Virus record (IMG/VR): IMGVR_UViG_3300029945_000007
From: an uncultured virus (IMG/VR IMGVR_UViG_3300029945_000007)
Lineage: Duplodnaviria > Heunggongvirae > Uroviricota > Caudoviricetes
Reading direction: 5' to 3' (one strand)
Length of the DNA: 64,000 bases
Part shown: positions 1 through 64,000 of the stretch, one piece after another
How positions within the stretch are numbered: the first letter of the stretch is position 1
Layout: every line of letters starts with the position of its first letter
Program-made: the position numbers and the translations under genes
Notes under the pieces: generated by a model
The model's database searches: none
What the model saw: only the letters and a program-made list of their open reading frames with translations
What the model was told of the DNA's origin: nothing

Positions 1-126
1 TCGAAGCGCCTTTGGAAAACGGACTCGCTCCCCAGCGAAGCCGCAGTTGAAAATGTCACAGCAAGGCGCGGTTACATGATCGTCTCCCGGTTAAACTCGC
101 GGCCCTCGTAGTGGCGTCCGCGCTGC
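1..126. repeat. 126-bp block identical to 56638-56763 (early-left leader shared by the two prophages)
   Basis: Direct comparison: TCGAAGCGCCTTTGG...GGCGTCCGCGCTGC at both sites. Confidence 0.95.
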
Positions 127-159
127 CTATCGCATTGAAGCAGGCCGGTTTCCTACTGG

Positions 160-405
160 TCACACCAGGTAGTTTTGCATCCCGTACTCGTCAAAATCGA
201 CTCGGGCTATCTGAGCATTCATTGCACGTGCATGGCGAAAAGCTGCGCGCCCGGCATCATCGCACGCCGTTTTTACTGTCATCCAGGCGGCGACCATGAC
301 CTCGGTCGAAGCCCATCCAGTGAAGCTGAATGCGGACAGCTGGTGCTGGCGGATTTCCGCGATGCGGATCAGCCGAATGAATTTTTTGCTGGTCTTTTCC
401 TTCAT
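160..405 (-). CDS. Hypothetical phage early-left protein (81 aa)
   Basis: AGGAG RBS before the ATG at 405 (MKEKTSKKF...). Confidence 0.55.
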   Translation of the reverse strand: MKEKTSKKFIRLIRIAEIRQHQLSAFSFTGWASTEVMVAAWMTVKTACDDAGRAAFRHARAMNAQIARVDFDEYGMQNYLV

Positions 406-658
406 TTCGTTCTCCTGTTGATCACATTGATGGCGGCTGCCGGGGCGCAGGCCAGTCACCCTTACTGCCGAAGGCTGCCTCGTTCTGCGCTCGTTTGTGA
501 ACCGCAACGGGCGCCAGCAAACAACCGCCATCAATGTGCCGACTCTCTCGAATCGACCATTTCACCCGTTACTCGCCACGGTGTGTTTGGCGCTTCGCAT
601 CGTCATTCTCGGTTTTTCGTCACCTCGTCTGATGCTGGCCAGCTTGTTGTTCTCGCTG

Positions 659-785
659 GACTTGCTCCCGCTTTACCGGCGCGGGGCTAACTCTGGGGCC
701 GGGCCTAGGACGCCTTGCGGCGAGATCGGCTTCTATTCCCTTCGGATTGTGTAAAGAGCGGTGCTCGTGTGTTGCTGAGCTGATG
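659..785 (-). promoter_or_regulatory. Conserved structured pL leader with boxA-like motif (CGCTCTTTACA, 750-760)
   Basis: Similar to 56952-57076; boxA-like sequence and CGCC-GCAA-GGCG hairpin just downstream of pL. Confidence 0.6.
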
Positions 786-790
786 GGCAA

Positions 791-819
791 ACTTTAGCAG
801 TGTGCGAAACATATGACAA
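791..819 (-). promoter_or_regulatory. pL promoter of prophage A with repeated operator-like sites
   Basis: TTGTCA-17 nt-TAAAGT; TGTTTYGCWC-type motif three times at ~797-876 and again at pR. Confidence 0.65.
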
Positions 820-948
820 GGTAAATTGTGCTATGAGCGAAACAATAAGCGCAGAAATGCAACACAGTGCAAAACATCAGTGAAGTGGCTTGAGGTGTGG
901 TTTGGCGAAAGGCGTGAGGAAGGGAAGGCCCTGACGGGCCATTAATGA

Positions 949-1110
949 TTAGTGGAACAGGGCTTCCAGGCGTGTACGCAGAAGAAGATATATAGCGTCA
1001 ACATCGCCGTGGTGTTCTATTTTGAATATCCGATCATGCGTGAGCGTAATGCGCAGCTCAGCTAATAGATCTGGTGGGCGCGGGGAGCGGGGCGAGGCGT
1101 TGATATCCAT
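949..1110 (-). CDS. Conserved small protein (53 aa), not in the ORF track
   Basis: MDINASPRSPRPPDLLAELRITLTHDRIFKIEHHGDVDAIYLLLRTRLEALFH; homologous to 57213-57371. Confidence 0.75.
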   Translation of the reverse strand: MDINASPRSPRPPDLLAELRITLTHDRIFKIEHHGDVDAIYLLLRTRLEALFH

Positions 1111-1209
1111 TGCGTTTGTCTCTCATGCAAATTTGCCGTCTAAAGTGCGGCGTGAGAGACAAAGGCTACGCTGGCCAGGCTTGGTTTTCATTAGGTGGTT
1201 GTACTTAGA

Positions 1210-1527
1210 CTATCGGGTTTTGTTATTCAAAACCTCGATCATGGACGCGATAACGCTGAGCTCAGAGACCGATAGCCTTGGGATGCCTTTACGGATTGAC
1301 GTCACGAGCTCCGCGCGCAAGACATCAACATCGCCGTGGATAAGATGGTCGGTTGGAACCTTGAAGTATGAGGCTACAGCTACTAGATTTTCCGACCTAG
1401 GCATATAACGACCTGATAACCAGTCAAAAACAGTTTGCGGACACACCTCGCAGTGCTTCGCGATCTCTTTTGCTGTCACGTCTTTTGATCGCTTCAGCCT
1501 GGCTAGCCTGGTTTTAAAATCGCCCAT
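1210..1527 (-). CDS. XRE-family HTH regulator (HTH-C)
   Basis: HTH pattern KEIAKHCEVCPQTVFDWLSG; orthologue at 57472-57786; TTGCCT-17-TACCAT just before the ATG. Confidence 0.85.
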   Translation of the reverse strand: MGDFKTRLARLKRSKDVTAKEIAKHCEVCPQTVFDWLSGRYMPRSENLVAVASYFKVPTDHLIHGDVDVLRAELVTSIRKGIPRLSVSELSVIASMIEVLNNKTR

Positions 1528-1623
1528 CGAGCGATGGTATTTAGTGCGCGTCCACCAGGCAAGCCGATCCAATGATCGACGATAAGAATACCCGATAGTC
1601 TTGGCCGATCGGGTAGCCCATGC

Positions 1624-1639
1624 CTGTCAGATAGTACAG
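1624..1639. promoter_or_regulatory. LexA (SOS) box-like site
   Basis: CTGT-cagatagt-ACAG; same position in prophage B (57883-57898). Confidence 0.6.
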
Positions 1640-1643
1640 TTGA

Positions 1644-1985
1644 TTATTTTTCGGATTTAACGGACAGAATGGCGCGCCAGAGCTTAATCACCTCTTCGTC
1701 GCCGCGGGCCACTAATTTTTCGGCCAAGTCCTCAATAGACTCAGCAATGATGTAGGCATTCTCCGAATCAATCACCGGATCCTTTGGGCCTTTGCCAGTC
1801 TCCAGCCATACAGGATTCACGCCGAGTGCTCTAGCTATCTGCAAAAGCTTTGTTGTAGCACGAGTGGGGTCTGTTTCAAGGTCGAAGATTGTCGTTTCGC
1901 CGACGCCGGCCCGTTGAGCGAGCTTGTCTTGTGACCATCCGCGCTTCGTGCGCTCCCGTTTGAGTCGTATTGCCAGGTTATCCAT
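1644..1985 (-). CDS. XRE-family HTH regulator (HTH-B)
   Basis: RGWSQDKLAQRAGVGETTIFDLE...WLETGKG; orthologue at 57906-58244. Confidence 0.88.
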   Translation of the reverse strand: MDNLAIRLKRERTKRGWSQDKLAQRAGVGETTIFDLETDPTRATTKLLQIARALGVNPVWLETGKGPKDPVIDSENAYIIAESIEDLAEKLVARGDEEVIKLWRAILSVKSEK

Positions 1986-2141
1986 GCCGAATGATCGCGT
2001 ATGGATAACCCGTAATGAAGGGGTTTTGTCCCCGTTAAAACGGGGGTTGGTGGCCCAGCAACACCGTTGGCGCGGTGATATTGGTTAGGTGGTGGGGTAG
2101 GGCGTAAAAAAGCCCGCGATTGCGGGCCTTGTCATTCGTGC

Positions 2142-2498
2142 TTAGTTGTTCTTTTCGGCGTCTTTGAGTTTCATCGCCATCTGCAGGATGTCGAGCATCT
2201 TCTGGGCATCGTAGGCCGATAGCTTGGTGGCCAGGTCTTCAGGGGACGATGCTTCGATGATCACCGATTGAGATACAGCATCTTTACCGTGCAAGCGATC
2301 CATCCACCCGTGAGGGAGTTTCTCAACTTCTTCAATTCTTCGCGCAACATCAGCGCCCATGCGGCGCTTACCGCTTTTTACCGTAGATAGGTAAGAGGCT
2401 GATGACCCTAGCTTTTCAGCTATGTCTGCAGCCTTTCCGCGCGGTTCAATCAGCGCGGCAAGGTTAATTTTGCGGGTTTCAAAAACATCGATATCCAT
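2142..2498 (-). CDS. CI-position repressor; HTH plus short C-terminal domain, no S24 peptidase
   Basis: Divergent from cro; ADIAEKLGSSASYLS...ARRIEEVEKLPHGWMD; 118 aa. Confidence 0.8.
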   Translation of the reverse strand: MDIDVFETRKINLAALIEPRGKAADIAEKLGSSASYLSTVKSGKRRMGADVARRIEEVEKLPHGWMDRLHGKDAVSQSVIIEASSPEDLATKLSAYDAQKMLDILQMAMKLKDAEKNN

Positions 2499-2555
2499 CC
2501 CGTAAGTGTATGAATCTTTAGCGTGTTGCGAAATAAACACGCTGCACAACATGTT

Positions 2556-2584
2556 TTGTTTAATGTTTTGCTCTGTGCTAAAGT
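2556..2584 (+). promoter_or_regulatory. pR promoter of prophage A
   Basis: TTGTTT-17 nt-TAAAGT with operator-like TGTTTTGCTCTGTGCT, directly before cro. Confidence 0.55.
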
Positions 2585-2591
2585 TACGGGC

Positions 2592-2849
2592 ATGAAACTG
2601 CATGATTATCTCCGCCCACTATCCGAGGAAGACCGCGAAGCATTCGCGGATCGTTGTGGGACAACCGTGGGTTATTTGAACCAACTGAAGGGCGGCCACC
2701 GCTCTCCATCGTTGGATTTGGCGCTTGCGCTTTTGACTGAATCAAACGGTGCTGTTGGTATCGATCAGTGGAAAAAGCAAGGCCATAAAAAAGGATTTAA
2801 GGGCGGGAGCCAGAAGGTGGGGAAACCTGCTGGCTCCCTGGGGATGTGA
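2592..2849 (+). CDS. Cro-like (YdaS-type) HTH regulator
   Basis: REAFADRCGTTVGYLNQL HTH; divergent from the repressor. Confidence 0.8.
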   Translation: MKLHDYLRPLSEEDREAFADRCGTTVGYLNQLKGGHRSPSLDLALALLTESNGAVGIDQWKKQGHKKGFKGGSQKVGKPAGSLGM

Positions 2850-2900
2850 ACAAGGGCGTCGTCCACATTTCCATTGTGCTTAATCAAGGGTGCTAGATCA

Positions 2901-3422
2901 ATGTCAAACTTTGGACATAACACTGAAGGCGAAATTCTAAGGGCTTGGGCGTGGCGCCAGATTGAGGGTGGCCAGACTCAGAGCTCATTCGCCTGCGCGC
3001 TCGCTGACGCCTACCTCAAACACACCCCAGACGGAAGCCGAACGCTTCCCCTGGAAAATCCGGACGACTATCCGCTAGATGCAGATTCGGCGCGCGCCAC
3101 CACAAGCAACCGGAAAAACGTCGAGCGATGGCTAAAGGGGTCGCAGCCAATCCCTGCCGACCTCGTTTATGCCTGGACGCAAACGCTACTTGGTGGCTAT
3201 CGGGACGGATGCTTGTCGGATTTGTTTGGTCGCTATGGATTACTGCCAGTCGAGGACGACACGTCACCGGATACGGCAACTATCGGGAAGATGATGAGCG
3301 CCATGGGGAATATCGCCCAGGATCTCGTCTCATCGCCTGCGCAGGCAGTTGGAAATATTCGTCAGTTACGCGCGGGGCTTGCTGGCTTGGAGATCGCGAT
3401 AAACAAGGGACTGGCGGCGTGA
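2901..3422 (+). CDS. CII-position regulator (YdaT-like)
   Basis: Position after cro; NRKNVERWL...WTQTL pattern. Confidence 0.55.
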   Translation: MSNFGHNTEGEILRAWAWRQIEGGQTQSSFACALADAYLKHTPDGSRTLPLENPDDYPLDADSARATTSNRKNVERWLKGSQPIPADLVYAWTQTLLGGYRDGCLSDLFGRYGLLPVEDDTSPDTATIGKMMSAMGNIAQDLVSSPAQAVGNIRQLRAGLAGLEIAINKGLAA

Positions 3423-3688
3423 CCACAACGTCCGCTGCGGTGCTTCGCGTTCAGATCGGATTCGACGCCGACATGCTGGAATGCCAGATCGAGCAGCTAC
3501 AGCAGATTGTGAGTGGGATTCCAGCGCACCTAGCGGCGGATTTTGTTGACCGTGAGATGGGTGGCTTGAAGATTTCCTGCGCGCACAGGCGGTGCGACAA
3601 CGCTGGCGGCCAAACTAATTTCATCGTGGTTGCGGCGATTGATGGTTTTGATCGGATCGTAGCGGCAGCAAAGAGTATTTCGAATTAA
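3419..3688 (+). CDS. Hypothetical phage protein
   Basis: GTG start overlaps the upstream stop. Confidence 0.5.
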   Translation: MTTTSAAVLRVQIGFDADMLECQIEQLQQIVSGIPAHLAADFVDREMGGLKISCAHRRCDNAGGQTNFIVVAAIDGFDRIVAAAKSISN

Positions 3689-3781
3689 TGGCAAAGCCTG
3701 TCGGCCAACAGACAGGCAACAAAAAACCCACGTCAACGACCTTGCAGGGTCTCGGTGGGTTTCACAAACACTGGTGAAATT

Positions 3782-3952
3782 ATGACCGATCAAGAACGTG
3801 AGGACAAGATTTCTTTCCTTGCCATGCGCATCAAAACAACACGCGATCGCGCCCTGCAGCGCGCTGACGCCATTGAAATGATCGAGCTGATCAACCAGCG
3901 GCCTGTCGCGTTCGTGGCGGCCATGGAAGCGCAGAGAGGGCTTGCAGCATGA
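3782..3952 (+). CDS. Small hypothetical phage protein
   Basis: Stop overlaps the start of the replication gene (ATGA). Confidence 0.55.
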   Translation: MTDQEREDKISFLAMRIKTTRDRALQRADAIEMIELINQRPVAFVAAMEAQRGLAA

Positions 3953-4845
3953 GCGCCGTCCTAAAACTAGCTACCGTTAACGGCGCGGCCGTAACAGAAA
4001 AGCACTCAATAGAGCAGCCGAGAAAGCGTATGCAAGACGGCTTTGTGGCAATGCCTAATGGGGTAATGCAGGGATTGAAGCGCCTGAAAGGGCTGCACCA
4101 GACCGCCCTGCTGGCCGTAATCGAGAAAACGATCGGATTTCAAAAACTCAGAGATGAGTTAAGTAATTCCCAGGTTGCAACTGAGTGGGGCTGCGATCGT
4201 GAGCGCGTTGGTGCTGCCATTACTGACTTGATTGAAGCCGGTATTTTGACATGCCACGGTAACGGGCGTTACGGACGGATTCTAAGCGTTTCTGACGTTG
4301 AAAACTGGGGTGAAGTTAGTTGCGGCAAAAAGCCGCAACGACTGACGCAAAAAGCCGCACCTAATGCGGCAAAAAGCCGCTTAGATAGTCGCAAAAAGCC
4401 GCACTCAACAGACAATCCCCAACAGACAAAAGAAGAACCTAACGGTTCTATGTCGTCTACCGACGACGATGGCCGCAAGAAAACGGCAAGCCGTGGAAGG
4501 ACAGCCCCCGCCCCTGTAGACGCTGTTATTGCCTTGTACAACGAAGTGCTGGGCGCCCGTTTGCCGAAAGCGGTTGCGTCTAACGCTTCTCGCGGTGGTT
4601 CGATCCGTGCCCGCTGGAGGGAAATGCTGAACAGCAAGACCCCCTCCGGCACCATCCGCTACCAAGACGAAGCTAGCGGTTTGGCTTGGTGGAAACGGTT
4701 CTTTGCGAAAGTCACACTTAACCCGCATTGGATGGGAAGCAATGACAATGGATGGACCGCAAGCCTGGACTGGATCATTGGGCCGAAGAATTTTCTAAAA
4801 GTTCTGGAGTATCGCCCGGCAAAACGTGAGGTGAGCCATGACTGA
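3949..4845 (+). CDS. Phage replication initiator (lambda O-like)
   Basis: N-terminal winged-helix pattern, internal iterons, WTASLDWII C-terminal motif, precedes the helicase. Confidence 0.85.
   Translation: MSAVLKLATVNGAAVTEKHSIEQPRKRMQDGFVAMPNGVMQGLKRLKGLHQTALLAVIEKTIGFQKLRDELSNSQVATEWGCDRERVGAAITDLIEAGILTCHGNGRYGRILSVSDVENWGEVSCGKKPQRLTQKAAPNAAKSRLDSRKKPHSTDNPQQTKEEPNGSMSSTDDDGRKKTASRGRTAPAPVDAVIALYNEVLGARLPKAVASNASRGGSIRARWREMLNSKTPSGTIRYQDEASGLAWWKRFFAKVTLNPHWMGSNDNGWTASLDWIIGPKNFLKVLEYRPAKREVSHD
4325..4402 (+). repeat. Replication-origin iterons: 4 x GCAAAAAGCCGC at exact 22-bp period
   Basis: Copies start at 4325, 4347, 4369 and 4391 inside the initiator gene. Confidence 0.88.
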
Positions 4846-6208
4846 TAACGCCTATCCACTGTCCTACATCGAGGGCGAGCAAAGCATTATTGGTGGCCTA
4901 ATGCTCAGCAACGATGCCATCGACGCTTGCTCTGACCTGCGCGTCGGGATGTTCTTTGATCCGGCAAACGCCAAGATTTACCAAGCCATTGTTGAGCTGA
5001 TTGCGGACGGCAAGCCTGCTGACGTGGTGACGGTGCATGAAGCACTTGAAGCTTGCGGACTCGATGATGTTTGCGGCGGGATCAGCTACCTGGCCACCGT
5101 GAGCCAGAACACGCCGTCTGCCGCGAACATTCGCCGCTATGTCGATATCGTCAAGGACCGCGCCTCCGAGCGACAACTACTGCAGGTCGGCGACCTGGTG
5201 CGCGATCTTGCTGTTGAGCGTAATGGGCGTCTGATCTCGGATCGCCACGCTGAAGCCGTGCGACTTCTCGGGGAAATAGAGATTACCGCCATCGAGGGGT
5301 CGCGAGAGAAGACCGCTGCCGAGGCGCTGCATGACGGTATTCGCGAGATTGACCATCGTCTTAGTGTCCCTGAGGGTGAACTTGGCGGACTGCATACGGG
5401 GCTTCGCGAGTTGGATCGCATGCTAGATGGACTCCACAAAGGTGAATTGATTATCGTCGGCGCTCGGCCATCAATGGGCAAATCCTGCATTGGGGAAATG
5501 ATCTCACGTGTCAACGCCAAGCGCGGGTATGCCGTTCGGTTTCAATCGTATGAAATGCCGGCAAAGCATTTGATGTTTCGCTCTGCCGCTGCCGAGATGG
5601 AAATCAACCTCGAAAAAATCCGTAAAGCGAAGATGTCACGCGAGGAATACGACAAATTCGCCATCTTTGTGGGCATGTCCGCCGAATGGCGCCTTGTCAT
5701 TGACGAGGATTCTCCGACTATCGACAAGATTGCTGTTCGCTGCCAAGCGCAACGCCGCAAGACGGGCCTTGATCTGCTGATTGTTGATCACCTACACCTG
5801 ATTCCACTCCCTGGACGTGGGAACGAAGCCAAAGAGCTGGGTGATGTGACGTCACGGCTCAAGCGATTGGCGCGTGATCTTGATATTCCTGTAGTGCTGT
5901 TGGCCCAGCTCAACCGTGCCAATTCCAGCGGCGTGGCGCGCCCCCCAAACCTGACCGACCTTCGTGGGTCCGGCTCTATTGAGCAGGATGCCGACGTGGT
6001 GATTTTTCCGCATCGCCCGGGTTATTACGACGACCAGGCCAACCCAGGTGAGGCCGATCTGATCGTCAGTAAGCAGCGGAATGGCCCGGTAGGGAAGATT
6101 TGCGTTGGCTGGCGAGGCGACTACGTGCGTTATCAGGATTCCGTGCCAAGCGACTGGAACCCTCCGAAACGGTTTTATGCGCCCGCACGCGACATGGAGG
6201 AGCTATGA
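4838..6208 (+). CDS. dnaB: DnaB-like replicative helicase
   Basis: GARPSMGKS Walker A, LIVDHLHL, LAQLNR, DLRGSGSIEQDAD, KQRNGP. Confidence 0.95.
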   Translation: MTDNAYPLSYIEGEQSIIGGLMLSNDAIDACSDLRVGMFFDPANAKIYQAIVELIADGKPADVVTVHEALEACGLDDVCGGISYLATVSQNTPSAANIRRYVDIVKDRASERQLLQVGDLVRDLAVERNGRLISDRHAEAVRLLGEIEITAIEGSREKTAAEALHDGIREIDHRLSVPEGELGGLHTGLRELDRMLDGLHKGELIIVGARPSMGKSCIGEMISRVNAKRGYAVRFQSYEMPAKHLMFRSAAAEMEINLEKIRKAKMSREEYDKFAIFVGMSAEWRLVIDEDSPTIDKIAVRCQAQRRKTGLDLLIVDHLHLIPLPGRGNEAKELGDVTSRLKRLARDLDIPVVLLAQLNRANSSGVARPPNLTDLRGSGSIEQDADVVIFPHRPGYYDDQANPGEADLIVSKQRNGPVGKICVGWRGDYVRYQDSVPSDWNPPKRFYAPARDMEEL

Positions 6209-6648
6209 GCGACGTCATTTTGCACGAGCCCGTCAGCGAGCTGATCACTGCGGGTGAGTGGGCCAAGGCCGCGTTCCGCCGCACATGGGATGCCGCGGCG
6301 GCCGCGCTTGATGCCGGACTGGCCGGTGAATTGACCTGGAAGCCGAAGAAGGCTACACGCTCAGTCCAAGCGAATGCGTGCATGTGGGCGCATTTGGCCG
6401 ACATCGCGCGCCAGGTTGATTGGTATGGAGAAAAGCTGTCGAAAGAAGATTGGAAAGAAGTTGTGAGTGCTGGGCTTCGCAAGCAGCGCGCAGTGCGTGG
6501 TATGGAGGGTGGGTTTGTGGTGCTTGGCGCGCGCACCAGCCGCATGAGCATCAAGGAAATGGCCGCGATGACTGAGTTGATTCTGGCGTTTGGGGCGCAA
6601 CAGGGTGTCAAGTTCACCGCGCCGGCGTGGATGTGGGGTGACGAATGA
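6205..6648 (+). CDS. ninB: NinB-family recombination protein
   Basis: RSVQANACMWAHLADIARQVDWYGEKLSKEDWK...TSRMS. Confidence 0.85.
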   Translation: MSDVILHEPVSELITAGEWAKAAFRRTWDAAAAALDAGLAGELTWKPKKATRSVQANACMWAHLADIARQVDWYGEKLSKEDWKEVVSAGLRKQRAVRGMEGGFVVLGARTSRMSIKEMAAMTELILAFGAQQGVKFTAPAWMWGDE

Positions 6649-6824
6649 CGCTAGGAGAATTGCGCCAAGGTGAGCGATTTGTCCTGTGCCGCTCAGGCGC
6701 CAAATACATCAAGCTTTCCGGGGTGATCAAGAGCCGTCATATCGTTTTGGACGTGACGAAGAACAAGACTGCAACTCTTAATCATCAGTGCCGGGTTAAA
6801 CGAGTTTTGAGGGCGAAGGCATGA
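6645..6824 (+). CDS. Small hypothetical protein (59 aa)
   Basis: ATGA overlaps at both ends; MTLGELRQGERFVLCRSG... Confidence 0.55.
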   Translation: MTLGELRQGERFVLCRSGAKYIKLSGVIKSRHIVLDVTKNKTATLNHQCRVKRVLRAKA

Positions 6825-7174
6825 CCAGCCGAACCGCCCGGCCATCCAAGACGGTTCCGCGCCCGGGCGATACGCCTGGCGCCGGCCGCGCGCGCGATTG
6901 GCGCAAGGATTCGAACTGGCTCGCCGCCGTCGGTTCGCTTGATCAGTGCGTGCGCTGCGGTCGCTGGGGTATTCAGGTTGCCCACCGCGACGAAGGTAAG
7001 GGCATGGCCCAGAAGGCGCCGGACTGCCTTACTGCAGCGCTCTGCCCGGAATGCCATCACGAACTGGGCAACGGCAAAACACTGACGCGCGAGCAGCGCC
7101 GGGCCGAAATGGATCACGCGATTGTTTTGACCCTGGCGGCCCTGGCCGAACAAGGGAAGGTGAGGGCTGAATGA
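6821..7174 (+). CDS. Zn-binding HNH-like nin-region protein
   Basis: CVRCG...QVAH...ALCPECH. Confidence 0.7.
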   Translation: MTSRTARPSKTVPRPGDTPGAGRARDWRKDSNWLAAVGSLDQCVRCGRWGIQVAHRDEGKGMAQKAPDCLTAALCPECHHELGNGKTLTREQRRAEMDHAIVLTLAALAEQGKVRAE

Positions 7175-7380
7175 ACCCAATGTACGCCGCCTTTTTCAAT
7201 ATCACCGGCTGCACACTGCCGGCCGGCCGCATGCGCAACGTCGAGTACATGGCGTTCATCGCAAAAATGCGCGCCAAGTACGTCAAGGAAACCGGCGCCA
7301 CGCCGGCCGCAAATCTAAGCGCGTGGGCTAACTGGGTTGACGCACAAAACCCAAACAAGCAAAGGAGGCTGATTGCATGA
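7171..7380 (+). CDS. Hypothetical phage protein
   Basis: Translationally coupled ORF in the nin region. Confidence 0.55.
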   Translation: MNPMYAAFFNITGCTLPAGRMRNVEYMAFIAKMRAKYVKETGATPAANLSAWANWVDAQNPNKQRRLIA

Positions 7381-7477
7381 AACGAAGAGGATACCGAAAA
7401 ACCGTCAACACACTGGCGCTGGCCGTGGTGCTGTCCATTACCTTTCTGCCGCTGATCGTCATGGTGTGGGGCGCGCG

Positions 7478-7657
7478 ATGAACTGGGTCAAGGTCAGCGA
7501 CCACTGTATCCGTTCGGGCGAGTGGAAAATCTACCGCTACCCACTGGCTACGCCGGAGCGTTTCGAGCTGTGGCGCGGTGACCGGTTTATCGACGGATTT
7601 GATACAAGCAACGAAGCAAAACAAGCGGCAATTGCTCAAGGGAGGAAAGCGGCGTGA
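7478..7657 (+). CDS. Hypothetical phage protein
   Basis: MNWVKVSDHCIRSGEWKI...; stop overlaps the next start. Confidence 0.55.
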   Translation: MNWVKVSDHCIRSGEWKIYRYPLATPERFELWRGDRFIDGFDTSNEAKQAAIAQGRKAA

Positions 7658-7983
7658 ATGAATCTGACCCAACGGGCGCCGACCAGCACCAGCCTGGCGC
7701 CAAGCTGGACGCCGGAAAGCTCCGGCCTGACCTGATTATCTCCGGCATGCCGCGCGCGCTGCTGGCGGTAGCTCAGGTGGCCACGTTCGGCGCCAAGAAG
7801 TACACGGAGGATGGATGGCAGTCTGTACCGGACGGAATCAAGCGCTACACGGCGGCCATGGATCGTCATCGGCTGAAGGAATCCGTCGAACCGGTTGATG
7901 CTGACTCGGGCCTTGCTCATCAAGCGCATCTCGCCTGGAACGCGCTGGCGCGGCTGGAACTGATGTTACGGGAGTCCGCGTGA
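7654..7983 (+). CDS. dATP/dGTP diphosphohydrolase-domain protein (DUF5664-like)
   Basis: GAKLDAGK...TFGAKKY...DADSGLAHQAHLAWNAL. Confidence 0.75.
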   Translation: MNESDPTGADQHQPGAKLDAGKLRPDLIISGMPRALLAVAQVATFGAKKYTEDGWQSVPDGIKRYTAAMDRHRLKESVEPVDADSGLAHQAHLAWNALARLELMLRESA

Positions 7984-8113
7984 GATTCGTTGTCTGTCCG
8001 CCGGTGTTCGACTCTTTCACTGTGTTATGCCTCGTCATCCTAGTGGCTGCATGGGCTTGGGCGATGTGGGTTATTTGGAGTGCTGAGCGGCAATTTTTCA
8101 GGAGGTGGGGGCG

Positions 8114-8467
8114 ATGACCGCTGTAACGAAACGAATACAGGCGCTAGGACGGCTCAAGGTTGGCGCTATGAACAAGACTGAGGCCGCGTACGCGCAGACG
8201 CTGGAGATGCGCCGCCGGGCCGGGGAGATCGAGTGGTTCAAGTTCGAAGGGCTCAAGTTCAGGCTGGCGGATAACACGTTTTACACGCCGGATTTTGCCG
8301 TGATGCTTTCGTCTGGGGAGATGGAGGCGCACGAAGTGAAGGGGTTCTGGCAAGACGACGCGCGCGCCAAGATCAAGATCGCTGCGGACATGTATCCGTT
8401 TCGGTTTGTGGCGGTCAAGGCGCAGGCAAAGAAGGACGGCGGGGGATGGGCGGTAGAGATTTTTTGA
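8114..8467 (+). CDS. PD-(D/E)xK nuclease (DUF1064-like)
   Basis: YTPDF...HEVKG motif. Confidence 0.75.
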   Translation: MTAVTKRIQALGRLKVGAMNKTEAAYAQTLEMRRRAGEIEWFKFEGLKFRLADNTFYTPDFAVMLSSGEMEAHEVKGFWQDDARAKIKIAADMYPFRFVAVKAQAKKDGGGWAVEIF

Positions 8468-8504
8468 TTGTTGGGGCGCAATTCAAAAGGGGCGGGCAAG
8501 GGCG

Positions 8505-9092
8505 ATGGAAAAAGATTACATCTGGGAAAACTTGGCGGACGCTTTGATGTTCGCATTCCGATTCAGCAGCCAGCAGTACGCAAAGGTGCAAAAAGTCGAT
8601 CCGACGCCATTGGGGAATGGCTTGGGACTGATTGGCATCGATGGCGCCGCGCAGGCGGGTTTTATCGCTTACATGGCCTTCGAGCTTGGCAAGGTCAAAG
8701 AGGCCGCGCTGGTGGCGAGGTTTGGCAGCCCATATGACGAGGATGCTGGGCGCTGCGAGTGCTGCGGGCGGGCGGAATTGTCAGATGGATTTAGGGGATC
8801 GTGCGTGCTGCTGGCGACGAACATCGCAATGCCTGCGGCAGAGACTATCCATGAGCGCATGGCGCGCGAGCTGGTGATGCGCCACTTTCTGCCCTCGACA
8901 GCCAAGCGGACATTCGCCAGCATTGCGACACAGTTCTCTGAGGGCGAGGACAAGGTAAAGAAGGCATTTTACAAAGTGGCCAACGCACTCAAGACCCTGG
9001 AGTCGCAAGCCCAAGCCAATATGGCGGATGTTTTGTGCGAGTCGGGCGTGGTGAAAAGCAGTGTGGGGAAAACACACAAAAAAGCCGCTTAA
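8505..9092 (+). CDS. Late antiterminator (Q-position protein)
   Basis: Last early-right gene, CECCG Zn motif, followed by a strong promoter and terminator. Confidence 0.65.
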   Translation: MEKDYIWENLADALMFAFRFSSQQYAKVQKVDPTPLGNGLGLIGIDGAAQAGFIAYMAFELGKVKEAALVARFGSPYDEDAGRCECCGRAELSDGFRGSCVLLATNIAMPAAETIHERMARELVMRHFLPSTAKRTFASIATQFSEGEDKVKKAFYKVANALKTLESQAQANMADVLCESGVVKSSVGKTHKKAA

Positions 9093-9115
9093 ATCCATCG
9101 GCTATCCATTTAAGC

Positions 9116-9144
9116 TTGATCGGCACGATCTTCGTGCGTATAAT
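9116..9144 (+). promoter_or_regulatory. Late promoter pR'
   Basis: TTGATC-17 nt-TATAAT with the palindrome GCACGA-tct-TCGTGC in the spacer. Confidence 0.75.
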
Positions 9145-9182
9145 TCATAATTAGATACATTGCATAATTGCGCTTGTATATT

Positions 9183-9230
9183 AAACCCGGCAAAAAACGG
9201 CCCTCTCGGCTGGATCTGGCCGGGTTTTTT
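9183..9230 (+). terminator. tR'-like terminator
   Basis: AAACCCGGC...GCCGGGTTT followed by a T run, downstream of pR'. Confidence 0.55.
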
Positions 9231-9295
9231 GCGTTTGGATCAGGTGTTGCCGTCCGCGCATGCGGCCCGATGTGATCGCCGGGTGATGATTTACC

Positions 9296-9369
9296 GCTGC
9301 GGTAGTTCAGACGGGGAGAACGCCAGCCTTGTAAGCTGGATGTCGTTGGTTCGAGGCCAACCCGCAGCA
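9296..9369 (+). tRNA. tRNA-Thr(UGU), phage-encoded; CCA not encoded
   Basis: Acceptor GCTGCGG/CCGCAGC, D stem GTTC/GAAC, anticodon arm CCAGC-CTTGTAA-GCTGG, T arm GTTGG-TTCGAGG-CCAAC. Confidence 0.88.
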
Positions 9370-9527
9370 CAAATTTCCAAGCCCCACATCTTCCCAGGTG
9401 CTGGGCTTTTGTATTTGAGGTTCACCATGCATAAATCCGTCCCATGGTATGTGTGGCTAGCCGCCTTATGCCTGGCTGGCCCGATTGGCGTTCTGTTCGT
9501 GTGGCTATTCAACCTGGACAATTAAAT

Positions 9528-9728
9528 ATGCACATGGCACACGCCAAAGTCGTTCTCGACGCGCTGCACTTGCGCGAAGGCCAGAACGTGCTCATCGACC
9601 ACAGTGGCGCCGCAAAGGTGACCGAGATCAAGCACGCTAGTATCGTGTTTCGCTTGCTGGACACGCTGCGTGGAAACGATGAGATCGAGCTAAGCCGCCA
9701 GCAGGTGCAAAAGTACGTCAGGGTTTGA
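9528..9728 (+). CDS. Hypothetical protein
   Basis: Compact ORF MHMAHAKVVLDALHL... Confidence 0.45.
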   Translation: MHMAHAKVVLDALHLREGQNVLIDHSGAAKVTEIKHASIVFRLLDTLRGNDEIELSRQQVQKYVRV

Positions 9729-10098
9729 ACAAGCCAGGCGCCGCGCGTTAATTCATTTCCGTGCAGCGCTGGCCACTGGACGCCGGCGCTCCCTGTGTGA
9801 AATACACGAAAACCGGCAACTATTCGAGGACGCGCCATGTACGGGATCCTGACAGACAACTGGGCGACCCTAGCGGGCGAGAAAAGCATCGAGCGTATCC
9901 GCCAGGCGGCCGCCGAGAGCCGACAGGATGTAGAGGACAAAGACGACTATCTGGACGGCGTGCCGGATCGCGGAGCAATGGACGATGAATAAGCATCTGC
10001 CGTGAGGCGCTGCAGGTTTACCGACATATCAAACAGGGCGGCCCTCATGGGGTCGCCTTTTTTATTGGCCGCTGGGCCTATTACTCTGTGAGAAAACC

Positions 10099-10611
10099 AT
10101 GCAAGAACTGACTTTTGAGAACAAGTCGCTCCCTCTTTTTGAGCATGATGGGCGGTTTTGGCTTAGATCTACCGACATTGCCCGCGCACTCGGCTACGCG
10201 AGAACGAACAAAATCGGGCAAATCTTCGCAAGGCACACCTCCGAATTTTCTGCATCAATGACCACGGAAATTCGGGGCCTCAGTTTGGGGTATGGGCAGC
10301 CGCCGATTGAAATGCGCCTATTTAGCCTGCGAGGGGCGCACCTGTTGGGAATGTTTGCCCGCACTTCCAAAGGCGTGGCTTTCCGCCGCTGGGTGCTGGA
10401 CCAGCTTGACGCCATCGAGGCCCAGAAGACCGATAACCGGTCACTAATTGCCGAATGGTACGACGCAAAGGCCAACCTGGATTGCCAAGAGCGATTCGCC
10501 AGTCTCTGTGGGCGTGGACTGAGCGAACACAAGAAACAGAAGCCGCCACTCCTGCAGCGCGTCACGCAGATTGCCGAGAAGATCCAGATGGCGCTGCCTC
10601 TGGTGGCGTGA
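10099..10611 (+). CDS. BRO-N domain protein (antirepressor-like)
   Basis: WLRSTDIARALGY...FSLRGAHLLGMFART...FRRWVLD. Confidence 0.85.
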   Translation: MQELTFENKSLPLFEHDGRFWLRSTDIARALGYARTNKIGQIFARHTSEFSASMTTEIRGLSLGYGQPPIEMRLFSLRGAHLLGMFARTSKGVAFRRWVLDQLDAIEAQKTDNRSLIAEWYDAKANLDCQERFASLCGRGLSEHKKQKPPLLQRVTQIAEKIQMALPLVA

Positions 10612-10620
10612 AACGGGAGC

Positions 10621-10863
10621 CTACAGGTTAGCCGCAGCTTTTACCGCTTCAGCCAAGCACTCAAGGGCGAACTGCTCGGTATAGCTCATGGCGACTGGCG
10701 TCGGCTCCCCATTGACGATTCGCGACCCGTTGAGGATGTAGCGCACGCGCCGGTCAGACACCCCGAGGCGCTTGGCAATCCATGTCTGAGATCTACCGAT
10801 ATCGGCGACAAGTTGTGCGGCGTATTCGGTAGACGGGTTGTAGTTGTCTGCGTTCGGAATCAT
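10621..10863 (-). CDS. Small HTH DNA-binding protein
   Basis: SQTWIAKRLGVSDRRVRYIL. Confidence 0.7.
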   Translation of the reverse strand: MIPNADNYNPSTEYAAQLVADIGRSQTWIAKRLGVSDRRVRYILNGSRIVNGEPTPVAMSYTEQFALECLAEAVKAAANL

Positions 10864-11204
10864 GCGGGCTCCAAAAGAGTAAAGCCCCTTGCGGGGCGGT
10901 ATTAAGCATTCATGTTGAGGTACTTCGAAACCTCGACAGCCAGTTTCAGTAGATCCAGCGCGTCGTGCTTCGGGTCCGCTTTCATTGCGTTGAATTTGGC
11001 ATGCAGGTAGTCGATGACGTGCTGGTTCATGATCTGTACTCCGGGTTCGCCTTCTCGATGTGAGCGGCCTATGAATTCAATATATAGGAACATTGTTCCT
11101 AGTTCAAGCGAATAATCAGCGGGCGGGATGATATTTTGTTCCGGTTGCGCTTTTGCAACTAAATTCCTCGCGAGAAACCAGCACGCCGAGGAGGCGAGAG
11201 CCTC

Positions 11205-11987
11205 ATGGTAACAGACAAGCAAAAGAAGTTCGTCGAGATGTATCTCGGCGAGGCCGAACTGAACGCAACGAAGGCCGCGATCCTTGCTGGATACAGCGCA
11301 AGGAACGCTGACAAAATTGGGCCTGAACTGCTAGGGAAAACTAGGGTTCAGGTTTACATGGCGCAGCGGCGGAAAGAACTGGCCGAGTCAACGGCTGTCA
11401 CGCCTGAGAGAGTGTTGTTGCGCTGGATGGCTCTGGCCGACGTCGATGCAAACGACCTTGTCGAATACCGACGCGATTGCTGCCGACACTGCTGGGGCGA
11501 TGACCATCTGTACCAGTGGACTGACGGTGAATTTACCCAGGCGCAGAAAGAAGCCGACGATAGCGGTGGTGACCAGCCTGATATAGCCGGCGGATTTGGC
11601 TTCACCGCCACTCGGCCGCCGCACCCTGAGTGCCCCGAGTGCTCCGGCGAAGGCCACGGCAAGATTCATGTCCACGATACCCGCAATCTCAAGGGTGCCG
11701 CGCGCGAGTTATACAACGGCGTCCACCAGGGCAAAGACGGGCTGAAGCTGCTGCTGCGCGACCGAGACAAGGCGCTGGAACAAGTCACAAAGATTCTTGG
11801 GATGTACGAAAGCCAGGAAGCGAAGGATCGAGCCCAAGAGCTTCACCGGCTGGAAGTCGAGGCAAAGCGCCTGGCAATTGCCAAGGCCTCCCGAGATCTG
11901 GAAGACCCAGACGACGACAAGCCGACACCTGTGAAGATCGTTGTCGAGGTGAAAGACGCAAGGAAACGCGACGATGCCGAGCCTTAA
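11205..11987 (+). CDS. terS: Terminase small subunit
   Basis: KQKKFVEMYL...NATKAAILAGYS; overlaps terL. Confidence 0.9.
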   Translation: MVTDKQKKFVEMYLGEAELNATKAAILAGYSARNADKIGPELLGKTRVQVYMAQRRKELAESTAVTPERVLLRWMALADVDANDLVEYRRDCCRHCWGDDHLYQWTDGEFTQAQKEADDSGGDQPDIAGGFGFTATRPPHPECPECSGEGHGKIHVHDTRNLKGAARELYNGVHQGKDGLKLLLRDRDKALEQVTKILGMYESQEAKDRAQELHRLEVEAKRLAIAKASRDLEDPDDDKPTPVKIVVEVKDARKRDDAEP

Positions 11988-13260
11988 CGTGCCGCAATCG
12001 CAGTTCCTGGCTATGGATCATAAATTCCGCGCCTATGTGGCTGGGTTCGGCTCCGGCAAGACGTGGGTGGGTTGCGGCGGCCTGATGCAACACTTCTGGG
12101 AGTTTCCGCGAATCAATGCCGGATACTTCGCACCGACTTACCCGCAGATTCGCGACATCTTCTACCCGACCATTGAGGAAGTGGCGTTTGACTGGGGCTT
12201 GAGCGTCAATATCAACGAGTCAAACAAGGAAGTTCACGTTTTTGAGGGCCGGAAGTCGCGAGGCACGATCATTTGCCGGTCGATGGAAAAGCCTGAAACG
12301 ATCATCGGCTTCAAAATTGGCAAGGCGCTGTGCGATGAGTTAGATGTCCTGAAGGCGGAGAAGGCTCAGAACGCCTGGCGCAAAATCATTGCCAGGATGC
12401 GCTACAACGTTGATGGGCTCAGGAATGGCGTGGATGTGACGACGACGCCAGAGGGTTTCAAGTTCGTCTACGACCAGTTCGTCAAACAGATTGCCGCAAA
12501 GCCTGAGCTAGCCACGCTGTACGGGCTTATCCAAGCGTCAACTTTCGATAATGAGCTGAACCTGCCGGCGGACTATATTCCGTCGCTGATTCAATCGTAC
12601 CCGCCGCAACTGATTCTTGCGTATCTGAAGGGCCAGTTCTGCAATCTGGCCTCCGGATCGGTTTACCCATGCTTCGACCGCAAGCTAAACCACTCTGGCG
12701 CCGAGATGAAGCCAGGCGAGCCGCTGCACATCGGCATGGACTTCAATGTCCTGCGCATGGCCGCAGTGGTCTATGTGATCCGCGACGGCAACCCGATAGC
12801 CGTGGATGAACTGGTTGATGTGCGCGACACCCCGGAAATAGCTCGGATGATTGTCGAGCGATGGAAATCCACCGGCCACGCCATCACGATTTATCCGGAC
12901 GCCTCCGGCCAGAACGCGAGCAGCAAGAGCGCCAGTCAGTCCGATCTGTCGATACTTCGGCAATCAGGGTTCGCGCTGCACGTCACCGGAAGTAATCCGG
13001 CGGTGAAAGACCGTGTCCTGGCGACGAACGCCATGCTATTGAACGGACAGGGCGAACGGCGGATGAAGGTCAATATCCATCGCTGTCCGAAGTTTACCGA
13101 AGGCCTAGAACAGCAGGCATACGACAAGAATGGCGAGCCAGACAAAAAAAGCGGCGTTGACCACGTCAATGACGCTGGGACTTACCCAATTGTCCGGCTG
13201 TGGCCAATTATCAAACCATCGAAGGCGCGCTCTACTCACGTTCAGCACATGAATCGATAA
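11974..13260 (+). CDS. terL: Terminase large subunit
   Basis: AGFGSGKT Walker A, CDELD Walker B, GMDFN nuclease motif, DHVNDA. Confidence 0.95.
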   Translation: MPSLNVPQSQFLAMDHKFRAYVAGFGSGKTWVGCGGLMQHFWEFPRINAGYFAPTYPQIRDIFYPTIEEVAFDWGLSVNINESNKEVHVFEGRKSRGTIICRSMEKPETIIGFKIGKALCDELDVLKAEKAQNAWRKIIARMRYNVDGLRNGVDVTTTPEGFKFVYDQFVKQIAAKPELATLYGLIQASTFDNELNLPADYIPSLIQSYPPQLILAYLKGQFCNLASGSVYPCFDRKLNHSGAEMKPGEPLHIGMDFNVLRMAAVVYVIRDGNPIAVDELVDVRDTPEIARMIVERWKSTGHAITIYPDASGQNASSKSASQSDLSILRQSGFALHVTGSNPAVKDRVLATNAMLLNGQGERRMKVNIHRCPKFTEGLEQQAYDKNGEPDKKSGVDHVNDAGTYPIVRLWPIIKPSKARSTHVQHMNR

Positions 13261-13270
13261 CAGGATCCCT

Positions 13271-14734
13271 ATGTACAAAACCATCCAGTCAAAATGGGAT
13301 CAGGACACCGATATGCCCGCGCGCACGTTCCGGCTGCAGATGCTGCGGCGCGTGCTAGATGGGACCATGTATGACAAGTTGCCTCACCCGTTCCATACCG
13401 AGACGACCGGCGCAAACGAGTATGTCCCGCTACGAGACCGGCGCCCAAGCGTACGCACGAACCTTTGCCGTACGGTTGTTGATGATGCGGTTGCGCTACT
13501 TTTCTCCGAGGGAAATTTCCCGGCAGTAGAGTTGCCAAATCCAGAACAAAAAGCGCAGATGAAGCGCCTTCTCGATGAGATTGGGCTGAACCAAGTCATG
13601 ATCGACGCCGCCACGCGCGGTGCGGTCGGTAGTATCGCCATCGTGCTCAAAGTGCTCAAAGGCCGTGCTTTCCTGTCCGTGATGGACACGGACACGCTGA
13701 CGCCGCAATGGGATCCAGACGCGCCCGACACGCTGATCTCAGTCACGGAGAAATACAAGGTTAGCGGTCAGAGTTTGAGCGATAGCGGCTACGCAATAAA
13801 GGATGATGACCTTGGCGCGACGTTCTGGTTTCAGCGGGTTTGGGATACGTCGCAAGAGGCTTGGTACACGCCATGGAAGATCGTAGACAAGAAGGTCGCG
13901 CCAGAGATAGACGTCAAGCGGTCGGTTGAGCACAAGCTTGGTTTTGTGCCGGTTGCCTGGGTAAAGAACCTACCTGGCGGTGATGGTATCGACGGCGCAT
14001 CAACACTTCATCCCGAGGCGATCGACTGCCAAATTGAAGTCGATTATCAGCTGTCACAGGCTGGCCGCGGGCTAAAATTCATGTCAGACCCCACGCTGGT
14101 CATCAAAGAGGAGGGCGGTGGCGATGATGATGAAGATAGCTCACCGCGCGTCAAAGGGGCCGCAAATGCCCTGATGCTGGGCGCGGAAGATGATGCCAAG
14201 CTGCTGGAGATCAACGGTGATGGCGTTGCAGCCGTCATTGATTACGTTAAGCATCTGCGCGAAATCGCCCTCGAAACCATGCACGGCAATCGCGCAAGCA
14301 ACGAGAAAATCGCCGCCGCGCAGTCTGGCCGAGCCATGGAGTTGATGAATCAGCCCTTAGTATGGCTGGCCGACAAGCTGCGGATTAGCTACGGGAAAGG
14401 CGCAATTGTTGACCTTGTGACAATGATTATTCGAGCCTCTGAGCAGATTGCCTTGGTTTACAAGGATGGCTTAAAGGTTGGCAAGTTCGACGCTGGCGCC
14501 ATTGTCTCCTTACGATGGCCCGTTTGGTATGCGCCAACCCTGCAGGACATGCTTAACCGCGCCACAACTCTAAAAACGCTTTGCGACGCGGGCCTGCTGA
14601 GCCGTGAAACAGCAATCAAGATCCTCTCTGCTGAATACGACATTGAAGACGCTAACGCTGAAAAGCTGTTAGCCGATGCCGATATGGCCGCGCGCAATGA
14701 AAACGCGCAGGTTAAGGCACAGATCAACGAATGA
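13271..14734 (+). CDS. Portal protein
   Basis: 487 aa directly after terL; SGRAME and LLSRETAI motifs. Confidence 0.85.
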   Translation: MYKTIQSKWDQDTDMPARTFRLQMLRRVLDGTMYDKLPHPFHTETTGANEYVPLRDRRPSVRTNLCRTVVDDAVALLFSEGNFPAVELPNPEQKAQMKRLLDEIGLNQVMIDAATRGAVGSIAIVLKVLKGRAFLSVMDTDTLTPQWDPDAPDTLISVTEKYKVSGQSLSDSGYAIKDDDLGATFWFQRVWDTSQEAWYTPWKIVDKKVAPEIDVKRSVEHKLGFVPVAWVKNLPGGDGIDGASTLHPEAIDCQIEVDYQLSQAGRGLKFMSDPTLVIKEEGGGDDDEDSSPRVKGAANALMLGAEDDAKLLEINGDGVAAVIDYVKHLREIALETMHGNRASNEKIAAAQSGRAMELMNQPLVWLADKLRISYGKGAIVDLVTMIIRASEQIALVYKDGLKVGKFDAGAIVSLRWPVWYAPTLQDMLNRATTLKTLCDAGLLSRETAIKILSAEYDIEDANAEKLLADADMAARNENAQVKAQINE

Positions 14735-14742
14735 GGCCATAA

Positions 14743-15645
14743 ATGGCTTCCCAGGTAAAGTTCAACGTAAGCACCCCGGGCGAGACCGGCAATTCTGCCG
14801 CTGGCGTGGTTGTCATGGCCATAGATGCGGGCGGTACGCCGCATGCTGCCAGTCAGGCAAACCCCGTACCAGTGGTCGATGCGTTTCAGGCGCCGGTTGC
14901 CTCCAATTGGACATCAGCAACACCGCTAAACACCTCCTTCACAATGGCGACTGGAGGGATGGATCAGGTTGTTGTGACCATCGTGCCGCCGGCCGGGCTG
15001 ACGGGTGGTGTTGTCGGCTTCCAAGTCTATGATGGCGCGACGTGGATTCCGGTAAAAGCAGCCAGAACTGACAGCTACCAAACTGACAGCTCATTTTCCT
15101 TGTCCGGCAGCCCCGGGACTCACGCATGGTAAGTGTCCGTCGCCGGTTTCCCGCAATTCAGGTTTGTGCTGACTTCTTCCATTGTTGGAGCCGGCACTGT
15201 CGTTATGACGACCATTGTCAGTTCTGTCCCTGATGTGTCTATTGTGACCGCCGGCATTGACCCGTCATCTCTGCTGCCGACGTTTGCCGCCAGTGCGACG
15301 CCCACAGGCTTGTCGACCTACCGAGCATTTTGCGCAGCGGCAACCACGCCGGTGGCGGTCAAGGCATCTGCCGGGAAAATACACAAGGTGCACTGCATCA
15401 ACGCTGCAGCCAGCGCTCGATACCTGAAAATTTACAACCTAGCCCAGGGTAGCGTTGTTGTGGGGACGACTGTCCCTGCCCGCACGCTGCAACTGCCTGC
15501 ATCCTCCCAGTCGTTTTTTGATCTTAACGATATTGGATTGTCGCTTTCGGCGGCAATCACGATCGCTATCACTCAAAACTTGGCCGATACCGACACCACC
15601 GCCCCGGCGGCGGCTGATGTTCTGACGCAGATCGATTACGTTTAA
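14743..15645 (+). pseudogene. Virion-protein-like gene interrupted by a single in-frame TAA (15130-15132)
   Basis: ORFs 14743-15132 and 15133-15645 are in one frame: TGG TAA GTG, with no obvious RBS for the second. Confidence 0.6.
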
Positions 15646-15719
15646 CCAGTAAACCTGGCTTGATGCCAGAAACCAACCACGCCCGCTAGATGCGGGCTTT
15701 TTTATTTTGTGAGGGCCAG

Positions 15720-16337
15720 ATGCTCAATCGTCGATTTTTTAACCGCCAGACCCGCCTGATGTCCGAAGAGCCCAGCGTTGCCGCTGCTCCGGTGACTCAG
15801 CAGGCCGCTGCTCCAGTACAGGGCAAGGAAACGTTCTCTCGCGAGTATGTGCAAGAGCTGCGCCAGGAAAACGCCAGCTACCGCACTCGCGCCGCAGAAG
15901 CTGAAAAGAAGGCTCAGGAAGCCGTCGATGCAGCGAAGAAGGCGCAAGAGGACGCAGAAGCGAAGGCCGCGAAGGCCGCTGCCGAGGCGGATGCTCGCGT
16001 AACGGAAACGCACACCAAGGCCGAACAGCGAATCATTCGCGCCGAGCTGAAGGCAGAAGCCATCAAGGCAGGCATGGTTGATCTGGATGGACTAAAACTC
16101 GCCGACCTGTCGAGCATCGCGCTCGACGAAAAAGGCGACGTTGTTGGCGCAGAAGCGCTGATGACTTCGCTTAAAGAGGCAAAACCGTATCTCTTTGGTG
16201 CGAAAACTACCACCTCTCAAACCAAAGAGCCCCCCAGGAAAGAAGAGCCGAAGCCCTTCAATGCGAATACAGCATCCCAAGAAGAGCGGGACGCCAAGGC
16301 GCGTGAACTGGGGCTTTCTCCGCTCAAAAAACGTTAA
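15720..16337 (+). CDS. Capsid scaffolding protein
   Basis: Coiled coil, LRQENASYR and KPYLF motifs, precedes the capsid gene. Confidence 0.8.
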   Translation: MLNRRFFNRQTRLMSEEPSVAAAPVTQQAAAPVQGKETFSREYVQELRQENASYRTRAAEAEKKAQEAVDAAKKAQEDAEAKAAKAAAEADARVTETHTKAEQRIIRAELKAEAIKAGMVDLDGLKLADLSSIALDEKGDVVGAEALMTSLKEAKPYLFGAKTTTSQTKEPPRKEEPKPFNANTASQEERDAKARELGLSPLKKR

Positions 16338-16411
16338 GCAATACCCGCAGCCCGTGAGTCCTGACGACGAGGGCAAGACAGAACAAACCAATCGTTTAAG
16401 GACTCACACTC

Positions 16412-17773
16412 ATGGCACTTAATAACCTGCCGACCGCGCTGCAGAGCGTCATTCAAGCTGGATTTCTTGAGCATCAATTTGGACTGCCGCTCAAGGCAAA
16501 ACTCGGTTTCCGCGAGATTGCTGACCGCGAGCCGTTCACGGCGAACATTGGTGAAACGATCACCAAGACCCGCACTGGGCTGCTGCCGGCCATCACCACC
16601 CCGATGGCGCCTGCCGCGAATAGCGACATCACCAGCGGCCTGACTGGCCAGAACTTCAGCGTTGAGCAGTACATCCTGCAAGTGGCTCAATACGGCGCGC
16701 CGGCATACCTCAATATCGTGACTCAACGGGTTGCGATTGCCGATATTTTCCTGCGCAACGCTTGGACTTTGGGCGAGCAGGCGTTCCGCTCGGTCGATAC
16801 TCTGGCTCAGCAGGCTCTGTATAACACCTATATGGGCGGCAATACTCGCGTGCGCGTCACCCTTGGCTCGCCGGACGTGACCATCGCTGTTGATGATGTG
16901 CGCGGCTTCCAGACCACGCTGAACAGCGCAGGCCAGGTAGTTAACGTCTCCGCCGGCAATCCGGTAAATGTCACCGTTGGCGCCGACGTGTACAGCCTGA
17001 CTGGCGTTGCCGTGGACGGAACCAATGTCTCCACCGCGCCCGGCGGCGTGTCCGGCACCCTGACTTTCTCGGCCAGCGTTTCTGTGTTGGACGGCACGGC
17101 GCTGAATGCAGTTGTCTCCGCTATCGCTCCGTATGTGATCCGCCCGAGCCTGTCCGCCACCAACGTGATGGCAGCAACCACCGCAGCGATCTCCGGTGCG
17201 AACGACATCAACCTTGGCAAGCTGACCATGCAAATGGTTCTGACCGCCAAGGCCACCATGTCGGCGAACGGCGCCCCGCCTGTTGATGCGACCGGTATGT
17301 ACCACCTGTACATCGACCCGATTCAAGCGACCGGTTTGTATAACGATCCGGCCTTCCAGCAGTTCTTCCGCGGGCAGGTGACGTCGGAAGAATACAAGAA
17401 GGGCATCATCGCCGAAATGCTGGGCGTGCGCATCATCGAAACCAACCTGAACCCGGTGCAAACCCTGTCTGGCGTTGGTGTTGTTCGACGTGGCATCTTG
17501 GTCGGCCAAGGCGCGCTGGTTGAAGGCGAGTTCACTAATTCCGCGTACACCGAGGCATTGGCAGGCGTAGATCGTGACGACATGATTGCAATTATCGATG
17601 GCGTTGCCCACATCACTCGCGAGCCGCTGGACGTCCTGAAACAGGTTGTTACCCAAACCTGGAGCTATATCGGCGGCTTCGTTGTCCCGTCTGATACCCT
17701 GGCCAACCCGACTACGATCCCGACCGCGAACAATAGCGCCTACAAGCGCGGTATTTTGCTGGAATCGCTGTAA
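16412..17773 (+). CDS. Major capsid protein
   Basis: 453 aa after the scaffold; YHLYIDP, MLGVRIIET, DVLKQVVTQTW patterns. Confidence 0.85.
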   Translation: MALNNLPTALQSVIQAGFLEHQFGLPLKAKLGFREIADREPFTANIGETITKTRTGLLPAITTPMAPAANSDITSGLTGQNFSVEQYILQVAQYGAPAYLNIVTQRVAIADIFLRNAWTLGEQAFRSVDTLAQQALYNTYMGGNTRVRVTLGSPDVTIAVDDVRGFQTTLNSAGQVVNVSAGNPVNVTVGADVYSLTGVAVDGTNVSTAPGGVSGTLTFSASVSVLDGTALNAVVSAIAPYVIRPSLSATNVMAATTAAISGANDINLGKLTMQMVLTAKATMSANGAPPVDATGMYHLYIDPIQATGLYNDPAFQQFFRGQVTSEEYKKGIIAEMLGVRIIETNLNPVQTLSGVGVVRRGILVGQGALVEGEFTNSAYTEALAGVDRDDMIAIIDGVAHITREPLDVLKQVVTQTWSYIGGFVVPSDTLANPTTIPTANNSAYKRGILLESL

Positions 17774-17821
17774 TCAAGGCAGGGCGGCTTAGCGGCTGCC
17801 CTGTTTTTTCTGGAGAAGACA

Positions 17822-18103
17822 ATGCCCGAAGAATTAATTGAGCCGGCCGGATTGGTCGGAGACACCGAAGCGCAACAAGGCAAGCCGAAGCCTGCGCGCA
17901 AACCGAAAAAGTCTGAGGCAGTAGAGCAGGGTGACACAGAAAAGCGCATTGTTTTTGTGCTCCAAAAAACTCAAAGCATCGTGAATGAGTGCCGTGATTT
18001 TGTGCTGCACAAAGCCGGCGAAAAATTCGATGCAATCGACGATGCGGCAACGATTTCTGCATTAGCCCGCGCTGGCGCACCGCTCGAACAGATCGAGGAA
18101 TAG
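17822..18103 (+). CDS. Hypothetical head-region protein
   Basis: GGAG RBS; directly follows the capsid gene. Confidence 0.6.
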   Translation: MPEELIEPAGLVGDTEAQQGKPKPARKPKKSEAVEQGDTEKRIVFVLQKTQSIVNECRDFVLHKAGEKFDAIDDAATISALARAGAPLEQIEE

Positions 18104-18105
18104 TT

Positions 18106-18501
18106 ATGGCCTTCGTCCCGTTCGTGCCCACGAGCGCCCAGCTTGTGGACGTGCGCCGATTCTGCGGGTACCCGCTTTATGGCGATGGCGCGGTCGTGTT
18201 CCCGGCCCCGTGGATCATGCGCCAGTACCTTGCATTGGAGTATCGCATGCAGCACATGAGCGTCGATGAAGGGGCGGTGCTGGTCAATACCTACCTGACT
18301 AATCTCTACACGCTGGAGTCGGCGATCCCTGGTGCAAGCGCGAACCTGGACACCGATGAGGCCGCAGTCTGGAAGCATAACAAAAACGAAGTACGCGACC
18401 GTGAGCGCCTGCTGAACCTATGGCGCCGAAAGCTGTGCAACTTCATGGGCATTCCGCCCGGGCCAAACTTTGGCGGCAATCGCGGCGCGATGGTGGTGTG
18501 A
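18106..18501 (+). CDS. Putative head-tail adaptor
   Basis: Position and size. Confidence 0.6.
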   Translation: MAFVPFVPTSAQLVDVRRFCGYPLYGDGAVVFPAPWIMRQYLALEYRMQHMSVDEGAVLVNTYLTNLYTLESAIPGASANLDTDEAAVWKHNKNEVRDRERLLNLWRRKLCNFMGIPPGPNFGGNRGAMVV

Positions 18502-18875
18502 TGAAAAAGGTTATCTGGTGCGATCGAGGCTGGCTGCCTGTGAGTTTCGGTTTTTGCCCAAGCGAAAAGGCATGGACGCGGGCCATGAAGTTGCTTCGCG
18601 TCGCCGGTAGCGAATACCCGGTAATGGATGGTTGCACATCAGCCTTTGATGGGCCAAATGGGCAGTTGGTTGTCATCGTTACCATTTCTGAACGGATAAG
18701 TGACAAAGACGGCGTTGGTGTGGTCGGCTTAATCGTCCATGAGGCTACACACGTCTGGCAGTTTATTTGCAGTCAGATCGGCGAGGATCGGCCCTCAAGG
18801 GAAATGGAGGCGTATGCCATGCAAGCCATCACCATGGGGTTGTTAAGAGCCTACCGAGAAAGCCGAGGCAAGTAA
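18501..18875 (+). CDS. Hypothetical protein with HExxH motif
   Basis: VHEATH...EMEAY; coupled at both ends. Confidence 0.6.
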   Translation: MKKVIWCDRGWLPVSFGFCPSEKAWTRAMKLLRVAGSEYPVMDGCTSAFDGPNGQLVVIVTISERISDKDGVGVVGLIVHEATHVWQFICSQIGEDRPSREMEAYAMQAITMGLLRAYRESRGK

Positions 18876-19522
18876 TGGACGGCGCAACGATCAACGCGAA
18901 GGTGTGGGCTGGATATGCCAAGGCTGCCAAGATCATCGGCACGCCTTACCAGCATTTCCGCCCATCTGGCGTTAGCAACCCGCTCGACCCCGGCAATGCA
19001 ATGCCTGACCTGCTGGTCAGTTTGAATGCCGACGATCCAAAGTACGCCAGGCCAAACGTCTACGGCAAGGCCACATGGTATGCCGTCGCGGACGGTAGTC
19101 AGCTCGCAGTTGGGGATTACATCGTTGGGGTCGAAGGGACGCTGTTTGTGGCAACACTGCAGCAGATGCTTCCGATCTACATGGTTGACTGTAATCGCAC
19201 CATCAGCGTGCTGCGCGTATCAATGGGATCTGTGACCGAGGGCTTTATTGGTCAGGCTGGAGACACGTCAAGCACCGAAGTTGTTCTGATGGCCGGGTGG
19301 CCGGCAAGCATCCTCGAAGGTGGTGGCGGGCGAAAGAATGAGGTTGATCTGCCAACGGACTTCAGAAATCCAAGCTGGCATGTCATTTTACCGTCTGTTC
19401 ATGGCGTCACACTCCGGACATCGGACATCCTGCTTGATGATCTAAGTCGGAAATACCTTATCTCAAGCGCCGAGCTCACTGACATGGGTTGGCGCATCAC
19501 CGCGACACAACAGCAGGCATAG
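18875..19522 (+). CDS. Putative head-closure protein
   Basis: Position; start overlaps the upstream stop. Confidence 0.55.
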   Translation: MDGATINAKVWAGYAKAAKIIGTPYQHFRPSGVSNPLDPGNAMPDLLVSLNADDPKYARPNVYGKATWYAVADGSQLAVGDYIVGVEGTLFVATLQQMLPIYMVDCNRTISVLRVSMGSVTEGFIGQAGDTSSTEVVLMAGWPASILEGGGGRKNEVDLPTDFRNPSWHVILPSVHGVTLRTSDILLDDLSRKYLISSAELTDMGWRITATQQQA

Positions 19523-19524
19523 CC

Positions 19525-20370
19525 ATGGCAGACGTTCAAGACGTACTCAATACGCTCGCCACGTATGTTGCCGGCGTGCTTTACCCGAACGGGACCGGCA
19601 GCGGAAGCATTACGGGTAATCCAATCAAGATTATGACTGGATGGCCAGTCCCAAACGTACTGCAGGCCGACTTGACGGCTGAAACCTCTCACGTAAGTGT
19701 TTTCGAATCAACTGGATCAGAGCGAAACGTGACGCGGTACGCGCCAAAAGCGCACGTCATGTCCATTGCGGCCGCAACGATCACGCTTGCAGCCTCCGGA
19801 AATACTCTGACCGTAGGCGGCGCGATGCCATCACCGTTCACGCCTGAGAATGTAGCGGCGATCATCGAAGGACAAGCTTTCATCTACCCGGTTCAGACAA
19901 CTGACACGCTGACTAGCATCGCCACCGGATTGGCCGCACTAATTGCCGTGGCGTTTCCCGGAACCGTCAGTTCAGGATCGGTTATCACGCTGCCGGCCGG
20001 TATTGCCCCGTCTGCGGCGCGAGTCGGTGCGACCGGTACTGTGACGACGGAGTGGGAGCGGCAAGAACAGCTTTTCCAAGTCACTGTTTGGGCGCCCGAT
20101 CCAACGACTCGAGCAACGATTGGCGCGGCGATCAAACTGGCGCTGGCGCAAATAAACTTTCTCACCATGATCGACGGCTTTGGAGCGCGCTGCCGGTACA
20201 AGTCCAGCAGGCTATCTGACGAGGTGCAGAACGCCAACATCTACCGCCGCGACCTGTTCTACACCGTCGAATACGCAACCACGGTCACCGAGCAAGTCGC
20301 CACCGTCGTGGCGGTCACAACCGAATACGAAACCGAGGACGGCACGCCGATCCTTAACCGGAGCTATTAA
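19525..20370 (+). CDS. Putative tail terminator/neck protein
   Basis: Position before the sheath gene. Confidence 0.55.
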   Translation: MADVQDVLNTLATYVAGVLYPNGTGSGSITGNPIKIMTGWPVPNVLQADLTAETSHVSVFESTGSERNVTRYAPKAHVMSIAAATITLAASGNTLTVGGAMPSPFTPENVAAIIEGQAFIYPVQTTDTLTSIATGLAALIAVAFPGTVSSGSVITLPAGIAPSAARVGATGTVTTEWERQEQLFQVTVWAPDPTTRATIGAAIKLALAQINFLTMIDGFGARCRYKSSRLSDEVQNANIYRRDLFYTVEYATTVTEQVATVVAVTTEYETEDGTPILNRSY

Positions 20371-20546
20371 TGGCAAACGAAACCCAGCCGGATGCGCCCG
20401 TCGCACCGCAGAAGACCCACGACCTCGTCGTCGTCCACCCGTTCGGAAGCTATCGTCGCGGCGACCAGATCACCGATGACGCAGAAATCGCCAAGGTATT
20501 GGCCAGCGACACCGCGCATCACGTCCGTAAGGTCATCCCGCGCTAA
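20370..20546 (+). CDS. Small virion-region protein (58 aa)
   Basis: MANETQPDAPVAPQKTHDLVVVHPFGSYRRGDQITD...; TAATG coupling. Confidence 0.6.
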   Translation: MANETQPDAPVAPQKTHDLVVVHPFGSYRRGDQITDDAEIAKVLASDTAHHVRKVIPR

Positions 20547-20605
20547 TCCACGCATCCATCCAGTAACAAGCCGCCTCCGGGTGGCTTTTTTTATGGGACA
20601 TCCTC

Positions 20606-22573
20606 ATGCTTTATCAATTTGGCCAGATTAACACTGCTGGCGCACTCGCCCCTGGTGTTGACGTTCAGATCGTCGCGCCGCCCGCCGTGGTGCAGGGCGT
20701 GGCCACCAATGGCTACGGCTTGGTCGGCGTAGCGTCGTGGGGCCCCGTTAATTCCCCGCTGATCACCGGCTCGCCGCAGGCCAATGCGATGAACTGGGGA
20801 AATCAGACCGTGCGCATGCACGACTTGGCAACGGCTATCGCGGTCGCCTTCCAACTCGGCCAGAGCAACAACGTTGGTGTGCGTGTGTCGGATGGTACTG
20901 ATACTGCCGCAACAACTCAGCTGCTCGACGGATCGTCGGTTAATGGCTCGACGATTACCGGCATCTATACCGGCATCCTCGGCAACAGCATGGCCGCGAC
21001 GGTTGGTAATGGCACCCAGGCGAATAGCTACAAGCTAACCTTGGCGCTGCCGGGCTTCTCCGGCGAGGTGTACGACAACCTGACCCAAGGCGTGGCCTCT
21101 GGCGCCGTCACGCCGGGAACTGGGTTCACGCAGACCCCGACTGTAATCGTCAGTGCGCCGCAGAATTCCAACGGTGTTCAAGCGTCTGGCTCCGTATCGC
21201 TCAAGGCCCTCACTGCAACTAAGGCCAATGCTGGCTCAGGCTATGTGACTGGCGACACCATCACCCTATCAAACGGCGTCATCCTGACCGTCACCGCCGC
21301 GGCTGGCGCGATCACTGCCTTGGCCGTCACCAATGCCGGCAATATTGCAGGCGGCGCGGCACCGACCAATCCGGTGGCGCAGTTATCGACCTCCGGCGTT
21401 GGCGTTGGCGCGACCGTCACCCTTGTATGGGGTTTGGGAGTCTACACCCCCAGCGTAATCGGCAGCGGCTATACCAGCGCAACCGCAACCCTGAGTGGTG
21501 GCGGAGGAACTGGCGGATCAATCGCCTTAACCACCAGCGTATGGCCGAATCTGGTCAACGCGGTCAACAACGGCCAGTCCGGCGTGCGTGGGCCATCTCA
21601 AATCGCCGTGGCCTCTATCGGCACATCGACGGCTGTTCCTGCTCTGGCATCCTACACCCTGGCTGGCGGCACTGACGGCGCGGCTGGCGTGACCGACACC
21701 ACGCTGATCGGTGCGAATACTTCGCCGCCGACCGGCATGTATGTCCATCAATCGACCAATGTCCAAACCCTGAACTTGGTCGATCATCAGACATCGAGCT
21801 TGTGGGGTACGATCGCCGCTTTCTGCCTGCAAAATGGCATCTTTGGCGCGGCGCAAGAGTCTCCTGCTGCGACGATTGCCACGACTGCAGCGGCACTTAA
21901 CACCGCTGGCGTCGATACCTACGGGCTGAAGGCTCTGAACGGCGATTGGGCTTACTGGCAGGACACTGTCAATAACGTGCAGCGTCTGCTTGGCCCGGCA
22001 ACCTTCTGGGCGCCGATGCGTGCCAACCTGGCTCCGAACCAATCGACCCTGAACAAGCCTGTCAACGGGCTCATTGGTACGATCCGCAGCATTGCAAATC
22101 AACCGTATAGCGATGCCGAATTGCTTGCCGCGCAAAACGGGCGCCTGGACATGCTCGCTAATCCGAGCGCTGGCGGTAATTATTTCAGCTTCCAGACTGA
22201 TCGCAACACGTCCAGCCAGGCCGCGACCAATTCCGAGTCGTACACCACGATGACGAACTTCCTGGCGATGACGCTGGCAGCGAACTACGGCTTCGCGATT
22301 GGTAATCCACAAACCGGCGACCTTCGCAAGGATGTGACCGACTCGCTCGGCGCCTTCTTGACGGGCTTGTGGATGGTCAGTAAGTACATCGGCGACGTCA
22401 ACAACCCGACTGCCGTGCCGTTCCTGGTCACCCTGAACGCCAGCAATAACCCAAACAACAACGTTTCCTTGGGCTTGATGCAAGCGCTCGTACAGGTCAA
22501 GTACGAATCCATCGTCAGGACGTTCCTGATCTCGCTGCAGGGCGGATCAAGCGTTCAAGTCACCGTCCAGTAA
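20606..22573 (+). CDS. Tail sheath protein
   Basis: APGVDVQ...GVASWGPVN N-terminus; 655 aa; precedes the tube gene. Confidence 0.88.
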   Translation: MLYQFGQINTAGALAPGVDVQIVAPPAVVQGVATNGYGLVGVASWGPVNSPLITGSPQANAMNWGNQTVRMHDLATAIAVAFQLGQSNNVGVRVSDGTDTAATTQLLDGSSVNGSTITGIYTGILGNSMAATVGNGTQANSYKLTLALPGFSGEVYDNLTQGVASGAVTPGTGFTQTPTVIVSAPQNSNGVQASGSVSLKALTATKANAGSGYVTGDTITLSNGVILTVTAAAGAITALAVTNAGNIAGGAAPTNPVAQLSTSGVGVGATVTLVWGLGVYTPSVIGSGYTSATATLSGGGGTGGSIALTTSVWPNLVNAVNNGQSGVRGPSQIAVASIGTSTAVPALASYTLAGGTDGAAGVTDTTLIGANTSPPTGMYVHQSTNVQTLNLVDHQTSSLWGTIAAFCLQNGIFGAAQESPAATIATTAAALNTAGVDTYGLKALNGDWAYWQDTVNNVQRLLGPATFWAPMRANLAPNQSTLNKPVNGLIGTIRSIANQPYSDAELLAAQNGRLDMLANPSAGGNYFSFQTDRNTSSQAATNSESYTTMTNFLAMTLAANYGFAIGNPQTGDLRKDVTDSLGAFLTGLWMVSKYIGDVNNPTAVPFLVTLNASNNPNNNVSLGLMQALVQVKYESIVRTFLISLQGGSSVQVTVQ

Positions 22574-22630
22574 ATCCAAACCATAAAGCCCGCCATCGCG
22601 CGGGCTTTATCTATGCCAGGAGCCAAATAA

Positions 22631-23071
22631 ATGACGGCACCCAATAGTTTCAATACCGGGCGTGACGGTTATCAGTTGACGATCATCAGCGCAACGCTCG
22701 GAAAGATCACTTTCAACGGCATTACCTCGTTCGAAACCAAGCCGACAGTCGTCAAGCTCAAAAGCGTCGCGCTTGATGGCCGCATTCGTCACCGCACGAT
22801 CCCAGATGGCCATACCGGCACCATCGAACTTGATCGTCAGGACGCTTCTTTCGATACCTATTTTGCCGGTGTCGAAGCCAATTTTTTTGCCGGATTACCG
22901 CCGGATGCAATCTTTATCACCCATACCATCCAAGAGCTCGACGGCTCGACGAGTCAGTGGCAGTACACAGACATTGCACTGACACCAGAAGACGCCGGGA
23001 CGTGGAAGGGGCAAGACAAGGTGACCGAGAAGATGACGTTCGAAGCTGGCCGCAAAATTCAACTGAGCTGA
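22631..23071 (+). CDS. Tail tube protein
   Basis: 146 aa immediately after the sheath gene. Confidence 0.75.
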   Translation: MTAPNSFNTGRDGYQLTIISATLGKITFNGITSFETKPTVVKLKSVALDGRIRHRTIPDGHTGTIELDRQDASFDTYFAGVEANFFAGLPPDAIFITHTIQELDGSTSQWQYTDIALTPEDAGTWKGQDKVTEKMTFEAGRKIQLS

Positions 23072-23075
23072 TCAA

Positions 23076-23626
23076 ATGACCAATCCAAAAGTAACCGTTA
23101 AGCCCGTTCGCACGCCGACCGAACAGTTGATCGACAATTCCACGCAAGAATTCACCGCCGAGGACTCGCGCGGTCGTCAGATCACCCTGAGCAAGCCTGG
23201 CGCGCTGGCGCAGTACCGACTGGCTGAAGTGGTTGGCAACAGTTCGACCAACGTCGGCTACATGAACATGGTGCTGCCGCTGCTGTATGTCGTCTCGATT
23301 GACGGATCGCCAGTCCCGCCACCGTCAACCAAGGCCCAGCTCGAAGCACTGATAACTCGCCTCGACGAAGATGGCATCGCCGCCGTCGTAAAGGCTGTTT
23401 ATGAGCGTGTGTCTGCAGCCAATCCGGAGGCCGACCGAGACGCACTAAAAAAATAGTCCAGTCAGGCCCAATCCGCGAGGCGCTATGGCTTGTGAAAAAT
23501 CATATCCCGGTTGACCTGGCATTCCAGCTTGACGATATCACTCGCGCGGGCTGGTGCATCATTTTTAGCGAGATGGAAGGGCAGGAGTTCGACTTTTGCA
23601 CCATGAGCTTTAAGGAGCGGTCATGA
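23076..23626 (+). CDS. Tail assembly chaperone with -1 frameshift extension (short form ends 23456)
   Basis: CTA AAA AAA TAG slippery A7 at 23447-23453; the -1 frame is open to TGA 23626. Confidence 0.8.
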
Positions 23627-24117
23627 GCCGTGAGTTTTCGAGCATGGGCGCGCTTGGGCTGCATCTCGCAAAGGTGGCCGCCGGGCAAATGATCGCGGCA
23701 AAGTTGGCGCTTGATGAAGCATGTTTGGTGATTGAAGATACCGCCAAGGAAGAGATCGGGCATTACCAAAGTGAGGCTGGGATATCTCCAGCATGGGCGC
23801 AGCTTGCGGATTCGACAGAGGCAGATAAAGCACGTAAGGGATTCCCGCTAGATGCTCCGCTACTCAGGACGGGGGATATGCGGGATGCCATCACCCACGA
23901 GGTGAGCGGGCTAGAAGCTGTGGTCGGAGCAAAAGAAGAGGGTGCAGGGAAGATCCTGATTTATCACGAGTTTGGCACATCAAAAATGCCGCCAAGGCCT
24001 GTTTTATGGCCTGCGTGGTATCGAAATAAGGATCGCATCTTACGGATTGTGGCTGAAGCCATGATTTCCGAGATTATAGGCGTCCGCCCGCCAATAATTG
24101 GCAAAGGCCAAGATTAG
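23623..24117 (+). CDS. HK97 gp10-like tail/neck completion protein
   Basis: LLRTGDMRDAI...HEFGTSKMPPRP. Confidence 0.75.
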   Translation: MSREFSSMGALGLHLAKVAAGQMIAAKLALDEACLVIEDTAKEEIGHYQSEAGISPAWAQLADSTEADKARKGFPLDAPLLRTGDMRDAITHEVSGLEAVVGAKEEGAGKILIYHEFGTSKMPPRPVLWPAWYRNKDRILRIVAEAMISEIIGVRPPIIGKGQD

Positions 24118-24356
24118 CCAAATATCGCCGAATAAAAGATAAACAGCACAAGCGCAAGCGCCGCCCCGGCATACATCAGCACAGCAAAAGACACGCCAAA
24201 TAGAGCCATTCCTTGGGCAATGTTTATTTTTGCGCGAGGCTTTTGCTTTGGTAGGCGCGGGGCTCTGTCATACGCCTGACGCCCTGGTAATTCTTCAAAC
24301 GGCACATCTTCAATCTCATTTTCGCGCCATTGCAACACGCGTGGTTTTTTTGCCAT
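24114..24356 (-). CDS. Moron-like small membrane protein
   Basis: Opposite strand within the tail operon; hydrophobic C-terminus. Confidence 0.6.
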   Translation of the reverse strand: MAKKPRVLQWRENEIEDVPFEELPGRQAYDRAPRLPKQKPRAKINIAQGMALFGVSFAVLMYAGAALALVLFIFYSAIFG

Positions 24357-24385
24357 GTGAATGTGCTCTGAATAGGTAAATCATT

Positions 24386-26134
24386 ATGGCATTTGAGGCC
24401 TACTCTGTCGCCATCAAGTTATCGCTGATCAACGGCGTGACCTATGGATTGTTGTTAATCAGCAAAGGCTTGCAGGGCGCGAACGTTAGCGCGGAAGAGT
24501 TCCAAGGGAGACTTACCAAGATTGGCAAGCAGATGGCCGTTGGTGGCGCTCTTGTCGGCGCTGGTGCGGCGATCGCAGCCCCTTTTATCTTCGCCATCGA
24601 CCGCGCAGCCGAGCTGCAAAAGCAGATGCTTGGCATCCAGGTCGCGGCGCGCGGCACAACCAGTCAGATGGTTGACATGCGCCATGCGATTGAAGGTGTC
24701 GCGTCTCAGACCGTTTTCAGCAATATCGACGTTGCCAAGATGGGTAAGTTGGTCGCCACCGGTACCGGGCTTGCTGCGCCGGACGTGACAAAGCTGCTCC
24801 CAGAATACGCGAAGTTCGCCGACGTGCAGTACCTGATGAAGGGGACGGATTACAACCAGTCAGTGACCGATGCCATCCGTCTGGCACACACGGCGCAGCA
24901 CTACGACCCCGCTTCGCTTGGTAAATATCTGGATCTTCTGACCAAAGCATCGTTCGTCGTGCCTGGCGGCCTAAACGAAGTTGGTAACGCGCTGAAATAC
25001 TCGCAGGGCATGGGCAAGACCGCGCTGGGCATCGGTGATGAGCAGATGGTATTGATGACCGCATTGCTTAATCGCTTGGGATTCGCCGGCAGCCGCGGCG
25101 GCACGAACCTGATTGCCGCCATGTCTCGCACTATCCCTGGGGTATTTGGGTCTGGGTTGCTGGCTGGCAAGAGTGGCGAAGCCCTGAAGCGCATGGGTTT
25201 CACCGACCCACAGGGTCATTCGACCATTTTCACGGACGGAAAGTTTGACACCTTCAAGTGGATGGGGCATTTGAGTGATTACGTCTCAAGGGAGTTCGCA
25301 AGTCATCCTGAGGCCATAGCGCGCCAGGACATAATGAAGAATTTTCAGTACGCCTTTGGCGTGCAGGGTTCTCGTGTTGCCTCTCTGCTGTCTAGCCCGC
25401 AAGCGATATCTCAACTCAAAATGCTTGGCCAGACATTTAGTGGCTATGGAGGCGTGGATTCAATCCAGTCGATGTTCGCCAACCAATCTGCCGAACAGAA
25501 GTACATGAACGCGAAGACCAACTTTGTATCGGCCATGACCGAGCTGGGGTACACGCTCCTGCCGTTGGCGACGGTGGCACTGACAAAGCTGAATGCCAAA
25601 ATGCAAACCATGATTTCGTGGATGTCAGCGAACCCAGACGCAGTCAAAAAAATCGCCGAGGGTTTCCTGATTTTGTCCGGGGTGCTCATCACCGGCGGTC
25701 TGATCACCATGATTGCGGCCGCATGTAGCGGCTTTGCGCTTCTTGGTCTATTGATCGGCGGCATCAGCCTGCCGTTTGCGCTATTCCTGGGCGCGGTCAC
25801 CGCGCTCACGCTGGGCGTCAGATATCTCTATCAAAACTGGAGCACCATCTGGCCGCAGATTAAGAGCGGATTCGTCGCGTTTGGATCCTGGATTATCAAT
25901 TTCTTCAGCAATCTGTGGGGTAGCGTAGAAAACTTCTTCGGAGGCGGCGCAAAGAAGACCACGTTCGTGCCTAAATCGCTCGCAGGAACTGTGCACCTCC
26001 ATACGGCAGTCAATATCGATGGCAAGAAGGTGGCTCAAGCTGTTTCGGTTCATCAGGGGCGCTGGGCCAACATCCCAAGATCTGGTGGTGGGCTAGACGG
26101 TGGCTTAGCGATGCCCATGCCCGGAGTGCGTTAA
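24386..26134 (+). CDS. Tail tape measure protein
   Basis: Ala/Gly-rich; GFAGSRGGTNL motif; hydrophobic segments and NWSTIW-type sequence. Confidence 0.85.
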   Translation: MAFEAYSVAIKLSLINGVTYGLLLISKGLQGANVSAEEFQGRLTKIGKQMAVGGALVGAGAAIAAPFIFAIDRAAELQKQMLGIQVAARGTTSQMVDMRHAIEGVASQTVFSNIDVAKMGKLVATGTGLAAPDVTKLLPEYAKFADVQYLMKGTDYNQSVTDAIRLAHTAQHYDPASLGKYLDLLTKASFVVPGGLNEVGNALKYSQGMGKTALGIGDEQMVLMTALLNRLGFAGSRGGTNLIAAMSRTIPGVFGSGLLAGKSGEALKRMGFTDPQGHSTIFTDGKFDTFKWMGHLSDYVSREFASHPEAIARQDIMKNFQYAFGVQGSRVASLLSSPQAISQLKMLGQTFSGYGGVDSIQSMFANQSAEQKYMNAKTNFVSAMTELGYTLLPLATVALTKLNAKMQTMISWMSANPDAVKKIAEGFLILSGVLITGGLITMIAAACSGFALLGLLIGGISLPFALFLGAVTALTLGVRYLYQNWSTIWPQIKSGFVAFGSWIINFFSNLWGSVENFFGGGAKKTTFVPKSLAGTVHLHTAVNIDGKKVAQAVSVHQGRWANIPRSGGGLDGGLAMPMPGVR

Positions 26135-27096
26135 TGGATCCAATCATCCTGGTACTGGGGGACTTCATATTTCAGGATATGGAGATCCCAGAGAGCATCA
26201 ACTTTGGCGGCGCTCAGCTCCTGTCCGTCAAAAAGCTTATCGGCGGCGGCCGCGTCATTGATGCGATGGGGAAAGACCCTGATCCGCCGCAGTGGTCTGG
26301 TACGTTCTTCCCCTCGTTATTCGACTCGGCGCTAGACCGGGCTTTGGTTATTCAGGGCATGAAGGATTCAGGACTGCCGCTACTGCTGTCCTACGACCAG
26401 ATTCTGCTGATGGTGCTGATCAGCAAGTTTGAGCCGGATTATCAGCTTGGGCACATCCCGTACAAAATCACGCTCGAGGTGCTGGACGACCTTACTGCGC
26501 CGGTGTCGATCAACCCATTTTCCGACATCACAGCGGTCATCACCGCCGACGTCAATAGCATTGTCAGCCTCGCTGCAGCGGTAAACAGCGCGATTATCTC
26601 AAATACGGTTACCAACTTTGCCGCCCAAGTCGCTGCCGTGGCGTCGTTCGACAACGCATCGTATAGCGACGTCGCTCCGATCATCCAAGCGGCCAGCGCC
26701 GCGTTGACGGCTGTCGATCTGTTGTCGGCCACAACGGATACGACGCTGTCTAGCGTGAGCACACCTGGTGGCATTATGCCGTCTACGTCTCCAGCGGCGA
26801 ACCTGGCCGCATTCGAGGCTCAGTTAGCTGCAAACAATCAGCAAACCGGCCTCGTGCAATTACAAGGGCTGTTCGGGCGCGTCATTCAGAACCTTAACCA
26901 GGCCAACTCAAGCGAACGCACGATCACCGTAGGCGGCGGGAACCTGTATGACGTCGCCGCGAAGCAATATGGCGACCCAACGGCATGGGTATTGATTGCG
27001 CAGGCCAATGGCCTGACCGATCCGACACTCGCTGGCATTACCGTGCTGACCATCCCGCCGTACAACAACTCCAGTGGCGGAGTACTCACCTCATAG
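26134..27096 (+). CDS. Tail tube initiator with C-terminal LysM-like domain
   Basis: GNLYDVAAKQYGDPTAWVLIAQANGL. Confidence 0.75.
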   Translation: MDPIILVLGDFIFQDMEIPESINFGGAQLLSVKKLIGGGRVIDAMGKDPDPPQWSGTFFPSLFDSALDRALVIQGMKDSGLPLLLSYDQILLMVLISKFEPDYQLGHIPYKITLEVLDDLTAPVSINPFSDITAVITADVNSIVSLAAAVNSAIISNTVTNFAAQVAAVASFDNASYSDVAPIIQAASAALTAVDLLSATTDTTLSSVSTPGGIMPSTSPAANLAAFEAQLAANNQQTGLVQLQGLFGRVIQNLNQANSSERTITVGGGNLYDVAAKQYGDPTAWVLIAQANGLTDPTLAGITVLTIPPYNNSSGGVLTS

Positions 27097-27103
27097 GTTT
27101 CCC

Positions 27104-28222
27104 ATGACTGCATTTCTCACTCCGACCGCGCGCCGACCTCGCGGCGCCGTGAAGATCAATGGCGAGATTATCCCAGGCTGGGTCGAGCTTGAGGTGGAAA
27201 ACGTCGGGTATTACTCGGTCGATACCTTTCGCGTTACGTTCGCGATAAAAGGGCTTCCGCCGGATCGGAATTTGGCGTGGTTTAGCGAGCAGGAAGACAT
27301 GTTTGTCGAGTTGTTCATCGGGTTCCCGGACAACCCGTCGTTTTACACCCCGGCTGAGCTGCAAAGTTGGATCTACGGCCAAGTGGACGATATCGAAGAC
27401 GTAGATCTTGCAAATAAGACATTTTCCGTGACTGGACGGGATTTAACTCGTGTTTTTGTGGACACGAAGACAACGCAGAAATGGCCAAATCAGACGGCTA
27501 GCCAGATTGCTACGGCGCTCGCAAAAAAACATGGGTTAACACCGTCGGTTACCAAGACAACGGCCAAAGTCGGGAAGTTTTACCAGATAGATCACGTCCA
27601 AATGGCTAAGTCGCAGTCAGAATGGGACATCTTGACCTATCTGGCGGATAGCGAAGGCTTCAACGTCTGGGTGCGTGGGCAAACGCTGTATTTCCAGCCG
27701 GCGCCAGACCCGGGGAAAATTGCGCCGTACGACCTGATTTATCAGCAGTCGCCTGTGGGCGGGGTTCCAAGCGCCAATTTCGAACGCATGAAATTCAAGC
27801 GGGCCTTGACGGTGTCCCGCGGCATTCAGGTGCAGATTCGCTCGTGGAATAAACGGCAAGGCAAGGGCTTTACCGTCACGTACCCTTCCAATGTCAAAAC
27901 CATCAAGGTTGGCCAATCGTCTGTTGGCGCTGGCGCGCAGATCTACTCGAAGCGCATCCCGAACCTCACGCAAGATCAAGCGCTGCAGCATGCCCAGAAT
28001 TGGTATCGGCAGCTGATTGCGCACGAGCTCATCATGGACGGAACCATGCCGGGGGATAACAGCCTAGATACCACGTCAATCATCAGGGTGAGCGGAACCG
28101 GAACCGCGTTTGACCAGCTTTATTATCCAGATTCAATCAGCCGCACATTGAGCGTGGAGGATGGATACGACATGACCATATCTGCCAAGAGCCACGCGCC
28201 AGACTCGGAGATCATGCTATGA
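27104..28222 (+). CDS. Baseplate hub (gpD-like)
   Basis: VTGRD and SEWDILTYLA motifs; position. Confidence 0.78.
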   Translation: MTAFLTPTARRPRGAVKINGEIIPGWVELEVENVGYYSVDTFRVTFAIKGLPPDRNLAWFSEQEDMFVELFIGFPDNPSFYTPAELQSWIYGQVDDIEDVDLANKTFSVTGRDLTRVFVDTKTTQKWPNQTASQIATALAKKHGLTPSVTKTTAKVGKFYQIDHVQMAKSQSEWDILTYLADSEGFNVWVRGQTLYFQPAPDPGKIAPYDLIYQQSPVGGVPSANFERMKFKRALTVSRGIQVQIRSWNKRQGKGFTVTYPSNVKTIKVGQSSVGAGAQIYSKRIPNLTQDQALQHAQNWYRQLIAHELIMDGTMPGDNSLDTTSIIRVSGTGTAFDQLYYPDSISRTLSVEDGYDMTISAKSHAPDSEIML

Positions 28223-28908
28223 GCAAGGGCAGTGATCTCATGGCAAACGCCATGCGGCAGCAGGCGCGCGCGGCGATGAGTGACATGGCGTGGCCAGAAA
28301 TCGCCACGATCAGCAGCTATGACGCATCAAACCATGCCGTAAAAGTGCTGATTCAGCCCGAGGGGGAAGAGTCCAACTGGATGCCGCTTGGCGCCATTGG
28401 CATTGGTAACGGATGGGGCGTTGCTGTCGGGCCTCAGATTGGCGACCAGGTTCTGGTGGTATTCGAACTTGGCGACGCATCGTCCGGCACCATCGTTGGG
28501 CGCATTTTCTCGACCACGCAGCAGGCGATTGCCGTTCCGTCCGGCGAGATCTGGGCGGTTCACTCCACCGGTTCATTTTTGAAGCTGGTGACCAACGGTG
28601 ATATTGACGTCAGCACCGCGGGCAATCTGAACGCGATCGTAGCCGGGAACATGACGGCAACCATCACCGGTAACGCAACCATATCGGCAAAGGCCGCCTC
28701 AATTGTCGCGGCTGTTTCTGCGGCCATTACCGCACCGGCAATCACATTGGGTGCATCCGGCCAAACCCTGATGGCATTTATCACCTCGGCGTTCGAGTCG
28801 CTGTTTAATGGACACACGCATCTGAGTAATGGCACGGGCAATCAAACCAATGTACCGACCCAGCAAATGGGCCCGAGTCATATGACCTCGACCACACTGG
28901 GCGGCTAA
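28219..28908 (+). CDS. Baseplate spike (gpV-like)
   Basis: PQIGDQVLVVF OB-fold, beta-helix-like repeats, terminal HTH (His-x-His) motif. Confidence 0.85.
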   Translation: MSKGSDLMANAMRQQARAAMSDMAWPEIATISSYDASNHAVKVLIQPEGEESNWMPLGAIGIGNGWGVAVGPQIGDQVLVVFELGDASSGTIVGRIFSTTQQAIAVPSGEIWAVHSTGSFLKLVTNGDIDVSTAGNLNAIVAGNMTATITGNATISAKAASIVAAVSAAITAPAITLGASGQTLMAFITSAFESLFNGHTHLSNGTGNQTNVPTQQMGPSHMTSTTLGG

Positions 28909-28960
28909 ACGCTCAAACCAACAGAACCCGCTTCGGCGGGTTTTTTTATGGGCGCACGCA

Positions 28961-29368
28961 ATGACCATCGATGTTTCGCACTATTACGGCAGCGATTTGA
29001 GCGTCTCGCCATCAGGAGACCTTGCGCTAGCGGACGCAACGACCACTGGCACTCAGCGCATCTACCGCCGACTCCTGACTAATCCGCAACTCAGCGATCA
29101 ATCTGGCAATCCGATCTCTTCGCCGGATTACACATGGGAGCCGACATACGGGGGTGGCCTCGCGAGGAAAGTTGGGTCTCCCGGCAATGCGTCAGCGCTC
29201 AAGGCTCTCATCAAGGGCCAGATGCGGCTGGAGTCGGTCGTGGCGGCAACTCCGGAGCCAAGCATTTCTGTTTTGCAAAACGGTGGATTGTCCAGCGTGA
29301 CGATTCAGTACACCGACGCCAACACGGCTACGACGCAAACCGTCGATTTCGATGTTTCCAATTCTTAG
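28961..29368 (+). CDS. Baseplate wedge protein (gp25/gpW-like)
   Basis: Between spike and J; PTYGGGL motif. Confidence 0.65.
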   Translation: MTIDVSHYYGSDLSVSPSGDLALADATTTGTQRIYRRLLTNPQLSDQSGNPISSPDYTWEPTYGGGLARKVGSPGNASALKALIKGQMRLESVVAATPEPSISVLQNGGLSSVTIQYTDANTATTQTVDFDVSNS

Positions 29369-29374
29369 GCAGCC

Positions 29375-30499
29375 ATGGCAAATCTAAATCAACAATCGTT
29401 CTCCAGCATCGTCAGCAACTTCGCCACGGCAGTGCAGGGCGCGTGCGCGTCGCTGATCGATTTCACGAAAGGCTCGGTTCTGCTGGCAGTCGGACAGGCC
29501 ACCTCCGGTGTCGCGCTCTGGCTGCAAGGGCTGATTCTGCAAGCGATGGCACTGACCCGGGCAGCGACAAGTAGTGGGCCAGACCTCGACAGTTTTTTTG
29601 CTCAATTCGGATGGAGTCGAGAGGCAGCGGTTGTGGCGAGCGGCCAGGAGACGTTCGGGCGATACACACCAACAAACCAGGCGGATATCTCGCCAGGCGC
29701 TACTGTCACATCGAGCGATGGCACGGTTATTTTTACCGTCATCGCTGACACAACGAACGCGAATTACAACGCGCCGCTCGGCTATTACATCATCCCTGTC
29801 GGCCAAGCCAGCGCGCAGATCACAGTTCAATGCTCGACCGCTGGCACGATTGGCAATTTGGCATTGGGTGCGCTGAATACGCTCGGTACCGCCATCCCTG
29901 GTGTGGATTATGTCACCAATGCAGCGGCCTTTTCGAATGGCGTTGCGGCACAGAGCGATTCTGCGGCACGTGTAAGTTTTGTGCTGTGGATTGCCAGCCT
30001 GAAGTCCGCGACCTTTGCGGCAGTCATGAACGCGATTACCAGCGTTGGACAGAATATCACCGGGGTCATTCTCGAAAACACGCAGTACAACGGATCGGCG
30101 CAAACCGGATATTTCACGGTTATTGCAGATGATGGCACCGGATCGCCGTCATCGACTACGCTGGCAAATGTCAGTAATGCCGTCGAATCGGCCCGACCAC
30201 TTACCGTCACGTACGGCGTTCACGCACCGACGCTCAATGTGGCGGCCGTATCGATGGCCATCGCCACCGCCAGCGGATACGTGCATTCCGCCGTTGTTGC
30301 GCTAGTTGAGGCTGCGCTGCAGTCCTATATCAACGGACTTGGCGACGACGTGATGCTGCCATGGTCAATGCTTGCAACAACTGCCTACACGGTCGCCGGC
30401 GTTACCAATGTGACTGGCGTACTGCTCAACGGATCAACAGCGGATCTAACTCCAACAACCCAGCAGCGGATTACCGCTGGCACGATAGTGGTGACTTAA
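29375..30499 (+). CDS. Baseplate J-like protein
   Basis: ATSSGPDLD, GTIGN, VTNAAAFSNG motifs. Confidence 0.88.
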   Translation: MANLNQQSFSSIVSNFATAVQGACASLIDFTKGSVLLAVGQATSGVALWLQGLILQAMALTRAATSSGPDLDSFFAQFGWSREAAVVASGQETFGRYTPTNQADISPGATVTSSDGTVIFTVIADTTNANYNAPLGYYIIPVGQASAQITVQCSTAGTIGNLALGALNTLGTAIPGVDYVTNAAAFSNGVAAQSDSAARVSFVLWIASLKSATFAAVMNAITSVGQNITGVILENTQYNGSAQTGYFTVIADDGTGSPSSTTLANVSNAVESARPLTVTYGVHAPTLNVAAVSMAIATASGYVHSAVVALVEAALQSYINGLGDDVMLPWSMLATTAYTVAGVTNVTGVLLNGSTADLTPTTQQRITAGTIVVT

Positions 30500-31183
30500 A
30501 TGGCGACTGGAGATCAAAGCGATATCTTGTCGCGCCTGCAGTCCTACTTGCCGCGTGGCTGGTTTGGCGACTGGTCGGCGGCGCCGGTTATCGGCGGCCT
30601 GCTGGGTGGTATAGCTTCAGTGCTCTCGACGATCTATCTGCTGATCGTTTTTGCCAGGGCACAGACCCGGCTCGGATCGTCTTCTGGCGGTTGGATTGAC
30701 CTGTGGGCCTACGATTTCTTCGGGGGTAACCTACCGCGCAATCCCAACGAAAGCGACTCAAGTTATATCTCGCGCGTTCGGGCGAACATTTTGCAGCAGA
30801 AGTCCACGCGGCCAGCAATGATCAACATGCTGACCAAACTGACCGGGCGCGCGCCGACCATCTTCGAGCCAAATCGACCGCTCGACACTGGGTCGTGCGG
30901 CGGCACGCCTGGGCCTGCGAGTTTTTGCGGCGTGGCGCGCATGGGGTCATTGGTGCCATATATGGCCCTAATCACCGCCCATCGGCCTCTCGTCACGGGC
31001 GGGTCTGCTGGCGCCGGGTATAGCAACGCCATCGTCCGTACATCCGCAAATGCCCCTGGATCGTTGAGCTATACCGGGTCGCTTTCCGCCGAGATCTCCA
31101 CCGCATCTGATTCGGCCATCTACGCCGCGATCAACGCTTGCCGACCGATCGGGACGAACGTCGGCGTCTGTATTACCAACTAG
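30500..31183 (+). CDS. Baseplate I-like protein
   Basis: WIDLWAYDFFG...RNPNESDSSYISRV. Confidence 0.75.
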   Translation: MATGDQSDILSRLQSYLPRGWFGDWSAAPVIGGLLGGIASVLSTIYLLIVFARAQTRLGSSSGGWIDLWAYDFFGGNLPRNPNESDSSYISRVRANILQQKSTRPAMINMLTKLTGRAPTIFEPNRPLDTGSCGGTPGPASFCGVARMGSLVPYMALITAHRPLVTGGSAGAGYSNAIVRTSANAPGSLSYTGSLSAEISTASDSAIYAAINACRPIGTNVGVCITN

Positions 31184-31241
31184 CAAAAACCACAATTTCA
31201 CCAACAGGCCGCCATGTGCGGTCTTTTTTTATGGGCTCGCC

Positions 31242-33371
31242 ATGAGACGTCTTGAGACATATGTAGGCCAACAGTTGCTCGAGTGGAATTTAAGCTCACC
31301 CGGACAGCTTGCCATGATCGCGCTTGCCAAGGTCTGCGCTGCGGCATTCGGCACCAACACCTTTGCCAACGGACTGCCATGCACGCCGACCACTCCTGCT
31401 GGCATGACGCTGCAGATTGGCGCTGGCGAGATTTATCAAATGGAGCCGATTGAGGCAACCGCGTGCGGCACATTGCCGCAAAACACGGCGTCCTCGATCC
31501 TAAAACAGGGCATCCAACTCGGAACCTATACAACGGCCACTTTCGCCGCGCCGGGGACGACTGGCCAGTCGATCAACTACCTGATCGAGGCGCAGTACCA
31601 AGATTCCGATATCAGCCTTGACCCCACGACCGGCAATACTTCCGTCGTCTTGCAGTTTTATAACGCTGCCAACCCGTCATTGCCGTGGTCTGGGCCGAAT
31701 AATAGCGGGTCAACCTCCAACACCTTCCGAGACGGCGTTATTGCTTACACGGTCAAGGCAGGCGTGGCCGCAACCACCGGCACTCAGGTCACCCCAACCC
31801 CGGACACCGGGAATGTTGGTTTGTGGGTGGTTACCGTCCCGTACGGCGCGACCTCGCTGACCAGTGCGAACATCAGCGAATATGCCGGTGCGCCGATCCT
31901 CCCCGCGTCATTACTGTCGTCCATCCAGACTGGGCAGCTCCAGTACGGAATTGACCATGGCGCTGTGAACTCAATTCAGGCCACGTTTCCGCTACCTCCA
32001 ACTGCGCTGATCGACGGTCAGCCGTTCTTCGTCAAGATTGCCAACACCAACACCGGCGCGACTATTTTCACGCCGAACTCTGGTACATTGACGGCTTATC
32101 CTGTCGTTGGTCTTGGCGGGGCAGCATTGCAAGGTGGTGAGGCGCCAGCTGGCGGCCATGCGCTGTTCCTCTGGAACGCACTGACGACCACTTACACGCT
32201 GGCTTACTGCACCGGCGCCCCGTTGCAAGTCGGCAACGCCACCCAATCTCAGCACGCCGCCCCATTAGGCCAGATCCAAGCTGCTATTCAGGGCAACCTG
32301 TACACATCGTGCGTGGCCGGCGGCACATCTGATGCGCTGACCTGCAGCTTTGTCCCTGCAATGAACGCAGCAACACTGGCGGCAGGTAATGTGGAAATCG
32401 AAGTGCGGGCAATGCTTGCCAACGCGACTACCACGCCGACGATCACGCTCTACAGCGGGCAAACGCCCCTCGTCATCAAGAAGGGTGCCGGCTTACCGCT
32501 TGCGCCTGGCGACATCGCAGGCGCGGGTCATTGGCTTGCGCTCAACTACGATGTCACGCTGGGTTGTGTAATCCTGCAAAACCCGGCAAACGGCGTGAAC
32601 ATTCAAGCCTCTGCGCCCAACTTCACCGCGGCGATTGCATCCAACGCACTCACTGGCTCACTGGGGGTTGGTTCGTTCGCGTTTCGCAATGCAGCAGGCG
32701 GCACCGGCGGTACTTTGTCTGCAGCCGTAGCTGCCGCTCTTTCGCTAGTTGTTCCATCGGGCGCGTCGCTTGGTTCGGTTGCTGGCGTGCAAGCGACGTT
32801 TGTGTGGGCGCTGTTATATAACGGTGGATCACCGGTACTGGCGGTTACTAACCTCGCCGGCGGTCTGGACATGTCCGAAACCGGGACGATCAGCACCACC
32901 GCGATCAGCAGCAGTGCCAATGCCAACGACGTTTGGTATTCGACGGCTGCGGTGTCCAACTCGCCGTACCGACTTGTCGGCGTGACGCAACAAACTGAAG
33001 CAACTCCCGGAACCTATGCAACCCCGCCATCCCTGGTGCAGCCGGTTTTCGGTGAGGCATTTGCTGCGCTGATGAGCGCGGGGTATGGACAGACGCCGCA
33101 GAATCTAATTGGCAGTCGGGCGCTATCAACCACGTATTACAACACAACCGGCAAAATGATATTTGTCAGCGCTGAATGTGGGATTATCGGAAACGGTTCG
33201 ACGGTAACGCTGTATGTAAACGGAGTTGCCCTTAGCCAGCAGGAAAACGGTACTCCCTCTTACGGCATGAATCTTAACGTTTGTGGCCCAGTGCCGGCAG
33301 GGATGTCCTATCAGGTAACTGCGGTGGGTGGGACGTCAGACGTGCTGACCCAATGGTCTGAATTGCGATAA
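31242..33371 (+). CDS. Tail fibre protein
   Basis: 709 aa, Thr/Gly/Ala-rich; NATQSQHA motif; C-terminal TYYNTTGK...WSELR domain. Confidence 0.82.
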   Translation: MRRLETYVGQQLLEWNLSSPGQLAMIALAKVCAAAFGTNTFANGLPCTPTTPAGMTLQIGAGEIYQMEPIEATACGTLPQNTASSILKQGIQLGTYTTATFAAPGTTGQSINYLIEAQYQDSDISLDPTTGNTSVVLQFYNAANPSLPWSGPNNSGSTSNTFRDGVIAYTVKAGVAATTGTQVTPTPDTGNVGLWVVTVPYGATSLTSANISEYAGAPILPASLLSSIQTGQLQYGIDHGAVNSIQATFPLPPTALIDGQPFFVKIANTNTGATIFTPNSGTLTAYPVVGLGGAALQGGEAPAGGHALFLWNALTTTYTLAYCTGAPLQVGNATQSQHAAPLGQIQAAIQGNLYTSCVAGGTSDALTCSFVPAMNAATLAAGNVEIEVRAMLANATTTPTITLYSGQTPLVIKKGAGLPLAPGDIAGAGHWLALNYDVTLGCVILQNPANGVNIQASAPNFTAAIASNALTGSLGVGSFAFRNAAGGTGGTLSAAVAAALSLVVPSGASLGSVAGVQATFVWALLYNGGSPVLAVTNLAGGLDMSETGTISTTAISSSANANDVWYSTAAVSNSPYRLVGVTQQTEATPGTYATPPSLVQPVFGEAFAALMSAGYGQTPQNLIGSRALSTTYYNTTGKMIFVSAECGIIGNGSTVTLYVNGVALSQQENGTPSYGMNLNVCGPVPAGMSYQVTAVGGTSDVLTQWSELR

Positions 33372-33380
33372 GGAAAGTAT

Positions 33381-33908
33381 ATGTCTATTTGGAAAGATAC
33401 AAACGGCGGCTTGCACGATGATATGGACGGCGCAGCGCTAACTATGGCCGCGTGGCCTCAAGGCATGACACAGCTGACCGACGAGCAGGCGTTAGCGCTG
33501 CAAAACCCCGCGCCAACGCTGGAACAAGTGCAAGCTTCGCAGATCGCCGTTATCACTGCCGACTATCAGTCAGCCATTGCGCAACCAGTCAGTTATACCA
33601 CTGTCGGTGGCATGACAAAAACCTTCCAGGCAGACGCTGGTAGCCAGGATGTTTTGCTGCAGGCGATCGCTGGTTACAACCTAGTTGGCGACGTGCCATC
33701 AGGCTTTTATTGGCTCGCAACAGATAATACCCATGTGCCGTTTACACTGGCGGATCTTAAAGGCATGTACACCGTAATGCTGGCTCAAGGGTGGGCAGCT
33801 TTCCAGACGCGAACCACGCTCAAAGATGAGATCAACGCCGTTGCGATCACAGCAACCGTCACGCAAGCGCAAGCCATCGCTGCCGTCCAGGCCATCGTCT
33901 GGCCTTAG
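33381..33908 (+). CDS. Tail fibre assembly protein (DUF4376-like)
   Basis: Follows the fibre gene; FQAD...WLATDN...IVWP. Confidence 0.7.
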   Translation: MSIWKDTNGGLHDDMDGAALTMAAWPQGMTQLTDEQALALQNPAPTLEQVQASQIAVITADYQSAIAQPVSYTTVGGMTKTFQADAGSQDVLLQAIAGYNLVGDVPSGFYWLATDNTHVPFTLADLKGMYTVMLAQGWAAFQTRTTLKDEINAVAITATVTQAQAIAAVQAIVWP

Positions 33909-33987
33909 CCCGCTCACTCAGCAATAGCAAACCATAACCCGCCAGCGAGCGGGATTTTTTACGCCCGCGCGCCGGGAAGGGGGATTA

Positions 33988-34308
33988 GTGGATTCGGAAA
34001 GCCTGAAGTGGCTGATTGAGGGGTTGCTGGCTGTGTTGTGGTGGCTGCTGCGGCAGAAGGATATCTCGCAAGGAAAGGCGCTAGACGATCAGCAAAATCA
34101 GATCAACCTGCTGTTTAAAAAACACGATACCGACGTCGCGGAGCTGCAGGCATTAAAGCTTCAGATCGCCTCTCAACACTACGTCAAGGGCGAGCTGGAC
34201 ACGAAATTTGATCGGCTTGAGTCCTCGTTTCGTGAAGGGCTGCGCGATCTCGGGGACAAATTTGACTCGCTATCACAGGCGCTACTTTCGGACAGGGGAA
34301 AACAATGA
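33988..34308 (+). CDS. Lysis-region membrane-anchored coiled-coil protein (holin/antiholin candidate)
   Basis: N-terminal hydrophobic stretch; coupled to the endolysin. Confidence 0.55.
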   Translation: MDSESLKWLIEGLLAVLWWLLRQKDISQGKALDDQQNQINLLFKKHDTDVAELQALKLQIASQHYVKGELDTKFDRLESSFREGLRDLGDKFDSLSQALLSDRGKQ

Positions 34309-34778
34309 TCACCATGAGTTTGCTGGAAGCCGAGCTGCGGCGAGATGAGGCCGTGCGCTACGTTAGATATTTGGACACAGCGACGCCGCCCAACTGGACG
34401 ACCGGTGTCGGCCACAACCTAACCGTCAGCCCGTTACCGACAGGGTGGACGTACCCACTGAACGATAGCCAGGTCAATCAATTGCTGGCGCATGACCTGG
34501 CCGTGACCTTCGCTGCGCTCGATCTACACTTGGCTTGGTGGCGCCATCTCGATGACGTGCGCGCGCGGGTGGTGGCCAACATGGCGTTCAACATGGGCGT
34601 GACTGACCTGGCGAAATTCCAGCACGCGCTCGCCGCCATGCAATCCGGCGACTATGTCACCGCCGCCGCACAAATGAAGGCCAGCGCGTGGTATGGCGAA
34701 GTCGGCGCGCGCGCCGTGCGACTGTGCCAGGCCATGGAAACCGGCGTGATGCCGAATGAGCCGTTAGTGCTCGCTTAA
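34305..34778 (+). CDS. Endolysin (T4-like lysozyme)
   Basis: DEAVRYVRYLDT...TTGVGHNL E/D/T triad; NMAFNMGV. Confidence 0.9.
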   Translation: MITMSLLEAELRRDEAVRYVRYLDTATPPNWTTGVGHNLTVSPLPTGWTYPLNDSQVNQLLAHDLAVTFAALDLHLAWWRHLDDVRARVVANMAFNMGVTDLAKFQHALAAMQSGDYVTAAAQMKASAWYGEVGARAVRLCQAMETGVMPNEPLVLA

Positions 34779-34889
34779 AAAACGATCAATAACTGATCGT
34801 CATGCGCTACGCCGCGCGCGCCCGGTAATCCACCGGGTTACCCACAAAAACTGTGAATTGTTCGCCGCCTTCGGGCGGTTTTTGCATTT

Positions 34890-35477
34890 ATGGAGCACTC
34901 AATGCAGAACGTTACTGATGTCCATGTCGAGGCGGAAACGCTTTCCATTAAAGTTAATCTACCGGGCCACGGCCCGCGCAAGGAAACATCGCTCTACACG
35001 CGCACCCACAAGCTGCGCGTTGATGTTGATACGACCTGCTGGATCTGCGGACGTATCGCCAAAGACACCGGCCATCCGCTGGAAACTCACCACCACCCCG
35101 TTGAGCGCAGCTTGGCCGAAATGACCGACTTCCGACTGGTGCAGGCCGATTGCGAAGCGGGGATGTATGGCGATGCGGCCAAGTCGTTTGACTGGGCTGA
35201 TTTTTGGGTTGGAGCAGTCGAAGTGCATGACACCATCACCTACGCCGACGGCGTAACCGAGGAGTTCATTTTTCTCAAGCCTGTCGATCCATACAAGTTC
35301 GTCGACAACATGCTCGTCAATGGCCGCGTGCTCTGCAAGGAGCATCACATCGGCAAAGACGAGGGCATCCACTACCTGCCATATCCGTTGCACGTTGGCC
35401 AGCGGTACGCCCGCAAGGGGTACAAATTCAGCAACGTGGAAATCATCCACCACGGCCATGAAGGGGCGGCCGCATGA
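34890..35477 (+). CDS. HNH-like Zn-binding protein
   Basis: CWICG...HHHP...LCKEHH. Confidence 0.6.
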   Translation: MEHSMQNVTDVHVEAETLSIKVNLPGHGPRKETSLYTRTHKLRVDVDTTCWICGRIAKDTGHPLETHHHPVERSLAEMTDFRLVQADCEAGMYGDAAKSFDWADFWVGAVEVHDTITYADGVTEEFIFLKPVDPYKFVDNMLVNGRVLCKEHHIGKDEGIHYLPYPLHVGQRYARKGYKFSNVEIIHHGHEGAAA

Positions 35478-35656
35478 TCGCAATCCTCCAAAAGTTTCAA
35501 TGGTTCATCGCCGGCGGCGCGCTGTTCGCGCTGTGGGCGCTAATGATCGTCTCCGGCCACGCCGATGCCGATCTGATCTCTGCCATCAAGTACGCGCTGG
35601 TTTCGGTCGTCGCCGCGCACATGTCGCTCCAAGTTCCCCCACAAGGACCCGCGTAA
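35474..35656 (+). CDS. Small two-TM protein (holin candidate)
   Basis: Two hydrophobic segments; coupled at both ends. Confidence 0.55.
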   Translation: MIAILQKFQWFIAGGALFALWALMIVSGHADADLISAIKYALVSVVAAHMSLQVPPQGPA

Positions 35657-36084
35657 TGAAAAATCTCATCACCCTGATCACCGCTGCCTTCGCTCTTGGC
35701 CTGGCCGGCTGCGCCAGCATCAAGCCCGCAGCCATCCAAACCCCCGCGCAAGTTGCCGCCCAGGTTTGCCCGAGCCTGCAGGCGATCAACACTACCTTGG
35801 CTGTGCCGGGCGTCATCGGCGTCAATGACCAGGCCAACCTAGCCAAGGTTGCCCCGGTAGTCGCCAAGGTGTGTACCGATGCGCAATCCGCCAGCGCGAT
35901 CGACGTGCAGGCGCTCGCATCCAAGGCAGTGCCGGTGTTGCTGCAGCTCATCAATGCTGCGCCGCTTGCCGCCGATCAGAAGACTCAATTCACGGTTGGA
36001 ATCACGCTGGTTCAGGCCGCGCTGGCGCCAGCCATCGCTCAGTGGCAAGCCGCAGAGGCAGCGGAAGCGAGCGGTGCGAAATGA
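35656..36084 (+). CDS. Lipoprotein
   Basis: Signal peptide with lipobox LAGC. Confidence 0.75.
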   Translation: MKNLITLITAAFALGLAGCASIKPAAIQTPAQVAAQVCPSLQAINTTLAVPGVIGVNDQANLAKVAPVVAKVCTDAQSASAIDVQALASKAVPVLLQLINAAPLAADQKTQFTVGITLVQAALAPAIAQWQAAEAAEASGAK

Positions 36085-36503
36085 GTAAATTTCTCACCGA
36101 CCTCGAAACAACTTGCGTCAACGATCTCGATGCAAGCGGGCGCGGGATCTGGCGCGTCAATGCGCCGTTTGTGTACCAGTCCGACCTGCTGGGCAAGGCG
36201 ATCACCGTCGAGCCCGGTTTTCTGACCGACTACGCGAGCGTCCCGCGCGTGCCGGTGGCCTACCTACTGTTTGGCGATACCAGCCACAAGGCCGCCGTGC
36301 TGCACGACTGGCTCTATCACCACCATGAAGTTTGCGATGAGGCGATGGCAAATCAGGTGCTGCTTGAGGCTTCTGCTGCCGAAGGTATTACTGCATGGCG
36401 CCGGTGGGGGATTTATCTCGGAGTGAAGGTCGGCGGACAGAGTAGCTGGGAAGACGATGGCCGGAGCGATGGACATAGCCTTGTTGATGGACAGATTGTT
36501 TAA
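36081..36503 (+). CDS. DUF1353-family protein
   Basis: GFLTDYASVPR...AAVLHDWLY. Confidence 0.85.
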   Translation: MSKFLTDLETTCVNDLDASGRGIWRVNAPFVYQSDLLGKAITVEPGFLTDYASVPRVPVAYLLFGDTSHKAAVLHDWLYHHHEVCDEAMANQVLLEASAAEGITAWRRWGIYLGVKVGGQSSWEDDGRSDGHSLVDGQIV

Positions 36504-36514
36504 AGGGGATTTGC

Positions 36515-36775
36515 ATGCAATGGAAGAAATTTGCGGCGGTCGCCGCAGTGGCCGCGCTCGCTTTCGCGGGCGGCTGGGCTGTTTGTGCTTGGCGCGCGCC
36601 GGCGGCGGTTCAGGCTGCAGTCAAGCTGATTGCCGCCACGCCTCAGTCGTGTCCGGTCACCACCCCGCAACCTGCGCCGGTAAAGTCTGTGCGCAATCAT
36701 CACGCGCGGCAACGCCACCACCATCGGCGCCATGCACGCGCGGTTGAATGCGTTGTAGCCTCGGGGGCTGCATGA
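36515..36775 (+). CDS. Small secreted or membrane-anchored protein
   Basis: Signal-like N-terminus; stop overlaps the next start. Confidence 0.5.
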   Translation: MQWKKFAAVAAVAALAFAGGWAVCAWRAPAAVQAAVKLIAATPQSCPVTTPQPAPVKSVRNHHARQRHHHRRHARAVECVVASGAA

Positions 36776-37125
36776 AGAAACCTGAATGGCTCGATCTGCC
36801 CGAAGATCACGACTACCCAGCAGCGCTCAGCTACCTGCTGCTGGTTATGAGCCCGGAGGAGGCAGCGGCAACGGTGGCGGCGCTTCGCGATGCGCCTGTA
36901 AGCCACTTTAAGGCCAAGGACATTTGCCGTGCGTCCGGCCTGCCGCTGCTTGGCCCGGAGAACGCGCACGTCGCCAAAAATCTGAATAAGGTTCAGTCCG
37001 GCAAGCGGTTGTCACCAGTGCTACTGGTGCGCGGCGCGCCGATGATCATTGCTGACGGGTATCACCGGACGTGCTCGGTCCATCATCTCGACGAGGACGC
37101 GGTGGTGCCGTGCAAAATAGCCTAG
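36772..37125 (+). CDS. ParB/Srx-like domain protein
   Basis: PVLLVRG...IIADGYHR. Confidence 0.65.
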   Translation: MKKPEWLDLPEDHDYPAALSYLLLVMSPEEAAATVAALRDAPVSHFKAKDICRASGLPLLGPENAHVAKNLNKVQSGKRLSPVLLVRGAPMIIADGYHRTCSVHHLDEDAVVPCKIA

Positions 37126-37652
37126 TAGGACTTGCTGACCGGCGTCGACTCATTCCAGAGTCGTTGCCACTCTTGCGCGTAGCGTGAGGCGATCGGCTTC
37201 ACGTTGCGCAGCACCAGCACGTTTTCGGCGTTCGATTTCACAGCGGCTGCCGTGTAATTGAATGATCCCGTCTCCAGCGTATCGCCATCGATCACCATGA
37301 ACTTGTTGTGCATGATTTTGTAGTGGCTATCCAGCCGAACCGGCACGCCGGAATTAGCCAGATACTGCGCCGCGCTATATTTGCGGCTATTGGCCTCGGC
37401 GTCAGCAACGACTTGCACCCTGACGCCACGGCGTGACGCTTTGAGCAGTGCGCCGGCGATTGGTTTGCTGGTGAAGCTGTAGGCGGCCACATCGATAGAG
37501 ACGCGCGCGCTGTCGATAGCTTTGATGACTAGATCGAGCGAGCCTTGATCCGGCGAGAATCCGATTTCATAGCTCGCGCCGGCCGGCATGGCGCCGGCTT
37601 GGGCGAGTGGGGCGGCGAGCGCCAGGGCGATGACAAGGGTTAATGTTTTCAT
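37122..37652 (-). CDS. Secreted PLD-family endonuclease (Nuc-like)
   Basis: Signal peptide; single HKD motif HNKFMVID...TGSFN. Confidence 0.9.
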   Translation of the reverse strand: MKTLTLVIALALAAPLAQAGAMPAGASYEIGFSPDQGSLDLVIKAIDSARVSIDVAAYSFTSKPIAGALLKASRRGVRVQVVADAEANSRKYSAAQYLANSGVPVRLDSHYKIMHNKFMVIDGDTLETGSFNYTAAAVKSNAENVLVLRNVKPIASRYAQEWQRLWNESTPVSKSY

Positions 37653-37664
37653 GGGGGGATTTTA

Positions 37665-37859
37665 TCAGGACAGCGTGTACCCGTGCGCACGCCGGGCCTT
37701 GTCGATTTCGACCATTCGTTTGCGGGAGTAAGGTTCGGTGGCTGTGCCGCCGCTGCGTGACCACCGTCCGCCCCATGATCGGATGATCACGGTTTGGCCG
37801 AACAGATCGTGTTGCACAGCGACGGCGTAATACCTGGACGGACTGATATAGATACGCAT
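37665..37859 (-). CDS. WGR-domain protein
   Basis: RYYAVAVQHDLFGQTVIIRSWGG...RRAHGY. Confidence 0.8.
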   Translation of the reverse strand: MRIYISPSRYYAVAVQHDLFGQTVIIRSWGGRWSRSGGTATEPYSRKRMVEIDKARRAHGYTLS

Positions 37860-37984
37860 GGCGACGCACCAGAGGGGGAGTGGGCGCGATCAGCATGGCA
37901 GAATGATAGGGCTTTGGGAAAGCCAGGAATGATGGATGTGTTGCGTTTAAGTCATTGATTATGCGGATGTTAGCAACATCAAAC

Positions 37985-38032
37985 TTGCGAATCTATGAAC
38001 CTTAGAATGTACGAAAGTTCGAACCTTCGAAC
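37985..38032. repeat. Six tandem degenerate 8-bp repeats (centromere-like), with an IHF consensus at 37948-37960
   Basis: TTGCGAAT CTATGAAC CTTAGAAT GTACGAAA GTTCGAAC CTTCGAAC; AATCAATGACTTA on the minus strand. Confidence 0.65.
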
Positions 38033-38035
38033 GAA

Positions 38036-38284
38036 TTACGGGCCGTGCTCGTTGTGATGTTTGATGCGCGGCAGGCCTCTAGCATCCAGCAGAAGATTGA
38101 TGCCATCGATAAACAGCCGCTGTGCTGAAGTGTGCTCGGCGGCGGCAAGGGCCTTGATGCGCAGCTCGTCATCAAACTGAACCTTGACGCAATTCTTGAC
38201 GATGTCCGGTCTGCCTCTGGGGGGCGGCGGATCGACTTCCGGGCTGGGTTGCCTGAGAAATTCCGTTAATGTTGGCTTGGCCAT
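38036..38284 (-). CDS. Small ParA partner (ribbon-helix-helix-like)
   Basis: Overlaps parA; VKVQFDDELRIKAL...QRLFIDGINLLL. Confidence 0.65.
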   Translation of the reverse strand: MAKPTLTEFLRQPSPEVDPPPPRGRPDIVKNCVKVQFDDELRIKALAAAEHTSAQRLFIDGINLLLDARGLPRIKHHNEHGP

Positions 38285-38898
38285 AGCTGCTCCTTTATCC
38301 ATTCCCACAGCGCGCGGACCTCCGCCGGTGCGTTGCTCTTGTTTTTAAACTCGGCAACCGACAGGCCGCCACTGATTGCATGCTCATATGCCGCCAACTG
38401 GCTGATCCGAACCGGGATGACTTCGCCAAGTTTGGCCAGCAAGCCCGCGGCCTCGTCGTTCTGCGCCTTCTGGCGCCGGTCGCACCTGGTGAGCAGGAAG
38501 TGGGGCGTTTTGCCTGCCGCGCGCGCCATCTTTGCTGAAGCCTCAGCGCGTTCCATCTCGAAAGGTGACGGCTTGACCGGGATGATGATCAAGTCGGCCG
38601 CCCGGGCGATATCCATTGCCGCTGGCGATGCGTGCGGAGGGCTATCCAGAATGGCCAAGTCGAAACCATCTGCGCGCGCCTTCCGCAATACCTGGGCCAA
38701 GGCTGATGACGGCACGCCCAGAACTGTCGGTGTTTCTGACTGGCGTCGAGCGGCCCAGCTAACGGCTGATTGCTGCAGCTCGTCCATGTCGCAGACAAGC
38801 ACCTTCATTGAATCAAGCGCGGCCTGAACAGCTTCATGCACGGTCATCGTGCTTTTGCTGCCGCCACCTTTCTGCCCGAAGAACGCGATGGTTTTCAT
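38266..38898 (-). CDS. parA: ParA-family ATPase (short, type Ib-like)
   Basis: QKGGGSKST deviant Walker A, ILDSPP, ADLIIIP. Confidence 0.9.
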   Translation of the reverse strand: MKTIAFFGQKGGGSKSTMTVHEAVQAALDSMKVLVCDMDELQQSAVSWAARRQSETPTVLGVPSSALAQVLRKARADGFDLAILDSPPHASPAAMDIARAADLIIIPVKPSPFEMERAEASAKMARAAGKTPHFLLTRCDRRQKAQNDEAAGLLAKLGEVIPVRISQLAAYEHAISGGLSVAEFKNKSNAPAEVRALWEWIKEQLWPSQH

Positions 38899-39239
38899 GA
38901 TACAGCCTCGTGCGCATGTGCCGGGAACAGCCCGATCAGGCGAACGCATTCGGCGCGTAGCGCCTCGCGCTCCGTGACAGCGCCATCAAGGTCGTCGCGC
39001 AATTGCTCATGTTCGGCCTGTAATCCGGCGAGCATCGACGCATTGGCGTTCGCGCGAAGCTCTGCGGCGCGCAGACGGCCCGCCAGCGTCAGTACGACGT
39101 CAGGGTTGGCTGCGGCGATTAGGGCGCAATCGGCATTCCCGACCGCCATTTCGTTCGCCTGCTCGGCAGTAAACCATGCGATGTCTGGCCGATGCGCCGC
39201 GCGCGCCAGGCGTTCTAGTTCATCCAAATCGATTTCCAT
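38895..39239 (-). CDS. Ead/Ea22-like protein
   Basis: LDELERLARAA...LIAAANPDVVLTL; similar to 43890-44399. Confidence 0.7.
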   Translation of the reverse strand: MEIDLDELERLARAAHRPDIAWFTAEQANEMAVGNADCALIAAANPDVVLTLAGRLRAAELRANANASMLAGLQAEHEQLRDDLDGAVTEREALRAECVRLIGLFPAHAHEAVS

Positions 39240-39306
39240 GGCGTTCCTTATGGGCGTAAAAAAGCCCGCGAGTTGAACTGACCCCACAAAGTTGGACAGT
39301 TTACGG

Positions 39307-40143
39307 CTAGGGCCGCAAGGCCTGAGTTCTGTACATCACAGGACTCAGGCCTTTTAATTTGAGCTTGATACGTTCGTGGTTGTAGTAGTGAATATACTTC
39401 CGAATGCCTGCTTGCAATGCACCGATACTCACGAAGCGATTCAGGTAGAAGAACTCCGATTTCAGCGTGCCAAAGAAACTCTCCATCGCAGCATTATCCA
39501 GGCAATTTCCCTTGCGCGACATACTCTGGGTGAGCCCATGAGATGCGAGTTGGTGTCGATAGGCGGACATCTTGTATTGCCATCCCTGATCTGAGTGCAG
39601 CAATGGAGCATCTGCGCTCGTCAGTTTAGCCAACGCCTTTCGGAGCATATTGCCAACCAAGGGAAAGTGCGGTCGCTCTTGCATCTCGTAGGCGATGATC
39701 TCCCCATTGTAGAGATCCATCACCGGCGAAAGGTAAAGCTTGTCGCCTCGCACGTTGAACTCGGTCACATCGGTCACCCACCGTTGGTTCGGCCGGTCTG
39801 CCTGGAACTGCCGATTCAGCACGTTCGGCACGTCAACGTGGCAGCCGCCCCGGTAGGACCGATATTTCTTGGGACGCACCAACGACTTGAGGCCAAGCAT
39901 CCGCATTAACCGCTGCACGGTTTTGTGGTTGATCACGGTTCCCGAATGCCGTAACTCAGCCGTAATGCGTCGATAGCCATAGCGGCCCTTATGGCGTGTA
40001 AAGATGGTTTGAATCCGGTCCTTCATGTCAGCATGTCTATCGCCGGTCTGCTGCACCTTGGCTTGGTAGTAGAACGTGCTACGCGACAGCTGAGCCACCC
40101 TCAGTAAAGCCGGTAGCGCATATTCTTGCCTTAGCTCGATCAC
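39307..40143 (-). CDS. IS3 transposase OrfB (DDE)
   Basis: WVTDVTE, HSDQG, DNAAMESFF. Confidence 0.95.
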   Translation of the reverse strand: MIELRQEYALPALLRVAQLSRSTFYYQAKVQQTGDRHADMKDRIQTIFTRHKGRYGYRRITAELRHSGTVINHKTVQRLMRMLGLKSLVRPKKYRSYRGGCHVDVPNVLNRQFQADRPNQRWVTDVTEFNVRGDKLYLSPVMDLYNGEIIAYEMQERPHFPLVGNMLRKALAKLTSADAPLLHSDQGWQYKMSAYRHQLASHGLTQSMSRKGNCLDNAAMESFFGTLKSEFFYLNRFVSIGALQAGIRKYIHYYNHERIKLKLKGLSPVMYRTQALRP

Positions 40144-40670
40144 GGCTTGCGCTTTTTGGGCGCAGCTTGCCGAGCGGTTCGAACCAAGGCATCCAATTTT
40201 TTTAGATACGCCACCTCCGCACGCAGAAGTTCGTTCTCTTTTTCGAGTTGTTCCAGCGTACGCGCTTCCTCAGGCATCGGTAGCTCGGGCTTGGGGGTGT
40301 CAGGGCGTGTCATTGTCGTGGGGCGACCTCGGGGCTTGGGTTTGAGAGCATCCAGACCACCCTCATGATACTGGCGTTCCCAGGTAGAGACGACCCCAGT
40401 GCCTCCCCTGATATCAAACAAGGCAATTGCCTGGCGGCAAGAAAGCTCTTCCTTCCACATGCGCTGCAACACCGAAAGCTTGAACTCAGCGCTATAGCGG
40501 CTGAATTTCTTGCAGAGCCCGGCATCGCCATGATGGTGATAGCTCGTTACCCACTTGCGGATCGTCGCTTGGTCCACTTCGTACTTGGCTCCAAGTGCTC
40601 TGTACCCCCTAGATCCAGCCAAATACTCTTGAACTATGGCTCGTTTGAAATCTTCATTATGTTTTGCCAT
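40140..40670 (-). CDS. IS3 transposase OrfA
   Basis: Two HTH blocks; A7 slippery run at 40197-40203 with an open -1 frame into orfB. Confidence 0.9.
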   Translation of the reverse strand: MAKHNEDFKRAIVQEYLAGSRGYRALGAKYEVDQATIRKWVTSYHHHGDAGLCKKFSRYSAEFKLSVLQRMWKEELSCRQAIALFDIRGGTGVVSTWERQYHEGGLDALKPKPRGRPTTMTRPDTPKPELPMPEEARTLEQLEKENELLRAEVAYLKKLDALVRTARQAAPKKRKP

Positions 40671-40871
40671 GAACTGCACCCCAAAGGTTGGATCGGTGTC
40701 CAACTTTTGGGGTGCAGTTCAGTTGTGGGGCTTAGTTTGGGTGTAAAAATACCCGCTCTAGGCGGGCGGCAGCGTAGTGCCAATGTAGGTGCAAATGGGT
40801 GCCAAAATGCGCGCCGCGTTACACGCCGCGTTACATTTTGCGGAGCAATTCGGAAATTGCGGAGCAAATGC

Positions 40872-40901
40872 AAAGGGGCTTCCACATTGGGAAGCCCCTT
40901 T
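40872..40901 (-). terminator. Intrinsic terminator downstream of the att tRNA fragment
   Basis: AAAGGGGCTTCC-acattg-GGAAGCCCCTTT. Confidence 0.75.
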
Positions 40902-40906
40902 AATAT

Positions 40907-40952
40907 TGGTGCCGGCGGCAGGAATCGAACTCGCGACCCCCTGATTACAAGT
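40907..40952 (-). other. att core: 3' half of tRNA-Thr(UGU)
   Basis: ACTTGTAATCAGGGGGTCGCGAGTTCGATTCCTGCCGCCGGCACCA; no 5' half; adjacent to the integrase 3' end. Confidence 0.88.
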
Positions 40953-41073
40953 GAGTCGTTGATTCTAGTAATGGCGCGGGAAATAGCTGTTTTTTTGCTC
41001 CGCAAATATCAAATATCACACCCTCTACAAGCCTTGATTTTGCTAGGTCGGCATTTGGTTTGCGGAGCAGAAA

Positions 41074-42123
41074 TTAGCGCGTTGGCCCTACTTTATCACC
41101 CTTCCGGTCTCGCACATAGTGCTCTGTCATCTTGACGGACGAATGACCTAATTGCTTCTGCGCCTGACGAATATCGCCAGCACTTTCCGCCTTGTCTGTA
41201 CCGGCCTTTGCGCGCAGGTCGCGGAATTGAAACGCCTTGATTGCGTCTGCCATTGTCGGGTTTGCTGTTGCAGCAGCTTCGCGCGCCTTCTCGAAACGCC
41301 CCCGTAGCGCGCCCTTGGTCAATCTGCCGCCGGTTTCGTTGACCACCAGGTACAGCGCTGGCGTTTTGCAGATAGCCTTGCGTGCCATCATCCTATCCAT
41401 CAATGTCTCCAGCTCGCCTATGATGGTGATCCGCAGCTTCTTTTCGGTCTTGGCCTGCTGAATGCACACCTCACCATTCTTGATGTCATCCTCCGTCATT
41501 GCCAACACGTCCCCAGGCCGCTGGCCTGTCAGATACGCAAGATCCATTGCGTCACGTAGCGCCTCGTCAGCAGCCTCATAGACGGCGGTAAAGATATTGT
41601 CCTCAATGTAGATGTTGCGACCCTTCTCCGTATTACCCTTAATGCCCGCACATGGATTGGCAAGGCTGGTATATCCCCATCCTCTTGCCTTGTTCCATAC
41701 GTGACTGAATAGAGCTTTTTCCCGGTTGGCCGCGACAGGGGAGGCGCTGCGGTGGTCTAAATACATGCGGATGTGCATCGGCTCGATCTCATCGAGTGGC
41801 GCCGGCGCCGGGTTGCAGAAAAAATCCTCAAGGCGCTTAAGCTCGCGTAGATTCTCACATTGAGTTTTCGGTGCTTTGAATGGGAGCACTTCTCTCATAT
41901 ACCGGTCTGCTGCATCCTTGAATGTTGGGCGCGCCGCAACAGGAACCTTGGCCACTTCAAGCTCAGACCATTTCTTTACCGCAAGCGGGTAATCGGAACC
42001 GAGGGGGATTTCCTTGCGAGGCTTCCCGCCTGCATCGTAGTAATAGAAAACCTTCCCACTCCGCTGCGGGCGAGCGCGCATACCCTTTGGGAGGTTGAAA
42101 TTTACGGTTGGCTTTCTGCCCAT
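41074..42123 (-). CDS. int: Tyrosine integrase
   Basis: TGQRPGD, FRDLRAK, LGHSSVKMTEHY. Confidence 0.95.
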   Translation of the reverse strand: MGRKPTVNFNLPKGMRARPQRSGKVFYYYDAGGKPRKEIPLGSDYPLAVKKWSELEVAKVPVAARPTFKDAADRYMREVLPFKAPKTQCENLRELKRLEDFFCNPAPAPLDEIEPMHIRMYLDHRSASPVAANREKALFSHVWNKARGWGYTSLANPCAGIKGNTEKGRNIYIEDNIFTAVYEAADEALRDAMDLAYLTGQRPGDVLAMTEDDIKNGEVCIQQAKTEKKLRITIIGELETLMDRMMARKAICKTPALYLVVNETGGRLTKGALRGRFEKAREAAATANPTMADAIKAFQFRDLRAKAGTDKAESAGDIRQAQKQLGHSSVKMTEHYVRDRKGDKVGPTR

Positions 42124-42129
42124 GATGAA

Positions 42130-42369
42130 TTACCTGGCTGCGGGTTGCCACTTTGCGGCGGTAGTGATTTCGCGTTTTGATTGTCCGTCGATGGCCGAGC
42201 GAGCCACGATAGGGTGCCCCGCGGCATTAACCCGAAATGGTACTGCCATGGACTTTAGCGCCTCAATCTGGAGGGCCTTAAGCTTACGCCCCGTTAGTAT
42301 TGCGATCTCTTCTTTTGTCAAAAACAGCGGGGCTATGGCGGCTACTTGATCAGCCATCGGATTCTCCAA
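42130..42369 (-). CDS. Excisionase-like protein (DUF4224-like)
   Basis: FLTKEEIAILTGRK...GHPIVAR directly upstream of int. Confidence 0.75.
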   Translation of the reverse strand: MENPMADQVAAIAPLFLTKEEIAILTGRKLKALQIEALKSMAVPFRVNAAGHPIVARSAIDGQSKREITTAAKWQPAAR

Positions 42370-42427
42370 AAAATTTGAGCCGCATCAGCGGCCTATTATT
42401 GATCTTGCGGCAGCGCCGCCAATCGAC

Positions 42428-42940
42428 TCATGCGCACTTGCGCGCCTGCGCCATCGATGCCATGGTCATCGCCTCTGCGTCGATCATCGCCGTGAGCGCC
42501 ATCCCCTTGGGCATTACCGCTAAGAGTTGCCGACACAGATCAACCGACTGACGGATGGCTTCAAGCTCGGCGGCGAGCGCGGTGAAAGTCCCGCGTTCGC
42601 GCCAGCGCTCCCCGATTACCGCCAGCGCTTCGGCTGCCGCCTCGGTGCGCTGTTTGACCATCAGCGCAAGATCGCCGGTTTCGGCGCTGCCGCGGTGAAT
42701 TGCCAATTGCCGGCCGAGTTGCCACGTCATACAGTTCGACTCGTTTAGCACGATAAATCGCGTCGAGTCGAGCATCCCGGCGCGCAGATTGTCTAGCGCC
42801 ATATATGCCGGTAGCAGGATGTCGGTCTGTTCGTTGGTGGCGACATCGGCAGTGCTCGCCTTGAAGATCGTTTGATGGATGATGCTGACCCCGGCACTGC
42901 CTGTGGCGTAGTGCTTGCGCTTGCATTGCTTGCGGCTCAT
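42428..42940 (-). CDS. Hypothetical phage protein
   Basis: Coupled ORF in the early-left operon. Confidence 0.65.
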   Translation of the reverse strand: MSRKQCKRKHYATGSAGVSIIHQTIFKASTADVATNEQTDILLPAYMALDNLRAGMLDSTRFIVLNESNCMTWQLGRQLAIHRGSAETGDLALMVKQRTEAAAEALAVIGERWRERGTFTALAAELEAIRQSVDLCRQLLAVMPKGMALTAMIDAEAMTMASMAQARKCA

Positions 42941-43131
42941 GGCTTGTGGATGCTCATGAAAAAAGAATAATCATCACCTTCCGGGACGGGAACCTCATAA
43001 CCAGGAAAGCAATCAGTCAACAAATGGCCGCATGGTGCAATATCTCCTATCTTGCAACCGCACTCATCGCCACACAGCCCATCAAAGCCGTTCGACGTCA
43101 AATGCTGCTCAACGATTTGGATGATGTTCAT
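42937..43131 (-). CDS. Small Cys-rich phage protein
   Basis: GFDGLCGDECGC...PCG; coupled. Confidence 0.65.
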   Translation of the reverse strand: MNIIQIVEQHLTSNGFDGLCGDECGCKIGDIAPCGHLLTDCFPGYEVPVPEGDDYSFFMSIHKP

Positions 43132-43517
43132 GGCTTGAGCTCCGGCGCAGCATTCAGGCGCTCAATCACCGGAAGAATGACGTTCTGAATCTGTGCGCGA
43201 AGCTGGCCAGCCGCGTGGTATTTGATTGCCACGTCGCGCAATTGATTGACCAGTTCAGCGGTCTGATGATCTTTCCAGACAGGCGCGTCCACTGCTTCCG
43301 GCATAGCCAGTGCGGCGCGGGCGCGACTAGAGGCGCAATCTACGCAAGCACATCGTTCAATCCTCATTTTTTGGCACGACGGAGAAAATTCAACCGCACA
43401 CATTAAATCGCGCGCCGCCGCCTCTATCGCCTGACTGCGTGTTTTTGGGGGTGTTGGCGCGCCAGAGTCCATGCCGTCCCAACCTTCGTGCAAGATGTGA
43501 CTTCTCGGCTTGATCAT
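43128..43517 (-). CDS. Hypothetical phage protein
   Basis: Coupled ORF. Confidence 0.55.
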   Translation of the reverse strand: MIKPRSHILHEGWDGMDSGAPTPPKTRSQAIEAAARDLMCAVEFSPSCQKMRIERCACVDCASSRARAALAMPEAVDAPVWKDHQTAELVNQLRDVAIKYHAAGQLRAQIQNVILPVIERLNAAPELKP

Positions 43518-43608
43518 AACTCCCGCTCCTTTTCGATTTGTTCAACGATACGCCCGCAGTCTGACTCATGCGCCCATGCCGCCTCCGCTACCTGCTTGAT
43601 ATAAGTGC

Positions 43609-43893
43609 TCATGACGGCTCCCGGTTTTTTGTGATGACTTCATCTGCTCTATCCATGGAGTTGCGCACGGCCCCAATCCATGTCCGAGCCAAGCTCAGTT
43701 CAAGCGCGTCCTGCTGCAGCTTGGCAAGCTCGCCTGTTGTGACAGTGACCAGCCCAGATCCGTCAATGTCGTCATGTAGGATATGGACGCACAGATTGAT
43801 GCACTCGTCACACAGGTTGATGCCGGGCGTGACCATGATCATTTTGTAAACATCGGCGTGAGGCTTGCCGCATGCGGTGCAGATCAGGATCAT
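43609..43893 (-). CDS. ClpX C4-type zinc-finger protein
   Basis: CTACGK...NLCDECINLC. Confidence 0.75.
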   Translation of the reverse strand: MILICTACGKPHADVYKMIMVTPGINLCDECINLCVHILHDDIDGSGLVTVTTGELAKLQQDALELSLARTWIGAVRNSMDRADEVITKNREPS

Positions 43894-44399
43894 GTTGACT
43901 GATCCTTGTGTTTGGCGATGGCATCTTCCGCGAATTTGTGAATTACCGACGCATGGAATGGGTGGTATTTCCACTCCTGGCCGGTCCAAATGCGCATCAT
44001 CTCGGATCGATGTTTAATGTCAGATAGCGCCGCCAGCAGGCCATCGCGCTGCCCCTCAAGATTCTCGATGGCGCCAATGATTGGGTCGCACCCGCCGTCA
44101 TTCGGATCTAGCCCAAGATGTTCGTTGATGAGACCAAGATCAGAGCAAGCGGCTTCGAACATGCGCTTGTAGCTCTCGCCTTCGCGCGCACGCCGGATCA
44201 GTTCCAGCACGGAGGCTGGGTTGAATGCGGCGATGAAAGCGGCGTTACGCCTTACAATGGTTGTGGCAGTAACCTCTACAGTTCCCGCGCCACTGTGATC
44301 ATGCCCGATCTCATAGCATGCATAAGCACATTCAATTTTTCGCCACGGCCCCGGCGTTGCCGCCTTCGCCAGCCGCTCCAGCTCGTCTAGGTTTGTCAT
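43890..44399 (-). CDS. Ead/Ea22-like protein
   Basis: LERLAKAATPGPW...NAAFIAAFNPASVLELI. Confidence 0.8.
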   Translation of the reverse strand: MTNLDELERLAKAATPGPWRKIECAYACYEIGHDHSGAGTVEVTATTIVRRNAAFIAAFNPASVLELIRRAREGESYKRMFEAACSDLGLINEHLGLDPNDGGCDPIIGAIENLEGQRDGLLAALSDIKHRSEMMRIWTGQEWKYHPFHASVIHKFAEDAIAKHKDQST

Positions 44400-44800
44400 T
44401 GCGATTTTCTCCATGCGAACGGCACTGGGTCTGGCATAACCCACAAATGCCGCATGTTTGCCACGTTCACCACGTCGCTTTGGCGCGGGAAAACCTCAAC
44501 CGCGTCGAAATCCGCATAGCCAACGTCGGCTTTGATTTCCTGCAGCTCTTCCCACGCGATACCGTCTTGCCAGCGGTTGCCATCAAGTTTTGTGCGGCAT
44601 ACGGACAGCCGGACGGTGCCGGCCGCCTCATTGAACGCCTGCACCAGATAATTTCGACTGCGCCACACCTCGAACGGGGCGTTAATCCCTTTGTACTGGG
44701 GCCATTGATCGCGCGGAACTGGCGTAAGATCGGCAGGGAAGGCGGCAACATACGCGTGCTGTGTTTTTTGCGCTCGTCGGCGCTCATCTCGGTTCATCAT
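44396..44800 (-). CDS. Conserved hypothetical phage protein
   Basis: WEELQEIK...AVEVFP...VVNVANMRHLW. Confidence 0.7.
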   Translation of the reverse strand: MMNRDERRRAQKTQHAYVAAFPADLTPVPRDQWPQYKGINAPFEVWRSRNYLVQAFNEAAGTVRLSVCRTKLDGNRWQDGIAWEELQEIKADVGYADFDAVEVFPRQSDVVNVANMRHLWVMPDPVPFAWRKSQ

Positions 44801-44829
44801 CACTCCCATGAAAAGCCGCCTGGGCGGCG

Positions 44830-44898
44830 TCAAAGTTTGTCAACCGCATCGATGCGCGCGCCGATCCAGCGCATGCTCGGCACAGCCATCGAGTTGCC
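44830..44898 (-). pseudogene. 3' remnant of a second C5 DNA methyltransferase
   Basis: Reads GNSMAVPSMRWIGARIDAVDKL*, a motif X-type terminus. Confidence 0.6.
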
Positions 44899-44944
44899 CG
44901 GGCCTGAGCGAGATAGACCCGGGCTTGGTGGGTGAGGGTGGTTG

Positions 44945-46867
44945 TCATGCGGCCTCCAGTTCTCGCATTTCTTTCCATGTCCATGTCGCCAGATCCATGC
45001 AATTAGCTCGCATGAGTGCGATAGCTGGAGGTGGGCTGACGGAATTTCCTACCATCCTGACCTGCGCTGATTTTGAGAACACCCGCCCATCGTGTCCGCG
45101 ATCAATGATGTAGTCAGGGGCAAAGCCTTGGCACCCGTACAGTTCTGGCGGGGCCAGCATGCGCAGGCCGATATCAACAATTACCCACGGCTCGCCCTTG
45201 AGCCAGACAGTAACCAGCGCCAGGCGGTCCCGGGTCGTTGCTGTAGGCATCGGGTCAGTCATACCGCTGACGTTGTCGGTGCCGTAGTAGCTGATCAGGA
45301 ATGCCGCACAGCGGAGGGCACCGGCTTCATGTTCACGGCTCAGCTGATATTCAACCAATGCAGTCTTGCCGCCACCGCCTGCCATGATTGCGCCGACTGG
45401 ATCATCTACCGGCTGGCCGACCGAGTTTCCGAACTGGCGCTGCAGGTGCGCAGCGATCAAGCCGTGATGCTCGCCGCCGGCACTGATCGTCATGAGCGGA
45501 TCTGCTACATCACGGGCATCGCAGTTGCCGCGTAGATGGGCCAGCGTGGCCGCGATCAACTGCTGCTGGCTGCCGGTGTTGGTGATGGTGCTGGACGGTT
45601 CGCGCAGGTCGTGGCCTGGCGTGGTGTTGAACCCGCCATTGGCTTGCATCAGGTAGGCCGTGGCGACATTCCGATGGTTTTCTTTCAAGATCGTGCCGAG
45701 TGGCGCGCCAACGCTGGCAGGCTTGCCGCTATAACTCGGTCCGCCAGCACCAACAAGGATTGCAGATGCCAGCGCTTGGCCGCCGCTTCCCGATGCGGTT
45801 ACGGTGCCGAGTGGGTCCGTTGCTGATTTAGCGCCGCTGCCCCAGCGCTTTACGCCGCCAGGCTTACCGTCGCCATGGCCAGCTTGAACCATCGTTGGCG
45901 CGGCCACCGCAAAACTGCCACCCTTCGGCCATGCCGTGATTGTGCGCAGCGGCTCTGCTGCTGACTGAACGGTTTCTCCTGACCAGTTAGCAATTGGCAC
46001 GATGAACGGCTCGGCGGAGTCGAGAACGAACTTTTTCATCCCCTTGGCGATCCGGCGCATGGTGGCGTCTGCCAGCGATTTCTTGCGAGAGAAAATAGAC
46101 GGGCACGGAATAGACCAGTCAATGTGGTCAGCCGCCGGTATCCACGCCTTCTGTCCGCGCTTCGGGTTTTTGAAGTACGTCGGCTCCGGCCAGACAATCG
46201 GCGTGCCGTCACGTCGAGCGAACAGGAATAACCGTTCTCGCGTCGTTGCCGCGCCATAGTCCGCCGCGCAGAGAATGCGCCATTCGACCTGATACCCCAT
46301 TTGTTCGAACGTGCGAATGAACCGCCGCCAGGTGCGGCCAACATGCTTTGGATCAGGGACCAGGTATTGCTCTTGCACTGGTACGCGCTCGCCGGGAGCG
46401 GCGACTGTCTTGTCCAGCTTGATGACTCTGCCGGTGGCCTTGTCGCGCTTGGCGATCAGTGGCCCCCATTGCTGCATTTGCTTGACGTTTTCCATGCTGA
46501 TACTGCGCGGCAAGACTTGACCTGCCCATCGAGGAAGAACCCACCCCAACCCCCGTATTTTCTTGCTGCGCGGCTGACCGCCAGCGGCTTGGCTGTGGTG
46601 TGTGCAATCCGGACTGCCGTGCAGATGGCCGACAGAGCGGCCTTTGGTCGCTTCTCTCGGGTCGACTTCGAATACGTCTGCGCAGTAGTGCTCAGTTTGC
46701 GGGTGATTTGCCATGTGCATACTGATGGCGTCTGCGTCGTGGTTGATGGCAATATCAACGTGACGCCCGAGTGCTCGCTCGATTGCCCCGGACATGCCCC
46801 CGCCGCCAGCAAACAAATCAACAATGATTTCGTTGTCGACGCAGAGCGAGAATTGATCTCTTATCAT
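44945..46867 (-). CDS. DNA cytosine-5 methyltransferase
   Basis: DLFAGGGG, SPDCTHHS, MENV, RERLF, MVGNSV. Confidence 0.93.
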   Translation of the reverse strand: MIRDQFSLCVDNEIIVDLFAGGGGMSGAIERALGRHVDIAINHDADAISMHMANHPQTEHYCADVFEVDPREATKGRSVGHLHGSPDCTHHSQAAGGQPRSKKIRGLGWVLPRWAGQVLPRSISMENVKQMQQWGPLIAKRDKATGRVIKLDKTVAAPGERVPVQEQYLVPDPKHVGRTWRRFIRTFEQMGYQVEWRILCAADYGAATTRERLFLFARRDGTPIVWPEPTYFKNPKRGQKAWIPAADHIDWSIPCPSIFSRKKSLADATMRRIAKGMKKFVLDSAEPFIVPIANWSGETVQSAAEPLRTITAWPKGGSFAVAAPTMVQAGHGDGKPGGVKRWGSGAKSATDPLGTVTASGSGGQALASAILVGAGGPSYSGKPASVGAPLGTILKENHRNVATAYLMQANGGFNTTPGHDLREPSSTITNTGSQQQLIAATLAHLRGNCDARDVADPLMTISAGGEHHGLIAAHLQRQFGNSVGQPVDDPVGAIMAGGGGKTALVEYQLSREHEAGALRCAAFLISYYGTDNVSGMTDPMPTATTRDRLALVTVWLKGEPWVIVDIGLRMLAPPELYGCQGFAPDYIIDRGHDGRVFSKSAQVRMVGNSVSPPPAIALMRANCMDLATWTWKEMRELEAA

Positions 46868-46904
46868 CGGATCTCCAGGCATTAAAATGCCCGCATGTAG
46901 CGGG

Positions 46905-47990
46905 CTATGGTTTTCGGTAGGTCTTTCTGATGTCCATGCTTATCGACTGACCGCGCCGTCGCAGTGCGTTCGCCAGTCGGCAGCGGTCGTGATGGCTGCT
47001 GGTGGCTTGGCCAAGCAATCCGAAATAACTATTGGCTGTTTCGAATAGATCGCCCTCATCGATGTCGACCACTCGTCGTATCGCCTGGCGGTACGTCCGG
47101 CGCCGTGTGGTACGTGACCAAGGCTTGATGACCTGGCCGACCATATCGATGCCGCGCGCCACCGGCTGAATGAAAGTTTTCCTCGGGTTGAGCTGCAGCC
47201 CGAGCTCGGCCAGTTTCGTTTCGATCTGCGCCCGCGCCGCCGTGAGCCAGCTCGCGTCCTCATGCAGCAGCACGAAATCATCCACATATCGGCAATAATA
47301 CCGAGCGCCGACGCGGTGCTTGATGTGCTGGTCGAGCGAGTCCAGTAGCACGTTGGCGAAGAACTGGCTGCTGAGGTTGCCGATTGGCAGACCGTGATGC
47401 TCATCAGCGTTGACCAGCCGCTTGTGTGCCGGTACGCGATCAATCAGCGCCGGATCGCCGCGCATCTCGAAATCAGTACGCGGGTCGTGAAACAGAATCA
47501 GGTCGGCCAGGGCCATCCACCACGGTTCGTGGATACGTTTCGCCAATTGCGCGCGCACCTGGTGCTTGTCGATCGATACAAAGAAATTCGACAAATCCAT
47601 CTTGATATACCAGGCTGGACGGCTCCAGTTCTGCGTTATTGACCTGACGTGATGCTCAAGCCTTTCTGCTGCATATAGCGTCCCGCGCCCGGGGATACAG
47701 GCGCAGGAATCCGCAATGAATCCGCGGTGAAAGCGATCGGAAACACGGTTGTAAAGTAGGTGGTGCACGATTCGATCCCGGAATTCTGCCGCCCAAACCT
47801 CTCTGGGCTTTGGCCGGGTAATGACGAAACAGATCGAGCGGCCCGGATGATAGCGGCCCTCGATCAGTTCGTCGTAAAGCTCCAGCAGGTTCTGTTCGAG
47901 ATCGATCTCGAAGGCCAGTGCGGATTTGCTGTTGCGCTTCGCGCGACGGCAATCGAAATAATCCTCGACCAGATCCGAAAAAGCTGGCAT
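46905..47990 (-). CDS. DGR reverse transcriptase
   Basis: FRDRIVHH, MDLSNFF, GLPIGNLSSQFFAN, RYVDD; no maturase/endonuclease extension; adjacent TR and Avd. Confidence 0.95.
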   Translation of the reverse strand: MPAFSDLVEDYFDCRRAKRNSKSALAFEIDLEQNLLELYDELIEGRYHPGRSICFVITRPKPREVWAAEFRDRIVHHLLYNRVSDRFHRGFIADSCACIPGRGTLYAAERLEHHVRSITQNWSRPAWYIKMDLSNFFVSIDKHQVRAQLAKRIHEPWWMALADLILFHDPRTDFEMRGDPALIDRVPAHKRLVNADEHHGLPIGNLSSQFFANVLLDSLDQHIKHRVGARYYCRYVDDFVLLHEDASWLTAARAQIETKLAELGLQLNPRKTFIQPVARGIDMVGQVIKPWSRTTRRRTYRQAIRRVVDIDEGDLFETANSYFGLLGQATSSHHDRCRLANALRRRGQSISMDIRKTYRKP

Positions 47991-47995
47991 TGATG

Positions 47996-48099
47996 AATCT
48001 GCGGACGGCCAGCGCGCGCACCTCGTTGTCCTTGTTGATGTTGTTAGTGTTGCCATCATCGAAGTTCTGTTCGTATGCGTTGTTAGGGCTGTACTGCGT
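47996..48099 (-). ncRNA. DGR template repeat (TR), 104 nt
   Basis: Eight AAC codons; differs from VR1 only, and from VR2 almost only, at TR adenines. Confidence 0.95.
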
Positions 48100-48265
48100 C
48101 AATTCGTGCTTGCTACGTCGCCCTGTCGATGCCGAAGCGAACGGCGGGGAAACTGCGCCAGGCCAGCCCGGCTTTACCGGCGGTACCCCTAGAGCGCATA
48201 TCGGTGACCTTGTGGGTCAGCGGCACGACCAGATTCAAATCGCACTGGCATGACGGCCTTGACGG

Positions 48266-48622
48266 TCATGCAGCTGGCGATGCGGACTCATACTTCCTTT
48301 TCCAGCCGTTGGCCTGCCGCCCAATACCGCCGAGAAGCGCGACGCCCTGGGCGTACTGCCGCTCGCTGATAATTTTTAGATCACAGCAAAGCCTGAACAT
48401 GAAGTTCAGCGATTCAACGCGCTCAACCAGATCGCTCAGATAGGGCACTTTGTTGCGCGCGACATTGGCGCGAAAGACCAGGGTCATTAACTCTGAGCAT
48501 TCGTCATCAAGCTTGTCGCCCCGGCGTTTGTGCTTGCGAGGGATATTACTGACGAGATTAGCAACGAGCATCGTCAGCGCGTAAACGTCCTTGTAAATCG
48601 GTAGGCTGGAATGGAGTGCCAT
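48266..48622 (-). CDS. avd: DGR accessory variability determinant (Avd, four-helix bundle)
   Basis: 118 aa, basic; LPIYK...IGRQANGWKR; lies between target and TR. Confidence 0.88.
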   Translation of the reverse strand: MALHSSLPIYKDVYALTMLVANLVSNIPRKHKRRGDKLDDECSELMTLVFRANVARNKVPYLSDLVERVESLNFMFRLCCDLKIISERQYAQGVALLGGIGRQANGWKRKYESASPAA

Positions 48623-48633
48623 GAGAAAAACCC

Positions 48634-48651
48634 GCGCGGGCAAGCCCGCGC
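48634..48651. promoter_or_regulatory. GC hairpin downstream of VR1 (DGR target-recognition element)
   Basis: GCGCGGGC-aa-GCCCGCGC, preceded by ATTTAA on the coding strand. Confidence 0.7.
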
Positions 48652-48667
48652 TTAAATGGTTGAATGA

Positions 48668-49279
48668 CTAAATAAACAATCTGCGGACGGCCAGCGCGCG
48701 CACCTCGCAGTCCTTGTTGATGCTGTAAGTGCTGCCATCATCGAAGTACTGTACGTATGCGTAGCTAGGGCCGTACTGCGTACTGGTGTGGTGCCAGCCC
48801 TTCGGGAGTCGAGCGGCCAGGTTGATTTCGACCAGCGCCAGCTCCCGCCGTGCCGGGAGGTAGAAGTCGCTATACCCGTCGATATTGAGGCCGTAGGCCC
48901 ATTCTGCTGCCGGATGATCGTATTCCGACTCAACCAGCGCTTTCGTGTTGGCCATACCGTCCCAGTGACTTTTTGCTCCGGGTTCGTCTTTGCCGTAACC
49001 GCCCCACACAATTTCTGCGATCTGGCCATCGGGATGCTCTGCCGCGATCACGTAATACGGCCTGGAGCCGTCGCCGGGAACGATCAGCCCGGCATTTCTG
49101 CCACCTTGGCCCGGCCAAAGTTCTCCAGGAAACGGAGTGCGGCTCAGTGGCATCGCAAACTCGGCCGCTTGACCGATGTGTGCCTCGATTATCTCCGCGG
49201 AACGAGCCGGGAAGTTGATGACCAAGTCGCCTTTGATAAGCAATTGCTTGATGGACAGCTCAATTTTCGATCCCATCAT
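48668..49279 (-). CDS. DGR target 1, DUF1566/C-type-lectin-fold protein
   Basis: DGMANT, DFYLPARREL; C-terminal VR. Confidence 0.9.
   Translation of the reverse strand: MMGSKIELSIKQLLIKGDLVINFPARSAEIIEAHIGQAAEFAMPLSRTPFPGELWPGQGGRNAGLIVPGDGSRPYYVIAAEHPDGQIAEIVWGGYGKDEPGAKSHWDGMANTKALVESEYDHPAAEWAYGLNIDGYSDFYLPARRELALVEINLAARLPKGWHHTSTQYGPSYAYVQYFDDGSTYSINKDCEVRALAVRRLFI
48678..48781 (-). repeat. Variable repeat VR1
   Basis: 10 mismatches to TR in 104 nt, all at TR adenines. Confidence 0.95.
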
Positions 49280-49297
49280 TTACCCTTAAAAAAGCGA

Positions 49298-49317
49298 AAC
49301 CCGGCTGGCGCCGGGTT
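49298..49317. promoter_or_regulatory. GC hairpin downstream of VR2
   Basis: AACCCGGC-tggc-GCCGGGTT. Confidence 0.7.
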
Positions 49318-49332
49318 AAATTGAAAAATGGC

Positions 49333-49944
49333 TTAATGGACGATGTGAATCGTGCGGACGGCCAGCGCGCGCACCTCGCCGTCCTTGATGATGCCGCAAG
49401 TGCTGCCATCACCGACGCTCTGACCGTATGCGTCGTTAGGGCTGTACTGCGTACTGGACATGTAGCAGCCGGGCTCAATGGCATGTTCGCCACCCTCTTG
49501 GAACGCGGCGATAGTGGTCTGCGCGGGGCTGTCCGGCGTGTAGGGGTATTCGCCCGTCGTCGGGTTGTCGCCGTCGCGGTAGGTGCAATAGTTCTCGTCG
49601 GCGGTCGGCTTGAAGTCGCGGTAGATCATTTCGAGCTGATCGCGTGACGGGACGTGCCAGTCGTCGAACCCGCCGAGGCGCAGTGCGCGGGCTTCCTTGG
49701 CTGCGTCGCTGCCGGCTTCGGCCATTGCATCGGTGTTCGTAGCGCCGTTAATGCAGCTGCGTGCCCCGACGACGTCCTGTCCATACTCGCCCCACGTGCC
49801 GCGCAGTCGGCCATCCTTACCGGCAACGATGACGGCGTACTCTTCGCCATCCACTTTGTAGCGGCGGCCAAGAAAGCCGCCCTGGAATGCTTCACCGATG
49901 GATTTCGGCAGCTCGCTAACTGCTACGTCTTGAATCTTGATCAT
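49333..49944 (-). CDS. DGR target 2, DUF1566/C-type-lectin-fold protein
   Basis: NGATNT, DWHVPSRDQL; C-terminal VR. Confidence 0.9.
   Translation of the reverse strand: MIKIQDVAVSELPKSIGEAFQGGFLGRRYKVDGEEYAVIVAGKDGRLRGTWGEYGQDVVGARSCINGATNTDAMAEAGSDAAKEARALRLGGFDDWHVPSRDQLEMIYRDFKPTADENYCTYRDGDNPTTGEYPYTPDSPAQTTIAAFQEGGEHAIEPGCYMSSTQYSPNDAYGQSVGDGSTCGIIKDGEVRALAVRTIHIVH
49353..49452 (-). repeat. Variable repeat VR2
   Basis: 14 mismatches to TR in 100 nt, 13 at TR adenines. Confidence 0.93.
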
Positions 49945-49980
49945 GATTGATACCTATGGGCGTAAAAAAGCCCGCTCAAG

Positions 49981-50032
49981 TGAACTGCACCCCAAAGGTT
50001 GGATCGGTGTCCAAATTTTGGGGTGCAGTTCA
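49981..50032. mobile_element. 52-bp mini-IS (MITE-like) matching the IS3 end at 40670-40721
   Basis: 51/52 identity; TGAACTGCACCCCAAA...TTTGGGGTGCAGTTCA. Confidence 0.85.
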
Positions 50033-50131
50033 ATCAGCGGGCGCTTTTGAATCTGTACCCCGGCGCACATTGTCCGGACGGACGCAGCGCGCGGCATGAA
50101 ACCGCTGATGGAGCGGGCGGGGCGGTGTTGG

Positions 50132-50359
50132 TTAGGCTGCGGACGGGGTCCAGGCGATTGCCCTGGCCTTCCAGTCATCGCGATCATTGGCGAGGCGTGT
50201 ATTGCGCTCATCAAGCTCTTGCCGCTGGGCTTTTTCTTGATCAAGCTCAGCCGCCAGTTTTCCGATCTGCGCTGTGCGCTGGTGCAACTGCTCGTTCAGG
50301 GTTGCGTTCTCTGCCAACAAGCGTGCAATCAGATCCGGTTCGTGCGGGTTGTTGCTCAT
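50132..50359 (-). CDS. Small coiled-coil protein
   Basis: GGAG RBS; heptad pattern. Confidence 0.55.
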   Translation of the reverse strand: MSNNPHEPDLIARLLAENATLNEQLHQRTAQIGKLAAELDQEKAQRQELDERNTRLANDRDDWKARAIAWTPSAA

Positions 50360-50410
50360 GTCGTCTCCACTTCTGTATGGCACTAAATACCCACTTTCTG
50401 CGCTGCAAGC

Positions 50411-51313
50411 TCAACCAGTTGCCTCCAGACCACCCAGGGCCTCGATCAGGGCTTCAACCAGCTCTCCAAGCTCCTCGCTCATCAGGGTGAAGGTGGCCTC
50501 GAACAGGCTGGCGCTGTCGTCACCAGCTTGACTTGCCTCGTCCTGCAAGACGTCGAGAAACTGGATGCGCTTGAGCTGCAGCGTGTCAGTCAGCACAAAG
50601 CGCACGCGCTCTTTCCAGATCAGACCTAGGCGTGTCACCTGCTTGCCGGTGGCGATATGTTGGCGGATCTCGTCGGCGGTCAGGTCGGCGCGCTTGGCGT
50701 TGATCACCATGCCGTTTTCGCCGGGGTCGCGCAGCTCAACATCTGAATCAAGTTCGAAGCCTTCCGGCGCTTCGCCCGCGGCCAGCCAGTCGGTCATCGC
50801 GGTGTGCGGCGCCAGTTTTGTGCGCGGCAGGGCCGCCGGGAAGGGCGGAAGCGCCTCGCGCAACTTGCTGACCAGTGCTTCGGCCTTGCTTGACGTCGCC
50901 GTGTCGACCATCAGCCAACCGCGGCGGTTGTCGATGTAGCCAACTTTGCGACTGTCCCGGGTGAATGCCTTGGGCAGCAAAGCGTCGGCGATCTGTTCTT
51001 TAAGGGCCTGTCTTGCCTTGCGCCCGAGCTTGCACCCTTCGCGCCGCTCGATCTCAGCGGCCACCTCATCGCGCTTCTTGTTGATCACTGCGGGCGGCAA
51101 CACTTTGTCCTCGCGCTTGAGCGATACCAATAGGCAATCGCGCGCGGCGAACACCGGGCCGTCGACGTGACTGGCCGGCGTCTGCCAGCCTTCACTGAAC
51201 CAGCCGAGGCCCATGCATGGTGTGAACGGCTGCTTTTCAAGCCGCTCGGCCAGTTCGTTGCGCCCGATCGTGTCGGGCAGCTTGTAAAACGATAGTTGCT
51301 TAAACCACATCAC
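50411..51313 (-). CDS. rdgC: Recombination-associated protein RdgC
   Basis: MWFKQLSFY...EDKVLP...LLPKAF. Confidence 0.92.
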   Translation of the reverse strand: MMWFKQLSFYKLPDTIGRNELAERLEKQPFTPCMGLGWFSEGWQTPASHVDGPVFAARDCLLVSLKREDKVLPPAVINKKRDEVAAEIERREGCKLGRKARQALKEQIADALLPKAFTRDSRKVGYIDNRRGWLMVDTATSSKAEALVSKLREALPPFPAALPRTKLAPHTAMTDWLAAGEAPEGFELDSDVELRDPGENGMVINAKRADLTADEIRQHIATGKQVTRLGLIWKERVRFVLTDTLQLKRIQFLDVLQDEASQAGDDSASLFEATFTLMSEELGELVEALIEALGGLEATG

Positions 51314-51519
51314 GCGGCCTCGCGATGGTAAGGATTAACGGTTTCGCCCAGGTAGATGGCGCCGAGAAGCTTGCGCACCGGCTTCGGCATGGCGCGGCCA
51401 CTTTCATAGCGCGAGCCACCTGATTGCGTGACACCGAGCTGATCCCAAAAGTCGGATTGGGACAGCCCGAGTTGGCGGCGCAGAGTGCGTGGGTCGATGG
51501 TTTGGGTTTTGGTTTTCAT
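51310..51519 (-). CDS. Small HTH regulator
   Basis: LGLSQSDFWDQLGVTQSGGSRYESGR. Confidence 0.85.
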   Translation of the reverse strand: MKTKTQTIDPRTLRRQLGLSQSDFWDQLGVTQSGGSRYESGRAMPKPVRKLLGAIYLGETVNPYHREAA

Positions 51520-51533
51520 GGTCTGATCCTTGG

Positions 51534-52634
51534 TTACGCGGCCTGGGCAGCGAGTGCCTTGGCGCGCTTGTAGACGTTTTGCATGTGGATTTCGCTGCCA
51601 TCCTCGTAGGCGTTCACAAACTCGGCCAGGATTATCTCGGCGGTGTCCTGCAACGGCTGGCGAGGCGCCTGCGCCACCGAGGTGAGTCGTGGTGGTGCGC
51701 TTGATTGGCTTGGGCTCGGCGCGGGCGCCAATTCGATGATGGTCGGTTCGGGCTTCGGCAAGGCCGCAATCCTCGCAGCTTCTTGCTGCGCCGCCAGTGC
51801 ATCCTGCTGGTGCTTTAGTTCTGCCCGCTGAGCGGTAAGGGCGTCAGCCTGGGCCTGTGCTGCGCGCTCTTGCTCGGCACGCTCAGCATCCAGCTTCTTG
51901 CGCTCAGCGGCGAGCGCGGCGGCATCCTCCTGTTGTTGCTTGCGCTGGCGCTCAAATTCCTCGCGCTCCGCTTTGGCCCGTGCCTGCTCGGCTTCGGTCT
52001 CCTTGGCGCCGTCCAGCGCCAGATCCAATTTTTCGAGCGCAGATTGCTTGGCAGAAATGGCCGCGGTGGAAAACTCCTGAAAGCTGGCGTCGATCTCGAC
52101 TGCCGTGACGGTGTCGATCGCGCCTTGAATGTGCTCGGACGACTTGCCAGCGCAGTCCAGCGCCACGAGACCAAAGGCGTCGATCCGGAAGCGGATGGCG
52201 TCGACTCGCTCAGCCTCAACGCGCGCTTTTTCGGCTTTGATGGCCTCTTTGCGCGCATCTTCGTCTTTGATTAGGGTGTCAAACTGGGTTTCGTACGGGG
52301 TGACTTCAGCTTCCAGCGCCTTGTAATGCGATTCCAGCATCTTGCCGATTTCAAGGATTGGAGCCTTGCGCAGTTTGCGAGTGGCATCCCCACTGGTACG
52401 AATGCCACGGAATGTCGCTCGACAGGTCGTGGCCCGCTTGTAACCCGCCGTCGTCTGCATGTCGATCGTAACCGGGATGGCTGCGATAGCTGCGGCCAGA
52501 TCGGTGTGGTGCTGGGCGTAGACGGCGGTGACGTAGGTCAGCGGGTCGATGGTGAGCAATTCGCGCTTGGCGATCTCGGACGGCTCGACGATGGCGAGGT
52601 CGGTTTGTTCGGGTTGTTCCATGGTGATCTCCAT
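51534..52634 (-). CDS. Coiled-coil phage protein of the recombination module
   Basis: Long Ala/Glu/Gln-rich coiled coil. Confidence 0.7.
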   Translation of the reverse strand: MEITMEQPEQTDLAIVEPSEIAKRELLTIDPLTYVTAVYAQHHTDLAAAIAAIPVTIDMQTTAGYKRATTCRATFRGIRTSGDATRKLRKAPILEIGKMLESHYKALEAEVTPYETQFDTLIKDEDARKEAIKAEKARVEAERVDAIRFRIDAFGLVALDCAGKSSEHIQGAIDTVTAVEIDASFQEFSTAAISAKQSALEKLDLALDGAKETEAEQARAKAEREEFERQRKQQQEDAAALAAERKKLDAERAEQERAAQAQADALTAQRAELKHQQDALAAQQEAARIAALPKPEPTIIELAPAPSPSQSSAPPRLTSVAQAPRQPLQDTAEIILAEFVNAYEDGSEIHMQNVYKRAKALAAQAA

Positions 52635-52660
52635 GAAAAACCCTGCCGGAGCAGGGTTGG

Positions 52661-53338
52661 TTATTTGGTGAGCGCGGCGCGGAGCCGTGGGTCAATGTCG
52701 GGTTGGTTGAGCAGCCAGCGCCTGTAATCGGACGGCACTTGCGCAAGCGGCACCCCTTGATGCTTACCGAATGGCATCACAGTCGGAATCAGCGCGCGTT
52801 CGGACAGTTCGTGCAGCTCCTGCCAGCTCGTCGCCTTGAGGTCGTTCATCAGCGCCAGCAGGATTTCGCGGCAGATCCAGATATCAGCCAGGGCGCTGTG
52901 CGCATTGCGCAGCTGTTCGCGCGCCGCCTTTCCCTTGAGGTGATACAGCAGGGCGCTTTGCGTGTGACTGTCGAGTGCCGGCCATACCATGCGCGCCAGA
53001 GCGAGTGTGTCGATCAACTTGACTGGCGGTTTGCCAATGACGATCCAGTCGAAACCATCGACGTTGTGGCCGATCAGATAGTCGGTCGCCGGCAGCGCGA
53101 AATTCGTGTGCGCCGGGCAATCAACTAGGTCATCAGGGTGGATGTGATGTGTGGCCAGCGCGCCCAGGTTGATCGGCTTGGTTGGCTTATAGCGCTGCTC
53201 GAACTGATCGATAACGCCACAGACCGGCGGCGCGTCCAATTCCAACCACGCGGACTCGATCACATCTGGTAGGGCACCGGTTTTCTTGTCGATGTGGCCG
53301 GTGGTTTCAACGTCAAAGATACGTGCGATTTGTGCCAT
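52661..53338 (-). CDS. DEDDh 3'-5' exonuclease (ExoX-like)
   Basis: FDVETTG, GHN, AHSALAD, MPFGKHQG. Confidence 0.9.
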   Translation of the reverse strand: MAQIARIFDVETTGHIDKKTGALPDVIESAWLELDAPPVCGVIDQFEQRYKPTKPINLGALATHHIHPDDLVDCPAHTNFALPATDYLIGHNVDGFDWIVIGKPPVKLIDTLALARMVWPALDSHTQSALLYHLKGKAAREQLRNAHSALADIWICREILLALMNDLKATSWQELHELSERALIPTVMPFGKHQGVPLAQVPSDYRRWLLNQPDIDPRLRAALTK

Positions 53339-53350
53339 GATGAGTCCCGG

Positions 53351-53848
53351 TTAAATGCAGTGAATGATTGTGCGGTTTTCAAGCCCAATTCGTGCGAACG
53401 GAATGTCATCGTCAATGTCATTCATCACCTGCGGCGCGGGCGCCTTGCGCCGGGGCGAAGACGGCGGTGCGCTACTGGCTGGCGCACGGTCGTCCTGGCT
53501 ATCGCTCCCACCCTTGCCGCCGAGCATTTGCATGCGGTCGCCGCGGATTTCGGTGCTGAAACGGTCTTGGCCGGTTTCTTTATCCTGCCATTTGCGCGTC
53601 TTGATCGAACCCTCGATGTAGACTTGCGAACCCTTTTTCAGGTACTGCGAGGCCACTTCGGCGGTTTTACCGAAGAGCACCACGCGGTGCCATTCGGTGC
53701 TTTCCTGACGTTGGCCCGAGGCCTTGTCCATCCAGGAATCGGTGGTAGCGATCGACAGGGTGGCAATGGCCTCTCCGCTAGGCATGTAGCGCATTTCAGG
53801 GTCTTTGCCGAGATTGCCAACCAGAATCACTTTATTGACGGATGCCAT
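53351..53848 (-). CDS. ssb: Single-stranded DNA-binding protein
   Basis: [15 protein letters not shown]...TEWHRV...DDDIPF. Confidence 0.95.
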
Positions 53849-54478
53849 CTAAGCTACCTTCTTCCTTTTGATGCTGATTTGTTCGGATGCCCATGCATAC
53901 CAGTCAGGGGCATCTGCCATGCCGTCGAGGGTCGGGAGGTTCCAGCCGACGCTAGTGGCCAACGTAAGGAATTTGGCTTTGTCTGCACCCACCGCGTCCA
54001 GATCTGCCTCAAGAGCGACTTGCGCCGACGATTTGCGCGTTCGTACTTCGTGTGATTCGCTGTCCGCATCCACTGCCGTTTCCTCAGTCGGAATGCAGAA
54101 GGTCTGGAATGCTGCATATTTGTAGGCAGCACTCATCGCCTTGCTGGTGGCCTTGTCGCCGCTGTCCATCGCCTCGCCGTACATGGCGACGGTGTGCTTA
54201 CTGCCGTCCTCCGCGCTGACCAGGTCAAATTCGGCGTGCACGGTCACATAGAATAGCGCCGTTCCTTTCGCGTTCGTGCGCTCGACCACTGTTCTTTCGA
54301 TGCAACGAGGGAGGATGCATAGCAAGTGCTTTGCGAGAATCGGTGCCAGCGCGTTGTACACTGAGTCTATGCCCCGGAAACTAAATCCCTGCGCCGCATT
54401 CCGCCCGTCTTTACTGATGCCTTGTTGTGCCATTTCTGCCGCCACCGCGGCAATGGCCTGGTAGACCTTCATGATCAT
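53849..54478 (-). CDS. erf: ERF-family single-strand annealing protein
   Basis: FSFRGIDSV...GEAMDSGDKATSKAMSAAYKYA. Confidence 0.85.
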   Translation of the reverse strand: MIMKVYQAIAAVAAEMAQQGISKDGRNAAQGFSFRGIDSVYNALAPILAKHLLCILPRCIERTVVERTNAKGTALFYVTVHAEFDLVSAEDGSKHTVAMYGEAMDSGDKATSKAMSAAYKYAAFQTFCIPTEETAVDADSESHEVRTRKSSAQVALEADLDAVGADKAKFLTLATSVGWNLPTLDGMADAPDWYAWASEQISIKRKKVA

Positions 54479-54679
54479 GCCCTCATTATGCGAAATCGGC
54501 GCCAGACAGAGCCCGGGCCATCTCGCGTTCAAATCGGTCGTTGCGGCGCAGTGTGAGACTGCGATCCGCGTCCGTGATAGTGCGGTTCATGTTCCCGCCA
54601 AGCTTAATCGCGCGGAAATGCGCCACCTCGTCAGCGCGTCGCCGGCTCGCTACTGGTGAAACATCAATAAAGGCGCGCA

Positions 54680-55072
54680 TTAATCGAACCTGCTGCTGTA
54701 GACGCCGGATCCAACCGCGCGCTGAGCAACTTTGTTTTCCGCTAGGCGCCGACTGTCTTCGCCCATGGCGACGCCCACCGCGCAACCCTTCTTCACTCGA
54801 TCAAGCCCGGCGTCCCCGTAGTCGGCAATAGTGGAGTTGTACTTGCTGTCGCCAAAATCAACGACGAGCGTATGTACCCCGCTGTCTGCCACCTCTACGG
54901 AAACCCGGCACCACCGCGGCAACATCGCTTTCACCTGGCGCTTGAATTGCGCCGCCATCATGCTCGACACATTAGTCGGAGTCTCGCCCGGCAACGAATA
55001 AGGCCCGTCGCAATCTGACGGGCCATCGTTTAACGAGTGCTGCTCGGCGCTGTACTCAGCCATTTTTCCCAT
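54680..55072 (-). CDS. Hypothetical phage protein
   Basis: GGAG RBS; operon context. Confidence 0.55.
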   Translation of the reverse strand: MGKMAEYSAEQHSLNDGPSDCDGPYSLPGETPTNVSSMMAAQFKRQVKAMLPRWCRVSVEVADSGVHTLVVDFGDSKYNSTIADYGDAGLDRVKKGCAVGVAMGEDSRRLAENKVAQRAVGSGVYSSRFD

Positions 55073-55225
55073 AATCAACTCCAGTGCATCACGCATGCGG
55101 TAAACAGCACGGCCAAAACCACCACGCCGACCGCCGCAAAGTTCCAAAACTTCCGCTGTGCCGAGTCCATTAAAAAAGCCTTCCGCACACAGCCGAAACG
55201 GTATAAATCACGGCCAGCGCGAACA

Positions 55226-55399
55226 CTAGGCCGCCAATTCCAAGGATTTCCCCGCGACGTAGCATTGCATCACCCCCATGTGTACTGGCGTCCCGCGACG
55301 GGACCAGAACAGGAACTTGATCTGAACGCAGCCGCGGCGGATCAGATCCGCTTTCATTTCTTCGGTCATGTGACCGATGATGTATTCGATGTTTTTCAT
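55226..55399 (-). CDS. Small hypothetical phage protein
   Basis: GGAGG RBS; coupled to the upstream ORF 55396-55545. Confidence 0.55.
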   Translation of the reverse strand: MKNIEYIIGHMTEEMKADLIRRGCVQIKFLFWSRRGTPVHMGVMQCYVAGKSLELAA

Positions 55400-55562
55400 G
55401 CAGATCCCTCCGCAAATGCAGCCCCATACTTGGCGGCGATTTTTTTCGCCTCGGTCACGCTGCTGCACCGCTGCGAATATTCGAAGTCGCCGTTCTGGCG
55501 GACGATTACTACGGTTTTGGTCTTGCGGTCGTATTTGGCTTTCATGGTGGACACCAAAAGCA

Positions 55563-55581
55563 AACCCGGCGATGCCGGGTT
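55563..55581. promoter_or_regulatory. GC hairpin downstream of VR3, stem identical to the VR2 hairpin
   Basis: AACCCGGC-gat-GCCGGGTT. Confidence 0.7.
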
Positions 55582-55584
55582 AAA

Positions 55585-56058
55585 TTACTGAATAGATGAA
55601 TAGGCGACTCTGCGGACGGCTCGAGCACGACTGCTGGTGACCTTGAAGACGCCGTGCTGGGTGCCGCCGCGGAAGTACTGCGCCCAGGCGACGCCGCTCG
55701 AGCACTGCGCGCAAGACCAGTGCCAGTCGCCGGAGAACAGGCGCTTGAGCTGGGCGAACAGGAATGACTGCTCCTGACGCGTCGGCAGCTCCCCACCGAT
55801 CGATGCTGCCCAGTCCAGTGCCTGCTGCCATCCGCCTTTAAACTCGCCGGGTAGGAGAATCAAGTGGTGCGACGGCTCGCCAGTCTCGGCATCAAACACC
55901 AGGCCCGCATAATCCTCGCCCTCGTGCAGCAGCACGCCGATTACCGTCCGAACCTCGGTGACCGCCGGCTCGGCGAACAAGCTGGCGATTAGTTTTTCAA
56001 TCCGGTGTAGCGGGGCGGACAACTTCACGTCGCCACATTCCAGGGTTGCTATTTGCAT
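55585..56058 (-). CDS. Third DUF1566/C-type-lectin-fold protein with a VR-like C-terminus (55609-55710)
   Basis: WQQALDWA...ELPTRQEQ...WHWS...RARAVRR; AGGAG RBS. Confidence 0.85.
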   Translation of the reverse strand: MQIATLECGDVKLSAPLHRIEKLIASLFAEPAVTEVRTVIGVLLHEGEDYAGLVFDAETGEPSHHLILLPGEFKGGWQQALDWAASIGGELPTRQEQSFLFAQLKRLFSGDWHWSCAQCSSGVAWAQYFRGGTQHGVFKVTSSRARAVRRVAYSSIQ

Positions 56059-56637
56059 TGTCACGCTCCTAAAAAATAAGCCCGCACGAGGCGGGCAAAG
56101 AAAACACAAGGAGAACACGTTTGTTGGTGCTGGTTTCTTTCCCCCCAGCAAAGTCAGACCAGTAGCTTGTCATTGGCGCCCTGCGCATGCCCTGTTGCCG
56201 TTCATGGACGCTTGGCCTTTGTGTTGTGGCCCGCATGTCGTCGCGACTCATGCCGTGTTGTCAGTCTTAGTTGGTGCGTTTACCAACACGGCTGGCGGAT
56301 GGTGCCGCATCAGTGGTTGCCTGGCACAGACTTCCGATGCTCAGTCGCCATGCGTGTTGGCGCCGGTCTTTCCCGGCCGTCAGGCGCTGTGCGGTCGCCA
56401 CCTCACACTCTATGATTTGGCTCAGTCGCAAAGCCCGCACTCCGGAACTGCCGAAGCGAATCAGCGCATTCGTGGACATTTAATGGGTCCGTCTTGAATG
56501 CGGAAGTCATCCAGACCCGGTAAACGCACTCGTCGGAATGTGCTTACCGGGTGGCCGCTTACGGCGACCGGTCGCGCCACAAATCAGCTGTTGTGCTCAG
56601 GGCGCCGCTCCCCGGTAAAATCACCAAAACCACCTCG

Positions 56638-56763
56638 TCGAAGCGCCTTTGGAAAACGGACTCGCTCCCCAGCGAAGCCGCAGTTGAAAATGTCACAGCA
56701 AGGCGCGGTTACATGATCGTCTCCCGGTTAAACTCGCGGCCCTCGTAGTGGCGTCCGCGCTGC
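56638..56763. repeat. Second copy of window positions 1-126
   Basis: Identical by direct comparison. Confidence 0.95.
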
Positions 56764-57081
56764 ATCACATTGGAACGGGCTTGGCATACGGGTGCGCTCC
56801 ACCCACCAAACCGATACTGAGCGCTCCAATGTGCCCACTCTTGCGAATGGGCTATGTCTTCAGTCAACTCGCCGCTGTCGGTCGGCGTTTTCCAGTTTCA
56901 TTCTTAGCCTGCGTCGCTTCGTCTACTGGTCACGAGTGATTGCTTTCACTCGACTTGCTCCCGCTTTACCGGCGCGGGGCTAATTCTGGGGCCGGGCCTA
57001 GGACGCCTTGCGGCGATATCGGCTTGCTATCCCTGTAGGTTTTCAAAGATCGGTGCTCGGCGTTGCTGAGCTGATGTGGTA

Positions 57082-57110
57082 AATGTAAACCTTGGTTCGC
57101 ATGGTGTCAA
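57082..57110 (-). promoter_or_regulatory. pL promoter of prophage B with AACYNNRGTT operator-like sites
   Basis: TTGACA-17 nt-TACATT; AACCTTGGTT and AACTTAAGTT overlap it. Confidence 0.75.
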
Positions 57111-57212
57111 CTTAAGTTTGCATTGAATGGAAACCTGGGTGTTCAAATCACAGTAGTGGAAATTAGGGCAGGGGACTGACGGGCCGAGGAAGTGGCCCGT
57201 TATTGAGTGTTT

Positions 57213-57371
57213 CTATTTAGATAAGCCGAGGCGAGCAATAATGAGAGAGAGGATGGCGCCAACGTCGCCCTGTTGCACAATGTTGAATTTTCTATCGTGG
57301 CTTAATGTGATGTGTAGTTCTGCCAAAAAAGCGGGAGGGTGCGGCTGCGTTGATTGTGTGCTCGTGTTCAT
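57213..57371 (-). CDS. Conserved small protein (52 aa), not in the ORF track
   Basis: MNTSTQSTQPHPPAFLAELHITLSHDRKFNIVQQGDVGAILSLIIARLGLSK; homologous to 949-1110. Confidence 0.75.
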   Translation of the reverse strand: MNTSTQSTQPHPPAFLAELHITLSHDRKFNIVQQGDVGAILSLIIARLGLSK

Positions 57372-57471
57372 TGTTATTGTCTCTCACAGATTGGCCGTCT
57401 GATTGTGCGGCGTGAGAGATAAGGCTACCCCCTGAGAATAGGCGGCGGAATAAGTAGTTGTACTTAGTGTA

Positions 57472-57786
57472 TCAAGTGCTTTTAGAGAATTCGACCGCAA
57501 CCTTAGCGAGCAACTCAAGTTTGTCGTTAGATAGGGTAGGGAGGGCGGCGCGGATTAGATCTAGAGATTCGGCGCGTACGCTATCTGCATCACCATTAAT
57601 AAGGTGATCGCTTGACACGCCGAACATTTTTGCAAGTGCTACAACATTTTGCGGTTTTGGCATTGATGTACCACTAAGCCATCCAAAAACGGCCTGAACG
57701 GATACCCCACAGGCTCTTGCAATTTCTTTCGCTATAATGCGATCGCGCTGTTTTAAATGGCGCAGCCGTGCCTGAAAAGTATCCAT
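57472..57786 (-). CDS. XRE-family HTH regulator (HTH-C)
   Basis: KEIARACGVSVQAVFGWLSG. Confidence 0.85.
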   Translation of the reverse strand: MDTFQARLRHLKQRDRIIAKEIARACGVSVQAVFGWLSGTSMPKPQNVVALAKMFGVSSDHLINGDADSVRAESLDLIRAALPTLSNDKLELLAKVAVEFSKST

Positions 57787-57882
57787 TAGGGGATGGTAGA
57801 TACCACCTAGGCGAACAGCAAGAAACTCTAGTGTTTGGTATCAAGTTTACTTGATACGCAAGCCATGCGTAATGACTTACAA

Positions 57883-57898
57883 CTGTAAGATAGGACAG
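57883..57898. promoter_or_regulatory. LexA (SOS) box-like site
   Basis: CTGT-aagatagg-ACAG. Confidence 0.6.
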
Positions 57899-57905
57899 TT
57901 GACTA

Positions 57906-58244
57906 TTATTTTGTTTTGGCGGCGAGAATGGCGCGCCAGAGCTTTATAACCTCTTCGTCGCCACGCGCTACCAACTTGTCGGCAAGGTCTTCAATTGACT
58001 CGGCAGAAATGTAGGCGCCAGCCGGATCAACCAGGTTATCGCGCGGGCCTTTGCCCGTCTCTAGGTACACTGGATTCATCTTGAACGCTCTCGCAAGTTG
58101 CAAGAGTTTTGTTGTACCACGATTGGGATCGTTCTCAAGTTCAGAGATGAGGGTTTTGCTGACATTAGCACGCCTGGCCAACTCCTCTAGAGTCCAACCA
58201 CGACGCATGCGTTCTTCTTTAATGCGGATACCGAGCGAATTCAT
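57906..58244 (-). CDS. XRE-family HTH regulator (HTH-B)
   Basis: RGWTLEELARRANVSKTLISELE. Confidence 0.88.
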   Translation of the reverse strand: MNSLGIRIKEERMRRGWTLEELARRANVSKTLISELENDPNRGTTKLLQLARAFKMNPVYLETGKGPRDNLVDPAGAYISAESIEDLADKLVARGDEEVIKLWRAILAAKTK

Positions 58245-58388
58245 CCGCACATAATGTGGTACGCCTCGTTCTGAAAGCGGGATTTATTGGCATGAAATCA
58301 GGAATTATTGTTCTGGATACAGATTGATTGTCACCGACATTCGATGCAATAAAGCCCGCGATTGCGGGCTAAAGGTATTCTGTGCAGG

Positions 58389-58667
58389 CTACCGCTTTAT
58401 GTCTCGGTAGAAATTCTCATGAGACCCAACGGCCTCCAGGTAAACCAATCGAATGGAGTCGTCGCGCGTATAACCCAACAGCCAGAGTTGGCCTTGACTG
58501 CGAAATTTGTAGACCCACAGGGAGGCTAGATCCCCTTTTTTTCGTTCGCCAATATCCGGGTCTGTGCAAACAGCCTCTACAGCGCCGTCTACGTCAGCCG
58601 CGATGTTGTCCTGCAGCTTTTTATATTGGCGCCCAAACCGCTTGGTCTGTCTCGCTTCGTACTTCAT
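58389..58667 (-). CDS. RelE/ParE-family toxin
   Basis: GERKKGDLASLWVYKF...VGSHENFY. Confidence 0.88.
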   Translation of the reverse strand: MKYEARQTKRFGRQYKKLQDNIAADVDGAVEAVCTDPDIGERKKGDLASLWVYKFRSQGQLWLLGYTRDDSIRLVYLEAVGSHENFYRDIKR

Positions 58668-58894
58668 GAGGCTTTACGGCTTCTTGGCTCAAATGGCTGT
58701 GCTTGATCCCTTGGCTCAGCCATTGAGGCCATAGACTCAGCAATAAACGATACGGGTAGATCTGGATTGTCTAATGCGACCCGGCCAATCGTGGCCCAGA
58801 ATTCAATCTGCCCAGCAATTGAGCGGTGTTCAGCCGTCGCCTCAGCCCTGGCTTGCTCATAGAGATTTGCGTCAATCCGCACTGCGACACTCAT
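58664..58894 (-). CDS. ParD-like RHH antitoxin
   Basis: VRID...HRSIAGQIEFWATIGR...NPDLP; palindrome TTGCCTACATATGTAGGCAA upstream. Confidence 0.85.
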   Translation of the reverse strand: MSVAVRIDANLYEQARAEATAEHRSIAGQIEFWATIGRVALDNPDLPVSFIAESMASMAEPRDQAQPFEPRSRKAS

Positions 58895-59035
58895 TGCGTT
58901 CTCCTTGTTTGCCTACATATGTAGGCAATATAGAGCAATAAGGCATGGTTGACAATACAAAGCCCGCTGGCGCTGGCTAGTGGTAGGCGCCTAGCGGCGC
59001 AATCTAAAACACAAGGATGGCGATGACGCGGATAG

Positions 59036-59809
59036 TCACGTTAGGTCATCAAACACTTGCTTTAGGATGCTTGAGTGATACGAATTAACTTTACCGAACC
59101 GTTCATCAGGAACCTTCATGATTTGCATGTCTTGCTGGCGGGATAGCTGCGATGCCCTGGCGCCATATGTTTTGGCCATTGTCAGGTCAAGGCTAACGCC
59201 AAGAGTCGAAGAGAAGGCCATCACAGTGAAATAGTCAGAACGTCCGAATTTGTGCTGAAGCGCAGCTGATGCCGCCTCGAAAGCTTCGTCAGCCTTTTCG
59301 CTGAGGGCACGAATTTTTTGATTTGTTTCTACTAGGTGCTGGTCCGTCCGGTGCTGATGTTCGCGTAGCGCCTTGATTTGGTTTTCATGCTCGAGTATCA
59401 GGTTGGCCTGCTGCACCAGAAATTCTGCCGTGCTCATCGGCTTCTGGTTGTCGAAATAGCTATCTGACAGTTGCTCTTGAACTTCCCATGCAAAGTCATC
59501 CGTGAAGGATTTGACCAGCATTGAATATCCGCGCTCAGTAAGGACAGTCAGGCCGCGAGGAGGTACGTCAATTTCAAAAGAACGAAATTCGTTCTTTTGA
59601 GTATAATCAACAAGATAGAAGTGTTTTCCTTCTTCTAGCCTGTCTTTGTATGTTTGGAATGCCCTTTTGGCCGTTCCGTCAGGTCGGTGGTGGATGACGT
59701 CCATAATAGCCAGGGTAATAACCCGCTGCCCCCGATACTCGATGACCGGTATCGTCGTATCAACAATCTGCACTTTCTTCTGCGGCACGCCAGCCGGTAG
59801 GCTTCCCAA
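59036..59809 (-). CDS. ORF6N-domain antirepressor-like protein
   Basis: IEYRGQRVITL...EGKHFY...LTERGYSMLVKSF. Confidence 0.8.
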   Translation of the reverse strand: MGSLPAGVPQKKVQIVDTTIPVIEYRGQRVITLAIMDVIHHRPDGTAKRAFQTYKDRLEEGKHFYLVDYTQKNEFRSFEIDVPPRGLTVLTERGYSMLVKSFTDDFAWEVQEQLSDSYFDNQKPMSTAEFLVQQANLILEHENQIKALREHQHRTDQHLVETNQKIRALSEKADEAFEAASAALQHKFGRSDYFTVMAFSSTLGVSLDLTMAKTYGARASQLSRQQDMQIMKVPDERFGKVNSYHSSILKQVFDDLT

Positions 59810-59865
59810 TTTTATTCTCCCAAATTAACGACATAAGCCCGCAATTGCGAGCTTCTCAAATTTCC

Positions 59866-60249
59866 TCAATCGTCCAGCTTGTCTTGATCTTTCAACTTCA
59901 TCGCCATTTGCACGATTTCTAGCATTCGCTGCGCGTCATAAGCTGAAAGCTTCGTGGCAAGTTCCTCGGGAGACGATGCCTCAATGTTTATGGACGGAAA
60001 TGTATCGGACTTATCTTCCCGCATAGGCCCTTTGTTTAGCGCAAGCCAATCTGACCTCACCTTTAGCGCCGCAGATGCACGTACCAAATTATCACCATCA
60101 ATGCCAGCAGTTGGATTGTTCATCCATTTATAAACCGCGGTTCTTGATAGTTTAATTTGCACTGCCAGCCAATTCGGCGTGTGCCTTTTACCTGTTGATT
60201 CAGTCAGGTCATCTAGCGCCTTCTGAATACGTTGTCCGAGAGTGTTCAT
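59866..60249 (-). CDS. CI-position repressor; HTH plus short C-terminal domain, no S24 peptidase
   Basis: LSRTAVYKW...WLALNKGPM; C-terminus nearly identical to 2142-2498. Confidence 0.82.
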   Translation of the reverse strand: MNTLGQRIQKALDDLTESTGKRHTPNWLAVQIKLSRTAVYKWMNNPTAGIDGDNLVRASAALKVRSDWLALNKGPMREDKSDTFPSINIEASSPEELATKLSAYDAQRMLEIVQMAMKLKDQDKLDD

Positions 60250-60286
60250 GTCAACCAAGGTTAGCGGATATTTTGTGAACCTAGGA

Positions 60287-60315
60287 TTGCATTTAATGCA
60301 AACTGTAGTTATCAT
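60287..60315 (+). promoter_or_regulatory. pR promoter of prophage B
   Basis: TTGCAT-17 nt-TATCAT; AACCAAGGTT and AACTGTAGTT operator-like sites nearby. Confidence 0.65.
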
Positions 60316-60321
60316 CATGAA

Positions 60322-60525
60322 ATGAAAAGAGAAACCGTCATGAAATATTTTGGCGGGGGCCGAGGGACCAAAAGCCGCGTAGCTCGTGTCCTTGGGGTGT
60401 CCTCCGCTGCCGTATCCAAGTGGTCTGAAGAGATCCCGGATGGAAGTGCATACAATTTATGCCGCGATTTTCCTGAGCTTTATAAGCTCGATCAGACTGA
60501 CCATGACAGTAGGAAGAAGGTTTGA
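60322..60525 (+). CDS. Cro-like regulator
   Basis: VARVLGVSSAAVSKWSEEIP. Confidence 0.85.
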   Translation: MKRETVMKYFGGGRGTKSRVARVLGVSSAAVSKWSEEIPDGSAYNLCRDFPELYKLDQTDHDSRKKV

Positions 60526-60850
60526 AGGTTGGGAGCCGCAGGGCGGGGAAGCTAAGCGGCTCCCGAGAGGCATGAGCAAGGGCGTAGCTCACAACCGAAG
60601 AGTATGTGAGCAGAAAACTTAAGTCCACATACATGTGCATCAGGTGTGTAGGTCTTACGCAATAGGGGTTTCAGATGGCAGATATAAGGGATCAAAGGGT
60701 TCAGGTGCTTCTCAACGCCGAGGAATACATCGCCCTCCAATCGCTCACTGGTAACGGTGACGATATTAGTCACTCCGCGTTCTTCCGTAATTACCTGAAA
60801 GAGAAGGTGCGTGAAGAGTTGCGTAAGCAGCAAGAGCAGCGGGCGGCCGC

Positions 60851-61108
60851 ATGACTAAGCCGTGCGTTTCTGAAACTAGATTAGTACCGGCACCAGATGG
60901 CTCGCATCGATTAGTGATTGATCTGAGCCATCTAGCCGATGCGTATTTCCTGCCCGTTTCAGACGCAGAAGGGCGCCCACTTTGCACCATCCAATTTGAG
61001 CGGGTCGCTTCACAGAATGCCCACTGCTTAATGGTGGCTAAGCGCGTGACTCTACCCGGTGCCGAGCAGGTTGCACCGGTTGATATAGACAGGGAGGTGG
61101 CGGCGTGA
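60851..61108 (+). CDS. Hypothetical phage protein
   Basis: Ends ...EVAA; stop overlaps the next start. Confidence 0.5.
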   Translation: MTKPCVSETRLVPAPDGSHRLVIDLSHLADAYFLPVSDAEGRPLCTIQFERVASQNAHCLMVAKRVTLPGAEQVAPVDIDREVAA

Positions 61109-61353
61109 CTGGTCAACAAAAAGCCCCGCAAGAGCAGGGCGGATTTAAGCCTTACACGGTGAAAATTTCAATTGACCGCGACGCCCTGATTTCGGGTATT
61201 CGGGCCGCTCTCATTGCGGCTGTAAAGGTTGAAAGCGCTGCCCGTCCCGAAGATTTGGAAGATCGGTATGCAGTTAGTCAGGTTGGGATCTTGGAAAGAG
61301 TGTCGAGAGAATCTCCTGTACTCGATCCAGGCTCAGCAGGTGAACCTCTTTAA
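61105..61353 (+). CDS. Hypothetical phage protein
   Basis: GGAGG RBS, GTG start. Confidence 0.45.
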   Translation: MTGQQKAPQEQGGFKPYTVKISIDRDALISGIRAALIAAVKVESAARPEDLEDRYAVSQVGILERVSRESPVLDPGSAGEPL

Positions 61354-61665
61354 GGGTCGGCTCTTTCCCAGGCTTTACGTCAACGGAAAACGTAATTTTT
61401 TCACCGCCGGAAAGTTCAATAACCCGGTTAACTCGAATGGCGGTCCCACTAAGGTTGATGTCGTACTCAAGGGTGCGAACAGATAGTTCATTGACTTTCA
61501 TGACGTTCCAATCGGCGCTGTTTGTGGTTAGAGACAACAGCATAAACCTGATTGGGGCGTCACCCAACAACGGCAGAGTCTGCGGCCAAGAACGACAGAC
61601 AGCAAAAAGCCCCGGTCATAGACCTTGCCGGGTCTCGCGGGGCTTAAAACCTACTGAGGGTGATT

Positions 61666-62346
61666 ATGCAAAACACACCACTGATAGTCAATAACAACCT
61701 AACAATGAGCAGTCGCGAAATCGCTGAATTGTGCGAAGCGAGGCACAACGATGTGGTTGCAACCATTAATAGGTTGTTTGAAAAAGGACTTTTACGATCA
61801 AGTCGTAAAACTCGCCAAGAGGCCACTGGCGGCCGTCCCGTTGATGTTTATGACCTAACTGAACGTGATTCATACTTGGTTGTTGCTGGATACAGCGACG
61901 AAGTCCGCGCACGGATTATTGACCGCTGGCAAGAACTAGAACAGCAAGCGCAATTCAGTATTCCTAAAACTTTTGCTCAAGCGTTGATGTTGGCGGCCAA
62001 TCAAGCCGAACAGATCGAACAACAACACGCCGTAATTGAACAGCAACGGCCTGCCGTTGAGTTTGTTGACCACTATGTATCAAGTACCGGCAATCGCGGG
62101 TTCCGTGAAGTCTGCAAGCTCCTAAACGCCAACGAATCCGAGTTTCGTGAATTTCTCATTGAGAACGGGATTATGTATCGCCTTGGCGGGGCATTAACCC
62201 CAATGGCCCAACACATGAATACCGGTCGATTTGTAGTAAAGGCCGGCGCATCAGATGGCGGTCATGCATTCAATCAAGCCAAGTTCACCCCAAAGGGTAT
62301 TCAGTGGGTGGCAGGCATGTGGATTGCAAGAAAGGTCGCAGCATGA
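61666..62346 (+). CDS. Rha-N / KilAC (ANT) antirepressor
   Basis: MSSREIAEL...IIDRWQELE...FTPKGIQW. Confidence 0.88.
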   Translation: MQNTPLIVNNNLTMSSREIAELCEARHNDVVATINRLFEKGLLRSSRKTRQEATGGRPVDVYDLTERDSYLVVAGYSDEVRARIIDRWQELEQQAQFSIPKTFAQALMLAANQAEQIEQQHAVIEQQRPAVEFVDHYVSSTGNRGFREVCKLLNANESEFREFLIENGIMYRLGGALTPMAQHMNTGRFVVKAGASDGGHAFNQAKFTPKGIQWVAGMWIARKVAA

Positions 62347-63074
62347 GTTTCGAGGCACTCGCATGGGCATGGAAGCAAAAGACCGGAAGCTCAGGGCGCA
62401 AGGCAACTCTATCCGCTCTTGCTCAATTTGCTGATGAACACGGCCACTGTTTTCCATCGCAAGCCCACATAGCAGAATACACAGAACAGTCAGAACGTAC
62501 CGTGCGTGAGCACCTGGCCTTCCTAGAGAAAAATGGGTTTATTAGCAGAGTAGGGCGCGCCCGCCAAGATGGTACAAAAACCACTGATTTTGTTTCGTTA
62601 AACCTCTCTAAGCCACCGGCAGGATTCGCCACTGGATACAAAGCAAAAAACCAGCGGAAAATTTCGCCACCGGCAGAATTCGCCACCGGCGAAAAACCGC
62701 AGAACCCACCGGCGAAAATTGCCGCACAAGAACCTGTCACTAACCCCTCTGATCCTGTAATTAAAAAACATAACGCACCGGGAAAGCCGGTACGCACTGA
62801 TTTTCTGGCTGTCTTGCTTGCTGACGGGGTTGCTGAACAAGTTGCAAAAGACTTTTTGTCTATCCGCAAAGCAAAGCGCGCACCACTGACGCAGACCGCC
62901 TTGGACGCAATCGCCAGAGAGGCCAGTAAGGCAAACCTAACACTGGCAGATGCAATCCAGATTTGCACTGAACGCAGTTGGCAGGGGTTCAATGCATCAT
63001 GGCTAATGGCCAAGTCAGTTGGCAGCGAAAGCACCCAGCAACGCGACTATGGCCAAAGTGGGAGGCTGCAATGA
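62343..63074 (+). CDS. Phage replication initiator (HTH type)
   Basis: LAQFADEHGHCFPSQAHIAE...SERTV; WQGFNASW; internal repeats. Confidence 0.85.
   Translation: MSFEALAWAWKQKTGSSGRKATLSALAQFADEHGHCFPSQAHIAEYTEQSERTVREHLAFLEKNGFISRVGRARQDGTKTTDFVSLNLSKPPAGFATGYKAKNQRKISPPAEFATGEKPQNPPAKIAAQEPVTNPSDPVIKKHNAPGKPVRTDFLAVLLADGVAEQVAKDFLSIRKAKRAPLTQTALDAIAREASKANLTLADAIQICTERSWQGFNASWLMAKSVGSESTQQRDYGQSGRLQ
62613..62724 (+). repeat. Origin iteron-like CCACCGGC repeats
   Basis: Four exact and further degenerate copies inside the initiator gene. Confidence 0.7.
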
Positions 63075-63880
63075 ACGACCATCTCCAATCGGTTGGCGCT
63101 ATTGCCGCCGCCATCATTCCGGCTCAGCCAGAAGAACGCCAAGATACATGCGAGCGCCATGGCGAATTCACTTCACGCAATCCGCTTGGGCGAGTCTGGA
63201 CCAAGTGCCCTACATGCGCTGCAGAGGCCCGCAAGCAGTCAGAAGCCGAACAGATAGCAAAGGATGCTGCAGAAGCGGCTGAGCGTCATAAGTCTGCATG
63301 GCTGCATGCCTTGGGCAGTTCAGGCATTCCGTTGCGCTTCCAGTCCTGCAGCCTCAAAAATTACCGCGTCGAGTGTGATGGGCAGCGCGATGTGTTGGAA
63401 TTTGCAGTTGCCTATGCTGACGAGTTTAAAGGCGAGCACTCCGGGCGCGGCGCGATCTTCCTCGGCAACTACGGCACCGGCAAGACGCACCTTTCGTGCG
63501 GCATCGCTCTGCGGATCATGCATCGCTACAACCGGACGGCCATCTTCACGACCGTGGATACCATGGCTCGCACTATCCGCGAATCGAAATCTTTTAGCGG
63601 GAAAATCAACGAGTCACAGGCAATCGCCTTATATACCTTCCCTGATCTGTTGATTTTGGATGAGGTAGGGATTCAGTCTGGAACCGATACAGAACATCGG
63701 TCACTTTTCGCTGTGGTAAATGGCCGGTATGAAAACCGCAAGCCAACCATCCTTCTATCAAATCTCACGCTAGACGAAATCAAGATTGCTATTGGTGATC
63801 GCCTATACAGCCGCCTGAAAGAAGACGGTTGCGAGGTCAAGGTATTCGACTGGCAGGACGCGCGCGGGGTGGCCGCATGA
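63071..63880 (+). CDS. DnaC/IstB-like ATPase (helicase loader)
   Basis: GNYGTGKTHL, LLILDEVG, RYENRKPTILLSN. Confidence 0.92.
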   Translation: MNDHLQSVGAIAAAIIPAQPEERQDTCERHGEFTSRNPLGRVWTKCPTCAAEARKQSEAEQIAKDAAEAAERHKSAWLHALGSSGIPLRFQSCSLKNYRVECDGQRDVLEFAVAYADEFKGEHSGRGAIFLGNYGTGKTHLSCGIALRIMHRYNRTAIFTTVDTMARTIRESKSFSGKINESQAIALYTFPDLLILDEVGIQSGTDTEHRSLFAVVNGRYENRKPTILLSNLTLDEIKIAIGDRLYSRLKEDGCEVKVFDWQDARGVAA

Positions 63881-64000
63881 GCAAAAAACAACCAATCCGC
63901 ATGGCGGTACGCGAACTATCTGACCCGAAGACAGGTGAAATGGTTGGGGCAATGGTCCCAGCTACAAAGCAGGATCGCGATGAACTACGTCGTCGCCAGA
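63877..64000 (+). CDS. Truncated hypothetical phage protein
   Basis: ATG overlaps the upstream stop; open to the window end. Confidence 0.55.
   Translation, partial: MSKKQPIRMAVRELSDPKTGEMVGAMVPATKQDRDELRRRQ

Follow-up and report, generated by a model that had tools for sequence, protein, structure and literature searches.

Organization of the locus

The window (the whole stretch of 64,000 nucleotides analysed here, from the uncultured Caudoviricetes virus IMGVR_UViG_3300029945_000007) carries a diversity-generating retroelement (DGR) on its minus strand, in the order target 2, target 1, avd, an RT-15 structured RNA, a 104-nt template repeat (TR), and the reverse transcriptase (RT) gene. An initial annotation of the sequence had proposed the minus-strand order target2-target1-avd-TR-RT with the TR at 47996-48099, and repeat and profile searches agree with it. 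An RdgC-like recombination protein (50411-51313, minus strand; PF04381, 2.4e-105) is encoded directly upstream of target 2, a C5 DNA methyltransferase (44945-46882, minus strand; profile match, 1.5e-23) is encoded directly downstream of the RT gene, and an integrase gene (41074-42123, minus strand; phrog_1, 1.2e-50) marks the end of the early-left operon of the DGR prophage. The host element is a temperate lambdoid prophage, and the DGR lies in its leftward early, PL-type operon, alongside functions in recombination, anti-restriction, and excision. The cassette had also been described as lying between rdgC and a methyltransferase gene, far from tail genes. The profile matches bear out the two flanks, but the tail genes seen in this stretch, at 20606-36503, are separated from the cassette by the integrase gene and an IS, and are apparently part of a second prophage that adjoins the first. 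The DGR prophage's own structural genes are beyond the window, and a partner tail protein could therefore exist.

The RT gene (46905-47990, minus strand) encodes 361 amino acids from a Met codon at 47990, right after the TR; this is the most likely start, the first ATG of the open reading frame, which lies inside the TR, being less apt. The product matches RVT_1 (1e-17) and phrog_1423 (5e-108). DGR RTs typically carry the motif [I/V/L]GxxxSQ, and the window RT has IGNLSSQ at residue 203 and YVDD at residue 235, thus combining, as judged by its motifs, an intact catalytic YxDD with the DGR-typical signature. Assignments to other RT classes were tried and rejected: the protein scored 83.6 as a group II intron RT (NCBIfam cut-off, 300), 55.7 as a retron RT with the St85 model (NCBIfam cut-off, 235), and 54.8 as a defence RT with Drt3a (NCBIfam cut-off, 200), with Drt2, Drt4, and Drt5 lower still.

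The avd gene (48266-48643, minus strand) encodes the accessory four-helix-bundle protein, which matches Pfam bAvd (PF22296; 44.5 bits against a cut-off of 40) and phrog_3206, "Avd protein of DGR" (2.8e-21), and scores 59.7 bits with NCBIfam DivGenRetAVD, under the cut-off of 80. The RT-15 RNA (Rfam RF03018; 48097-48282, minus strand) was detected by its covariance model over the full length, 1-192, scoring 161.8 bits (gathering score, 82), with the 5' end of the TR directly adjoining its 3' end. RT-15 also lies directly 5' of the TR in four related loci (L001, L002, L003, and L009); the RT-less relative L006 lacks it.

Three in-register repeat copies of about 104 to 118 nt are found at 48000-48117, 48682-48799, and 49353-49470. 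The TR (minus strand) occupies the intergenic gap between avd and the RT gene, has 35 A per 104 nt and eight AAC codons, and reads as follows on the minus strand in the VR frame: TQYSPNNAYEQNFDDGNTNNINKDNEVRALAVRR. VR1 (48678-48781, minus strand) is part of target 1, and VR2 (49349-49452, minus strand) forms the final ~34 codons of target 2. All 10 mismatches between VR1 and the TR fall at TR adenines (five A>G and five A>T; hypergeometric p 7e-6). VR2 has 14 mismatches in the core (TR coordinates 48026-48081), 13 of them at adenines (p 1.3e-6), the sole exception being a T>G change at TR position 48063; both sets of counts reproduce those of the initial annotation. Over the full 104 nt VR2 differs from the TR at 17 positions, 14 of them at A, and its homology to the TR stops 3 to 4 nt sooner at the 3' end. 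The two VRs have seven changed positions in common, with an identical base at four of them.

The window contains exactly three copies of a 25-nt GC-rich segment; the expectation from 100 shuffles is 0. As had been reported from the sequence, this 3' segment is present in both VRs and each is followed by ATTTAA and a GC stem-loop, which we located together with a T run at 48634-48651 for VR1 (minus strand; 7 GC pairs, 4-nt loop) and at 49298-49317 for VR2 (minus strand). These hairpins are absent 3' of the TR. No IMH/IMH* base difference lies within the GC-rich segment, the TR and the VRs parting just beyond it. A decayed third target paralogue is present at 55585-56058 (minus strand; 157 amino acids from an internal Met), with a weak phrog_4245 match (9e-6); at its C terminus 22 of 39 substitutions relative to the TR are at A, with indels in addition, and its hairpin (55563-55581, minus strand) has the same ATTTAA, CCCGGC...GCCGGG stem, and T run as those at VR1 and VR2. 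The hairpins after the targets resemble terminators and may equally reflect separate, moron-like expression of the targets in the lysogen.

Natural activity and distribution of the DGR

The evidence for activity comes from natural alleles, those of the metagenome contig L093 and of P0002. The TR of L093 is 100% identical to that of the window, and its background outside the VRs has 9 differences per 1,777 bases (99.5% identity). The differences between the L093 and window alleles nevertheless amount to 18 sites in VR1, 18/18 at TR adenines, and 22 sites in VR2, 20/22 at TR adenines; A-specific VR variation in related genomes had been named beforehand as a test of activity. P0002 matches target 2 exactly except in the VR, its differences are confined to codons that contain A in the TR, and its VR2 is a third allele beside those of the window and L093. 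The L093 VR1 allele recurs at the end of an RNA-library contig; the RNA-library contigs come from one study and may contain DNA. Because L093 combines the same TR with other VR1 and VR2 alleles that differ at TR adenines, we conclude that the DGR is naturally active, and that it is both real and active is almost certain. The replacement of alleles in L093 likewise backs the original reading of the locus as a complete DGR with adenine-specific mutagenic retrohoming as in BPP-1.

That the repeat instead arose by chance, that the cassette is a decayed relic, or that its RT is of the retron or defence type is barely credible. GenBank labels the Cruim01 and QDWS homologues "retron-type RNA-directed DNA polymerase," the RT gives weak sub-threshold matches to DRT and retron models, and the third target paralogue has decayed. 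However, the RT scores far under the group II, retron, and Drt3a cut-offs, Avd and RT-15 are present, every reading frame is intact, the adenine bias has a p of ~1e-6 for each VR, and L093 has re-diversified both VRs at TR-A sites under an identical TR. By analogy with BPP-1, a complex of RT and Avd would copy TR RNA into cDNA, placing random bases opposite adenine, and this cDNA would then take the place of either VR, with the shared GC-rich 3' segment and the hairpin beyond it as guides. Up to ~10^16 protein variants per target might be attainable in this way.

The DGR itself is an ordinary one, and it belongs to a large clade. Among 80 related loci, same-strand genes for RT and Avd were found in 60 and 65, respectively, and the order target-Avd-RT was found in 59. 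At the species level, 59 loci encode Avd together with RT and 58 of these have VRs, usually two or three per locus, and clade-wide 1,675 of 1,746 VR substitutions are at TR adenines. An intact third VR lies upstream in 18/59 related loci, and a methyltransferase gene follows the RT gene in 15 of the 60 RT-bearing loci. All five PHROG-annotated loci share the order CI repressor, exonuclease/RecT, targets, Avd, RT, with or without the methyltransferase, and in four of them xis/int then ends the series (the integrase of L033 was detected by tblastn only). No structural gene adjoins the cassette in the annotated related loci, and Cruim01, Haboob, and Magia have the same layout. An RT-less relative (L006-L008) retains the targets and is commoner in the same samples; ongoing diversification must therefore be dispensable for at least some function of the targets.

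The targets are lectin-fold proteins

Target 2 (49333-49944, minus strand), a stand-alone DUF1566-type C-type-lectin-fold protein of 203 amino acids, matches phrog_4245 at 4e-26, and target 1 (48668-49279, minus strand), a protein of the same type and length with an N-terminal extension of ~45 amino acids, matches it at 1.5e-24 over residues 46-202 and can be aligned with target 2 (alignments A2 and A3). Matches to Pfam Lcl_C (1e-5 and 26.1 bits for target 2; 7e-4 and 20.3 bits for target 1) fall under the PF07603 gathering threshold of 34.9 bits, and 25 of 29 target homologues carry a precomputed PF07603 annotation. The targets are thus divergent PF07603 relatives, outside the curated threshold.

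An AF2 model of target 2 (pLDDT 86) has as its best structural match the C-terminal domain of Legionella Lcl (Lcl-CTD, 8q4e), aligned over residues 7-199 with a Z of 10.8, an rmsd of 3.0 over 123 residues, a Foldseek probability of 0.99, and ~20% identity; a profile of the target family also finds the Lcl C-terminal domain, at an E of 2e-4. Further matches in VIA-align were 4eps (Z 10.4), TvpA (4.9), Mtd (4.7), TaqVP (4.2), and many CTLDs (~5). The prediction agrees with the C-type-lectin (DUF1566-like) fold first suggested for the targets and indicates that each consists of a single DUF1566-type C-type-lectin domain ending in the VR. Inspection of the sequences revealed no signal peptide, lipobox, transmembrane segment, or hydrophobic N terminus, in line with the earlier description of the targets as ~200-amino-acid proteins with no obvious signal peptide. 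We found no N-terminal docking, attachment, or trimerisation domain, the model aligning to Lcl-CTD over residues 7-199, and no PADLOC match.

Probable role of the targets

The best overall explanation, to which we assign a probability of roughly 0.6, is that an active DGR diversifies early-made, non-virion, hypervariable binders. The targets would be made early and would be cytoplasmic, or freed only at lysis, and they would act as hypervariable binders rather than as receptor-binding proteins of the virion. The claim of the initial annotation that the targets are non-structural finds support in the early-left position of the cassette in 5/5 loci, the lack of export or docking signals, the occurrence of the cassette in both a siphovirus and a myovirus, and a homologue in PA5oct that is encoded in an early region and is missing from the consulted part of the virion mass-spectrometry table; these lines are indirect, and we regard it as probable that the targets are not virion components.

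The targets might instead be virion-associated receptor-binding or adhesin accessories on tail fibres, or released adhesins, that serve BPP-1-like tropism switching, the cassette having reached the early operon by insertion. A host-range role was suggested by the authors of the Magia announcement (PMC7883833), and according to Roux 2021 (PMC8144416) the phage DGR targets that have been characterised experimentally are all receptor-binding proteins, with tail-protein annotations predominating among viral targets. Consistent with such a role, DUF1566 domains in BFVD also form the C termini of long, fibre-like phage proteins (with collagen repeats or peptidase-S74), and the best solved matches to the target model are extracellular adhesins, namely Lcl, a Bacteroides fimbrial protein, and Bd2740. 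Against it, a lectin domain makes up the whole of each target and neither docking nor trimerisation domains are present, 5/5 annotated loci keep the cassette between CI and int with no adjacent structural genes, and the same cassette type is shared by Cruim01, a siphovirus (PMC11256456, Table 2), and Magia, a myophage (PMC7883833). Furthermore, the PA5oct homologue EST35_0104 (43% identity over 98 residues) lies among the DTR genes gp34-105, for which high early transcription is described (PMC7318152), and is absent from the consulted part of virion mass-spectrometry table S5, where the locus-ordered list passes from EST35_0051 to EST35_0123. PA5oct is a very different (jumbo) phage, and the absence of EST35_0104 from its proteome is negative evidence. 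On balance we consider a virion or adhesin role unlikely.

A benefit to the lysogen, with the targets acting as moron-like, prophage-expressed, hypervariable sensors or blockers of incoming phages or elements (superinfection exclusion) or in other lysogenic conversion, seems to us quite unlikely. Cytoplasmic DGR-diversified sensors have been described in bacteria, D3 orf68 is the first gene past cI, on the same strand and in a rex-like position, and the more abundant RT-less relative keeps its targets. The terminator-like GC hairpin and T run 3' of each target are often seen with morons, but such hairpins are also expected as a target-recognition element of the DGR. Neither an effector nor a signalling domain is present in the targets, which gave no PADLOC match, a simple scan found no promoter-like site directly upstream of them, and their genes are co-oriented with, and inside, the repressed early operon.

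Returning to early-made, non-virion binders, the data suggest that these hypervariable proteins work within the infected cell. Their likeliest use would be to bind variable proteins of the host or of rival elements, in counter-defence, host takeover, or exclusion, a use that we favour because the targets sit among methyltransferase, Lar-like, and recombination genes. That they serve counter-defence or host takeover specifically is a tentative proposal. Similarly speculative is the idea that temperate phages of Pseudomonas and Burkholderiales maintain a DGR-made library of lectin-fold binders, cytoplasmic and antibody-like, that the early operon expresses against variable host defence proteins or proteins of rival elements, and hence a form of adaptive counter-immunity rather than tropism switching.

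Phage DGRs are understood almost wholly via BPP-1, in which a tail-fibre tip is diversified for receptor switching. The window offers a clean, active case of a large clade that diversifies two or three bare lectin-fold proteins, free of export signals, from an early recombination/excision operon. If the targets act inside the cell, viruses could evolve intracellular binders at a diversity of ~10^16, with a bearing on the phage-defence arms race and on the engineering of DGR-based binder libraries. The culturable isolates Cruim01, Haboob, LPPA56, and Magia carry the cassette, and the role of the targets is therefore directly testable.

Comparison with known systems

The cassette resembles that of BPP-1 (mtd-avd-TR-brt) in its target-avd-TR-RT order, its adenine-specific mismatches, the AAC codons of its TR, the GC-rich 3' segment common to VR and TR, the GC hairpin 3' of the VR, and the C-type-lectin variable domain at the target C terminus. 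It differs in having two tandem targets and a decayed third, where BPP-1 has one, and in lying in an early-left operon, whereas the BPP-1 cassette lies beside tail genes. The targets are 203-amino-acid single domains, whereas Mtd is a 381-amino-acid trimeric fibre-tip protein. Only the lectin core of Mtd (1yu0) aligns with the target model (Z 4.7; model residues 18-202, chain residues 166-380), and at 203 amino acids the targets are too short to include its N-terminal beta-prism and intermediate domains. The spacer RNA of BPP-1 is located 3' of its TR. In the window, RT-15 lies 5' of the TR and the RT start is 6 nt past it, and as a side claim we propose that RT-15, an orphan in Rfam, acts in cis as the DGR RNA of this clade. 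Its link to the DGR template RNA would provide a second architecture in which to study the priming of DGR cDNA.

The DUF1566-type variable domain is shared with Legionella pneumophila LdtA and category d (DUF1566, CLec2). According to Wu et al. 2018 (PMC5758913), about half of the category d targets are short DUF1566-only proteins, and LdtA is a surface-anchored lipoprotein; the window targets, unlike LdtA, have no lipobox or signal peptide and are encoded in a phage early operon. Lcl-CTD (8q4e; PF07603 Lcl_C, formerly DUF1566), the best fold match, forms the head of a collagen-like adhesin that is secreted, and no DGR diversifies it. PA5oct EST35_0104 and D3 orf68 are stand-alone target homologues in the early regions of Pseudomonas phages; unlike the window targets they have no RT, Avd, or TR nearby, are undiversified, and lack the ~50-residue insert of target 2.

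The announcement of Burkholderia phage Magia mentioned a potential DGR and IMH-like regions within two short genes, 47 and 57, and does not analyse the function, timing, or localisation of the targets (PMC7883833); the Cruim01 paper has no mention of DGR, retroelement, or reverse transcriptase (PMC11256456). The Magia targets are shorter than those of the window, at 120 and 154 amino acids. Magia and the Pseudomonas phages Cruim01, Haboob, LPPA56, SC_8_H2H8_2017, and phPA-G share the RT/Avd lineage of the window, with 66-68% nucleotide identity, as well as RT-15, small lectin-fold targets, and a place in the early operon near the integrase gene.

A complete DGR with adenine-directed repeats

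A repeat finder returned an in-register repeat present in three copies (48000-48117, 48682-48799, and 49353-49470), and minus-strand alignment showed that the common core of the copies ends with an invariant GC-rich block. The template repeat (TR; 47996-48099, minus strand) is 104 nt long, with 35 adenines by in-register count and eight AAC codons; counted over the codons seen to vary, its coding capacity is approximately 10^16 protein variants. The variable repeat of target 1, VR1 (48678-48781, minus strand), differs from the TR at 10 positions, all 10 at TR adenines (five A>G and five A>T; hypergeometric p 7e-6). That of target 2, VR2 (49349-49452, minus strand), shows 14 differences, located at 48026-48081, of which 13 are at TR adenines and the remaining one is a T>G change (p 1.3e-6). 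Seven changed positions are common to the two VRs, with an identical base at four of them, and VR2 departs from the repeat 3 to 4 nt sooner at the 3' end. The 25-nt GC-rich segment has three occurrences in the window and none elsewhere there (0 expected), and the series ATTTAA, GC stem-loop, and T run is found 3' of VR1 and VR2 but not of the TR. Every DGR element described in the initial annotation was recovered at the coordinates given there, including its mismatch counts, the GC-rich 3' segment, and the ATTTAA and GC hairpin after both VRs.

The reverse transcriptase (RT) matches the RVT_1 (1e-17) and phrog_1423 (5e-108) profiles and contains the sequence motifs YVDD and IGNLSSQ; it likely starts at the Met at 47990, 6 nt past the TR. 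Assignment of the RT as a group II intron, retron, or DRT type was rejected, with scores far under the curated cut-offs. The accessory protein Avd exceeds the Pfam bAvd threshold. The interval between avd and the TR is occupied by a full-length match to RT-15 (Rfam RF03018; 48097-48282, minus strand; 161.8 bits versus a gathering score of 82), the 3' end of which abuts the first TR codon. RT-15 is likewise followed by the TR in all four related RT-bearing loci scanned, where it lies at 7120-7312 in L001, 7000-7176 in L002, 6971-7153 in L003, and 9321-9509 in L009, and the Rfam scan did not find it in a relative lacking the RT. The orphan Rfam family RT-15 is a structured RNA directly 5' of the TR in the clade to which the window belongs.

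Natural variation at TR adenines

The DGR of the window is real, complete, and recently active. Current activity had been proposed to be doubtful should related genomes lack A-specific VR variation; such variation exists in them, and this outcome favours activity. Four contigs, two from IMG/VR (L004 and L005) and two from metagenomes (L092 and L097), match the window identically or nearly so, VRs included. The metagenome contig L093, of the same lineage, has a 100% identical TR and only 9 differences in 1,777 non-VR positions but carries other VR alleles: its VR1 differs from that of the window at 18 positions, 18/18 at TR adenines, and its VR2 at 22, of which 20 are at TR adenines. The homologous protein P0002 equals target 2 outside the VR, its differences being confined to codons with an A in the TR, and represents a third VR2 allele; P0003 and P0004 are further alleles.

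Two metatranscriptome runs, both from a single study, also yielded contigs with SNPs of the L093 type. On our reading of a 30-letter loose end at 48767, these contigs carry the L093 VR1 allele, with seven differences from the TR, all at adenines. Positions 46905-47312 and the VR2 core fall outside the coverage of these contigs, a gap that does not indicate absence. As they come from RNA libraries, the contigs give no more than a hint of transcription. One other metagenome contig, L094, joins the target 2 VR directly to the TR and RT of an 86% relative and was set aside as VR-TR evidence; target 1 and avd are skipped between the two parts (266-1985). This junction probably arose when the assembly collapsed across the VR/TR repeat, an explanation we favour over a real deletion by VR-TR recombination.

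A clade of prophages with the same cassette

PHROG annotation divides the window into two phage regions, and each has repressors and a replication module of its own. The first (1-37000, plus strand) encodes a repressor, O and DnaB replication proteins, terminase, sheath, baseplate, and fibre, and includes the myovirus-type structural genes of the window and a tRNA-Thr (TGT) gene (9296-9370, plus strand). A ParA-like gene (38266-38949) and an IS transposase pair (39307-40703) lie between the two regions. The second prophage opens with an integrase (41074-42123, minus strand), and its leftward operon comprises unknowns, a C5 methyltransferase, RT, avd, target 1, target 2, RdgC, exonuclease, SSB, and Erf; repressors (57472-58250) lie beyond this operon, and a rightward replication module follows (62304-63880). 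This gene order confirms that the targets lie between rdgC and the methyltransferase, as first annotated, and places the DGR (46905-49944, minus strand) in a PL-type early operon. The tail genes visible in the window appear to be part of the neighbouring first prophage. The nearest virus record, G001, matched 20606-29205 at 100% and had no match to 41000-46900 or to the DGR, which carries little weight as G001 is a fragment.

Two neighbours of the DGR have unusual features. The C5 cytosine methyltransferase (44945-46882, minus strand) is unusually long (645 aa), and its Pfam match falls into two separate parts, which implies that a large insert separates the catalytic halves; comparably long forms lie 3' of the RT in the related loci L025, L033, and L086. 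The RNase T/DnaQ-like exonuclease (52661-53338, minus strand) has a C-terminal motif (E 8.6e-6) of QSregVF_b, a putative quorum-sensing-regulated virulence factor domain.

A scan with the target alignment as query, taking one genome per species, yielded 80 related loci, mostly from Pseudomonas and Betaproteobacteria. A same-strand Avd was present in 65 and an RT in 60, and the order target-Avd-RT was seen in 59. Of the 60 loci with an RT, 15 have a methyltransferase 3' of it, 13 have a same-strand integrase 3' of it, and 10 have opposite-strand replication genes upstream. Structural proteins of the neighbouring prophage, used as a query panel, matched 0/80 loci, which is a weak test. All five loci annotated in full with PHROGs (L011, L025, L038, L033, and L086) share a map of CI-like repressor, exonuclease/RecT, one to three phrog_4245 genes (the family matched by the targets), Avd, and RT, completed at the 3' end by a methyltransferase in three and then xis/int in four, the integrase of L033 being detectable by tblastn only. 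When the avd-RT spacer was compared against its own locus in 59 loci, VRs were found in 58 (two in 37, three in 18, and one in 3), with 1,675 substitutions at TR adenines versus 71 elsewhere, plus 26 gap columns.

The third VR, intact in 18/59 loci, often lies 4 to 8 kb upstream. In the window, a weakly matching third phrog_4245 member was annotated at 55585-56151 (minus strand); this DUF1566-like paralogue and its hairpin span 55563-56058 (minus strand), close to where the early-left operon begins. Its C terminus is VR-like but has drifted from the TR, with indels and 39 substitutions, 22 of them at A, and it retains the ATTTAA-hairpin-T-run element. We interpret it as a former target that has decayed, and its position matches that of the third VR in many three-VR loci.

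The cassette occupies the same position in the isolates Cruim01, Haboob, LPPA56, SC_8_H2H8_2017, phPA-G, and Burkholderia phage Magia. Among these phages it is mentioned only in the Magia announcement, which noted a potential DGR and, in two short genes, IMH-like regions (PMC7883833); the Cruim01 paper (PMC11256456) makes no mention of it. In RT-less relatives (L006, 7153-9266; also L007, L008, and L096), avd and the TR have been lost and the RT is reduced to a remnant of its 3' end, and both target homologues are kept with frozen VRs; VR1 of L006 differs from the window TR at 14 sites, 12 of them at A. Loose ends and contig depths suggest that a phage of this type is present in the same runs as the DGR-bearing phage, and at greater depth.

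Targets as single lectin-fold domains

Both targets matched Pfam Lcl_C (formerly DUF1566) under threshold, and Lcl_C appears in the precomputed annotation of 25/29 target homologues. NCBIfam gave no match for the targets, and PADLOC had no hit among the targets, Avd, and the nearby unknowns. An AF2 model of target 2 was built from a 30-sequence alignment (pLDDT 86, pTM 0.85). Residues 7-199 of the model aligned with the Legionella Lcl C-terminal domain at Z 10.8 (VIA-align), and the model gave Z 10.4 with a Bacteroides fimbrial protein, 7.6 with Bd2740, about 5 with many C-type-lectin domains, and 4.9, 4.7, and 4.2 with the solved DGR variable proteins TvpA, Mtd, and TaqVP, respectively. Foldseek against the PDB found nothing at E <= 0.001 (best 8q4e, 1.2e-2), and when the literature was searched for HbP1, as the 8q4e molecule is named in the PDB, only a human gene came up. 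From these model alignments, the target is predicted to consist of a single lectin-fold domain that contains the VR in its final strands and lacks a separate attachment domain, in support of the C-type-lectin (DUF1566-like) fold originally assigned. A hydrophobic N terminus, a lipobox, and a TM segment were found in none of the three paralogues, in agreement with the absence of an obvious signal peptide reported from the sequence.

Where the targets act

Four indirect lines of evidence favour an early, non-virion target protein, to which we give a probability of about 0.6. These are the conserved operon position, the bare domain lacking an export signal, and the occurrence of the cassette in both the siphovirus Cruim01 (PMC11256456, Table 2) and the myophage Magia (PMC7883833), together with data on a non-diversified homologue in jumbo phage PA5oct. 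This homologue, EST35_0104 (L090, 1465-1956), is 43% identical to target 2 residues 11-108, has a weak C-terminal Lcl_C match, and is located in the terminal repeat. According to the PA5oct report (PMC7318152), the terminal-repeat genes gp34-gp105 are highly transcribed at 5 min and are uncharacterised except for three structural proteins. EST35_0104 is not among the rows up to EST35_0210 of the virion ESI-MS list (Table S5), in which the locus-ordered rows jump from EST35_0051 to EST35_0123. Against a non-virion role, long fibre-like phage proteins can likewise terminate in DUF1566 domains, the nearest solved folds are extracellular adhesins, and the tail genes of the DGR prophage itself lie outside the window.

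Also weighing against an early, non-virion protein, the hairpin-terminators may mark expression of the targets in the lysogen in the manner of morons; in phage D3, the homologue orf68 immediately follows cI. Overall, an intracellular binder is the best-supported reading of the targets. A counter-defence version of this reading, suggested only by the gene neighbourhood, is less probable than the general one. Stand-alone, non-diversified target homologues occur in well-studied Pseudomonas phages, among them D3 (orf68; L091, 5001-5561), PMG1, FBPa42, and approximately 10 PA5oct-like jumbo phages, and these phages offer tractable systems in which to find the basic function of the family.

Relationship to known DGRs

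The DGR described here is an ordinary member of its kind. Its target type, the short DUF1566-only protein, already accounts for about half of category d in Wu et al. 2018 (PMC5758913). Searches of CC-licensed PMC papers and bioRxiv found no paper on early-operon or non-structural phage DGR targets and none combining "RT-15" and "DGR". What the literature searched does not describe is a whole prophage clade that keeps a DGR cassette in its early-left operon, the diversification in that clade of two to three lectin domains free of export signals, and RT-15 as an RNA 5' of the TR. In BPP-1, the spacer RNA lies on the opposite side of the TR; in the clade described here, in contrast, RT-15 lies 5' of the TR and the RT starts a few nucleotides after it.
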